Origin: Mustelus asterias
Taxonomy: Eukaryota
DNA: 64,000 bases
Direction of reading: 5' to 3'
NCBI RefSeq assembly: GCF_964213995.1
Contig: NC_135830.1
Location: 12,710,001-12,774,000, forward strand
Of this stretch, positions 1 through 64,000 are shown in pieces (within the stretch, counting starts at the first letter, position 1; the number at the start of each line of letters is the position of its first letter). The notes below the pieces were generated by a model. That model was not told the DNA's origin and ran no database searches. It saw nothing but the letters and a program-made list of their open reading frames with translations. Made by a program: the position numbers and the translations under genes.

Positions 1-1436
1 GTATGTCTTTGTTTACAGTGGTCATTGGGGTGTGAATCTGCATTTCCAGTGATCCTTCGGGAGTGAGTCAGTATTTACAGTGATCACAGGGGAGTGAGTA
101 AGTATTTACAGTCATCATTGTGGAGTTTGTCAGTATTTACAGTTAGATTGGGGAGTGTGTCAGTATTCACAGTGATCATTGGGCAGTGTCTCAGTATTTA
201 TAGTGATCACTGTGGTGTGTGTCAGTGTTCACAGTGAGCATTGGAGAGTATGTCAGTTTTTACAGTGATCATTGGGAGTGCGTCAGTATTTACAGTGGTC
301 TTTGGGGATTGTGTCAATTATCACAGTGATAATTGGGGATTGTGTCAGACTTTACAGCGGTCATTGGGGAGATTATCTGTATTTTCAGCGATCCTTCGGG
401 AGTGTGTCATATTTGCAGTGATCATTGGGGATTGTGTCAGTATTTACAGTGATCATTTGGGAGTGTGTCACTAGTTACAGTGATCATTGTGCAGTGTGTC
501 AGTATATGCAGTGATCATTGTGGAGTGAGTCAGTATTTGCAGTGATCATTGTGGAGTGTGCCAGTATTTACAGTTACATTGGGGAGTGTGTCAGTGTTCA
601 TAGTGATCAGTGGGAAGTGTGCCTGTGTTTTCAGAGATCACTGGTGACTCTGTCAGTATTTACAGTGATCATTGTGGAGTTTGTCAGTATTTCCAAGGAT
701 CATTGGGGAGTGTATCAGATATCATTGGTGAGTGTGTCAATTATTACCGTGATCATTGTGGAGTTTGTCAGTATTTCGAGAGATCATTGGGGAATGTATC
801 AGAGATCATTGGTGAGTGCGTCAATTATTACCATGATCACTGGTGAGATTGGCATAATTTATAGTGATCATTGGGAAGTGTGTCTTCATTTATAGTGATC
901 ATTGAGGAGTGTGTCTGTATCTACAATGATGATAGGGGAGTGCGTCAGTATTACACTGGTCATTGGGGATTGTGTCCATTATTACAGTGATCATTGCGGA
1001 CTGAGTCAGTATTTACAGTGATCATTGGGGAGTGTGTCTGTACTTACAGTGATCACTGGGGATTGTGACAATTATTGCAGTGATCATTGGGGAGTGTGTC
1101 TGTACTTACAGTGATCATTGGGGATTGTGTTAATCATTACAGTGATGATTGGGGAGTGTGTCAGTATTTTCAATGAACATTGGGGAGTGTGTCCGTATTT
1201 ACAGCGATCATTGGGGAGAGTGTCACTATTTACACTGGTCATTGCTGAGTGTGTCAATATTTACAGTGATCATTGGGGAGAGTGTAGTACTTACACTCCA
1301 ATGATCACTGTAAATAATACTCTCTCCGCAATGATCACTGTAAATATTGACAAACTCACCAATACCCACTGTAAAGACAGATACACTACCCAATGATCAC
1401 TGTATCAGTATTTACAGTGATCATTGGGGAATGTGT

Positions 1437-1878
1437 CAGAGAGATTGAATAGGTTGGGACTTTATTCCCTGGAGCGTAGAAGATTGAGGGGAGATTTGAT
1501 AGAGGTGTATAAGATTTTGATGGGTATAGATACAGTGAATGCAAGCAGGCTTTTTCCGCTGAGGCGAGAGGAGAAATAAAACCAGAGGGCAAGGGTTAAG
1601 GGTGAAAGGAGAAAAGTTTAAAGGGAATATTAGAGGGGGCTTCTTCACGCATAGAGTGGTGGGAGTGTGGAATGAGCTGCCGGATAAACTGGTAAATGCG
1701 GGGTCACTTTTAACATTTAAGAAAAACTTGGACGGGTTCATGGATGAGAGGGGTGTGGAGTCCAAGGGGGGTCCAAGTGCATGTCAGTGGGACTGGGCAA
1801 AAAATGGTTCGGCACAGACAAGAAGGGCCAAAAAGTCTGTTTCTGAGCTGTAATTTTCTATGGTTCTCGAGGGTTCTA
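1437..1878 (+). mobile_element. 5'-truncated CR1 LINE 3' fragment inserted in the satellite
   Basis: CR1 ORF2 C-terminus (LERRRLRGDLIEVYK; FFTHRVVGVWNELP) and a TTCTATGG-type tail. Confidence 0.9.
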
Positions 1879-4800
1879 TTTACAGTGATCATTGGGCAGA
1901 CTGTCAGTATGTTCAGTGATCATTGGGGAGTGTGTCAGTATTTACAGTGGTCATTGGGGAGTGTATCTGGATTTCCAGTGATCATTGTGCAGTTTGTCAG
2001 TATATGCAGTGATTATTGTGGAGTGAGTCAGTATTTACAGTGATCATTGCGGAGTGTGTCAGTATTTGCAGCGATCATTGTGGAGTGTGTCAGTATTTAC
2101 AGTTACATTGGGGAGTGTGTCAGTATTCACAGTGATCAATGGCAGTGTGTCAGTATTTACAGTGATCATTGAGGAGCGTGTCAGTATTTACAGTGATCTT
2201 TGGGGAGTGTGTCTGTATTTACACTGATCCTTGGGGAGTGTGTCAGTATTTACAGTGATCATTGGGGTGTGTGTTATTATTTACAGTGATCACTGGGGAC
2301 TGTGTCTGTAAATACTGTGATCATTGGGGATTATGTCAGTATTTACAGTGTTCATTGGGGAGTGTGTCAGCATTTACAGTGACAATTGGGGACTGTTTCT
2401 GTATTTAAAGTGACCATTGGTGATTGTGTCAGAATTTTCAGTGATCATTGGGAAGTTTGTCTGTATGTACAGAGATCACTGGTGACTGTGTCAGTATTTA
2501 CAGTGATAATTGTGGAGTTTGTCACTATTTCCAGGGATCACTGAGGAGTGTATCAGAGATCATTGGAGAGTGTGTCAATTATGACCGTGATCATTGAGGA
2601 GTGTGGCATAATTTACGGTGATCATTGGGGAGTGTGTCTTTATTTACAGTGATCATTGGGGAGTGTGTCTGTATTTCCAATGCACATTGGGGAGTGGGTC
2701 AGTATTTACAGTGGTCATTGGGGATTGTGTCAATTATTACAGTGATAATTGGGGATTGAGTCAACATTTACAGTGATCATTGGGGAGTGTGTCAGTATTT
2801 ACATTGATCATTGGGACTTTGTTGTTATTTACAGTGATCATTGGGGAGTGTGTCAGTATTTACGGTGATCATTGGGACTTTGTTGTTATTTACAGTGATC
2901 ATTGGGGAGTTTGTCAGTATTTACGGTGATCATTGGGCAGTGTTTCTTTATTTCCAGTGATCATTGGGGAATGTGTCACGATATACAGTGATCATTGGGG
3001 AGTGTGTCAGTATTTAGAGTCATCATTGGGGAGTGTGTCAGTATTTACATCGATCATTGATGAGTATGTCAGTCTTACTTTGAACATTGGGGTGTGTCAG
3101 TATTTACAGTGCTCACTGGGGAGTGTGTCAGTCTTTGCACTGATCATTAGGGAGTGTGTGAGTATTTACAGTGATCATTGGTGAGTGTGTCTGTATTTCC
3201 TGTCATCATCGGGGAGTGTGTCAATATTTACAGAGATCATTGGGTAGTGTGTCAGTACTTCCAGTGATCACTCGGGAGTGTTTCAGTATTTACAGTGATC
3301 ATGGCGGAGTGTGTCAGTATTTACAGTGATCATTGGGACTTTGTTGTTATTTACAGTGATCACATGGGAGAGTGTCGGTATTTACTTTGATCATTGGGGA
3401 GTATGTCAGTGTTTAAAGTGATCATTGGGGAATTTATCAGTAGTTCCACTGATCATTGGGCAGCGCTGCAGTATTTACAGTGATCATTGTGGAGTGTGTC
3501 AGTATTTACAGTGATCATTGGGGAGTTTTTCAGTATTTACAGCGTTCATTGCTGACTGTGTCTGTATTTCCAGTGACCATTGGGGAATGTGTTTGTATTT
3601 ACAGTGACCATTGCTGATTGTATCATTATTTACAGTGATCATTGGGAAGTGTGTCTGTATTTACAGTGATCACTAGTGTGTGTGTCATTATTTACTGTGA
3701 TCATTGTGGAGTTTGTCAGTATTTCCAGGGATCATTGGGGAGTGTATCAGCATTTACAGAGATCATTGGTGAGTGTGTCAATTATTACCGTGATCATTGG
3801 GGAGTGTGGCATAATACAAAGTGGTCGTTTCGGAGTGCGTCTTAATTTACAGTGATCATTGGGGAGTGTGTCTGTATTAACAATGATCTTCGGAGAGTGC
3901 GTCAGGATTTACAGTGTTCACTGGGGAGTGTGTCAATTATTACAGTGATAATTGGGGAGTGAGTCAGTATTGACAGTGTGTTATTCTTTACAGTGATCAC
4001 ATGGGAGTGTGTCTGTATTTACAGTGATCATTGGGTTTTATGTCAGTATTTACAGTGATCATTGGGGAGTGTGTCAGTATTTACAGTGGTCATTGGGGAG
4101 TGTATCTGTATTTCCAGTGATCCATCGGGAGTGTGCCAGTATTTACAGTGATTATTGGGGAGTGTGTCAGTATATACAGTGATGATTGGGGAGTGTGCCA
4201 CTATTTACAGCGATCATTATGCAGTGTGACCATATTTACTGTGATCATTGTGGAGTGTGTCAGTATTTGCAGTGATCATTGTGGAGTGAGTCAGTATTAA
4301 CAGTTACATTGAGGGAGTGTGTCAGTATTCACAGTGATAATTGGGCAGTGTGTCAGTATTTACAGTAATCATTGGGCAGTGTGTCAGTATTTACAGTGAT
4401 CATTGGGGAGTGTGTCTGTATTTACAGTGATCATTGGGGAGTGTGTCATTATTTACAGTGATCATTGGGGAGTGTGTCAGCATTTACAGTGATCATTGGG
4501 GATGTGTGTTATTATTTACAGTGATCACATGGGAATGTGTCAGTATTTACAGTGATCATTGTGGAGTATGTCACTATTTAGTGTTCATTGGTGTGTGTGT
4601 CTGTATTTACAGTGACAATTGGGGAGAATGTCTCTATTTAGAGTGACCATTGGTGATTGTGTCAGTATTTACAGTGATCATTGGGAAGTGTGTCTGTGTT
4701 TACAGTGATCACTGGTGACTGTATCAGTATTTACCGTGAGCATTTTGGAGGTCGTCAGTATTTCCAGGGCTCATTGGGGAGTGTATCAGAGATCATTGAT

Positions 4801-7793
4801 GAGTGTGTCAATTATTACCGTCATCATTGGGGAGTGTGGCATAATTTACATTCATCATTGGGGAGTGTGTATTTATTGAGCGTGATCATTGGGGACTGTG
4901 TCTGTATTTACAATTATTATTGGGAGTGTGTCAGTAATTACAGTGATCATTGGGGAGTGTGTCAGTATTTGCAATGAACATTGGGGAGTGTGTCCGTATT
5001 TACAGTGATCATTGGGGAGAGTGTCAGTATTTACAGTGGCCATTGGTGAGTATGTCACTATTTGCAGTGTTCATTGGTGTGTGTGTCTGTATTTACAGTG
5101 ACAATTGGGGAGTATGTCTGTATTTACAGTGACTATTGGTGATTGTGTCAGTATTTACAGTGATCATTGGGAAGTGTGTCCGTATTTACAGTGATCACTG
5201 GTGACTGTATCAGTATTTACCGTGAGCATTGTGGAGATCGTCAGTATTTCCAGGGCTCATTGGGGAGTGTATCAGAGATCATTGATGAGTGTGTCAATTA
5301 TTACCGTCATCATTGGGGAGTGTGGCATAATTTACATTGATCATTGGGGAGTGTGTCTTTATTGAGCGTGATCATTGGGGACTGTGTCTGTATTTACAAT
5401 TATTATTAGGAGTGTGTCAGTAATTACAGTGATCATTGGGGAGTGTGTCAGTATTTGCAATGAACATTGGGGAGTGTGTCCGTATTTACAGTGATCATTG
5501 GGGAGAGTGTCAGTATTTACAGTGGCCATTGGTGAGTGTGTCAATATTTACAGTGATCATTGGGGAGAGTGTAGTACTTACACTCCAATGATCACTGTAA
5601 ATACTACACTCTCCGCAATGATCACTGCAAATATTGACAAACTCATCAATGCCCACTGTAAAGACAGACACCCTAAGCAATGATCACTATATCAGTATTT
5701 GCAGTGATCACTGGAGAATGTATAAGTATTTACAGTGATCATTGGGGAGTGCTTCAGTATTTACCGTGATGATTGGGGAGTTGTCAGTATTTACACTGGT
5801 CATTGGAGAGTGAATCTGCATTTCCAGTGATCCTTCGGGAGTGAGTCAGTATTTACAGTGATCACAGGGGAGTGTGTCAGTATTTGCAGTCATCATTGTG
5901 GAGTTTGTCAGTATTTACAGTTAGATTGGGGGGTGTGTCAGTATTCACAGTGATCATTGGGCAGAGTCTCAGTATTTATAGTGATCACTGTGGTGTGTGT
6001 CAGTATTCACAGTGAGCATTCGGGAGTATGTCAGTTTTTACAGTGATCATTGGGGAGTGTGTCAGTATTTACAGTGTTCATTGGGGAGTGTGTCTGCATT
6101 TGCAGTGACAGTTGGGGAGTGTGACTGTATTTAAAGTGATCTTTGGTGATTGTGTCAGTATTTACAGAGATCATTGGGAAGTGTGTCTATATTTACAGTG
6201 ATCACTGGTGACTGTGTCAGTATTTACAGTGATCATTGTGGAGTTTGTCAGTACTTCCAGGGATCATTGGCGAGTGTATCCGTGATCATTGGTGAGTATG
6301 TCAATTGTTACCGTGATCATTGGGGAGTGTGGCATAATTTACAGTGATCATTGGGAAGTATGTCTTTGTTTACAGTGGTCATTGGGGTGTGAATCTGCAT
6401 TTCCAGTGATCCTTCGGGAGTGAGTCAGTATTTACAGTGATCACAGGGGAGTGAGTAAGTATTTATAGTCATCATTGTGGAGTTTGTCAGTATTTACAGT
6501 TAGATTGGGGAGTGTGTCAGTATTCACAGTGATCATTGGGCAGTATCTCAGTATTTATAGTGATCACTGTGGTGTGTGTCAGTGTTCACAGTGAGCATTG
6601 GAGAGTATGTCAGTTTTTACAGTGATCATTGGGAGTGCGTCAGTATTTACAGTGGTCTTTGGGGATTGTGTCAATTATCACAGTGATAATTGGGGATTGT
6701 GTCAGACTTTACAGCGGTCATTGGGGAGATTATCTGTATTTTCAGCGATCCTTCGGGAGTGTGTCATATTTGCAGTGATCATTGGGGATTGTGTCAGTAT
6801 TTACAGTGATCATTTGGGAGTGTGTCACTAGTTATAGTGATCATTGGGCAATGTGTCAGTATATGCAGTGATCATTGTGGAGTGAGTCAGTATTTGCAGT
6901 GATCATTGTGGAGTGTGCCAGTATTTACAGTTACATTGGGGAGTGTGTCAGTGTTCATAGTGATCAGTGGGAAGTGTGCCTGTGTTTTCAGAGATCACTG
7001 GTGACTCTGTCAGTATTTACAGTGATCATTGTGGAGTTTGTCAGTATTTCCAAGGATCATTGGGGAGTGTATCAGATATCATTGGTGAGTGTGTCAATTA
7101 TTACCGTGATCATTGTGGAGTTTGTCAGTATTTCGAGGGATCATTGGGGAATGTATCAGAGATCATTGGTGAGTGCGTCAATTATTACCATGATCACTGG
7201 GGAGTGTGGCATAATTTATAGTGATCATTGGAAAGTGTGTCTTCATTTATAGTGATCATTGGGGAGTGTGTCTGTATCTACAATGATGATAGGGGAGTGC
7301 GTCAGTATTACACTGGTCATTGGGGATTGTGTCAATTATTACAGTGATCATTGCGGACTGAGTCAGTATTTACAGTGATCATTGGGGAGTGTGTCTGTAC
7401 TTACAGTGATCACTGGGGATTGTGACAATTATTGCAGTGATCATTGGGGAGTGTGTCTGTACTTACAGTGATCATTGGGGATTGTGTTAATCATTACAGT
7501 GATGATTGGGGAGTGTGTCAGTATTTTCAATGAACATTGGGGAGTGTGTCCGTATTTACAGCGATCATTGGGGAGAGTGTCACTATTTACACTGGTCATT
7601 GCTGAGTGTGTCAATATTTACAGTGATCATTGGGGAGAATGTAGTACTTACACTCCAATGATCACTGTAAATAATACTCTCTCCGCAATGATCACTGTAA
7701 ATATTGACAAACTCACCAATACCCACTGTAAAGACAGATACAGTACCCAATGATCACTGTATCAGTATTTACAGTGATCATTGGGGAATGTGT

Positions 7794-8235
7794 CAGAGAG
7801 ATTGAATAGGTTGGGACTTTATTCCCTGGAGCGTAGAAGATTGAGGGGAAATTTGATAGAGGTGTATAAGATTTTGATGGGTATAGATAGAGTGAATGCA
7901 AGCAGGCTTTTTCCGCTGAGGCGAGAGGAGAAATAAAACCAGAGGGCATGGGTTAAGGGTGAAAGGAGAAAAGTTTAAAGGGAATATTAGAGGGGGCTTC
8001 TTCACGCATAGAGTGGTGGGAGTGTGGAATGAGCTGCCGGATAAACTGGTAAATGCGGGGTCACTTTTAACATTTAAGAAAAACTTGGACGGGTTCATGG
8101 ATGAGAGGGGTGTGGAGTCCAAGGGGGGTCCAAGTGCATGTCAGTGGGACTGGGCAAAAAATGGTTCGGCACAGACAAGAAGGGCCAAAAAGTCTGTTTC
8201 TGAGCTGTAATTTTCTATGGTTCTCGAGGGTTCTA
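7794..8235 (+). mobile_element. CR1 3' fragment, duplicate of 1437-1878
   Basis: Near-identical sequence and identical satellite junctions at offset 6357. Confidence 0.9.
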
Positions 8236-11200
8236 TTTACAGTGATCATTGGGCAGACTGTCAGTATGTTCAGTGATCATTGGGGAGTGTGTCAGTATTT
8301 ACAGTGGTCATTGGGGAGTGTATCTTGATTTCCAGTGATCATTGTGCAGTTTGTCAGTATGTGCAGTGATTATTGTGGAGTGAGTCAGTATTTACAGTGA
8401 TCATTGCGGAGTGTGTCAGTATTTGCAGCGATCATTGTGGAGTGTGTCAGTATTTACAGTTACATTGGGGAGTGTGTCAGTATTCACAGTGATCAATGGC
8501 AGTGTGTCAGTATTTACAGTGATCATTGAGGAGCGTGTCAGTATTTACAGTGATCTTTGGGGAGTGTGTCTGTATTTACACTGATCCTTGGGGAGTGTGT
8601 CAGTATTTACAGTGATCATTGTGGAGTGTGTTATTATTTACAGTGATCACTGGGGACTGTGTCTGTAAATACTGTGATCATTGGGGATTATGTCAGTATT
8701 TACAGTGTTCATTGGGGAGTGTGCCAGCATTTACAGTGACAATTGGGGACTGTTTCTGTATTTAAAGTGACCATTGGTGATTGTGTCAGGATTTTCAGTG
8801 ATCATTGGGAAGTTTGTCTGTATGTACAGAGATCACTGGTGACTGTGTCAGTATTTACAGTGATAATTGTGGAGTTTGTCACTATTTCCAGGGATCACTG
8901 AGGAGTGTATCAGAGATCATTGGAGAGTGTGTCAATTATGACCGTGATCATTGAGGAGTGTGGCATAATTTACGGTGATCATTGGGGAGTGTGTCTTTAT
9001 TTACAGTGATCATTGGGGAGTGTGTCTGTATTTCCAATGCACATTGGGGAGTGGGTCAGTATTTACAGTGGTCATTGGGGATTGTGTCAATTATTACAGT
9101 GATAATTGGGGATTGAGTCAACATTTACAGTGATCATTGGGGAGTGTGTCAGTATTTACAGTGATCATTGGGACTTTGTTGTTATTTACAGTGATCATTG
9201 GGAAGTGTGTCAGTATTTACGGTGATCATTGGGACTTTGTTGTTATTTACAGTGATCATTGGGGAGTTTGTCAGTATTTACGGTGATCATTGGGCAGTGT
9301 TTCTTTATTTCCAGTGATCATTGGGGAATGTGTCACGATATACAGTGATCATTGGGGAGTGTGTCAGTATTTACATCGATCATTGATGAGTATGTCAGTC
9401 TTACTTTGAACATTGGGGTGTGTCAGTATTTACAGTGCTCACTGGGGAGTGTGTCAGTCTTTGCACTGATCATTAGGGAGTGTGTGAGTATTTACAGTGA
9501 TCATTGGTGAGTGTGTCTGTATTTCCTGTCATCATCGGGGAGTGTGTCAATATTTACAGAGATCATTGGGTAGTGTGTCAGTACTTCCAGTGATCACTCG
9601 GGAGTGTTTCAGTATTTACAGTGATCATGGCGGAGTGTGTCAGTATTTACAGTGATCATTGGGACTTTGTTGTTATTTACAGTGATCACATGGGAGAGTG
9701 TCGGTATTTACTTTGATCATTGGGGAGTATGTCAGTGTTTAAAGTGATCATTGGGGAATGTATCAGTAGTTACACTGATCATTGGGCAGCGCTGCAGTAT
9801 TTACAGTGATCATTGTGGAGTGTGTCAGTATTTACAGTGATCATTGGGGAGTTTTTCAGTATTTACAGCGTTCATTGCTGACTGTGTCTGTATTTCCAGT
9901 GACCATTTGGGAGTGTGCTTGTATTTACAGTGACCATTGCTGATTGTATCAGTATTTACAGTGATCATTGGGAAGTGTGTCTGTATTTACAGTGATCACT
10001 AGTGTGTGTGTGTCATTATTTACTGTGATCATTGTGGAGTTTGTCAGTATTTCCAGGGATCATTGGGGAGTGTATCAGCATTTACAGAGATCATTGATGA
10101 GTGTGTCAATTATTACCGTGATCATTGGGGAGTGTGGCATAATACAAAGTGGTCGTTTCGGAGTGCGTCTTAATTTACAGTGATCATTGGGGAGTGTGTC
10201 TGTATTAACAATGATCATCGGAGAGTGCGTCAGGATTTACAGTGTTCACTGGGGAGTGTGTCAATTATTACAGTGATAATTGGGGAGTGAGTCAGTATTG
10301 ACAGTGATCATTGGGGAGTGTGTTATTCTTTACAGTGATCACATGGGAGTGTGTCTGTATTTACAGTGATCATTGGGTTTTATGTCAGTATTTAGACTGA
10401 TCATTGGGGAGTGTGTCAGTATTTACAGTGTTCATTGTGGAGTGTGTCTGCATTTACAGTGACAATTGGGGAGCGTGTCTCTTTTTAAAGTGACCATTGG
10501 TGACTGTGTCAGTATTTACAGTGATCATTGCGGAGTTTGTCAGCATTTCCAGGGATCATTGGGGAGAGTTTCAGAGATCATTGTTGAGTGTGTCAATTAT
10601 TACCGTGATCATTGGGGAGTGTGGCATAATACAAAGTGGTCGTTTCTGAGTGCGTCTTAATTTACAGTGATCATTGGGGAGTGTGTCTGTATTAACAATG
10701 ATCATCGGAGAATGCGTCAGGATTTATAGTGTTCACTGGGGAGTGTGTCAATTATTACAGTGATAATTGGGGAGTGAGTCAGTATTGACAGTGATCATTG
10801 GGGAGTGTGTTATTCTTTACAGTGATCACAAGGGAGTGTGACTGTATTTACAGTGGTCATTGGGTTTTATGTCAGTATTTACACTGATCATTGGGGAGTG
10901 TGTCAGTATTTACAGTGATCCATCGGGAGTCTGCCAGTATTTACAGTGATTATTGGGGAGTGTGTCAGTATATACAGTGATGATTGGGGAGTGTGCCACT
11001 ATTTACAGCGATCATTATGCAGTGTGACCATATTTACTGTGATCATTGTGGAGTGTGTCAGTATTTGCAGTGATCATTGTGGAGTGAGTCAGTATTAACA
11101 GTTACATTGAGGGAGTGTGTCAGTATTCACAGTGATCATTGGGGAGTGTGTTATTATTTAGAGTAATCATTGGGGAGTGTGCCTGTATTTACACTGGTCA

Positions 11201-14200
11201 TTGCGGATTGTGTCAATTATTACAATAATAATTGGGGATTGAACCAATATTTTACAGTGATCAGTGGGGAGTATGTCTGCACTCATAGTGATCATTGGGG
11301 ATTGTGTTAATTATTACAGTGATCATTAGGGAGTATGTCAGTATTTGCAATGCACATTGGGGAGTGTATCCGTAATTACAGTGATCATTGGGAAGAGTGT
11401 CAGTATTTACAGTGGTCATTGGTGAGTGTGTCAATATTTACAGTGATCATTCGGGAGAGTGTTGTACTTACATTCCAATGATCACTGTAAATATTACACT
11501 CTCTACAATGATCACTGTAAGTATTGACAATCTCACCAATGACCACTGTAAAGACAGACACACTACCCAATCATCACTGTATCAGTTTTGACAGTGATCA
11601 TTGGGGAGTGTGTCAGTATTTACAGTAATAATTAGGGAGAGTGTCAGTATTTACAGTGATCATTGGGGAGTGTGTCAATATTTACAGTGAGCATTGGGGA
11701 ATGTCACAGAATTTACAGTCATCATTGGGGAATTTGTCAGTATTTACGGTGATCATTGGGGAGTGCGTCAGTAATTACAGTTATCATTGGGGAGTGTGTC
11801 AGTGTTTAGAGTGATCGTTGGTGAGAGTGTCAGTATTTACAGTGGTCATTGGGGAGTGTTTCAGTATTTACAGTGATCATTGGGGGGGGGGGCGTCACTG
11901 TTTACAGTGATCATTGGAGAGTGTGTCAGTTTTGACATCGATCATTGATGAGTGTGTCAGTATTTACTTTGAACATTTGTGTGTGTCAGTATTTCAAGTG
12001 CTCACTCGGGAGTGTGTCAGTGTTTGCAATTCCCATTGGGGAGTGTGTAAGTATTTACAGTGATCATTGGGGAGTGTGTCTGTATTTCCTGCAATCATTG
12101 GGGAGTGTGTCAATATTTATAGAGATCATTGGGTAGTGTGTCAGTACTTCCAGTGATTACTGGGGATTGTTTCAGTATTTCAAGTGATCAATGGGGAGTG
12201 CGTCAGTATTTACAGTGATAGTTGGGGAGTGTGTCAGTATTTACAGTGATCATTGTGGAGTGTGTCAGTATTTACAGTGATCATTGTGGAGTGTGTCAGT
12301 ATTTACAGTGATCATTGTGGAGTGTGTCAGTATTTACAGTGATCATTGGGGAGTATGTTATTATTTACAGTGATCACATGGGAGTGTGTCAGTATTTACA
12401 GTGATCATTGGGTAGTATGTCAGTATTTAGAGTGTTCATTGGGTAGTATGTCAGTATTTACAGTGTTCATTGGGGAGTGTGTCAGTAATGACAGTGTTCA
12501 TTGGGGAGTATGTCTGCATTTACAGTGAGCATTGGGGAGTGTGTCTCTATTTAAAGTGACCATTGGTGATTGTGTCAGTTTTCACAGTGATCATTGGGAC
12601 GTTTGTCAGTATTTCCAGGGATCATTGGGGAGCGTATCAGAGATCATTGGTGAGTGTGTCAATTATTACCGTGATCCTTGGGGAGTGTGGCATAATTTAC
12701 AGTGATCATTGGGGAGCGTGTCTGTATTTACATTTATTATTGGGGAGTGTGTCAATATTTACAGTGGTCATTGGGGATTGTGTCAATTATTACAGTGATA
12801 ATTGAGGAATGAGTCAGTATTTGCAGTGATCATTGGGGAGTGTGTCTGAACTTACAGTGATCATTGGGGATTGTATCAATTATTGCAGTGATCGTTGGGG
12901 AGTGTCTCTGTACTTACAGTGATCATTGGGGAGTGTGTGAATATTTGCAATGAACATTGAGGTGTGTGTCAGTATTTACAGTGGTCATTGGTGAGTGTTT
13001 CAATATTTACAGTGATCGTTGGGGAGAGTGTAGTACTTACACTCCAAAGATCACTGTAAATATTGACAAACTCACCAATGCTCATTGTAAAGACAGACAC
13101 ACTACCCAATGATCACTGTATCAGTATTTGCAGTGATCATTGGGGAATGTGTCGGTATTTACAGTGATCATTCGGGAGTCTGTTAGTATTTTTAGTGATT
13201 AATGGGGAGTGTGTCAGAATTTACAGTGGTCATTGGGGAGTTTATCTATATTTCCAGTGATCCTTCGGGAGTGTGTCAGTATTTGCAGTGATCATTGACG
13301 AGTGTGTCAGTATTTACAGTGATCACTGTGTAGTGTGTCAGTATATGCAGTGATCATTGTGGAGTGAGTCAGTATTTGCAGTGATCATTGTGGAGTGTGT
13401 CAGTATTCGCAGTGATCAGTGGGCAGTGTGTCTGTATTTACAGTGATCACTCGTGACTGTGTCAGTATTTCCAGGGATCATTGGGGAGTGTATCAGAGAT
13501 CATTGGTGAGTGTGTCAATGATTACAGAGATCATTGGGGAGTGTGTCTTTATTTACAGTGATCATTGGAGAGTGTGTCTGTATTTACAATGCGCATTGGG
13601 GAGTGTGTCTCTATTTGCAGTGGTCATTGCGGTTTGTGTCAATTATTACAGTGCTAATTGGGGATTGAGTCAACATTTACAGTGAAGATTGGGGAGTGTG
13701 TCAGTACTTACAGTGTTCATTGGGGATTGTGTTAATTATTACACTGATAATTGGGGATTGAGTGAGCATTTACGGTGATCATTGGGGAGTTTGTCAGTAT
13801 TTCCAGGGATCATTGGGGAGTGTATCAGAGATCATTGGTGAGTGTGTCAATGATTACAGTGATCATCGGGGAGTATGGCATAATTTACATTGATCATTGG
13901 GGAGTGTGTCTTTATTTACAGTGATCATTGGAGAGTGTGTCTGTATTTACAATGCGCATTGGAGAGTGTGTCTCTATTTACAGTGGTCATTGCCGATTGT
14001 GTCAATTATTACAGTGTTAATTGGGGATTGAGTCAACATTTGCAGTGATCATTGCGGAGTGCGTCAGTATTTACAGTGGTCATTGGGGATTGTGTTAATT
14101 ATTAACGTGATAATTGGGGATTGAGTGAGCATTTACGGTGATCATTGGGGAGTGTGTCAATATTTACAGTGATCATTGGGAACTGTCTCAGAATTTACAG

Positions 14201-17200
14201 TGATCATTGGGGCGTTTGTCAGTATTTACGGTGAACATTGGGGAGTGTGTCAGTGTTTAGAGTGATCATTGGGGCGTGTGTCAATCTTTGCAGTGAGCAT
14301 TAGGAAATGTCTCAGAATGTACAGTGATCATTGGGGAGTTTGTCAGTATTTACGGTGATCATTGGGGAGTGTTTCAGTATTTACCCTGATCATTGGGGAG
14401 TGTGTCACTGTTTACAGTAATCATTGGGGAGTGTGTCAGTATTCACATCGATCATTAATGAGTGTGTCAGTATTTACTTTGAACATTGGGGTGTGTCAGT
14501 GTTTTCAATTCTCATTGGGGAGTGTGTAAGTATTTACAGTGATCATTGGGGAATGTGTCTGTATTTCCTGTGATCATAGGGGCGTGTGTCAATATTTACG
14601 GAGATCATTCGCTAGTGTGTCATTACCTCCAGTGATCACTGGGGATTGTTTCAGTATTTCAAGTGATCATTGGGGAGTGCGTCAGTATTTACAGTGATAA
14701 TTGGGGAGTGTGTCAGTATTTACAGTGATCATTGGGTAGAGTGCTGTTATTTACAATGATCATTGGGGAGTCTGTCAGTATTTACAGTGTTCATTGGGGA
14801 GTGTGTCTGCATTTCCAGTGACAATTGGGGAGTTTGTCTCTATTTAAAATGACCATTGGTGACTGTCAGTATTTACAGTGATCATTGTGGAGTTTGCCAG
14901 TATTTCCAGGGATCATTGGGTAGCGTATCACAGATCATTGGTAAGTGGGTCAATTTTTCCCATGATCAATGGGGAGTGTGGCATAATCTAGAGTGATCAT
15001 TGGGGTGTGTGTCTTTATTTACAGTGATCATTGGGGAGTGTGTCTGTACTTACAATGAACATTGGGGAGTGTGTCAGTATTTACAGTGGTCATTGCGGAT
15101 TGTGTCAATTATTACAGTGATAATTGAGGATTGAGTCAATATTTACAGTGATCATTTGGGAGTGTGTCTGTACTTACAGTGATCATTGGCGATTGTGATA
15201 ATTATGACAGTGACCATTGGGGAGTATGGCACTATTTGGAATGCACATTGGGCAGTGCGTCCGTAATTACAGTGATCATTGGGGAGAGTCTCAGTATTTA
15301 TAGTGGTCATTGGTGAGTGTGTCAATATTTATAGTGATCATTCAGGAGAGTTTAGTACTTACATTCCAATGATCACTAAATACTACACTCTGCGCAATGA
15401 TCACTGTAAGTATTAACAATCTCACCAATGACCACTGTGAAGACAGACACACTACCAAATCATCATTGTATCAGTACTTACAGTGATCATTGGGGAGTGT
15501 GTCAACATTTACAGTGATCATTGGGGAGTGTGTCAGTATTTCCAGTGATCATTGGGGAGTGTATCAACATTTACAGTGATCATTGGGGAGTGTGTCAGTA
15601 TTTACAGTGATCATTGGGGAGTGTGTCAATGTTTACAGTGAGCATTGGGAATGTCTCAGTATTTACAGTGATCATTGGGGAATTTGTCTGTATTTACGGT
15701 GATCATTGATGAGTGTGTCAGTATTTACATTGAACATTGGGGTGTGTCACTATTTACAGTGCTCACTGGGGAGTGTGTCAGTGTTTACAATGATCAGTGG
15801 GGAGTGTGTAAGTAATTACAGTGCTCACTGGGGAGTGTGTCAGTTTTTACAGTGATCATTGGGGAGTGTGTCAGTTTTGACATCGTTCATTGATGAGCGT
15901 GTCAGTATTTCCTTTGAAAGTTTGGGTGTGTCGGTATTTCCAGTGCTCACTCGGGAGTGTGTCAGTGTTTGCAATTCTCATTGGGGAGTGTGTAAGTATT
16001 TACAGTGCTCACTGGGGAGTGTGTCAGTTTTTACAGCGATCATTGGGGAGTGTGTCTGTATTTGCTGTGATCATTGGCGAGTGTGTCAATATTTACAGAG
16101 ATCATTGGGTAGTGTGTCAGTACTTCAAGTGATCACTGGGGAGTGTTTCAGTATTTCAAGTGATCATTGGGGAGTCTGTCAGTATTTTCAGTGATCATTG
16201 GGGAGTGTGTCGGTATTTACAGAGATCATTGGGCAATGTGTCAGGATATGCAGTGATCATTGGGGAGTGTGTCAGTATTTACAGTGATCATTGGGGAGTG
16301 TGTCAGTATTTACAGTGATCATTGGGCAGTATGTCACTATTTTCAGTGATCATTGGGGAGTATGTCAGTATTTACAGTGGTCATTGGGGAGTGTGTCAGT
16401 ATTTACAGTGATCATTGGGCAGTATGTCACTATTTTCAGTGATCATTGGGGAGTGTGCCAGTATTTACAGTGGTCAGTTGGGGATCTTTCTGTATTTCCA
16501 ATGATCCTTCGGGAGTGTGTCAGTATTTACAGTGATAATTGGGGAGAGTGTCAGTATTTACAGTGATCATTGGGGAGTGCGTCAGTATTTACTGGGGATT
16601 GTGATAATTATTACAGTGATCATTGGGGAGTGTGGCAGTATTTGGAATGCACATTGGGGAGTGTGTCCGTAATTACAGTGATCATTGGGGAGAGTGTCAG
16701 TATTTACAGTGATCTTTGGGCAGTGTGTCTGTATCTTCATTGATCATTTTGGTATGTGTCAGTATTTACAGTGATCATTGGGGAGTGTGTCAGTTTTTAC
16801 AGTAATCTTTGTGCAGTGTGTCAGTATTTTCAGTGATCATTGTGGAATGTCTCAGTCTTTACAGTGATCATTTGGGAGTTTGTCAGTCTTTACAGTGATC
16901 ATTGGGGAGTGTGTTATTATTTAGAGTAATCATTGGGGAGTGTGTCTGTATTTACAGTGATCATTGGGGAGTTTGTCAGTCTTTACAGTGATCATTGGGG
17001 AGTGTGTTATTATTTAGAGTAATCATTGGGGAGTGTGTCTGTATTTACAGTGATCATTGGGGAGTTTTTCAGTATTTACAGTGATGATTGGGGAGTGCGT
17101 CAGTATTTACAGCGTTCATTGCTGATTGCGTCTGTATTTCCAGTGACCATTGGTGTGTGTGTCTCTATTTACAGTGACCGTTGGGGAGTGTGTTTGTATT

Positions 17201-20200
17201 TACAGTGACAATTGGGGAGTGTGTCTCTATTTAAAGTGACCATTGGTGATTGTATCAGTATTTACAGTGATCATTGGGAACTGTGTCTGTATTTACAGTG
17301 ATCACTGGTGTGTGTGTCATGATTTACTGTGATCATTAAGGAGTTTGTCAGTATTTCCAGGGATCATTGGGGAGTGTATCAGCATTTACAGAGATGATTG
17401 GTGAGTGTGTCAATTGTTACTGTGATCATTGGGGAGTGTGGCATGACATAAAGTGGTCGTTTGGGAATGCGTCATTATTTACAGTGATCATTGGAGAGTG
17501 TGTCTGGATTTACAATGATCATTGGGGAGTGCGTTAGGATTTACAATGTTCACTGGGGATTGTGTCAATTATTACAATGATAATTGGGGAGTGAGTCAGT
17601 ATTTACAATGATCATTGGGGAGTGTGTGTGTACTTACAGTGATCATTGGAGATTGTGTCAATTATTGTAGTGATCATTGGGGCGTGTGTCTGTACTTACA
17701 GTGATCATTGGGGACTGTGTCAATTATTACAGTGACTCTTTGGGAGAGTGTCAATATTTGCAGTTATCATTGGGGAGAGTGTACTATTTACACTCCAATG
17801 ACACTGAAAATATTACACACTCCGCTATGATCACTGTAAATATTGACACACTCACCAATGCCCACTGTAAAGACAGACACACTACCCAATGTTCACTGTA
17901 TCAGTATTTAGAGTGATCATTGGGGAATGTGTCAGTATTTACAGTGATCATTGGGGAGTGTGTCAATATTTACAGTGATCATTGGGGAGTGTGTCAATAT
18001 TTACAGTGATCATTGTGGAATGTGTCTATATTTACAATGGTCACTGGGGATTGTCTCAATTATTACAGTGATAATTGGGGAGTGAGTCAGGATTTACAGT
18101 GATCATTGGTGAGTGTGTAAGTATTTACAGTGAGCATTGGGGTGTGTCAGTAGTTCCAGTGCTCACTGGGTTGTGTGTAAGTATTTACAATAATCATTGG
18201 GGGGGGGGGGGGGGGTGTCAGTATTTCCAGTGTTCATTGGGGAGTGTGTCTGCATTTACATTGACAATTGGGGAGTGTGTCTCTATTTAAAATGACCATT
18301 GGTGACTGTGTCAGTATTTACAGTGATCATTGGGGAGTGTGTCCGTATTTTCGGTGATCATTGAACAGTGTGTCAGAATTTACAGTGATCATTGGGGAGT
18401 GTGTCAGTATTTACAGTGATCCTTGGGGAGTGTGTCAGTATTTCCAGTGATCCTTGGGGAGTGTGTCAGTATTCACAGTGATCCTTGGGGAGTGTGTCAG
18501 TATTTCCAGTGATCCTTGGTGAGTGTGTCAGTATTTCCAGTGATCCTTGGGGAGTGTGTCAGTATTTCCAGTGATCCTTGGGGAATGTGTCAGTATTTCC
18601 AGTGATCCTTGGGGAGTGTGTCAGTATTTCCAGTGATCCTTGGGCAGTGTGTTAGTATTTCCAGTGATCCTTGGGGAGTGTGTCATTGTTTACAATGATC
18701 ATTGGGGAATGTGTCAGAATTTACAGTGATCGTTGGGGAGTCTCTCAGTATTTACAGTGATCCTTGGGGAGTGTGTCAGTATTTACAGTGATTCTTGGGG
18801 AGTGATGTCAATTGTTCCAGTAATCCTTGCGGAGTTAGTCAGTATTTCCAAGTGATCATAGAGGAGTGCGTCATAATTTGCAGTGATCATTGCGGAGTGC
18901 CTCAGTATTTCCAATGATCATAGGGAGGGATTTCAGTACTTAGAGTGATCATTGGGCATTGTGTCAGTATTGACAGTGATAACTGGGGACTGTGTCTGTA
19001 TATACAGTGATCACTGGAGAGTGTGTCAGTATTGACATTGATCATTGGGCAGTGTGTCAGAATTTACAATGATCATTGGGGAGTATGTCAATATTTACTG
19101 TTTTCATTGGGGAGTGTGTCAGTATTTACAGTGATCATTGGGCAGCGCTGCAGTATTTACAGTGATCATTGGGGAGAGTGTCAGTATTTACAGTGGTCTT
19201 TGCGGAGTGTATCTGTATTTCCAGTGATCCTTCGGCAGTGTCTCAGTATTTACAGTGATCACTGGGAAGTGTGTCCGTATTTGCAGTGATCATTGGTGAG
19301 TGTGTCATTATTTACAGTGACCATTGAGGTGTGTCAGTATTTACTGTGCTCATTGGGGGTTGTGTGAGTTTATACAATGATCATTGGGGAGTGTGTCAGT
19401 ATTTACAATGATAAGTGGGGTGCGTGTCTGTATTTCCTGTGATAATTTATGGAGTGTGTCAGTATTTACAGAGATCACTGGGGAGTGTGTCATTCCTTCC
19501 AGTGATCACTGGGGAGTTTTTCAGTATTTACAGTGATCTTTGGAGAGTGTGTCAGTATTTACAGTGATGATTGGGCAGTATGTCACTATTTACAGTGATC
19601 ATTGGGGAGTGTGTCAGTATTTACAGTGATCATTGGGGAGTGTGTGAGTATTTACAGTGATCATTGGGGAGTGTGTCAGTATTTACAGTGATCATTGGGG
19701 AGTGTTGTCAATTTTTCCAGTAATCCTTGCGGAGATAGTCAGTATTTCCAAGTGATGAGTGAGGACTGCGTGATACTTTACAGTGATCATTGCGGATTGC
19801 CTCAGTATTTCCAATGATCATTGGGAGGGATTTCAGTACTTAGAGTGATCATTGGGGAGTATGTCAGTATTTACAGTGACCATTGCGGAGTTTGTCAGTA
19901 TTGACAGTGATCACTGGGGACTGTGTCTATATATGCAGTGATCACTGGGGAGTGTGTCAGTATTTACATTGAACATTGGGCAGTGTGTCGGTATTGACAG
20001 TGATCATTAGGGAGTTTGTCATTATTTACAGTGATCATTGGGGAGTGTGTCAGTACTTACAGTGATTATTGGGCAGCGCTTCAGTATTTACAGTGACCAT
20101 TGGGGAGTGTGTCAGTATTTTCAATGATCACTGGGGAGTGTGTCTGTGTTTACAGTGATCATTGGGGAGTGTGTCAGTATTTCCAGTGATTATTGGGGAG

Positions 20201-20410
20201 TCTGTCAATATTTTCAATGATCATTGGGGAGAGTGTCAGTATTTCCAGTTGTCATTGCGGAGTGTGGCAGTATTTCCAGTGATCCGTCGGGCGTGTCTTA
20301 GTATTTCCTGTGATTCTTCGGGAGTGTCTCAGTATTTACAGTGATCATTGGGGAGTGTGGCAGTATTTACAGTGATCATTGGGCAATGTGTCTGTATTGA
20401 CAGTGACAGT

Positions 20411-21828
20411 TTAAGAAAGGGAATAGAAATGACCCTGGTAATTATAGACCGGTTAGTCTGACTTCGGTGGTTGGTAAATTGATGGAAAAGGTCCTTAGGG
20501 ATGGGATTTACGACCATTTAGAAAGATGCGGATTAATCCGGGATAGTCAGCACGGATTTGTGAAGGGCAAATCGTGCCTCACAAATTTGATAGAATTTTT
20601 TGAGGAGGTAACTAGGTGTGTTGATGAAGGTAGGGCGGTTGATGTCATATACATGGATTTTAGTAAGGCGTTTGATAAGGTCCCCCATGGTCGGCTTATG
20701 ATGAAAGTAAGGAGGTGTGGGATAGAGGGAAAGTTGGCCGATTGGATAGGTAACTGGCTATCTGATCGAAGACAGAGGGTGGTGGTGGATGGAAAATTTT
20801 CGGACTGGAGGCAGGTTGCTAGCGGAGTGCCGCAGGGATCGGTGCTTGGTCCTCTGCTCTTTGTGATTTTTATTAATGACTTAGAGGAGGGGGCTGAAGG
20901 GTGGATCAGTAAATTTGCTGATGACACCAAGATTGGTGGAGTAGTGGATGAGGTGGAGGGCTGTTGTAGGCTGCAAAGAGACATAGATAGGATGCAAAGC
21001 TGGGCTGAAAAATGGCAAATGGAGTTTAACCCTGATAAATGTGAGGTGATTCATTTTGGTAGGACTAATTTAAATGTGGATTACAGGGTCAAAGGTAGGG
21101 TTCTGAAGACTGTGGAGGTACAGAGAGATCTTAGGGTCCATATCCACAGATCTCTAAAGGTTGCCACTCAAGTGGATAGAGCTGTGAAGAAGGCATATAG
21201 TGTGTTAGCTTTTATTAACAGGGGGTTGGAGTTTAAGAGCCGTGGGGTTATGCTGCAACTATACAGGACCTTGGTGAGACCGCATTTGGAATATTGCGTG
21301 CAGTTCTGGTCACCTCACTATAAGAAGGATGTGGAAGCGCTGGAAAGAGTGCAGAGAAGATTTACCAGGATGCTGCCTGGTTTGGAGTGTCGGTCTTATG
21401 AGGAAAGGTTGAGGGAGCTAGGGCTGTTCTCTCTGGAGCGGAGGAGATTGAGGGGAGACTTAATAGAGGTTTATAAAATGATGAAGGGGATAGATCGAGT
21501 GAACGTTCAAAGACTATTTCCTCGGGTGGATGGAGCTATTACAAGGGGGCATAACTATAGGGTTCATGGTGGGAGATATAGGAAGGATATCAGAGGTAGG
21601 TTCTTCACGCAGAGAGTGGTTGGGGTGTGGAATGGACTGCCTGCAGTGATAGTGGAGTCAGACACTTTAGGAACATTTAAGCGGTTATTGGAAACGCACA
21701 TGGAGCACACCAGGATGGTAGGGAGTGGGATAGCTTGATCTTGGTTTCAGATGAAGGTCGGCACAACATCGTGGGCCGAAGGGCCTGTTCTGTGCTGTAA
21801 TGTTCTATGTTCTATGTTCTATGTTCTA
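20411..21828 (+). mobile_element. 5'-truncated young CR1 LINE; RT domain and C-terminus open (ORF 20467-21738)
   Basis: RT motifs QHGF, YMDFSKAFD, GVPQGSVLGP, KFADD; (TTCTATG)n 3' tail. Confidence 0.95.
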
Positions 21829-22436
21829 TCACTGGGGAGTGTGTCAGTTTTTACAGTGACCATTTGGAAGTGTGTCAGTATTTACAATGATCATTGAGGA
21901 ATGTGTCAGCATTTACAGTGTTCATTGGTGAGTGTGTCTGTATTTACAGTGACCATTGGGGAGTGTGTCGGTATTTACAGTGAACATTGGTAATTGTATC
22001 AGTATTCACAGTGATTATTGGGAAGTGTGTCTGTGTTTGCAGTGATCACTGAGGAGTGTGTCAGTATTTTCATTGATCATTGGGAAATGAGTCCAATTTA
22101 CAGTGATGATTGAGGAGTGTGCTGTGCTTACAATGATTATTGAGGACTGTGCCACTATTTATAGTGAACCTTGGGGCTTGTGTTACTATTTCGAGTGATC
22201 CTGAGCGACTCTGTCATTTTTTAGGGTGATTCTTGTGGATTGTGACACTATTTACAATCAAACTCACGTATTGTGTCAGTGTTTACAGTGATCCTTGCAG
22301 ATTGCGTCATTATTAACTTTGATCCATGGGGATTGTGTCACTATTTAACTTGATTCTTGGGGAATGTGTCATTATTTAATCTAATCCTTGGGGACTAATG
22401 TCAATATTTAGAGTGATCCTTGGGAATCGTGTCACT
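21829..22436. repeat. Degenerate continuation of the 31-bp satellite, shifting toward the GATCCTT/GATTG variant
   Basis: Units recognisable but increasingly diverged. Confidence 0.85.
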
Positions 22437-23283
22437 CTTACAGCAGGATATAGGTAGGCTGGAAAATTGTGCGGAGAGGTGGCAGATGGAATTTAATCCG
22501 GATGACTGTGAAATGATGCCTTTTGGAAGAAATAATGTAGGGAGGAGTTATACAATAAATGGCAGAGTCATCAAGAGTATAGAAACACAGAGGGACCTCG
22601 GTGTGCAAGTCCACAAATCCTTGAAGGTGGCAGCACAGGTGGAGAAGGTGGTGAAGAAGGCATATGGTATGCTTGCCTTTATAGGATGGGGTATAGAGTA
22701 TCAAAGCTGGAGTCTGATGATGCAGCTGTATAGAACGCTGGTTAGGCCACATTTGGAGTACTGCGTCCAGTTCTGGTCACTGCACGGCCAGAAGGACGTG
22801 GAGGCGTCAGAGAGAGCGCAGAGAAGGTTTACCAGGATGTTGCCTGGTATGAAGGGTCTTAGCTATGAGGAGAGATTGGGTAATCTGGGGTTGTTCTCCC
22901 TGGAAAGACGGAGAATGAGGGGAGATCTAATAGAGGTGTACAAGATTATGAAGGGGATAGATCGGGGGAACGGTGGGAAGCTTTTCGCCAGATCAGAAGT
23001 GACGATCACGAGGGGTCACGGGCTCAAGGTGAGAGGGGCGAAGTATAACTCAGATATTAAAGGGATGTTTTTTACACAGAGGGTTTTGGGGACTGGAACG
23101 CGCTGCCAAGTAGGGTGGTGGAGGCAGGCACGCTGACATCGTTTGAGACTTACCTGGATAGTCACATGAGCAGCCTGGAAATGGAGGGATACAAACGATT
23201 GGTCTAGTTGCACAAAGGAGCGGCATAGGCTTGGAGGGCCAAAGGGAGTATTTCCTGTGCTGTTGTGTTATTTGTTCTTTGTT
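22437..23283 (+). mobile_element. CR1 LINE 3' fragment, different subfamily with a TTGTTCT-type tail
   Basis: ORF 22420-23136 with WQMEFN, LVRPHLEYCVQFWS and RGDLIEVYK. Confidence 0.9.
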
Positions 23284-23348
23284 ATTTCGAGTGATCCTTG
23301 GGGATTGTGTCACGTTGTAGAATGATCCTTGGTGTTAGCGTGGTTATT

Positions 23349-26300
23349 TAGAACATAGAACAGTAGAGCATAGAACAGGCCCTTCGGCCCACGATGTTGT
23401 GCCGAGCTTTATCTGTAACCAAGATCAAGCTATCCCACTCCCTATCATCCTGGTGTGCTCCATGTGCCTATCCAATAACCGCTTAAATGTTCCTAAAGTG
23501 TCTGACTCCACTATCACTGCAGGCAGTCCATTCCATACCTCATTGACTCTCTGCGTAAAGAACCTACCTCTGATATCCTTCCTATATTTCCCACCATGAA
23601 CCCTATAGTTATGCCCCCTTGTAATAGCTCCATCCATCCGAGGAAATAGTCTTTGAACGTTCACTCTATCTATCCCCTTCATCATTTATAAACCTCTAAT
23701 AAGTCTCCCCTCAGCCTCCTCCGCTCCAGAGAGAACAGCCCTAGCTCCCTCAACCTTTCCTCATGAGACCGACCCTCCAAACGAGGCAGCATCCTGGTTA
23801 CTCTCCTCTGCACTCTTTCCAGCCCTTCCACATCCTTCTTATAGCGAGGTGACGAGAACTGCACATAATATTCCAAATGTGGTCTCACCAAGGTCCTGTG
23901 CAGTTGCAGCATAACCCCACGGCTCTTAAACTCCAACCCCCTGTTAATAAAAGCTAACACACTATAGGCCTGCTTCACAGCTCTATCCACTTGAGTGGCA
24001 ACCTTCAGAGATCTGTGGATATGGACCCCAATATCTCTCTGTTCCTACACAGTCTTCAGAACCCTACCTTTGACCCTGTAATCCACATTTAAATTAGTCC
24101 TATCAAAAAGAATCACCTCACATTTATCAGGGTTAAACTCCATTTGCCATTTTTCAGCCCAGCTTTGCATCCTATCTATGTCTCTTTGCAGCTTACAACA
24201 GCCCTCCACCTCATTCACTACTCCACCAATCTTGGTGTCATCAGCAAATTTACTGATCCACCCTTCAGCCCCCTCCTCTAAGTCATTAATAAAAATCACA
24301 AAGAGCAGAGGACCAAGCACTGATCCCTCTGGCACTCCGCTAGCAACCTGCCTGCAATCCGAAAATTTTCCATCCACCACCACCCTCTGTCCTCGTTCAG
24401 ATAGCCAGTTACCTATCCAATCTGCCAACTTTCCCTCTACCCCACACCTCCTTACTTTCATCATAAGCTGGCCACGGGGGACCTTATCAAATGCCTTACT
24501 AAAATCCATGGATATGACATCAACTGCCCTACCTTCATCAACACACTTAGTTACCTCATCAAAAAATTCAATCAAGTTTGTGAGGCACGACGTGCCCTTC
24601 ACGAATCCGTGTTGACTATCCCGGATTAATCCACATCTTTCTAAATGGTCGTAAATCCCATCCCTAAGGAACTTTTCCATCAATTTACCAACCACCGAAA
24701 TAAGACTAACCGGTCTATAATTACCAGGGTCATTTCTATTCCCTTTCTTAAACAGAGGAACAACATTCACCACTCTCCAGTCCTCTGGCACCATCCCCGT
24801 GGACAGTGAGGACCCAAAGATCAAAGCCAAAGGCTCTGCAATCTCATCCCTTGCCTCCCAAAGAATCCTAGGATACCTTTCATCAGGCCCAGGGGACTTA
24901 TCGACCTTCAGTTTATTCCAAACTGCCAGGACATCCTCCCTCCGAACAACTATTTCCTCCAGCCTATTAGCCTGTAACACCTTCTCTTCCTCAAAAACAT
25001 GGCCCCTCTCCTTGGTGAACACTGAAGAAAAGTATTCATTCATCACCGCGCCTATCTCTACTGACTCCATACACAAGTTCCCACGACTGTCCTTGACCGG
25101 CCCTAACCTCACCCTGGTCATTCTGTTATTCCGCACATAAGAGTAAAAAGCCTTGGGGTTTTCCTTGATCCGACCCGCCAAGGACTTCTCATGTCCCCTC
25201 CTCGTTCTCCTAAGCCCCTTTTTCAACTCATTCCTTGCTATCTTGTAACCCTCAATCGAGCCATTTGAACCTTGTTTCCTCATCCCTACATAAGCTTCCC
25301 TCTTCCTTTTCACAAGACATTCCACCTCTTTTGTGAACCATGGTTCCCTCACTCGGCCATTTCCTCCCTGCCTGACAGGGACATACCTATCAAGGACACC
25401 CAGTATTTGTTCCTTGAAAAAGTTCCACTTTTCATTAGTGCCTTTCCCTGACAGTTTCTGTTCCCATCTTATGCCCCCTAATTCTTGCCTAATCGCATCA
25501 TAATTACCTCTCCCCCAATTGTAAACCTTGCCCTGCCGTATGACCCTATCCCTCTCCATTTCAATAACAAAAGACACCGAATTGTGGTTACTATCTCCAA
25601 AGTGCTCTCACACAACCAAATCTAACAGTTGGCCCGGTTCATTTCCCAGTACCAAATCCAATGTGGCCTCACCTCTTGTCGGCCTATCCACACATTGTGT
25701 CAGGAAACCCTCCTGCACACACTGCACAAAAACTGCCCCATCCGAACTATTTGACCTATAAAGATTCCAATCAATATTTGGAAAGTTAAAGTCCCCCATG
25801 ACAACTACCCTGTGACCCCCACACATATCCATAATCTGCTTAGCAATTTCTTCCTCCACATCTCTATTACTATTTGGGGACCTATACTAAACTCCTAACA
25901 ACGTGACCGCCTCTTTCCTATTTCTAATTTCAGCCCATATTACCTCCGTGTGCAGATCCCCCTCGAAGTGCCTTTCCGCAGCCGTTCGACTATCCTTGAT
26001 TAACATTGCCACTCCTCCACCTCTTTTACCAGCTTCCCTACTCTTACTGAAACATCTATATCCCGGAACGTCCAACAACCATTCCTGTCCTTGTTCTACC
26101 CACGTCTCCGTAATGGCCACATCATCGTAGTCCCAAGTACCAATCCACGCCCCAAGTTCATCAACTTAGTTCCGGATGCTCCTTGCATTGAAGTAGGCAC
26201 ATTTCAACCCACCTTCCTGTCTACCAGTACCCACCCTTGACCTTGATAACTTCCCCAGTACCCCACCGCCCTCAACACTGACTTCTGGACTACAACTCCT

Positions 26301-27278
26301 TTTCCCACTCCCCTGACAAATTAGTTTAAACTCCCCTGAAGAGTCGTAGCAAATTTCCCTCCCAGGATATTGGTGCCCCTCTGGTTCAGGTGCACCCCAT
26401 CCTGTTTCTACAGGTCCCACCTTCTCCGGAATGTGTTCCAATTATCCATATGTCTGAAACCCTCCCTCCTACACCATCCCTGCAACCACATGTTTAACTG
26501 CACTCTCTCCCTGTTCCTCAACTCGCTATCACGTGGCACCGGTAACATACCAGAGATGACCACATGTTCTGTCTTGGCTCTCAGCTTCCAGCCCAGCTCC
26601 AGAAATTCCTGCTTTAAATCCCCGACCCTTCTCTAACCTATGTCGTTGCCACCAATGTGTTCCACGAATTGTGACTGTTTCCACTCCCCCTTTAGAATCC
26701 GGACGACACGGTCCGAGACGTCACGGACCCTGGCATCCGGCAGGCAACATACCATCCTCGAGTCTCTTTTCCTGCCACAGAACCTCCTATCAATCCCTCT
26801 AACTAACGAGTCCCCAATAACTATTGCCCTTCCGCTCTCCCCCTTACCCTTCCGAGCCACAGAGACGGACACAGTGCTGGAGATCCTCTCACTGCGGCTC
26901 ACCACTGGTCCGTCGTCCCCCTCAACCATATCCAAAGCGGAATACTTGTTGCTAAGGGGAACGACCACCGGGGATCCCTGCACTGACTGCTTCCTCCCAG
27001 CCCCTCTCACCGTCACCCATCTATTTTCATTCCTCGGAGTAACTGTATCCCTAAAGCTTCTGTCTATGGCCATCTCTGCGTCCCTAATGATCCTAAGTTC
27101 ATCCAACTCCAGCTCCAGTTCCCTAACACGGTTTTGGAGGAGCTGCAGATGAGTGCACTTCCCACAGGTGTAATCATCAGGGACACTGACGTCGTCCCTC
27201 ACCTCAAACATAGTGCAAGAGGAACATAGCACTGCCTGCACACCCATCCCCTCTAGATACCTTGCCAGTACCAGGTCG
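23349..27278 (-). mobile_element. Near-full-length CR1 LINE, disabled. ORF1 (~26321-27247) has zinc-finger/leucine-zipper and SGNH esterase parts; ORF2 (~23425-26170) has APE endonuclease and RT
   Basis: ORF1 CSSC..CGKC, LELELDEL, IGDSLVRG, premature stop at 26633-26635. ORF2 AITETW, MGDFN, RT motifs, several stops. Tail at the 23349 end. Confidence 0.95.
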
Positions 27279-27279
27279 C

Positions 27280-28353
27280 GTGATGCTTGGGGATTAATCA
27301 TTATTTAGAGTGATCATTGGGATTGTGTCTTTTTACAGTGATCTGTGGGCATTGTGTCATTATTGAGAGTGTTCCTTGGTGATTGCGATGTTATTCAGAG
27401 TGACACTTGGGGATTGTTTCACTATTTAGAGTGATACTTGGGGATTGTGTCATTATTTAGAATGATCCTTGGGGATTGTGTCACTGATTAGAGTGATCCT
27501 TGGGGATTGTGTCACTATTTAGAGTGATCCTTGGGGATTGTGTCATTATTTAGAATGCCCCTTGGGGTTGTGTCAGTATTTACAATGATCCATGGGAATT
27601 GAGTCATTAATAACAATAATCTATGGGGATTGTATCACGCTACAGAGTGATCCTTGTGGATTGTGTCACTATTAAAAGTAATCCTTGAGGATTGTGTCGC
27701 TTTTCAGCGTGATCGTTGGGGTATGTGTCACTATTTAGAGTGTTCTTTGGGGTTCGTGTAACTATGTGCAATGATCCTTGGGCATTGTGTCTTTATTTAG
27801 AGTGATCCTTGGGGATTGTGTCTCTATTTAGAGTGATCCTTGTGGATTGTGTCACTATTTAGAGTGATCCTTGGGGATTTTGTCAGTATTTAGAGTGATC
27901 TTTGGTGATTGTGTCACTATTTAGAGTGATCCTTGGGGATTGTGTCACTATTTAGAGTGATCCTTGAGGATTGTATTACTATTTAGAGTGATCCTTGGGG
28001 ATTGTGTCACTATCTAGAGTGATCCTTGAGGATTGTGTCACTATTTAGATTGATCCTTGGGGATTCTGTCACCAGTTATAGTGATCCTTGGGGACTGTGT
28101 CACTATTTAGAGTGATCCTTGGGGATTGTGTCAGTATTCGGAGTGATCTTTTGGGATTGTGACACTATTTAGATTGATCCTTGGGGATTCTGTCACCAGT
28201 TATAGTGATCCTTGGGGACTGTGTCACTATTTACAGTGATCCTTGGGGAGTGTGGCGCTATTTACAATGATCCTTGGGTATTGTGTAACTATTTGGAGTG
28301 ACTCTTGTGGATTGTGTCACTAATTAGTGCTTACCTTGCAGATTGTGTCACTA
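27280..28353. repeat. 31-bp satellite variant (GAGTGATCCTTGGGGATTGTGTCACTATTTA); distal end of the array
   Basis: Same period with fixed diagnostic substitutions. Confidence 0.92.
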
Positions 28354-31112
28354 TAGAACATAGAAAACCTACAGCACAAACAGGTCCTTCGGTCAACAAG
28401 TTGCGCCGAACAATTTCCTTCCCTTCTAGGCGCATCTATAACCCTCTATCTTACCAACCTCCATGAACCGATGCAAAAGTCTCTTAAAATACTCTATCCA
28501 ATCCGCTTCCACCACCACTACCGGCAGCCGATTCTACGCACCCACCACCCTCTGAGTGAAAAAGTTACCCCTAACATCTCCTCTATACCTACTCCCCAGC
28601 AGCCTAAACCTGTGGCCTCTCGTGACAACCATTTCAGCCCTGGGTAAAAGCCTCTGAGAATCCACTCTATCAATACGTCTCAACATCTTATACACATCTA
28701 ACAGGTCACCTCTCATCCTTCACCTCTCCAAGGAGAATAGACCTAGCTCTCTCAACCTATCCTGATAAGGCATACCACTTCATCCTGGCAACATCCTCGT
28801 AATTCTCCTCTGCTCCCGTTCTATGGCTTCCACATCCTTTCTGTAATGAGGCGACCAGAACTGGGCACAGTACTCCAGGTGAGGTCTGACCAGGGTCCTA
28901 TACAGCTGCTGCATTATCTCCCGATTTCTAAACTCAATTCCTCTATTGATGAATGCCAGTATTCCATACCTTCTTAACCACAGCCTTGACCTGCTACGCC
29001 GCTTTGAGCGTCCTATGAACCCGGACCCCAAGATCCCTCTGTTCTTCCACACTGCCAAGCGTCTTACCCTTAATATCCTATTCTTCCATCCTAGTCGACC
29101 TGCCAAAATGAACCACCACACACTTATCTGTGTTGAAGTCCATCTGCCACTTCTCCGTCCAGTCATGCATCTTATCAATGACTCATTGTAACTGCTGACA
29201 TCCCTCTACACTATCCACAACACCTCCAACCTTTGTGTCATCAGCAAACTTGCCAACTCATCCTTCCACTTCCTCATCCCGGTCATTTATAAAAATCACA
29301 AAGAGCAAGGCTCCCACTGGTGACCGACCTCCACTCTGAAAAAGACCCATCTACAACCACTCTTTGCCTTCTGTGGGCAAGCCAGTTCTGAATCCACAAA
29401 GCACCGTCCCCTTGTATCCCATGCCCCTTCACTTTCTCCATAAGCCTTGCATGGGACACCTTATCAAACACCTTACTGAAATCCATATAAACCACATCTA
29501 CGCTCTCCCCTCGTCTACGTGTCTAGTCACACCTTCAAAAAACTCAATCAGGCTCGTAAGGCATGATCTGCCTCGGACAAAGCCGTACTGGCTACTTCTG
29601 ATCATACTATTCCTTTTCCAAATGTTCATACATCCTGCCTCTCAGGATCTTCTCCATCAACTTACCTGCCACTGAGGTTAGACTCACTGGTCTATAATTT
29701 CCTGGGCTATTCTTCTCCCTGTCTTGAATAACGGAACTACATCCGCCATCCTCCAATCCTCTGGAACCTCTCCCGTCTCCATTGACAACGCAAAGATTAT
29801 CGCCAGAGGATCAGCAATCTCTTCCCTCGCCTCCCACAGTAACCTGGGATACATCCCATCTGGTCCCGGCGATTTATCTAACGTGATGCTTTTCAACAGC
29901 TCCAACACATCTTCTTTCCTAATGCCCACATGCTCAATCTTCTCAGTCCACTGCAAGTCTGCACTGCAACTACCAAGATCCTTTTCCACTATGAATACTG
30001 AAACAAAGTATTCATTGAGTACCTCTGCTATTTCTACCGGTTCAATGCAGACTTTCCCACCGTCACATTAGATAGGTCCTACTCCTTCACATCTTATCCT
30101 CTTGCTGTTCACATACTTGTAGAATGCCTTGGGGTTTTCCTTTATCCTGTCTGTCAAGGCCTTCTCATGTCCCCTCCTGGCTCTTCTAATTTCCCTCTTT
30201 AGTTCCTTCTTATTAGTCGTATACTCTTCTAGATTTCTAACATTACCCAGCTCCCTCAACGTTTTGTCGGCTTTTCTTTTCTTCCTGACTAAATCCGTTA
30301 CAGCTTTCGTGCACCACGGTTCCTGTAACCTACCATAACTCCCCTGTTGCACCGGAACATTGCTGTGCAGAGCTCCAGACAAATTTTCCTTGAACATTTG
30401 CCACATTTCTTACGTACATTTCCCTGAGAAAACCTCCTTCCAATTTATGCCTCTAATTTCCCGCCTAATAGCATCATAGTTGTCCTTACTCCAGATAAAC
30501 ACTTTCCTAGCTCCGTTGATCCTATCGCTCTCCAATGGTAGCGTAAAGGAGATAGAGTTTTGATCACTATCACCAATATGCTCTCCCACTGATAGATCTG
30601 ACAACTGCCCAGGTTCATTCCCTAATATCAAATCAAGCACAGCCTCTCCTCTTGTAGGCTTATCCACATATTGCGTCAGGAAGCTCTCCTGTGCACACTG
30701 AACAAACTCCTCTCCATCTAAACCCCTTACCCTAGGGATATTCCAATCGATATTTGGGAAATTAAAATCTCCCATCACGACCACTCTGTTATTATCACAT
30801 CTCTCCAGAATCTGCTTCCCAATCTGCTCGTGCACATCTCTGCTACTATTGGGCGGCCTATAGAAAACACCCAGTAAAGTTACCGACCCCTTCCTGTTCC
30901 TAACCTCCACCCACAGAGATTCCGTAGACATTCCTTCCGTGGCATCCATCTTTTCTACAGCTGTGACACTATCCCTGATCAACAGTGCCACTCCCCCACC
31001 TCTTTTGCCTCCTTCTCTGTCCCTCCTGAAACATCTGAAACCCGGCACTTGAAGTACCCAGTCCTGACCCTGAGATAACCAAGTCTCTGTAATGGCCACC
31101 ACATCACAGTTC
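28354..31112 (-). mobile_element. CR1 LINE ORF2 (APE and RT), frameshifted
   Basis: DVVAITETWL, MGDFNFP, DKSPGPDG, YMDFSK and LVRPHLEYC spread over several frames; TTCTATG tail at the 28354 end. Confidence 0.93.
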
Positions 31113-31437
31113 CAAGAGTGCTGAGACAGGGAGGGAGGGAGAACCCAGCCCATCCTAGTGCTCTAACAGACTCTGTCTCTCCTCCTCCGTTCACTGAATG
31201 ATGCTCTGCGTGATGCGGCCAGGTGGCGCAGGAGGAAATGGAAAATACATCCGAAAACACAATCTCCTGTGAAAACCCAGTTACCTCAATCGCAACATTA
31301 TGACAGCAGCGGAATTGCACTAGGCACGAGCTCTTCTCCTGCTGTAATCTCGATGTCAACCCGTTTCTCACTTTACTGCAACAGATGACAGCAGTAAATC
31401 GAACTGCTATTCCAGAGGTTTTGTTGGGAGAGTCAGA

Positions 31438-31855
31438 ATGGATCCCATGTCGTCCCGTCGTCTCATTATATTGTGGTTTGTACTCGGTACGTATGGCCGT
31501 ATGTACTCATGTCGTACTTCCATCACAACCCACTGTTCATTTTTATTTCAGGGAGGATTCGCGCAGATTCGGTATCACAATCCAAGACAGAACTCTACGT
31601 GACTGGAGGAGACAGTGTGATTACAGGCTGTCCTTACAAAACAAATCTTTTTAATCCTGATCTGTATTGGCACAGACAGCACACAAACTACTTTCTGAGT
31701 TTTAGTTTGCTTCAGGATAACAATCGAAGAACAATCGCAGTTTTTACCAGGGGAAGATTCGAGGCTGGTCAGACGAAGACAGAAAAGAGATTTCCCTTAA
31801 AGATCATTCGAACAGAAATCCAGAACACTGCCTTCTATTTCGATGGGTTGAAGAT
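31438..31855 (+). pseudogene. TCR alpha/delta-type V pseudogene: leader exon 31438-31486, V exon 31552-31855
   Basis: Leader MDPMSSRRLIILWFVL-G|gtacgt; acceptor tttcag|; V DSVSQS..GC..LYWHRQ..GRF..TAFYFD with the second Cys lost; heptamer mutated. Confidence 0.8.
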
Positions 31856-31894
31856 CGCAGTGGTTGAAAACTTATCTGTCTCTGAACAAAAATC
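31856..31894 (+). promoter_or_regulatory. Defective 23-RSS (CGCAGTG-23-ACAAAAATC)
   Basis: Exact 23-nt spacer and near-consensus nonamer; the essential CAC reads CGC. Confidence 0.85.
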
Positions 31895-32180
31895 TCAGGG
31901 CTGACGAACAGGCGTTCTCTCAAGATCACAGGAACCTTCGTTGCTCTGTAAGTGACTGTCCTGTTCAGAATCTGTTAGTCCTGCTTCTGAGTTACAAAGT
32001 TTTAGGGTCAAGGCTCACTCCTGAGACTCCAGCCTGTAATCCAGGCTGTTGCCGAGTGGCAGCACCGAGGGCGTGCCAGCAATGGTTGTCATATTTCGCA
32101 TCAGACATTAATCTTAGGGACACACACTTCATTTATGTAAAATATCCCAGACCACTATTTTAGAAAATCATTGCAGATTT

Positions 32181-32950
32181 CATAGAATCATAGAACCATA
32201 CAGTGCAGGAGAGGCCCTTCTGTCCATCGAGTCTGTACTGACACGCTAGAAACACTTGACGTTCCACTTACCAGCAATTGGTCCATAGGCTTGAATGTTA
32301 TGATGTGCGAAATGTTCATCCAGGTAATTTTTAAAGGATGTGAGACAACTCGCCTCCACCACCCTCCCAGGCAACGCATTCCAGACAGTCAACTCCCTCC
32401 AGTTAAAAAAGAAATTCTCACATCCCTCCTCAACCTTCGCCCCCTCACCTTGAACCTGTGTCCCTTCGTGACTGACCCTTCAAATAAGAGGAACGGCTGC
32501 TCCCTATCCACTCTGTCCATGGCCCTTATAACCTTGTACACCTCGATCAGGTCGCCCCTCAGTCTTCCATGCTCCAATGAAAACAACACAAGCCGACGGA
32601 AACTCTTCATAACGTAAATGTTCCATCCCAGGCAGCATCCTGGTGAAACTCCTCTGCATCCCGTCCAGTGCAATCATATCCTTCCGATAATGTGGCACCC
32701 AGAACTGCACACAATACTCTAGCTTGGGCCCTAACCAACTCGACACAACTTCCACATGACCTCCCTCCTTTTTTAATCTATGCCTCGATTGATAAAGGCA
32801 ATTGTCCCATTTGCCTCTTTCAGCACCCTACTAACATGTCCTTTCGTCGTCAGAGATCTGTGCAGAACCACGCCAAGGTCCCTTTGTTCCACTGAACTTC
32901 CTGGTGTCATGCCATTAATTAAATATTTCCTTCTCAACTTATTCCTTCCA
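32181..32950 (-). mobile_element. Degenerate CR1 3' fragment
   Basis: LEYCVQFW and RLRGDLIEVYK in broken frames; TTCTATG tail. Confidence 0.85.
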
Positions 32951-34094
32951 TCTGTCCTGGGCCTGTCATTCGCTCTCAAGCAGCATCACTGAAAATATCA
33001 GATAGATTGTTGTTGTTGGAATTTGTTGTGCGAGTTGTGGCCAGAGAGGCGCCGACAACAATGATTTCAGCAACAATAGCGGCAATATTAGCTTCAACAG
33101 CAATTGTGACAATCAGAGTCAAGCATGCTGGAATTGATGTTCAAGTTATAATCAAAAACAGATTCAATTCATAAAGTTGCTGCAAGCTGTGACCACGTAC
33201 CGTTAAAATGAGTTAGCTTAATTAACTTTCATCAAGCTTACTCCTCCAAATATGATTTACAAATCTTCTCTATAACAAAACTTTAGATGACCGAGTTTTC
33301 TGTGGGAAAATTAAATAAATACAATGCAGGATGGCAATTATTTCACCCAAAACAATAAAACTAAAAGTCCACGATGAATTCCGTGCGTGAAAATTGTTTC
33401 GCTTGCTGTTTGTAGATGGGAAAAGGGGTTCATTGTATCACTTGTTATAGCATATTAACCTCAGTTATCATTTGTCATTTCTGTGAAATCCATCCTGTGT
33501 TCGGTGAGTGTGAGAGCAAAACGGTCACAGTGACTTCAGATATTTCAGATGTCCATCTAGTAAAAAGAATTAGGCCGTAGGAAAGTATTTTGATGACCAC
33601 TCATGATCAAATATGAAGGGCGGAGTAGACTCAAAATGTTGAATGGCTTACTCATGCTTCTATTTTCTGTTTCCAAAACTCTCAGAAGGAAATACGTGCC
33701 GAACTAATCTGATATCTGTGAGCAAGAAGTAATTGGGCACCTGGCAGAAATCGGAAGAGACGGTCTTTGAATTTGAGATTAGAGCCCAGATCAATATCTC
33801 CCCTCACCTGCTGTTCTTGATGTAGACACAAAGGCATGGTTTGCGGGAGGTGGATGTAACCATGAAATGAGCAAGCAGAGTTTGGCTCAGTATATTATGG
33901 AATCATCCCCCTTGCCAATGGTGCAATGTGGAGGTAACCAACAGTGAGCGAATCTGTTTGTTCACCGGCCTGTAACTAAGGTGCAGGCTCTAACTTAATT
34001 ATTCCTCTGGAGACGCTCACTCAGAATAAATGTGAGACGCTATGAAACCACCGCAGAGCTCAGGTTTAAGCTTCATTTCACTTCCTGGGAGAGG

Positions 34095-36276
34095 ATGCAT
34101 GGACCAGCGAAAGGTCTCTTCTTCGCCATTTTTTATCCCATTCTCGCTGCCATTGGTGTTCCTGGTAGGTGAAAGATCCCAAATAATTCTCATGACTTGA
34201 AATGTATGGCGTTGCATAAACATTAACCTTTTATTGTTGAAAATTCGGTTTTATTCGAATGTAGTAAAATGCTATCTAGTGTTTTCAGTGTTTTGCACGA
34301 TAAAGTCTATAAAGTGACCTATATTTCATCCACTGGTATGCACAGTCTCAAAAAATGAGCTATCGCAATCTAATAATTCAATTAGATGCATTGACATAGA
34401 ACATTCATTCACTGCTTACATGAACCTATGCTGTGACCTCCAGCAGTTAGTAATCGTTGATTTGTAGTGAGGCGGCACTGGGCTGCCCACATCGTTACTG
34501 AGGTTTTAAGAACTCATTATTGAAACTTTTGAAAAAGGTGTGGGGGTTATGCATTATGCATGTTGCCTTGTGTTCGTAAGTCTGGTAAATTTCGGATAAT
34601 TATATTTTTAATCACTAGCTGTATGCATGTAGATATGGCAAGGCGAATATGTCTTGTCCATATCTAGCTTTCATTTGAGAAGGCGATGTAGCGTTTGTTT
34701 CTTGAAACACTCGGATAAGTAGAATGGGGATACTTCAGAAGACTTTAACAAATCAACTTTATATTGACCGACAAAATGACTTAGAATTGTTCAACGAATT
34801 TATTTTCTAAGGATCGTCCTGAAGCACAAAGGGAAAGTTTAGTCTTTGAAAGAAGGAGTTCCAGAGGTTAGGGTCTCAGCAGGTAAAGGCACACTGAAAA
34901 GATCAAATCAGGGGCATGGAAGTCCATATTCTGAGATATGGTGTGATCTCAGATAGTTGTAGTATGTTACCAAAATCTGGAAAGGCAAGATTATGGAGGG
35001 ATTTATAATTCGAAGGACGAGATAATAAAAACAGAGACGCAGCCTGAATGGCAGCCGATAGGGCTGATGGATGGATGGGATTGGTACGGATAAGAACAAC
35101 GACAGCAAATTTTCAGAGAATCTGAAATTTGACAGTTATCTGAGGGGATCAACTCAGTGACCAGGGGGCAGAGTTACAATTTGGACTGATTGCAATGTCT
35201 CCTGATTTAAAATAACTTTAATCCAGTTTTGAATGTCGTACCATTGCCAAAGACTTTGCAATCACTGGAATCTGGAGTTGGCAAAGTGAAGGATGAGGAT
35301 GTTTTCAGTAACTGATTGGATGGCGCAGCAGATGGTGTTTAGAGCCCTCTCGGTAACACCTCTCTCTGTCTCTTTCTATCTCACAGCCAACTTGGTGACG
35401 ATCGTAATCTTATCCCGAGGACGTTGCGGACTGTCACGCTGCATCACCTACTACCTGATCGCGATAGCATTGACTGATTTCCTTGTCATCATCACCACCA
35501 TAATCCTCAACCGGATTGGCCGCATCTACTTTCAGAACAGCGTCCTGTCTACCACCCCCGCATGCACACTCAGCAATCTGCTGGTCTATTTTGCCCGGGA
35601 TATGTCCGTCTGGTTGACAGTGGCTTTCACCATCGACCGTTTTGTGGCCATCTGCTGCCAGAGCCTGAAGACCAGATACTGCACCGATAAAACATCATTG
35701 CTGGTCATAGGAATAGTCTGTGCCCTGAGCTGTGTCAGGAATGTCCCTTTCTACTTCACTTACCAGCCCTTGTACACCCTGCACGGGGTGCCCTGGTTCT
35801 GTGCTTTTAAGTCCAGCTATTACACGCTGCCCGCCTGGCAGGCCTATGACTGGCTGGACTGCATCTTAACTCCGTTTCTCCCGTTCTTCCTCATCCTGCT
35901 TCTTAACGCTCTAACCGTAAAACACATCTTAGCGGCCAGCAGAGCCCGCAGGAGACTCCGGGGCACTGAGAGTCACAGGGACCCAGAGATGGCCAACCGC
36001 AAGAGGTCCATCATCCTGCTCTTCGCCATCGCCCTCAGCTTCCTCCTCCTCTGGTTCACCTTTATCGCACACTTCCTCTATGTGCGGATTACAGGTGAGG
36101 GCTACCGCACCAGCCTGGATTTCAAAGACCCACGGTACATTTTTCAGGAAGCAGCAAACATGCTCCAGCTAGTCAGTTCCTGCAACAACGTCTTCATCTA
36201 CGCAGTCGCCCAGACCAAGTTCCGAGAGGACCTGAAGAAGGTTCTGCTCTGCCCCTTCACCACGCTCACTGGCTAA
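34095..36276 (+). CDS. Class A GPCR, GPR139/GPR142-like. Exon 1 34095-34164, exon 2 35387-36276; 319 aa
   Basis: Exon 1 MHGPAKGLFFAIFYPILAAIGVP-G|gtaggt splices in phase 1 to cag|CC AAC (ANLVTIVILSRGRCGLS). Seven hydrophobic segments, IDRFVAIC, TM7 NVFIY, no stops. Confidence 0.88.
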
Positions 36277-36469
36277 AACACACATCAGCACGTGCTTGGG
36301 TTTCATCAAATTAGATCAATGTGTACTCCGTCTCTCTGGAAACAGACACTACTGGGCTTCAGATACAGGACTTGAGAGATGTAAGGCTCATAATACAGTG
36401 CCCACAGCCCCCGTTGTTGCTCTGAATGAATGATGAGTTATCACAGTTGCTAACTTCCTGGAGGAGATA

Positions 36470-38270
36470 ATGTAGTGATGGAGATTTCCAGCATTGAAAG
36501 AGGCCCTTCGGCCATAAAACACCTATCTAATCAAATCCCATTTTGCAACAGTTGGTTCGCTTCCTTGCATGCTATGACGGTTCAAGTGCTAAATGCTTCT
36601 TAAATGTGAGGGTTCTTTCCCCTGCCATACTTTCAGGCAGTGAGTTCCCGATTCCCGCCACCTTCTGGTTAAAAACTGTTTCCGCAGGTCCCCTTTCAAT
36701 ATCATGCTCCTTTCCTTAGATCTATGCCGCTGGTTATTGACACCTTTACTAAGGGGAATAATTATTCTCATCTCGCTTATCTATATCCCTCATAGTTTGG
36801 TACAAATCAGCGAGGGTCCTCTCAGTCTTCTCCACTTTAAGGAAAATAACCCCAGCCTATCCAGCCTCTTTTCATCGCTGCAAACTTCAGCCCAGGCAGC
36901 ATTCTGTTGAATCCCCTTAACATCCTTTCTAATACAATCACATCTGTATGTGTAGCGAACCGAAATGCCCCGTGGCATAATGAGAGTTTTATACAGCTCC
37001 AGCATAAATTCTGTGCTCTTTTCACCTATGCCTCTGCTAATAAAGGCAAGTACACCATGTGATCTCTTAACCACTTCATCTGTCCTGCTGCCTTCACGGA
37101 TCTTTGGATATGGACCACAAGGACTCTATGGTCCTCTGTACATCCAAACGTCCTGCCGTTCATTGTGCATTCCCATGACTTGTAAGCCCTCCCGGAATGT
37201 ATGACGTTATGCTTTTGAGAGTTCAATTCCATTTGCCTCTTTTCTGCCCATCTGACCAGCCCATCCGTATCATCCGGTAATCTATGGCTTTCCTCCTTCC
37301 CGTTCACCACAACACTATTTTTGTTTCATCTGCAATCTTACTGATCATATCCCCCCTCCAACCCCTCCCCTCCACCACCCCCCCGCCCCCCCCCCCCCGC
37401 CCCCACACCCCGCACCCTCACATTCACCTCAAGATCACTCATGTAGACGACAAACAGCAAGGGGCCCAGCATCGATCCCTGCCGTACACCACTGGACACA
37501 GGCTTCCAGTCACAAGAACAACATTCGACCATCATCCTCTACCTCCTGCCACTCAGCCAATTTTGGATCCAATTTGCCAAATTGCTCAGAATATCATGCG
37601 TTCTTACCTTCTTGATCACGCTCCCATGTGCGATCTTGTCAAAAGCCTGACGTCCATTTAGTCCACATTAACTGCACTTCTCTCATCTACAAACCTAGTC
37701 ACCTCTTCGAAAATTTCAATCATATTTGTTCGGCACGATCTCCCCTGACAAAGCCATGATGATTTCACTCGGTTAATCCTGTCTCACCAAGTGGTGATTA
37801 ATTCTGTCCCTCAGAAATGTGTCCAATAGTTTCTCTTCCCCTGACGTTAGACTCACAGGCCTGAAATGACCTGTTTTTCCCCCTGCATACTTTATTGAAT
37901 AATGGTGCCGCATTAATTGTCCTCCTACCCTCTGGCACCTCGGCTTTAGCCAGGGAGGTTATTACAATTAGTACCAGGTCCCTGCAATCTCCTACCTTGC
38001 CTCACACAGCTGCCGAGGATTGCGCCTGGAGATTTATCCACTTTTAAACCCGTTACAACGGCTAAGACCTCCTTCCTCTCAATATCAATCTGTTCAATTT
38101 CATCACAGACTTTTCCTTGTTTTATATACCTATATCCCGCTTCTCCACGTTGAACACATGCAAAATATCCATTTAATATCTTACCTACAGCTTCAGTTTC
38201 ACACACAGATTGCCACTTTGGCCCAACTGCTCCCATTCTTTCCCTGGCTACCTTCCTGTCCTTAAAATAC
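36470..38270 (-). mobile_element. Old, degenerate CR1 ORF2 fragment
   Basis: KVDKSPG, GVRQGSMLGPLLF, WAEKRQME and LGLFSL in broken frames. Confidence 0.8.
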
Positions 38271-38279
38271 TTACAAAAA

Positions 38280-38850
38280 AACACTGTGTCTGCCGTCCCA
38301 GATGGAATACACAAGGTTACCCCGTCGCAATTAGCAAAAAGAACAGAAAGTGGCCTCTCCAGCTTCCAGCTTCTTTATTTCACAACATTGATACACTTAT
38401 CTGTTCCATTTGCCTATTGTTAAAACAAATATTTGCCGCTGCATTTCGTACATTGCACCAGGAAAGTATTTAATTGGCTCCAGACAGCTTTCGGAGGTAT
38501 GTTTCTGACGATGTTAATCAACCACCGCCCAATCATGGGTGCTGACATTTTTGATAAAATTTCAAAGTAATCTTCAACATCGTGTACTCGCTCTTTCAAT
38601 ATCTCCCTTGTCTTCTCCATCCTCACCTCCAACAACAAGATTGAGGAGCTCATGGAGCTTTCTTGTCACTAAGACTGAGACAATCTGATTAGTTGCCTCT
38701 GCTACTTCCCTCCCTTCTACCAACCCATCGAAGAAAATAACTTCAGACATTCGAAGCTATCACGGTAATAATAGGCTTTCGGTTCCTGTAACATGTTCGA
38801 TTGAGCTTTTATTTTCCTGTAGTTGTTGAGGTATGGCCGCAATCAAAATG
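38280..38850 (-). mobile_element. Possible L1-type ORF1 remnant
   Basis: Coiled-coil-like LEVRMEKTREILKERVHDVEDY; resemblance only. Confidence 0.35.
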
Positions 38851-38854
38851 TAGA

Positions 38855-39170
38855 GGTGGTGGCCTGGAGGTATTGTCACTGGATTAGTTATCCAGAAACT
38901 CAGTGTAATTGGCTGCAGACACGTGTTCGAATCCTACGATGGCAGGTGGTGACAATTGAATTCAAAAATATGGAATTAAATGTCTAGTGACGACTATGAA
39001 ACGCCGTAAAAACCCACCTGGTTCATTGACGTCCTTTAGGGAAGGTAATGTCCTTACCTGGTCTAGCCAACATGTGACTCCAGACCCACAACAATGCAGT
39101 TCATTCTGAAATATTCTCCGAAATGGAGGGCAGTTGTGAATCGGCCAGCGATCCCCACATCCTCTGAACG
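38855..39170 (+). mobile_element. Non-HE1 SINE-like repeat (core GTCCTTTAGGGAAGG...CCTGGTCTGGCCTACATGTGACTCCAG)
   Basis: Related copies at ~51320-51700 (-), ~57060-57410 (+) and ~58585-58918 (-); B-box-like GTTCGAATCC. Confidence 0.7.
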
Positions 39171-40328
39171 CATTTTATGGAATCCCAATGTCACAGGAAT
39201 TTCTGTTTGGACTATTTACACATTCATGCTCTCGCTGTATCCATGGAAAGATAGAATCATAGGAATGATGGCACAGAAGGGGCCATTCGGCCGATTTTTT
39301 TCCATGCTGATCCAAAGACACCCTTTCTAATCCTAATTTCCTGCACACGGCCTATTGCCCTGCAAATTACAGCAGTTAAGGTGCAGGTCCAAGGACTTTA
39401 CAAACGAATTGAGTCAAGCATTCACCACGATGATTCAGTCTCAACATTTAAATGTTGCTCATTGTTGACCAACATTGTTCAGATGTTGCTACAAAGTAAG
39501 GAGCATTGAAACTTTCCATTTTCACGGAGACACTGAAGAATCTCCTCTCAAAATGAAACAGAAATCAATTCCTCTTTAATGATGTAAAATTATTGTTTTA
39601 TCTGAAAAGCACTTTTATATGATGCTGTTTACCTAATGTGAAAAAATATTTAGATTGGTAAAAATGGAGAACTGAGCTGCATTGACACAGTTGGATGAGC
39701 GCACAAAATCATGTACACCGGAAGTCAGCGAGGCCTCAGGAGAGACATGCATCTAGTACACAAGAAAGCCATTAACTTCGCTTAGTTGTTCTTCAATCGC
39801 TCAACTGTTCTTCAAATTATGATTTACAGCACAGTAGGTGACTCTTCCCCGCTGATTGAACAGTTAGTAAGTGCCTTGGCTGTTGTTTTTAACTGCAATG
39901 GTACATAAGCTAACGAGAAGATATAGGACATCTGAACTTTCGAGCCTTGGCCGATCCTCAATAACATCGGCAGGATTGGAACATGTGTGGGGAGTACTCC
40001 ATCACTCCCCGATGGATTTCTAATTGATCTCCAAAACCACCAGTCCTCAACTACATGCTCATGGCCATGCACGTGGTGTTCATATAATATCCTATTGGCT
40101 GCAGCAAAGCAGCTCGATATTCCGCCCATCTTGTCCATGTCAGTTCATTGGAAGATCAATTTAACTTGTCCTACACACGCTCCCTTTTCCACATCAATTC
40201 AAATTCGTGTTGTCTCTCCTTGTTCTCCACGTCAAATTAAAACATCGTACAATCCAGTTAAAATTATGCTGCTACTTATCCACTCCTGTCTTTATTGAAA
40301 AGACTTAAATTCTGAACAACAGAAACTT

Positions 40329-40410
40329 TGGCAGGAGTGGGAGTCAAAAACATGCGCCCATCAAGACTAGAATCGCCATCGAGTGCATTAGACCACTCAC
40401 CCATGTCACC
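40329..40410 (-). pseudogene. Degenerate tRNA-Leu-like pseudogene
   Basis: 82-nt GGTGACATGGGTGAGTGGTCTAATGCACTCGAT...GACTCCCACTCCTGCCA is colinear with vertebrate tRNA-Leu; anticodon arm and T-loop damaged. Confidence 0.6.
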
Positions 40411-40459
40411 AGGGAAACCACACCAACAACATTTGCCTTCAATTACATTGACATTGTAG

Positions 40460-40735
40460 CAGAATAAAGTTTATTTATTAGTCACAAGTAAGGCTTACAT
40501 TAACATTAACATTGCAATGAAGTTACTGTGAGATTCCCTTAGTCGCCACATTTCGGCGCTTGTTCAGGTCAATGCACCCTAACCAGCACGTCTTTGAAAC
40601 TGTGGGAGGAAACCGGAGCACCCGGAGGAAATCCACGCAGACACGGAGAGAACGTGCAAACTCCACACGGACGGTGACTGAAGCCGGGAATCGAATCTGA
40701 TGTTGTGAGACAGCAATACTAACCACTGTGCCACC
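40460..40735 (-). mobile_element. HE1-like tRNA-derived SINE, partial
   Basis: GGTGGCACAGTGGTTAGT...TGTGGAGTTTGCACGTTCTC core. Confidence 0.8.
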
Positions 40736-40739
40736 GATG

Positions 40740-41305
40740 TACACTAATCCCACTTTCCAGCATTTGGCCCAGAGCTTTGAATGTTATGGTATTTCCAGTG
40801 TTCATCCATTTTCATAGGGTGTGATGAATGCCGCATCTACTACACACCAAGGCAGTGCATTTCGGTCTCCCACCAACCTCTGAGTGAAAACATTTTCCTC
40901 AAAACCCCAGTAAACTTTCGGCACCTCACCTTAAAATTATGCCCCCTCTTTATTGACCCAGGGTAACAGCTGCTTCCTATCCACCTGGCCACGCTCCTCG
41001 TAACCTCATACACCTCAATCTTCATTCGGGAAAATATACAACAGTCTGAGGTCACGTACCAACCGACTCAAGAACAGCTTCTTCCGTGCGGCTGTCAGAC
41101 TTTTGAATGGAATTACCTTGCATTAAGTTGATCTTTCTCTACACCCTAGCTATGACTGTAACACCACATTCTGCACTCTCTCGTTTCCTTCTTTATGAAC
41201 AGTATGTTTTGTCTGTATAGCGTGCAAGAAACAATACTTTTCACTGTATGTTAATACATGTGACAATAATAAATCAAATCAGGTCCCTCCTCAGCCTTGT
41301 TGTGT
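40740..41305. mobile_element. CR1 3' fragment (-) interrupted by the 3' end of another LINE (+, ~41045-41280, AATAAATCAAATC tail)
   Basis: KIEVYEV..GHNFKVR on the minus strand; CGACTCAAGAACAGCTTCTTCC and tail on the plus strand. Confidence 0.6.
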
Positions 41306-41365
41306 CCCAAGAGAATAGTGGAGAACGTAAGTGTGTATCTTTATTGGAGAATTGGATATGAAATC

Positions 41366-41712
41366 GGGCGGCACGGTAGCACAGTGGTTAGCACTGCTGC
41401 TTCACAGCTCCCGGGACCTTGGTTCGATTCCCGGCTTGGGTCACTGTCTGTGTGGAGTTTGCACATTCTCCTCGTGTCTGCGTGGGTTTCCTCCGGGTGC
41501 TCCGTTTACCTCCCACAGTCCAAAGATGTGCGGGTTAGGTTGATTGGCCATGCTAAAATTGCCCTTAGTGTCCTGAGGTGCGTAGGTTAGAGGGATTAGC
41601 GGGCAAATATGTAGGGATATGGGGGTCGGGCCTGGGTGGGATTGTGGTCGGTGCAGACTCGATGGGCCGAATGGCCTCCTTCTGCACTGTCGGGTTTCTA
41701 TGATTTCTATGA
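41366..41712 (+). mobile_element. HE1 SINE, full length
   Basis: tRNA-like head GGGCGGCACGGTAGCACAGTGG..GGTTCGATTCCC; CR1-like tail ending TTTCTATGA. Confidence 0.92.
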
Positions 41713-42096
41713 AATTATTCGCATCACTTCTGTCCGGGCTCTGAGAATCTTTCCCATGGCTTGTGATTCCTGGTGTGTCAGCGTTCGTTTTGAATGTTGC
41801 GCCATGTCTGCCTTGGGAATATTTGATGGGACAATGCACAATTAACCACATGCTTCAATATATTGCATTGAGTCAGGCCAGCACACCCCTGCTCTGTAAT
41901 GGAAACCCATAAGTGAATGTGACAGGCTATTCATTGAATTAAGTCAGCAATGTGTTCTTGCTGACTGTGCCGTCAATCAGTTTCCACCACTTTATAACAA
42001 AAGGCAGGTGTAGTTGGAACACTGGATGACACAGCGACTCCTTCAATGAAGTGTCGTGGGTTCGATCAAAATCCAAATAGGATTGATTAAAAAGAC

Positions 42097-42748
42097 GAGT
42101 GGATAGAGCTGTGAAGAAGGCCTATAGTGTATTAGCTTTTATTAACAGGGGGTTGGAGTTTAAGAGCCGTGGGGTTATGCTGCAACTGTACAGGACCTTG
42201 GTGAGACCACATTTGGAATATTGTGTGCAGTTCTGGTCACCTCACTATAAGAAGGATATGGAAGCGCTGGAAAGAGTGCAGAGCAGATTTACTAGGATGC
42301 TGCCTGGTTTGGATGGTAGGTCTTATGAGGAAAGGTTGAAGGAGCTAGGGCTGTTCTCTCTGGAGCGGAGGAGGCTGAGGGAAGACTTAATAGAGGTTTA
42401 TAAAATAATGAAGGGGATAGATAGAGTGAACGTTCAAAGACTATTTCCTCGGGTGGATGGAGCTATTACAAGGGGGCATAACTATAGGGTTCATGGTGGG
42501 AGATATAGGAAGGATATCAGAGGTAGTTTCTTTACGCAGAGAGTGGTTTGGGTGTGGAATGGACTGCCTGCAGTGATAGTGGAGTCAGACACTTTAGGAA
42601 CATTTAAGCGGTTATTGGATAGGCACATGGAGCACACCAGGATGATAGGGAGTGGGATAGCTTGATCTTGGTTTCAGATAAAGCTCGGCACAACATCGTG
42701 GGCCGAAGGGCCTGTTCTGTGCTGTACTGTTCTATGTTCTATGTTCTA
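42097..42748 (+). mobile_element. Young CR1 3' fragment, same subfamily as 20411-21828
   Basis: ORF 42099-42665 is nearly identical to the C-terminus of ORF 20467-21738; TTCTATG tail. Confidence 0.93.
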
Positions 42749-43060
42749 AAAGCAGCGGCATGAGTGAGGGGCCGTTCGGTTTTGAAAATAGCGCTATTAG
42801 GATATGCCGTGGAGCTAGGCATTTAACAATGTCTAAATTACGTACTTTGTAATTCAAGAGTTATTTACAATTTCACAGAGAACACTTTACAGAAAGATAT
42901 AGCTTAAAGTTGACCCCAGGTGAATACACAAACTGAGCGTCACAATGAGAACAGCATATTGATCGTCTAAACTGGCAATTGTCTAAAACTGGAGAGAAAA
43001 AAACGGGGCCTCTACATAAGGTGCAGTGAGAAATGCTAAATAACAAATAACCACTAATTT

Positions 43061-43275
43061 ACAGTACGAAGTCTCATAACACCAGGTTAAAGTCCAAAAG
43101 GTTCATTTGGTATCATGAGCTTTTGGAGAGCTGCTCCTTCATCAGGTGACTCAGTTGATGAAGGAGCAGCGCTTCGAAAGCTTGTGATATCAAATAAACC
43201 CGTTGCACTTTAACCTGGTGTTGTGAGACTTCTTACTGTGCACACCCCCGTCCAACGCCGGCATCTTCACATCAT
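43061..43275. mobile_element. Palindromic Penelope-like element remnant with a degenerate hammerhead-ribozyme motif
   Basis: Inverted arms 43061-43146 and ~43155-43239; (C/T)TGATGA-AGGAGCAGCGCTTC-GAAA motif; flanking CACTA(A/G)TTTACA direct repeat. Confidence 0.7.
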
Positions 43276-43534
43276 CACTAGTTTACAAATCAATTCAAAC
43301 AATGGTGAAACTCAAAGATGCAATCATATTATCGACATGGTTATCTCATTCAATTAAAACAGAAAAGAATAACAAAAATCCAGCTTATATTGCTATCCTG
43401 ATTTTGGATTCGGATCTGTTCACTGGAGGCAGTTTAACTTTGAGGATCACGATGATAACGTACTTTCATTCCATAGGACCATTTTGTGAATAAACTGATG
43501 GGAAAATACCACACGATTTCCGAAATTCAATCAA

Positions 43535-43543
43535 TCACTCCAC
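43535..43543 (-). CDS. Ig heavy-chain transmembrane exon TM2 (VE-stop)
   Basis: tattttatttctattttgcag|GTG GAG TGA, phase 0, 141 bp after the TM1 donor. Confidence 0.8.
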   Translation of the reverse strand: ME

Positions 43544-43684
43544 CTGCAAAATAGAAATAAAATAACTAAACAACCGTTTTATGTGTTTGAGATATTTACC
43601 TAAAAGCTCTTATTAATTGAGACTTCTGGACATTTTCAATATTCTCCTATCTGATTCAAATATGAGTGGATTGAATCATCTCAC

Positions 43685-43812
43685 CTTCATCAGAGTGACT
43701 GCAGCGCTGTACGACATGCTCAGGAAGAACAGGACGATGAATGTACAAGCGGTTGTCCAGATGCTACTGTTATCATCCTCCTTGACTGCAATCCAGATGG
43801 ACTCTGTGGAAT
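43685..43812 (-). CDS. Ig heavy-chain transmembrane exon TM1
   Basis: tag|(D)STESIWIAVKEDDNSSIWTTACTFIVLFFLSMSYSAAVTLMK|gtgaga matches the IgH membrane motif WTTASTFIVLFxLSxxYSxxVT. Open frame, phase-1 acceptor. Confidence 0.9.
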
Positions 43813-44292
43813 CTACCGTATGGTATAGGGGATATTTTTAGATCCTCTGTTAACCTAGGATATTATTTTGGTTGTTCGTCTTTTATTTCTTCAAGCTATT
43901 ATGTTGTTTTCTGATATAATTCTCAAGCCTGTCTGTTATTAAATTAGTCGCGTAATGCAATTTTAAATACATATATTATTAAGTTAACCTCTGTCAGCAA
44001 GATAAGGTGTTACAATCTCCACAACCGTTCTTCTTTTATTTTCCACAGACAGTCCGTTTTCGAAAATATATTTTATTCCTCAACCTGAGGCGTCTATTTC
44101 GTCTGGTGTAATTTTCCGCCAACTGTCAGTAAACAATACTATGAAGACTAAACAGGTGATGTTAACTGATATGGACTGAGTAACTTGGGTCTACATTCTC
44201 CCCAGTTTAGAAAAATGAGAGGAGATCACATTGAAACAAAATAATCGGAAAGGATGTGACGAGGTAGACACTTCATCGCAACATCGTTCATG

Positions 44293-44456
44293 GCTAAACC
44301 ACCCAAACTGCACATCTTTGGAGTGTGGGATGAAACCGGAGAACCCGGGGGAAACTCACGCAGGTACGAGGAGAACGTGCAGACTCAACACAGACAGTCC
44401 ACCCAAGGTCGGAGTTGAACCCGGGTCCCAATCGCTGTGAGGCAGCACTGCCACCC
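44293..44456 (-). mobile_element. HE1-like SINE fragment
   Basis: GGGTTCAACTCCGACCTTGGG..GAGTCTGCACGTTCTCC core. Confidence 0.75.
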
Positions 44457-46058
44457 AGGTCTGTGCACCTGCATATGAGGACGTAGGTACATCTGAACAC
44501 AAATAATTCAGTTATTTACAAAAGGACTTTGCAAATAATTCCAATTCTCTTTAAGCATGTCATGATAATTCATTGAGTATTCACTTACAGATACTATGCC
44601 TCAGTCAAAACCTAAATGCAATGACTGTCTTGGACGCTGTTGAAAGTGATGTACAGCTGGCCATTCCGCTGCCAAGGCAATGCATCTTTCAAATGACTCA
44701 CTGAATTTCTATCCTCTTTTTCTCGGTCTCAAACTACCTAAATCAGATAGTCTCCCTTCTTTCTCTCAGTTTCCATGAAATCACTTACATAGGCACCGAA
44801 GAACCGAACTTGACAAAACAAATGTTTAAGTTTGCACCTTGTGACTGAAAGTATGAAACCCAAAACTCTCATCAGAGGAAAATTCAGTACCAGAAGAACA
44901 TTAGCTCGCTCACTGAGCCTCTCTCCTCGCTTCATTTCAAACGACACCTAACAACTTGAAACTTTCAAATTAAAACACTCTTTGGGAAAAATATCGCTTT
45001 AATTTACCTTCTTTTCTCCCAGTAAGAAAACTCGGGCTATCTCCCCTTCAATTAATGCATTTAAAACCCAAATTGTGTCCTTTCTTGAATTGTTTAAAAT
45101 GGGAATGGAGGTAAATGTAATGCTGAGAGCGGCAGCAGTCTGCGTATTTGTTCTTGATGCTGTCAGAAGAGAGTTCACCCTCACAGGCAGAAAGACTGTT
45201 CACGGTGATAACATCAAACTGACGCCAGCTGTTTCATTCTCAGGTAACACAACTTCCTGTTTTTCTGCTGCTGGTTCGAAACCTCACATCTCACTTCTGA
45301 GCAGAAAATAAATCCAGCAGCAACAATCTGGCGAGAACATCTGTCAATGCGGCCTATATCTGTCCACAGAGTCAGAGCAGAGTCACACAGATCACATTGC
45401 GGTGACATTTACAAATGAGCCTCTTGTAATCATTTAAAATTTCCATTCCAGGACATAACTGGATAGTCAGTGGATCAGTCACTGCGTTCCCTCCGTTCTG
45501 TGAAGGTGGGAAATAATAGCTTGCTGCCTTTCATTATTTTATCAATTTCCTTTCCTCTTTAACTTGCTTTTTTTTCTTTTAACTGTCAGCATCCCGTCTT
45601 CCATTCGCATTTTAATTGACCCATCTCTACCTTTCTCCATTGGCCTGTGACTCTATTTAATGAAAGTGTGCAAAGTCATGATGGTAGGAGTGCAGTAACT
45701 AAAGAAAATCTTTTCAACTGGGAGGAGGGTTGGTAACCAATGGGCACGTGTTTATTTTATTGAACAGGAAGATAGAAGGATAATTCATACTTTTATGCCG
45801 TGACTTGTTATGAACTGGAATAAATAGCTTGAAAGAGTGATGGAGTCAGACTTCACAGTAACTTTGGAAAATAAATTAGATACATACTTGATGGAGTAAA
45901 ATTTGAAGGATCATGGTGAATAGGCCCATTTTTATGGTTTACCTATATCATTGTCCTGGCTTTTTCTCTATATCTATCACTGTCCTTTACAGAGATTGAA
46001 TAAAATGCAATATTTATACAGCTGTCTTCTTGCACTAACCTGTCTTTTAACAGAATGT

Positions 46059-46083
46059 CTGTGTGTGTGTGTGTGTGTGTGTG
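46059..46083. repeat. (GT)n microsatellite
   Basis: Read directly. Confidence 0.9.
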
Positions 46084-47964
46084 TCGATGATTACCAGCAA
46101 ACATTCATAAATTCATTGCTATTTACAAACCATCACCATGAACAGAATAACACTGGATAGAATTTGTTTAGGAAAAGCACAATTACCCTTCATATTTGTT
46201 GCACTTTTGTTCCCTCTGATGAGGTTTTGATGTTTTAACTTTTCAGTCATCACATGTCCTATGCTGATGATTTAAACCTGGGTTTCTACAAACTGCCGGA
46301 TCTGACTTTTGTCTGTCTGTGTAAATGGGGAACTGTTGGTAAGATTGAGAAGGAACAGATTTTCTTCTGTTCCTCTGAGAAATGCAGCATTGTCACCTCA
46401 GATTTCAGAAATATCTAGAGTCCACCATGATTCTTCCCCCCACCTATCCCCCCCTCCCGCCACCCCCCCCACCACCCGCCCCACCCCCCCACCGCCCCAC
46501 CTCCCCCTCCCCGCCCCACCCCCCACCGCCCTTGGGAATAACAGCTTTTAATCAGTTAATCACTCCGGCCTTTGCCATGGTGTTTCCGCTGTGTGTTTGC
46601 CACACAAATTCCTGTGTCACTTACCCTGACACAGAAACCTGCGCAAAGGCCCCAAGATTCATTGCTTCCTTCGATCAGGATCCAGTCTGACCCCAGGCCC
46701 GGAACTCTCTCTTCTCAATGCATTGTAGCGGTCGTTCAAATATTCAAATTCTAACGCTGTAATTCTGTATGATTATTTTTAGTGACCGTTAGCCAGTCAG
46801 ATCTGAATAAGAACCTATCTCTCGTATTGTTGTATTTGACTCCTCCCAATTATTATTGAACAAAATACTTTCTTTCTGGAATGATCACACAAATAACTAT
46901 TTATTCTCATGTTATATCAGATCCTGTCTCTCTTATTCTATCTGGCCCATATATTGGTTCCCATTACTCTGACGGACAGTTTATGTTATCATTGCATTGA
47001 CACATCTGTCTATACAAGACCAGATTCAGCCTCTGTGATTGCTGCACTATTTCTAATCATTCGTGGGATGCGGGTATCGCTGGCTCGGTCGCCCCTTTCC
47101 TTATTGCCCTTGAGAAAGTGGCGATGAGCGACTATCGTGAACAGCAGTAGTCCATATTCACCAGCCCGTGTTAATGTATTTATTATACAAGGTCAGGTCT
47201 CTCTTTATGATACATCTGATCTTGAGATATTTTATATTAGGTTATCCAGATTATACAACCTATGGACGGTCCAAAATGTTTAGGATGATCATCATGGAAT
47301 TGGTGAAAGTGACGTTTAAAGACTGTAGAAGCTGAAATATTGAACCTTCTCTGAACAGCAGCAGATGTTTCAACCCTTTGCACCAATAGGAATAAGAAGT
47401 CTGAGAATTACCGATGTATTGATATCCTGTCAGGTATAGGTCCGGGTGCAATTTCGCCAACATTTTTACAAACGAACACACATTCGAGGTATATACCAAG
47501 AGTTTTTGGTGAAATGCTGAGACTAAAAATTGCCAGAATACGCTCTCCATTCGCGATTTAATTTATTCCATTTACCAACTGATCTCTAAAGCCAGATAGA
47601 TCGACGCTGAGAACGAAATATTCCGTCTGAAATAACTTTGTAAACAAGAGCACACAACGGAATGGTTATCAATAAATAGTTACAGTTTTAAATGCACTTC
47701 AATTGAAATACGTGAACTATTTGGGGTTTTCGTACATTCACAGCAGGCGGAAATGGATTGAAGGTTGTCACTGGAACAATTGAAGGGAAATTGTCCAAAA
47801 TAATGATAATAATCTTCAAAGAAATTTATTAGAAAATAAAATATTTGACACAACGAAGCATTCAAATATCAAATATCCAAGGCGTGGACTGATGTGATAT
47901 TTAACAAACATAGAGCCATAGAATCCCTACATCATAGAATAATATAATCCCGATAGTACAGCAC

Positions 47965-48315
47965 GGGCAGCACGGTAGCACAGTGGTTAGCACTGTTGCT
48001 TCGCAGCTCCAGGGATCTGGGTTCGATTCCCGGCTTGGGTCACTGTCTGTGTGGAGTTTGCACATTCTCCTCGTGTCTGCGTGGGTTTCCTCCGGGTGCT
48101 CCGGTTTCCTTCCACAGTCCAAAGATGTGCGGGTTAGGTTGATTGGCCATGCTAAAATTGCCCTTAGTGTCCTGGGATGCGTAGGTTAGAGGGATTAATG
48201 GGTAAAATATGCAGGGATATGGGGGTAGGGCCTGGGTGGGATTGTGGTCGGCGCAGACTCGATGGGCCGAATGGCCTCTTTCTGTGCTGTAGGGTTTCTA
48301 TGATTCTATGATTCT
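47965..48315 (+). mobile_element. HE1 SINE, full length
   Basis: Head and tail as in 41366-41712. Confidence 0.92.
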
Positions 48316-48590
48316 ACAGAAAGAGCCTATCGAGTCTGCACTGATCCCAATTCCCATAACCCCACTTATTTTACCCTGCTCATTCCCTGACACTAAGAAG
48401 CAATTCAGTATGGCCAATCAACCTAACCAGCGCATCGTTGGACTGTGGGAGTGAACTGGAGCACCCGGAGGAAGCCCACGGAGACACGGGGAGAGCGTGC
48501 AAACTCCACACAGTCACCTGAGGCCGGAATTGAATCCGGATCCCCGGCACAATGAGACAGCAGTGCTAACAACTGCGCCACAGTGCCACT
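48316..48590 (-). mobile_element. Older HE1-like SINE, tail-to-tail with the previous copy
   Basis: GTGGCACTGTGGCGCAGTTGTTAGCACTGCTG head on the minus strand. Confidence 0.8.
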
Positions 48591-49094
48591 ACAGTGAACG
48601 ACGCCATTCGGCACATCTAGTCTGCACTGACTCTTCGAAAAAGCACCCCATCCAGGCCTTCCCTCTGCCCTATCCCTGTAAACCCCACACATTTACCACT
48701 GCTAATCCACATTATGGCACGTCTTTGGGGGCAATTTATCGTGGCCAATCCACCTAACATGGTCTACTTTCATGTACACGAGGGACAAGCTTTTGTGCAG
48801 CAAGACAGAGACAGGGCTGAGTGCACCAATTATTGACACAGCACCTGTATCAATAAGAATGGAGGCAGCGTCCAGTTCAGTAATTACTGGGAGAGTCTCG
48901 CGTATTTGTAAGCAGTCTGTTTTTTGTCTTATGAACAAAGACATGCAGTATGTAGTTGTAACAAAGACAAGGTCTATTCAAATATAAGTAAATACAATGT
49001 GCACTGTAATTTAAACTGAGACAGGTTCTAGCGCAATATGAAATGAGATAGGCGCTCTCGGAATTTAAGCAAGGATATCATCTATCATGATATA

Positions 49095-49795
49095 AACAAA
49101 GAAAAGATTACAGTACAGCACATCAACAGGCACTTCGGCTCGCCAAGCCTGGGCCGATCACATTGTCCTAACTCGACCAACCGTCTGTACCCCTCTATTC
49201 CGTCTGTTCATGTGTCTAAAAAGATAAGCCTTAAATGTGCCTCAACCACCTTACTTGGCAGTGCATTCCAGGCCCCCACCACTCTCTGTGTAAAAAGCTT
49301 TCCCCGCACATCTCGACTGAACCTTTTGAACTTGTACCCCTTTGTAATTGTCATTTCTGCCCCGGGAATAAGCTTCCAACTGTTCGCCCTATCTATACCC
49401 CTCATAATTTTATAAACGTCTATCAGGTCGCCCCTCAGCCTCCGTCATTCCAGGGAGAACAATCCTAGTTTATTCAATCCCTCCTCATAGCTAATGCCCT
49501 CTATGCCAGGCAACATTCTGGTAAACCTTTTCTGTACTCTCTCCAAAGCCTCCAAATCCTTCTGGTAGTGTGCTGACCAGAATTGGACACAGTATTCTAA
49601 ATGTAGCCTACCCAACGTTCTATATAACCTTGTAACATAACTTGCCAACTTTTATACTCGATACCCCATCCAATGAAGACTAGCACGCCAAATCCTTTCT
49701 TCACCAGCTTTTCCACTGTGCTACCACTTTTAAGGATCTGTGGACCTGAACGACAAGATCTGTGTGTCTATGCTCCTGATGGATCTGACATTTAA
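49095..49795 (-). mobile_element. CR1 3' fragment
   Basis: LEYCVQFWS, LGLFSLE, FTQRVVGAWN. Confidence 0.88.
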
Positions 49796-49802
49796 CAGAG
49801 AT

Positions 49803-50056
49803 GTTCGTGGTGGGAGATACAGGAAGGATATCAGAGGTAGGTTCTTTACGCAGAGAGTGGTTGGGGTGTGGAATGGACTGCCTGCAGTGATAGAGGAGTC
49901 AGACACTTTAGGAACATTTAAGCGGTTATTGGATAGGCACATGGAGCACACCAGGATGATAGGGAGTGGGATAGCTTGATCTTGGTTTCAGATAAAGCTC
50001 GGCACAACATCGTGGGCCGAAGGGCCTGTTCTGTGCTGTACTGTTCTATGTTCTAT
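49803..50056 (+). mobile_element. Short young CR1 3' end
   Basis: GGRYRKDIRGRFFTQRVVGVWN...GSGIA and TTCTATG tail. Confidence 0.9.
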
Positions 50057-50995
50057 ATGTGGTGCAGTGGAATGAAAAGCGAGGCAATGCTCATTAAAGT
50101 AATAATTGAGAGAGGATAGAGTGAAAAATGAACAGAGATACGGTTTAGCGCATTAGCAACAGAGAGAGGATCAAGCGCAATAAAACTGACACCAGGCCGA
50201 GTGTAATTTTGTCTGATTCTGGACATTGTGTATAAACTGAGTCAAAGCCTGATGCAGTAACTGTAGACCAAGATCTTAGATTAACATTAGCTTTGACATG
50301 GACAAGTGCAGCAATAAATGAAACATGACAGAGGACAATAATAACAGAGACAGCATGTTGTTTGGAATAAACATGGAGGTGGACTGATACAGCAGTGATT
50401 GAGATGTGGTCTAGATTAGTGTACGTGTGCAGGTTCCAGCAACGTAATAACTGCGACAGAGTCACATGTAATGCAATGAGTAACATTTTCTGGTACAGTA
50501 TCAGGGGAGATAAGGTCTCGTGAAGTAACAACTGAGAAATGGAGAATTGTGGTATTAGTCGAGAATTAAATATGTGCTGCCGTAACTGCCAGAATGCAGG
50601 GTGTAATATCAACTGAGGCTTAGTTCAGTATAATAGCAACTGGGATTTTGCCGAGTGCACAAGCGACTGAAAATTGTTGTCATGTAATCAGAAATGACAC
50701 AGATTCCGTGTCATATAAACAGAGGCAGATCTAGTTTTAGATGAGCAGAGGTTGAGTCCATTGCAATAATAATTGAAATTATGTATGTGTCATTGGAGAG
50801 CAAATTGAATGAATCATATCCCGAATGATGAGTGAATTGCTGGCAATTGATCATCTCATCATCTCACAGAAATTCTTGATATGTGTGCTAATTGGTGAAA
50901 ATGATGGCTAAAATGCACCTACTCGTAACGGAATCGGAGTGGACAACAGAAATGTCCGTTGACCTCAGGCGGGAACTTCCGGTCTCGATCCAGCG

Positions 50996-51197
50996 ACAGT
51001 AAGAAGTCTCCCAACACCCGATTAAAGTTCAACAGGGTTATTTGGATGCACGAGCTTTTGGAGCACTGCTTCTCATCAGTTGAGGGGCAGCGCTCCGAAA
51101 GCTCATGCTACCAAATAAATCTGTTGGACTTTAACCTGGTGTTGTGAAACTTCTTAATGTGCCTGCCCCAGTCCAACGCCGGCATCTCCATATCATC
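50996..51197. mobile_element. Second palindromic Penelope-like remnant, same family as 43061-43275
   Basis: Same inverted arms and the same GTCCAACGCCGGCATCT tail. Confidence 0.7.
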
Positions 51198-51706
51198 GCT
51201 CGAGCGAAACCTTAAAATCCCATCTGCTTCATGTAATGCCAACAATCACGGTTGCACTGCCCTCTACTGGAAACATTTTGCTATTGCAGATGTTGTGAAA
51301 ATACCAATTTTAGATGTTGTTTCATTATAATTTCATGCGATGCAAACATCGCTGGCAAGGCCATCATTTGTTGGCAATCTCTGATACCATGCATTTATTG
51401 GTTTTCTAAGCATCTCGGAGGACAGTTGACAGTCAACCACGTTGCTGTGAGACTGGAGTCACCTATAGTCCAAACTGGATAAAGATGAAAGGTTTCTTTC
51501 CTTGCAGGACATTAGCGAATCAGATGTGCTTTTCGGGAATCATCTAATTACATTACAGAAACTAGCTTCAAATTCCAAATTCTAATTGCATTTTTGAATC
51601 ACACATTCTGCTGTAGTGAGATTTGAACACATGTACTAAGAAAATTGTCTGAGCCTCAAAACGACTGACTCGGTGATATTACCACAATGTGACTGTCTCC
51701 CTTTTC

Positions 51707-52044
51707 ATAGAATCATAGAAACCCTACAGTGCAGAAGGAGGCCATTCGGCCCATCGAGTCTGCACCGACCACAATCCCACCCAGGCCCTACCCCCACATA
51801 TTTACCCGCTAATCCCTCTAACCTACGCATCCCAGGACTCTAAGGGGCAATTTTTAACCTGGCCAATCAACCTGACCCGCACATCTTTGGCCTGTGGGAG
51901 GAAACCGGAGCACCCGGAGGAAACCCACGCAGACACGAGGAGAATGTGCAAACTCCACACAGACAGTGACCCGAGCCGGGAATCGAACCCGGGACCCTAG
52001 AGCTGTGAAGCAGCAGTGCTAACCACTGTGCTACCGTGCCGCCC
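51707..52044 (-). mobile_element. HE1 SINE, full length, inserted in the tail of an older CR1 fragment (~52045-52420)
   Basis: Reverse-complement HE1 with CATAGAAT at both ends. Confidence 0.92.
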
Positions 52045-53970
52045 ATAGAATGCCTACTGTATAGAAGAAGACCATTTGACACGTCGTGTCTGTTTGAGCC
52101 CTCCAAAAGGAGCAATCCACCCAATTGCACTCTATACTCCGCAGTCTAGCATTTTGTTCGCTTCCGGTTAATAATCCAAAACCATTTTGAAAGCATCAAT
52201 TGACCCTGTCTCTACCACACTCTCAAACAGCTAATTCCAGATCTGAATCACTCACTGTGTGAAAACATTTTTCCCCTTGCGTCTGTGGCCAAATAACTTC
52301 AATCTGTGCCCTGTGGTACAAGATCCTTCCGCCAATGTGAAATGTTCGTCTCCATCTACCCTGTACAGACCATTCGTTATTGTTAATACCTTTATCAGAT
52401 CACCTCCGTGCCAACCCGTCAAGGAAAGCAGTCTAGTTTAGTGTATACGTGGCAGATTTTAGCAAAGTTAGAACTAAGACAGAGCCTCGTGTAATGCAAA
52501 CAGCAACATGTTCAGTTAGTATCAGGAGAGACAGGATCTAGTGAATTAAAAACTGAGGAATTGATACTATTATGATATTCGCTGAGATTTAATTCTGTGC
52601 TGTCACATATCAATTGAGGCTTGGTTCAGTATAATATCAATTGGGATTTTTCCCAGTACAGAAACAGCTGATAATTATGGGCACACAATCTCACAAACGA
52701 TTTAGTGTCACATAAACAGAGACTGGGTCAAGTTTAAGATGAGTAGAGACTGAGTCCTTTGCAGTAATAATTGAGACAATCTCTGTTTCATGCGATGCCA
52801 ACAAACGCGGTTTCATTGCCATCTACTGGATGCACTTTGCTGTTGCAGATATTGTGAAAATGGCTACTTTTATTACTTATGACTGCACTCGGCATTAGCA
52901 AAGTGGATGAGTTCTTAAGGACCAGAGTCTTATGGCCAACAATACTGAAACTAGCTTTAAATTTTAATTGCATGTTTGAATCCCACGTCGCACTGCCCGG
53001 ACTCAGCCATCATCAAAATGAATGGCGGAGCAGGTCCGAAGGGCCGAATGCCCGACTCCGGCTTCTGGTTTCTAAATACAGCTGTTGACCCTTTATCTTA
53101 ATTGTCCTCGATCTTTTCAATTTATTTTCCCACCCTGCCCCTTCCCATCGTCAGCTTTTCACTCATTGTTGTACTTTCTTTCTACGAATATATAGCTTAA
53201 CGACTCAAAATATAGTTTTCTGCTTGGAATATTGAATCGGTCTGGCAAAACTCCAGTTCTCCTCAAACGGAAACTGTCACGTATTCTCTCTCCTTCTGTC
53301 CCCCGACATCGGAACGCTTATCCAAATATCTACCAGTGGGCGGCAGATCACAATATCCCTTCTGTGGATCACAGTACCTACAGTGACTTCATCAATGTTT
53401 CCCGAAAGACCTGATGCATCTTGAAATAAATGTAAGTTAAATGGTTGAATCCAACTTGCCTCAAATGATTTGGAGAAGGTACAGCGGTAAACATTCATCA
53501 CATAAATATCCGCATGTTGAAGGATTGGAGCCTGATATCGGTCAGAGGAAAGAGCGAGTGAAGGAAAGCGTGTCTGATGCAGGAAAGGATGTGAAAATGT
53601 GAATGAAAACCCAATTTGAGAGCTGGTTTTTGGATTACTTCACTGTCACCATTTCAGCGCCATTTCAGTGTATAATGAGTGAAAGTGACCCTGAAAGTTT
53701 TTCCGGGCCAGATGGTATTGAATTTTAGTTCATGAGAACTAACTTTACATTTCCCCGAGGGACTGTCAAGCTGTTGTCTGAGCTTCTCCCCCGTTGTTTG
53801 AACACATTGGTATCGAGTTACTGAAAGTGCTGACGTTATTCTCTCTTAAAGAGAGTCCCAATCCTGGGGTTCATGGCTCATTGAATGAAGGAGAACAAAC
53901 CAGACTGATGATAGTAATATTAATCAGACTCGGTCATTGAGTGGAATCCTGCTTACATTAGGGGAAGAAT

Positions 53971-54067
53971 ACAATCCAATCCAATCCAATCCAATCCAAT
54001 CCAAATAAGGGAACGGAACCGAATCCAATCCAATCCAAACCAAACCAAACCAATCCAATCCAATCCA
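53971..54067. repeat. (CAATC)n/(CAAAC)n microsatellite
   Basis: Read directly. Confidence 0.9.
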
Positions 54068-54091
54068 AAAACGTGAACATGGTGAGCATTA

Positions 54092-54450
54092 CAGACCAAA
54101 AGAGAAAATGCTGGAAAATCTCAGCAGGGATGACAGCATCTGTAAGAAGAGAAAAGAGCTGACGTTTCGAGTCCAGATGACCCTTTATCAAAGCTGGTAC
54201 CCGTAATCCTGGAAGTTACATGCGGGGTGGAATTTGAGTTAATATCCACGTGGGGCAAGTCAGAGACGAAGACAGTCACTGAGGAAGGAAATGTGGCTGT
54301 GGAAGCCATTCTTGGTAAATACCTTGTCCAACGCTGAGAGAAATGGAAAGCAGTGAAGGTGGATGGCGGGAGTGGGGCGGGAGGGCGGAAGGGGGGCGGT
54401 GGTTGTTGCCGGGAGAGACACATACGGAAATATCTGATCTTGGTGAGTAC
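54092..54450 (-). mobile_element. Penelope-like repeat fragment
   Basis: TTGATAAAGGGTCATCTGGACTCGAAACG..CAGATGCTG..CCTGCTGAG terminus and FHSHISFLSDCLRL peptide; a related bit at ~61735-61790. Confidence 0.55.
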
Positions 54451-54477
54451 AAGAATCAATAACCCTCGCCATGTTCA

Positions 54478-54516
54478 GGTTTCTGGGCAGCTCTCTCCGT
54501 GTTCTGTATCACTGTG
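54478..54516 (-). promoter_or_regulatory. Duplicate 23-RSS (CACAGTG-23-CCAGAAACC)
   Basis: 61-bp tandem copy of the primary RSS. Confidence 0.85.
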
Positions 54517-54538
54517 TCTGTAATCCTCACTATGTTCA

Positions 54539-54577
54539 GGTTTCTGTACAGCTCTCTCCGTGTTCTGTGTCACTGTG
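54539..54577 (-). promoter_or_regulatory. 23-RSS of the supporting V (CACAGTG-23-ACAGAAACC)
   Basis: Consensus heptamer, 23-nt spacer, 8/9 nonamer. Confidence 0.93.
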
Positions 54578-54883
54578 CTGTGCGCTCACTCAATGCACAG
54601 TAATAAACAGCGGAGTCGCTCAGTTGTACTTTGAAGATCTCTAGCCGGCTGATTTTGACTGAAGAATGGCCATAAATGGAAATTCTGCCCCCGGGAGTGT
54701 TTTCTTTATTCTCCGCTCCTGATGTGTGAGTCTGAAGCAGGTACTTCGGAGCCTGTCCTGGGGACTGACGATACCAGTGTACTGTGTACTGACAGATTCC
54801 TGAATATTCACAGATTAGAGTAACCGTGTCACCGACAGTAGAGGTTTGGAGAAGTGAACTTGGTGACACAGATGAGCTGGAAC
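54578..54883 (-). CDS. NAR-TCR supporting TCRdelta V segment (no functional leader, extra CDR1 Cys)
   Basis: cctgcag|(G)SSSSVSP..VTLICEYSGICQYTVHWYRQSPGQAPKYLL..LSDSAVYYCALS; intact; phase matches the NAR J donor. Confidence 0.9.
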
Positions 54884-54988
54884 CTGCAGGATAGAAATAA
54901 AATGAATTGTTTTTTTTTAGCCACTGTTTAGCCCGGAAAAACTTGGCAATCTGGCCTGTCTGTTGCGGCACTTTATTTCATTGAATTT

Positions 54989-55300
54989 GGGGTTGGCACA
55001 ATGGCACTTCTGTCTCACAGTGTCAGGGAACCAGGTTCTATTCCGGCCTCGGGTCACTGTCTGCCTCGAGTTTGCACGTTCTCCCCGCGTCCGCGTGGGT
55101 TTCCTGCGGGTCCTCCGGTTTCCTCCCACATCTAAAAATGTGCAGGTTAGGTTGATTGGGCATGCTAAATTGACCACAGTCTTCCAGCGGCATTAGCACA
55201 GTAAATGTCTGGGGTTATGGGAATAGGGCCTCTGTTGGGATGCGGTCGATAGAGATTCGATTGGCCGAATGGTCTTCTGTCCTGTCGGGATTCTGTGAAT
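54989..55300 (+). mobile_element. Older HE1-like SINE
   Basis: GGTCACTGTCTGC..GAGTTTGCACGTTCTCCCCG core. Confidence 0.8.
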
Positions 55301-55382
55301 TTGTTTCAAATTGCATTGATTATTGAAAGTAGACAAGCGTAGCAGATCTTCAGGTTTTTTTTCCACAGATAACAACACTCAC

Positions 55383-55437
55383 CTGAAGTTCACTGCGGAA
55401 GGGGCAGTGCTGGGAGAAGCTTTAAATTAACGTTCAA
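55383..55437 (-). pseudogene. Vestigial leader exon of the supporting V
   Basis: TTG-NVNLKLLPALPLPQ*TS-G|gtgagt: no ATG, in-frame TGA, consensus phase-1 donor. Confidence 0.55.
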
Positions 55438-55951
55438 ACGGTAATTGAGGAGGAAAAATACTTCTGGGACAGGGCAAGATTCCACTGACAAGGGGACGAA
55501 AGAAGGGCGAATGCGGACATTGGCAGCACTTTCAAATTACTGACATTATTGACAAAATTATGGGTTTTTTGCGGAATATGACACTATTTTTATTAAATAT
55601 CTGCTAATAAATATATTGGTGAAATATCAAACCAGAAAAATAAATCATAAATGTTCACTCTTCTCGCTGAATCAATTGCTGTCTAGATTTGATTGCCCAA
55701 AGGAAAATGAGGCTTTTTAATGTCCCTGCGCATATCAAGGTTCAGCACAGGGCAGCGATATTGGTCCACACCGATTAATCCGAACGGACAATATATATCT
55801 CTGGGTCGAAGACCGACCATTGGCCGTAGTTCAGCACTGCAAGGTAACTCCTGTCTGCCGTTGGGCTATTTGTCTGTTTCAATCAATCAATTCAATCGTT
55901 TTACTTCTATTAGAAATATTTGCAAGTTGATTTCATATTATTTCTATATCT

Positions 55952-56287
55952 GGGCGGCACGGTAGCACAGTGGTTAGCACTGCTGCTTCACAGCTCCAGG
56001 GTCCCGGGTTCGATTCCCGGCTCGGGTCACTGTCTGTGTGGAGTTTGCACATTCTCCTCGTGTCTGCGTGGGTTTCCTCCGGGTGCTCCGGTTTCCTCCC
56101 ACAGTCCAAAGATGTGTGGGTTAGGTTGATTGGCCAGGTTAAAAATAAAATTGCCCCTTAGAGTCCTGAGATGCGTGGATTAGCGGGTAAATATGTGGGG
56201 GTAGGGCCTGGGTGGGATTGTGGTCGGTGCAGACTCGATGGGCCGAATGGCCTCCTTCTGCACTGTAGGGTTTCTATGATTCTATGA
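55952..56287 (+). mobile_element. HE1 SINE, full length
   Basis: Head and tail as above. Confidence 0.92.
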
Positions 56288-56581
56288 GTTGTTTTCTGTC
56301 TGTTGTGGTTTCGAACCGTCATTGGAACTTGTCCTAATTTCTCTCAGTTGTCGGTTGGGTTCAGCGAGTTCAATTTCCGCAGTGGTTTTATTGTTACTCA
56401 CTGGGAACTGCGTTCAGGGTATATGCGAATTTAAATCCATTTCATCCATTGGCTGACTGTTCTCTGTCCTTTCCGAACAGTCTAACATTTACATTCTACA
56501 CTTTCCACTTACCACGAATAAGCCACTCGGCCCAGCTGGTCGACGCTTGTTCTTGTACATCACTTCTCCTTGTGAACACGT

Positions 56582-56917
56582 GCGGCACGGTAGCACAGTG
56601 GTTAACGTTGCTGCTTCACAGCGCCAGGAACCTGGGTTCGCTTCCCGGCTTGGGACACTGTCTGTGTGGAGTTTGCACATTCTCCTCGTGTCTGCTTGGG
56701 TTCCCTCCGGGCGCTCCGGTTTCATCCCAAAGGTGTACGGGTTAGATTGATTGGCCATGCTAAAAATTGCCCCTTAGTGTCCTGCGATGCGTAGGTTAGA
56801 GGGATTAACGGGTAAATATTTAGGGATATGGGGGTAGGGTCTGGGTGGGATTGTGGTCCGTGCAGACTCGATGGGCCAAATGGCCTGTTTCTGCACTGTA
56901 GGGTTTCTTTCTTTCTA
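56582..56917 (+). mobile_element. HE1 SINE
   Basis: Head and tail as above, (TTTC)n end. Confidence 0.88.
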
Positions 56918-57544
56918 AGAAATAACCATTTACAGCCTGACAGTGTGTCTATCTATTCCTCTCACCCGCTCATATTTTTCAAGCTGTACCATAAATTCAT
57001 CGCGCCGTTTCTCCAAACAAACTCTCATGTGTCTCCGTGTAAATCTACCCAAATGTCTGTTCAGGTAGTAATTTCATGGGTAAATGTCTCCTTGTTCTGG
57101 AGACACAGGTTCGAATGCTGCCTCGACAGCTGGTAGAATTTGACTTCAATAAATAAACAAACCTGGAATTAACTTACCGTTGACCATGAAACAATCATCG
57201 ATTGTTGGAAAATTCCATCTGGTTTCCTTCCTTTAGGGAAGGAAATCTGCCGTCCTTACTTGGTCTGGCCTACACATAGCTGCAGAGACACGGCCATCTG
57301 TTTGACTCTCAACTACTCTCCGAAATGGTCTAGCCAGCCATTGATTTAAAGGGTGACTAATAAATGCTGGCCAGCGAGCGAAACCATGCCACACAAATGA
57401 ATTCAATAAACCTCTCCCACCGGAGGATCAGTTTCTGCACATGTACCTCCTTGAAACAATAACATAATGTTCAATGTTTTTATACTATTCTTTTCATGTC
57501 TTCCTAGCCTCCGGGAGACAAACGGCAATGCTTTTCCAAGCTTT

Positions 57545-57901
57545 CATAGAACATAGATCATAGAACAGCACAGCACAGAACAGGCCCTTCGGCCCACGAT
57601 GTTGTGCCGAGCTTTGTCTGAAACCCAGATCAAGCTATTTCTTCCCTCGCATCCCGAAGTACTCCATGTGCCTATCCAATAGCTTCTTAAATATTCCTAA
57701 AGTTTCTGACTCCACTATCCCTGCAGGCAGTCCATTCCACACCCCAACCACTCTCTGAGTAAAAAACCTACCTCGGACATCCTTCCTATATCTCCCACCA
57801 TGAACCCTATAGTTATGCCCCCTAGTTACCGCTCCATTCACCCGAGGAAATAGTCTTTGAACGTTCACTCTATCTATCCCCTTCATCATCTTATAAACCT
57901 C
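57545..57901 (-). mobile_element. CR1 3' fragment
   Basis: MMKGIDRVNVQRLFPR...FFTQRVVGVWN and tail. Confidence 0.9.
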
Positions 57902-59266
57902 ATAGACATTATTGATTACTTATTTTCTCCGGAATGCAAGAAATTCAATCTGATAATAAGATACATAAGAAATAGACACATGGTAGACCAATCCAACTTG
58001 AGGGCCCGCTGTACAATTCAAGAAGTTTAGTTCTGATCGTCTACCTTAATGCTAACCTATTCCCAAATCCATTCATACCATTAGTATTCAAAAATAAAAT
58101 CTATGGAACGGTTCAGCACTCTCAGCCTCGACACAACCCAATCCCTGAAGGATTGATTATGCTTCAATGAGCACAATGCCATGTTTTTGAAATCGAGAAA
58201 AAATAATGCAAACAGATTGGTCCACCGTTGTCTTTCAATATGTGTAAGAGAATGCAATTCACACTTTTTACAATTCTGTCAAAGCAGAAATGATTGTTGA
58301 TAGGAAGAAAATAAAAATCCGATAGAATATAATTATTTTAGTCACTGATTGTGCAAGAATGAAATGCCAGATTCAACTATAAAATGATCTCTTGAAGCTA
58401 TTTGCGTCATGTTCCCCTTTCCCTGACGCGGCAGGTAAAGGACCAGCCGCTGCAATATTGGGTTATCTCTCCCGGTATCTTATCCACATTTCCTGGAGCA
58501 GAGAGAAATCCTGCGCCCGGTGACTCCGCTCTCTTCCAGTGGAGAGCAGGGAGCAGAGTTCGGAGTGTCTACAATATGCTTTTTATTCATTCATGAGACA
58601 TGGGCAGCATCGCTGGCTGGCTGCCCATCCCTAGTTACCCAGGGGCAGTTGAGAGTCAACCACATTGCTGTGGCTCTGCAGTCACATGCGCGCCGGACCA
58701 GGTAATCACGACAGATTTCCTTCCCTGAAACACATTAGTGAAGCAGATGGGTTTTTCGAACAACCGAGAATGGTTTCATGATCTTCAGTAGATTCTTGAT
58801 TCCAGATACTTATATTGAATTGAAATTCCACCACCTGCCCTCGCGGGATTCACAGAACTTTAGCTGTGTTTTTGAATGAATAGTCCAGCGATAATTCCAC
58901 TTCGCCACCGCCTCCCCTAATGTGCGCTCATTGAAAGCAGTATGGAGAGTGAGAGTGCAGGCTGTTATGAAGATCACCCGATACCTCCCTTAAACCAATA
59001 ATGGTCCAGGAGGGGTCAGCTGAATCTTCTTCCCCGTAGGATACTTGTCATTTGGGGTCTCACACTGCTTCAATCCGTTCTCACAGCCAAACCCGAGTTC
59101 AGTTTATTACCATGTTCCCAAGTCTAAATCTGCAATTGAGAATCTTCCTCTGGAAACCACCCTGCTTTTGAAGCAGAGCATTGAAGTAATACTAAAAACG
59201 AATATAAACTGACGGTGAACACTAACCTGGACAGTCTGTAACACGGAGTGATTTGGAGTCACTTAC

Positions 59267-59319
59267 CGGCTGTGACAGTCATCACAGTCCCAGACCCATC
59301 TGCAAATCTCCATTCTCCC
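59267..59319 (-). CDS. NAR-TCR J segment
   Basis: GEWRFADGSGTVMTVTA-G|gtaagt: GxG-T-x-x-T-V J motif, phase-1 donor, preceded by an RSS. Confidence 0.88.
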
Positions 59320-59358
59320 CACAGTGACACCGCTCTCAGTCAGCCCAATACAAGAATG
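59320..59358 (-). promoter_or_regulatory. 23-RSS of the J (plus strand reads CACAGTG-23-ACAAGAATG)
   Basis: Consensus heptamer abutting the J; 23-nt spacer; no nonamer at 12 nt. Confidence 0.85.
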
Positions 59359-59686
59359 ACTGACACCTCAAACTAACAGCCAGCATTACCGGACACTCAG
59401 CGTTTCTCAATTATTCACGGGACTGGGGTCAATAATGAACATAGATTGCATCAAAAAAATAATTGAATCACACTGTCCTTTGTGATTCTCTGAGCTCCTG
59501 GGAAAATAGAACAAGGGCAGAGATGCAAGGTTATTATTAACGGAGAAAAACCTTAAAGAATGAGAACTGATCGGAGGAAATTACACTGAAATTAAACCAG
59601 GTTGAATTGGGAATAACATCATCCTGACAGCTTAAGTTACCTAAGCTGGGAATTGCTGGGAGTTACTGGGGTTTTTTTTGTCCTTG

Positions 59687-59714
59687 GGTATTTGTCCTTC
59701 TCCATTCCATTGTG
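59687..59714 (-). promoter_or_regulatory. 12-RSS of the NAR V (CACAATG-12-ACAAATACC)
   Basis: Heptamer 59708-59714, spacer 59696-59707, nonamer 59687-59695 (8/9). Confidence 0.85.
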
Positions 59715-60189
59715 GTGTCCTCTGTGTGTAGTACCAGTACTGAGCTTTACAGTAATAGGTGGCTGTGTCTTCAACTCTCATGTCCTGAATTTCCAGTGAA
59801 AATTTCTTTTCTCCTTTAGTCACCGACACAACAAATCTCCCTCCGCTGGAGATCTGCTCCCGCTCTGTCCCTTTCTGGGTTTGTCTGAAAAAATGACCAG
59901 TTTCTAAATCATAAACTCCATGTAAAACACAGGTGATGGTGAGAGACTGACACTCCTTCCTGGTCACGGCTGTCGGACTCTGTGTCACTGACTGACTGAA
60001 CGATCCTGGAAATTAAACACAGAGAGTTTAAGAGACCATCGGAGCTGAACCACACAACTATAGTGTGACAATGTCTGTAAGGGGGGTGGACTGAAGCAGC
60101 TTTATATTCAATCCACACAATGTAGTTTAATGTGATCGGTACTCACGCGATAAATAGACACACACACTGAAAACAAGGAGGACTCTCAT
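59715..60189 (-). CDS. NAR-TCR V (VNAR-like): leader exon 60147-60189, V exon 59715-60005
   Basis: MRVLLVFSVCVYLS-R|..SFSQSVTQSPTAVTRKECQSLTITCVL..EQISSGGRFVVSV..FSLEIQDMRVEDTATYYCKA. CDR2 deletion and ISxGGR motif typical of VNAR; GT-AG intron; open frame. Confidence 0.92.
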
Positions 60190-60499
60190 TGCTCTGCTGC
60201 CTGGAGCTGATGGTTTATATGGCGGGGAGCTGGAGACTGCAGTGCTGGACTGCTCTGGTAGACCGGATCGCAGAGATGAATTGAAATACTTCAGATCCGA
60301 ACATCGGCAAATTAGGCCACGCCCACAGTTTAAAATAAAAGTCAAGGATTGTAATGGGGAATCCAGTTCTGAACTTTCAGTCGAAATTCCAGGCAGCGAG
60401 AGCCCAAACGCTCATCAGGTGACCAACAGTTGTGCTTGAAATGCTCTACTTGGTCTCGAGTACATTATTTATGTTTTTTAATTCAGGCGATGCCAGCAG

Positions 60500-60865
60500 A
60501 AATTTCCAATCTCTAATTTATCTTCATAAGGTGGAGGTGAACTGCCTTCTTGAACGGTTGCAGTCTCTGTCGTGTATGTACACCCACAGCGCGATTAGGG
60601 AGGGAATTCTAGAATATTTACAGAGACCGAGGGACAGTGAAGGAACGGAGGAAATGCCCGAGTCTGGATAATGGCAGTGTTCGCGTTTCGTTCTAGATTG
60701 CAGCTGTTTTGTGTTTGAAATGTAGCGCCTAAGGAGGCTTAGTGAGTTCCCGTAGATTAGAATATCATGAAAATGGTATACACGGCTGCCACTGTGCATC
60801 GGTGGTGGAGGGAGTGAATACTTGTAGAAGAGCTACCAGTCAAACAGGGCTGCTATGGCCTGGAT
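60500..60865 (-). mobile_element. Degenerate LINE fragment
   Basis: AAGGTGGAGGTGAACTGCCTTCTTGAAC..GCAGTC motif also seen at ~34670-34710 and ~47100-47150; strand tentative. Confidence 0.5.
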
Positions 60866-61309
60866 GAGACTTCCTGCAAATTGGAATCTCATTGTGCGAC
60901 GTCGGAAACACCTCCTTTGTCTCAGAAAGAAGGGCAACTTCACTGGAGGCGCATCCTGCTAATTTTACTTTTATTCAGACCAGCAAACTCAGTCTACACT
61001 CCTTATGAAAGAGAGGCAAATAACGGCTGGTCGGATCAACTAGACAGGCCCACTACACAGATATTTACTTGAAGGCAACAGGATCTTTAGGGGGATTCTA
61101 ACAGTTCGATTGTAGCTCGCCTTCTGGAACAGCTCAAAGTCGGAGAGGAATTCAATTCTGAGAGAACAGAAGTATCCACGAATTTCGTGGTTTCCGTTTT
61201 GATTCTTCTTCTGAAGTTCGGTGAGTCGTTTAGCTCGCATTAGAATGAAGTTTTGTGTCTAACAATTGAATGACGGTTGGATATAGAAACTGAAGGGAGC
61301 TAGGCGGCC

Positions 61310-61970
61310 ATTATAGTGAATAAAAGAGCATGGATAGATGGATTGATGGACGGAGAGACAGTAGTATCGATGGATGACGGAGGGATGCGCGTTTTGATTG
61401 TCCATTCACTTTGATTGCAGTGAAGTTTACAGCAACGTCCAGTAGTTAAACAATGAGTTATTGAAGGGAAAGAAGAATTGCATTGTGCTTCCAAAACGTT
61501 GAGTGTGTTCGTTCAAATTGCACTTTAAGAGAAAGATATAGAATTTTGCCCTCTATTGATAGGAAGTGTATAAATACAAAAAGTTAAATGTTAAATTATC
61601 TTCATCGATAATCAGACCTTGCTTGAAGTGTGTCAACCAAGAGAAGGAGAGCGTTAATGCTTCGAATCCATATGTCCTATCTATAGAATCTGAATAAAAG
61701 TCATATGGACCCATCGGTAATGTTAGGTCTATTTATGTCTTCCCAGATGCTGCCAGACCTGCGGGGTTTAGCCAGCAAGTTTTGTTTGATATGTTGCTTG
61801 AAGCGCAAGCAGATTTCATGGTAACTATCAAAGAGGAAACTGGATGAATATTTGATGGAAATACATTTCCAGGGCGAGCGGAAAGAGCAGTGGGTACGGG
61901 CAAATGAGAACTTTATCATCTGTCAGCACAGGCAAAATAGTCCGAATGTTCTCGTTCTTTGCTGTATAAT
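61310..61970 (+). mobile_element. Highly degenerate CR1 fragment
   Basis: Residual similarity to the CR1 RT and 3' regions. Confidence 0.5.
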
Positions 61971-62056
61971 TCAATGCTTCTTTGTTGAGGAGAATGAATG
62001 CTTACTGAGGTCCCCCACATTTAAACATATGTTTATTTTCTGGTTACCATTTGACG

Positions 62057-62364
62057 GACTATGTTATTCTGATACTGTTAAGCAAACTGCACCGTCAGTA
62101 TCATGCTTGGAGCAAGAACGCATGGTGTTGCCCTGTTCATGCTCCTTCGACAGCCGCCAATCTGACCTGCTCTGGTACCGACAAAAACCGAGGGAGAAGC
62201 CGGTATTTTTAATCAAAAAGAAATCGGAGGGAGAAGCAGAGAAAGCTGAGCGTGTGGGAGACCGATTTTCTTCAACACTCCGAGTATCTGATCGTTTCTT
62301 CAGTTTAACCCTGACAGATATGCAGCTGAGTGACGGTGGTGTGTATTATTTTGCGCTGAACATT
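62057..62364 (+). pseudogene. TCR delta/alpha-type V pseudogene
   Basis: DTVKQT..LPCS..LLWYRQKP..DRFS..LSDGGVYYFAL: second Cys replaced by Phe (TTT); acceptor reads CG not AG at 62055-62056; no leader found. Confidence 0.85.
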
Positions 62365-62403
62365 CACAGTGATACAAACTGATACACGCGCCGAACAGAA
62401 GCT
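62365..62403 (+). promoter_or_regulatory. 23-RSS (CACAGTG-23-ACAGAAGCT)
   Basis: Consensus heptamer and 23-nt spacer. Confidence 0.87.
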
Positions 62404-62753
62404 ACCACTGGGTTGCAACATTACCCGAGTGACAGGGGTTTAGTTGGTAAACTCTGAACCTTCATCTCTGGCAGCAGCAGAATCAGATGTCGACCGTATT
62501 CTGCTGGGCGATTCTGATCGGAAATAAAGAGTTAATCGATGTAAAAAGGCAATTCTGAATGATTGAGTTCCTGACAAAATAGAGTGAGAGAAAGGCAAGG
62601 GAAAATAAAAAGGAAGAGAGAACGGCAGCGAAAATAAAGGAGCAGAAGGCCGTGAGACACAAGGAGCTAGCGCGTTGGACGCAACAATTGAAGCAGAGAG
62701 CTCAAGAAAGACTGTCTGAGAGTTAGAATCAGGAAAAAAGAAAAGAAAGTAAA

Positions 62754-64000
62754 AGTCTTTGGCATTGATCTTTGCGTCCTCCCTGTCCACGGGGGTGGTG
62801 CCAGAGGACTGGAGAGTGACGAATGTGGTTCCTCTGTTTAAGAAAGGGAATAGAAATGATGCTGGTAATTATAGGCCGGTTAGTCTTATTTCGGTGGTCG
62901 GTAAGTTGATGGAAAATGTCCTTAGGGATAGGATTTACGACCATTTAGAAAGATGCAGCTTAATCCGGGATAGTCAGCACGGATTTGTGAAGGGCAAGTC
63001 TTGCCTCACAAATTTGATAGAATTTTTTGAGGAGGTAACTAAGTGTGTTGATGAAGGTAGTGCAGTTGATGTCATATACATGGATTTTAGTAAGGCGTTT
63101 GATAAAGTCCCCCACGGTCGGCTTATGAAGAAAGTAAGGATGTGTGGGATAGAGGGAAGTTTGGCCGATTGGATAGGTAACTGGCTATCTAACAGAAGAC
63201 AGAGGGTGGTGGTGGATGGAAAATTTTTGGACTGGAAACCGGTTACCAGCGGAGTGCCACAGGGATCAGTGCTTGGTCCTCTGCTATTTGTAATTTTTAT
63301 AAATGACTTGGAGGAGGGGGCTGAAGGGTGGATCAGTAAATTTGCTGATGACACCAAGATTGGTGGAGTAGTGGATGAGGTGGAGGGCTGTTGTAGGCTT
63401 CTAAGAGATATAGATAGGATGCAGAGCTGGGCTGAAAAATGGCAAATGGAGTTTAACCCTGACAAATGCGAGGTGATTCATTTAGGTAGGACAAATTTAA
63501 ATGTGGATTACATGGTCAAAGGTAGGGTTCTGAAGAATGTGGAGGAACAGAGAGATCTTGGGGTTCATATCCACAGATCTCTGAAGGTTGCTACGCAAGT
63601 GGATAGAGCCGTGAAGAAGGCCTATAGCGTGTTGGCGTTCATTAACAGGGGATTTGAGTTTAAGAGCCGTGGGGTTATGCTGCAACTGTACAGGACCTTG
63701 GTGAGACCACATTTGGAATATTGTGTGCAGTTCTGGTCACCTCACTACAAGAAGGATGTGGAGAAACTGGAAAGAGTGCAAAGGAGATTTACCAGGATGC
63801 TGCCTGGTTTGGAGGGTAGGTCTTATGAGGAAAGGTTGAGGGAACATCGGCTTTTCCCTTTGGAGCGGAGGAGGTTGAGAGGAGACTTGATAGAGGTTTA
63901 CAAGATAATGAGGGGGATAGATAGAGTGAACGTTCAAAGACTATTTCCTCGGGTGAATGGAGCGGTAACTAGGGGGCATAACTATAGGGTTCATGGTGGG
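62754..64000 (+). mobile_element. Young CR1 ORF2 (RT region), runs off the window end
   Basis: Very similar to 20411-21828 and 23349-27278; RT motifs present. Confidence 0.93.

What the first reader, a model, noticed from the sequence alone, without database searches (positions are those of the whole stretch)
43535..43812. Orphan, open-frame IgH transmembrane exons downstream of a NAR-TCR cassette: possible single-domain VNAR-TM receptor or relic of the donor Ig cluster
Seen: TM1 and TM2 of an Ig heavy chain (..IWTTACTFIVLFFLSMSYSAAVTLMK|VE*) with GT/AG sites, open frames and the YS pair, on the same strand as the NAR-TCR cassette and ~10.8 kb 3' of the supporting V. I found no CH exon or secretory tail between 43812 and 54478. 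The NAR J donor (GCC G|gt, 59267) and TM1 acceptor (ag|AT TCC) are both phase 1, so splicing gives L-VJ-(A)DSTES..TM-KVE in frame. Known: this TM motif and its YS pair mediate CD79a/b association of the BCR; the usual tail is KVK; NAR-TCR is thought to derive from IgNAR-type V material placed in the TCRdelta locus. Inference: either a fossil of the inserted IgH/IgNAR cluster, or a constant-domain-less membrane VNAR receptor made by skipping the supporting V.
Basis: partly seen in the sequence, partly recalled or inferred. Interest (0 to 1): 0.85.

Follow-up and report, generated by a model that had tools for sequence, protein, structure and literature searches.

The report
Orphan IgM membrane exons, TCR array
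Two intact membrane-anchor exons of an IgM-type antibody heavy chain sit alone among shark T-cell-receptor V genes, most likely the leftover tail of a broken IgM gene cluster and not part of a new receptor.

Summary
On the minus strand, TM1 (43812-43685) and TM2 (43543-43535) have AG/GT/AG sites, an open frame and exon borders at the place where IgM chains change from Cmu4 to the membrane tail. The match is not chance: tblastn E=6e-13 in the window and 16 HMMER hits at E<=0.001 among 1.84 billion proteins.

The exons are mu-type. They are 64-74% identical to seven shark IgM chains, and the best solved relatives are human membrane mu chains. That speaks against a fossil of an IgNAR donor cluster, though no shark IgW or IgNAR membrane tail could be retrieved to compare.

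No constant-domain exon lies anywhere in the searched window. No RSS lies between TM1 and the supporting V.

The in-frame path from the NAR J carries no weight: every donor and acceptor read in the cassette is phase 1. Expression could not be tested.

Best reading: the detached, still undecayed 3' end of an IgM cluster. A V-only membrane receptor is not excluded but has no support.

The scan noted similar orphan IgH/IgM membrane exons on other pieces of this genome (s1-890432, s1-890517, s1-892804). I could not check them.

The parts
43685..43812 (-). TM1 exon of an IgM (mu) type heavy chain: an acidic extracellular spacer followed by the membrane helix. Phase-1 acceptor, GT donor.
   Evidence: sequence and sites. 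(HMMER and tblastn hits to Ig heavy chains). (64-74% identity to 7 shark IgM chains). (best PDB matches are membrane mu chains of solved B-cell receptors).
43544..43684 (-). TM1-TM2 intron, 141 nt, gt...ag. Because the intron is kept, the pair was copied or left behind as genomic DNA and is not a retrocopy.
43535..43543 (-). TM2 exon: GTG GAG TGA (Val-Glu-stop) behind a strong pyrimidine tract (15 of 20).
   Evidence: E-ending tails are seen in 3 of 9 aligned mu chains.
43280..44288 (.). Block with no second copy in the window that holds the two exons. It is flanked by interspersed repeats: 43061-43279 and 42098-42753 on one side, and a SINE-like copy at 44289-44466 on the other.
54578..54883 (-). 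Leaderless supporting V-delta exon of the NAR-TCR cassette, 10.8 kb upstream of TM1. Its acceptor has 16 of 20 pyrimidines.
   Evidence: V-set, E=8.4e-15.
54478..54577 (-). Two tandem 23-spacer RSSs behind the supporting V (54577-54539 and 54516-54478).
59267..59319 (-). NAR-TCR J segment, with a phase-1 donor after 59267 (CAGCCG|gtaagt).
59715..60005 (-). NAR-TCR V exon. The leader exon is 60189-60147. A 12-spacer RSS lies at 59714-59687.
   Evidence: V-set, E=3.9e-8.

Best explanation
These are the two membrane exons (TM1 and TM2) of an IgM-type (mu) heavy-chain gene that have become separated from their V, D, J and Cmu exons. They now lie alone inside the TCR alpha/delta V array, downstream of a NAR-TCR cassette.

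[quoted passage not shown] A cluster broken by deletion, duplication or insertion can therefore leave its 3' end behind.

Shown: the exon identity, the mu type, the intact sites and frame, the kept intron, and the absence of any constant exon or RSS nearby.

Inferred: the pair is not used by the NAR-TCR cassette, and it is either a young relic or kept intact for a reason not yet seen.
For: - Exon identity and borders: TM1 starts where shark mu chains change from ...DKSS to DS.D.IW, with the same phase.
- Mu type: 31/42 identical to P0023 and to P0022 (Scyliorhinus torazame); 64-69% to P0004, P0005, P0007, P0020 and P0021. Six of these seven align at 61-71% over all, or in P0022 two thirds, of the 461-aa chain P0024, which a source names 'Ig heavy chain C region, membrane-bound form' of Heterodontus. 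P0005 aligns only over its Cmu1, at 58%.
- Delta-type tails of sturgeon and caecilian chains are less alike, at 45-64% over shorter spans.
- Best PDB matches are membrane mu isoforms: 6 sequences, E=3.4e-6 to 4.9e-5. Gamma-1 scores E=0.0033.
- No C-type exon in the window: tblastn with 16 Ig queries, and a local HMM built from 62 C1 domains that picked up only the V exons.
- No RSS between 43.8 and 54.4 kb.
- Heterodontus IgM clusters span about 18-20 kb (PMC2191167, abstract), yet the 20 kb upstream of TM1 holds only TCR-type V segments and repeats.
- A precedent for membrane exons outliving their constant exons is the rabbit C-delta remnant (PMC5568218, abstract).
Against: - Nothing in the pair is decayed. 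The frame is open and all three splice dinucleotides are kept. Only 4 of 42 residues are peculiar to it, which lies within the 0-15 range of own-only residues of the nine aligned mu chains.
- In a crude neutral simulation, such a unit stays intact with probability 0.33 at 5% divergence and 0.12 at 10%. So it is either young or under constraint.
- First-stage notes report further intact orphan IgH/IgM membrane exons elsewhere in this genome. If they are true and independent, that would hint at retention. I could not check them.
- No RNA evidence either way.
- No DNA of a true IgM cluster could be fetched, so the extent of mu-derived flanking DNA and the age of the separation are unknown.
- No shark IgW or IgNAR membrane sequence was retrieved, so the mu assignment rests on shark mu chains against non-shark delta-type tails.
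Confidence: 0.62

Rival explanations
1. Live 3' exons of a distant Ig-type gene. The pair would still serve an IgM cluster, or an IgM-derived gene such as a V-Cmu1-TM form, whose other exons lie upstream beyond the window end, with TCR V segments sitting in a very long last intron.
For: The exons are fully intact. Unchecked first-stage notes on other pieces of this genome speak of an IgM cluster with no visible membrane exons, and of membrane exons 28 kb downstream of a cluster. A bamboo-shark gene model, P0005, joins V-Cmu1 directly to such a tail.
Against: No C exon lies in the 20 kb upstream. The notes for the 25 kb beyond the window end mention only V segments. Published shark clusters span about 18-20 kb in all (PMC2191167, abstract). 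A functional-looking NAR-TCR cassette with its own promoter side and RSSs lies in between.
Confidence: 0.12
2. A membrane VNAR receptor without a constant domain. After NAR V-J joining, and before or without rearrangement of the supporting V, the J donor at 59267 would skip the supporting V and splice to TM1. The product would be leader-VJ-spacer-membrane helix-KVE, anchored through a B-cell-receptor-type helix.
For: The J donor and TM1 acceptor are both phase 1, and the join reads through. The unrearranged supporting V has an acceptor but no donor, so it may be poorly defined as an internal exon (inference). The TM pair is intact, and 13 of 13 columns invariant across the ten aligned sequences are kept, the YS tyrosine among them; its serine matches 7 of the 9 mu chains.
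Against: Phase 1 is shared by every donor and acceptor of the cassette, so being in frame says nothing. The TM1 acceptor has 12 of 20 pyrimidines and lies 15.5 kb from the donor; the supporting-V acceptor has 16 of 20 at 4.4 kb. No AATAAA or ATTAAA occurs within 1391 nt of the stop. No V-TM protein was among the 4 candidates of 152-483 aa, and there were no short fragments. The serine of TTAST, invariant in 9 of 9 mu chains, is a cysteine here. From recall: this helix needs CD79, which T cells lack.
Confidence: 0.06
3. Fossil of the Ig cluster that exchanged the NAR V with the TCR delta locus. The membrane exons would be what remains of an IgNAR/IgW-type cluster.
For: Same strand and order as V-J...TM. 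The cysteine in TTACTF is shared with sturgeon delta-type tails P0013 and P0001.
Against: The spacer and helix are closest to shark mu chains: 64-74% over all 42 residues, against 45-64% over 33-51 residues for delta-type tails. The papers read favour transfer of the NAR-TCR V into an IgW cluster, not the reverse (PMC12227049 section 6; PMC4279169 passage). The supporting V and 10.8 kb of repeats lie between J and TM1. Caveat: no shark IgW or IgNAR membrane tail could be retrieved for a direct comparison.
Confidence: 0.07

Closest known systems
Membrane exons of shark IgM (mu) heavy-chain clusters: gene models P0023 and P0022 of Scyliorhinus torazame, P0004, P0020 and P0021, and the named Heterodontus francisci membrane-bound form P0024
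   Same: Same exon start at the Cmu4/membrane junction, same acidic spacer motif, same helix pattern, and a two-codon last exon. 31/42 identical to P0023 and to P0022, whose tails also end in E.
   Different: No V, D, J or Cmu exon is linked to it. The serine of TTAST is a cysteine, and three spacer residues are its own.
Human membrane IgM heavy chain in solved B-cell receptor complexes (PDB 8e4c, 8ema, 7xt6, 7wsp, 7xq8)
   Same: The helix aligns over residues 8/9 to 42 with E=3.4e-6 to 4.9e-5, and WTTA.TFIVLF.LS..YS..VTL.K is shared.
   Different: Only the membrane segment is present here. Association with CD79 is recalled knowledge for the human chain and was not tested for this sequence.
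Remnant of the rabbit IgD (C-delta) gene (PMC5568218, abstract read)
   Same: A constant gene that lost exons while its transmembrane exons stayed largely intact but unused.
   Different: The rabbit remnant keeps truncated CH2 and CH3 exons and sits in its original place downstream of IgM. Here no C exon is left, and the neighbours are TCR V segments.
V-Cmu1-TM gene model P0005 of Chiloscyllium punctatum (the scan's note s1-891830 describes the same plan in this genome)
   Same: A mu-type tail 28/37 identical to this one, attached to fewer than four C domains.
   Different: P0005 has a V and a Cmu1 domain, by its precomputed Pfam families. The window has neither next to the membrane exons. P0005 is a gene prediction, not a transcript.

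Membership tests
IgM (mu) heavy-chain membrane exons TM1/TM2 | TM1 begins in phase 1 at the junction used by the internal Cmu4 donor and encodes an acidic spacer plus the membrane helix | tested here: met
   ag|AT TCC at 43812. The alignment starts at the ...KSS|DS... junction of 7 shark mu chains.
IgM (mu) heavy-chain membrane exons TM1/TM2 | Conserved helix pattern (W-T-T-A-S-T-F ... L-F-x-L-S ... Y-S ... V-T-L-x-K) | tested here: met
   All 13 columns invariant across the ten aligned sequences are kept. Of the 8 nearly invariant columns, 7 are kept and one (S to C at residue 22) is not.
IgM (mu) heavy-chain membrane exons TM1/TM2 | Short TM2 exon giving a two-residue cytoplasmic end (K-V-K or similar) and a stop | tested here: met
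   GTG GAG TGA at 43543-43535. Tails ending in E occur in 3 of 9 aligned mu chains.
IgM (mu) heavy-chain membrane exons TM1/TM2 | Closer to mu than to other isotypes | tested here: inconclusive
   Shark mu 64-74%; non-shark delta-type tails 45-64%; human mu better than gamma-1 in the PDB. No shark IgW or IgNAR membrane tail was available for comparison.
Functional IgM minicluster | VH, D, JH and Cmu1-4 exons within roughly 20 kb upstream on the same strand | tested here: not met
   No C exon in the window. The only V hits are the NAR-TCR V and TCR-type V segments. No RSS at 43.8-54.4 kb.
Functional IgM minicluster | Transcripts that splice Cmu4 to TM1 | not testable with these tools
NAR-TCR (doubly rearranging TCR delta) | NAR V-(D)-J spliced to a leaderless supporting V-delta that rearranges to D/J/C-delta | tested here: met
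   This holds for the cassette at 54478-60189, not for the TM exons: leader, V, J donor, supporting-V acceptor and 23-RSSs are all present. The TM exons are not a known part of this system.
Constant-domain-less V-TM receptor (hypothetical) | A transcript or protein joining a V-J directly to this TM1 | tested here: inconclusive
   None among the 4 candidates of 152-483 aa, none of 23-73 aa, and none among the 14 of 16 HMMER hits that I read. The databases hold few shark transcripts, and no reads could be laid.

The most novel reading that the evidence does not exclude
Intact mu-type membrane exon pairs are kept on purpose at several places in the TCR V arrays of this shark. They would serve as alternative last exons, so that a rearranged NAR V-J (or another V-J with a phase-1 donor) can be displayed as a single-V, constant-domain-less membrane receptor using a B-cell-receptor-type anchor. 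The undecayed state of this pair and the scan's unchecked notes of other intact orphan pairs next to TCR V segments (s1-890432, s1-890517, s1-892804) do not exclude this.
Probability: 0.06. Interest if true: 0.85.

Novelty: new member of a known kind. Interest (0 to 1): 0.3.

Why it matters
If it is a relic, it is a small physical trace of how IgM miniclusters and TCR V arrays have been shuffled together in elasmobranchs. That fits the recently reported linkage of all IgH isotypes with TCR alpha/delta. It also warns annotators that Ig membrane exons near TCR V segments need not mark a gene.

If the pair proved to be spliced to a V-J, it would be an antigen receptor with no constant domain. That would bear on how Ig and TCR chains exchanged parts. 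Nothing found here supports that yet.

Tried and rejected
**Chance match.** Rejected on E-values.

**Retrocopy.** Rejected, because the 141-nt intron is kept.

**Hidden or decayed C exons.** tblastn with 16 Ig chains at E<=10 and a local C1 HMM at E<=50 gave only V exons and noise. Pfam on three open minus-strand stretches (47263-47562, 50148-50624, 53280-53639) and one plus-strand stretch (45003-45308) gave nothing.

**Relics of D or J.** A strict RSS scan found none between TM1 and the supporting V. The thresholds were strict enough to miss the NAR J's own RSS, so weak relics could be missed too.

**V-TM products in protein databases.**
- The P0005 tail search covering 152-483 aa returned 4 proteins, all of them V-C...TM or C...TM chains.
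- The P0004 tail search covering 257-819 aa returned 7, all IgM-type.
- The 42-aa exon alone returned nothing.

**Isotype tree with IgW and IgNAR.** Not possible, because no such membrane tails were returned by any search. PMC11641339 (nurse shark IgNAR) holds none of my five terms.

**Selection test.** Not possible without DNA of relatives. I replaced it with counts of own-only residues and a crude neutral simulation.

**In print?** Four searches listed no paper on orphan Ig membrane exons in a shark TCR locus. I read section 6 and passages of PMC12227049, passages of PMC6795676 and PMC4279169, and the abstracts of PMC5568218 and PMC2191167. The last I saw only in the search listing. PMC7909615 and PMC1458790 are not held, so what I say of the NAR-TCR splice plan beyond the window's own sequence is recalled.

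Full report
**What is there.** Reading the minus strand shows a 128-nt exon at 43812-43685 with acceptor tag|AT and donor AAG|gtgaga, a 141-nt intron, and a 9-nt exon at 43543-43535 reading GTG GAG TGA (coordinates checked). The 42 full codons translate to an acidic spacer followed by a hydrophobic helix. That helix carries the polar pattern typical of Ig heavy-chain membrane segments.

**Is it more than chance?** phmmer of the 42 residues against 1.84 billion representatives gave 16 proteins at E<=0.001. I read 14 of them:
- Thirteen are Ig heavy chains, or short fragments with this segment at or near their C-terminus or at an internal IgM/IgD junction.
- One (P0003) is a low-complexity repeat protein.
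- P0015 and P0016, both multi-stretch hits, I did not read.

Source names place the closest hits in Chiloscyllium punctatum, and others in Callorhinchus, Acipenser, Xenopus and a caecilian. tblastn of these chains against the window hit this exon with E down to 6e-13. Otherwise only the V exons were hit.

**Isotype.**
- A search with the tail of P0004 returned seven proteins, all IgM-type, including a Heterodontus chain that its source names 'Ig heavy chain C region, membrane-bound form' (P0024).
- Five of the shark models align with P0024 over its whole 461 residues at 61-71%. P0022 aligns over two thirds of it at 66%, and P0005 over Cmu1 only, at 58%.
- The orphan TM1 is 74, 74, 69, 67, 64, 68 and 64% identical to seven shark mu tails, and 53 and 52% to Heterodontus and Callorhinchus.
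- Likeness runs through the extracellular spacer (IW.E..EDDN.NIW) as well as the helix.
- Delta-type tails inside the sturgeon and caecilian models are less alike.
- In the PDB, the six best sequences are membrane mu isoforms from solved B-cell receptors; gamma-1 is weaker.

I therefore call the exons mu-type. The caveat is that no shark IgW or IgNAR membrane tail was returned by any search. The KVE end is not unusual: two catshark models end in KIE and the Callorhinchus model ends in KVE.

**Is it orphan?** Yes, within the window.
- tblastn at E<=10 found no constant-domain match with E<0.1 anywhere.
- A local HMM built from 62 C1 domains of the fetched chains scored only the supporting V (E=1.1e-6), the NAR V (E=7.8e-4) and noise. 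So an intact Ig-fold exon would have been seen.
- Pfam found nothing in the long open stretches between TM1 and the supporting V.
- A strict RSS scan found the 12-RSS at the NAR V and two tandem 23-RSSs behind the supporting V, but none between 43.8 and 54.4 kb.
- The exons sit in about 1 kb that has no second copy in the window (43280-44288), between interspersed repeats.
- Heterodontus clusters span about 18-20 kb in all (PMC2191167, abstract from the search listing). The 20 kb upstream here holds a NAR-TCR cassette and repeats instead.

**The cassette.**
- leader exon 60189-60147;
- V exon from 60005 (Pfam V-set);
- J ending at 59267 with a gtaagt donor;
- a leaderless supporting V from 54883 (V-set, E=8.4e-15);
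- tandem 23-RSSs behind it.

**Does the splice argument carry weight?** No. The leader donor, J donor, supporting-V acceptor and TM1 acceptor are all phase 1, as expected for Ig-superfamily exons. Any J would therefore read in frame into TM1. On site quality the path is disfavoured. The TM1 acceptor has 12 of 20 pyrimidines and lies 15,454 nt from the J donor. The supporting-V acceptor has 16 of 20 at 4,383 nt. No AATAAA or ATTAAA follows the stop for 1391 nt, and the first one lies inside an antisense LINE piece.

**Relic or kept?** The pair shows no decay.
- Only 4 of 42 residues are found in none of the nine mu chains compared: three in the spacer and one in the helix. That one is a cysteine in place of the serine invariant in 9 of 9.
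- The nine chains themselves have 0 to 15 such own-only residues each.
- A crude neutral simulation (substitutions, plus indels at one tenth of their rate) keeps the frame and three splice dinucleotides with probability 0.64, 0.33, 0.12 and 0.025 at 2, 5, 10 and 20% divergence.

So the pair has either been separated only briefly or is under constraint.

**Expression.** The look-up of sequencing runs gave four runs of one study, of unknown kind and none on record as RNA. Nothing was laid, so expression is untested. Protein searches for a V-TM product found none: 4 candidates of 152-483 aa, all with C domains, and nothing at 23-73 aa. That is weak negative evidence, since few shark transcripts are in those collections.

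**Context from papers.**
[quoted passage not shown] It says TCR-type V exons lie between IgH clusters, and that the NAR V most likely moved from NAR-TCR into an IgW cluster.
- PMC4279169 (passage) says the same of IgNAR's origin.
- PMC6795676 (passage) states that shark membrane IgM has four C domains.
- PMC5568218 (abstract) describes a rabbit C-delta remnant with largely intact but non-functional membrane exons. It is the nearest precedent.

Four paper searches listed nothing on orphan Ig membrane exons in a shark TCR locus. Supplements were closed.

**Context from the scan (unchecked AI notes).** Other pieces of this genome carry notes of:
- orphan IgH/IgM membrane exons in TCR V arrays (s1-890432, with the same 278-letter span; s1-890517; s1-892804);
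- an IgM cluster without visible membrane exons (s1-890507);
- a V-Cmu1-TM gene (s1-891830).

They fit a picture of IgM clusters repeatedly broken up among TCR V arrays. If the copies are independent and old, they would instead argue for retention.

**Verdict.**

| Reading | Confidence |
|---|---|
| Detached 3' end of an IgM cluster, not a part of NAR-TCR | 0.62 |
| Live exons of a distant Ig-type gene | 0.12 |
| Fossil of an IgNAR/IgW donor cluster | 0.07 |
| VNAR-TM receptor | 0.06 |

It is a real but probably ordinary feature. The open point is why it is so well preserved.

Noticed in passing
window 54478-54577 (-): Two complete 23-spacer RSSs in tandem, 61 bp apart, directly behind the supporting V-delta. 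The first has heptamer CACAGTG and nonamer ACAGAAACC; the second has CACAGTG and CCAGAAACC. Scan notes report longer arrays of this kind behind other supporting V segments.
   Followed up: partly
window 35290-36273 (+): A 328-codon open stretch with a rhodopsin-family 7TM domain (Pfam 7tm_1, E=2.5e-20). It looks like an intronless GPCR gene lying inside the TCR V array.
   Followed up: no
window 238-2040 and 6595-8325 (+): A direct duplication with a period of about 6.36 kb: the open stretches are identical or nearly so. The first 19 kb is also full of a coding-like minisatellite whose translation repeats SLGSVSVFTVIIGECVSIYSDHWGVCQYLQ-like units.
   Followed up: no
window 61825-62379 (+) and 31398-31901 (+): Two V-type exons on the strand opposite to the NAR-TCR cassette. 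The first is a clear V-set match (E=9e-13). The second is weak and below Pfam's cut-off (22.5 against 26 bits), so it is probably a decayed V.
   Followed up: no
protein P0005 (Chiloscyllium punctatum, GCC37862.1): A gene model that joins a germline-joined-looking VDJ and Cmu1 directly to a mu membrane tail, with no Cmu2-4. The scan's note s1-891830 describes the same plan in this genome. It could be a real short IgM-derived receptor or a prediction artefact.
   Followed up: no
window 20407-21735 (+), 24048-25607 (-), 62753-64000 (+): Long open reverse-transcriptase stretches of one LINE family, plus many copies of a SINE whose translation reads ...HILLVSAWVSSGCSGFLPQSKDV.... Several of them flank the TM exons.
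   Followed up: no
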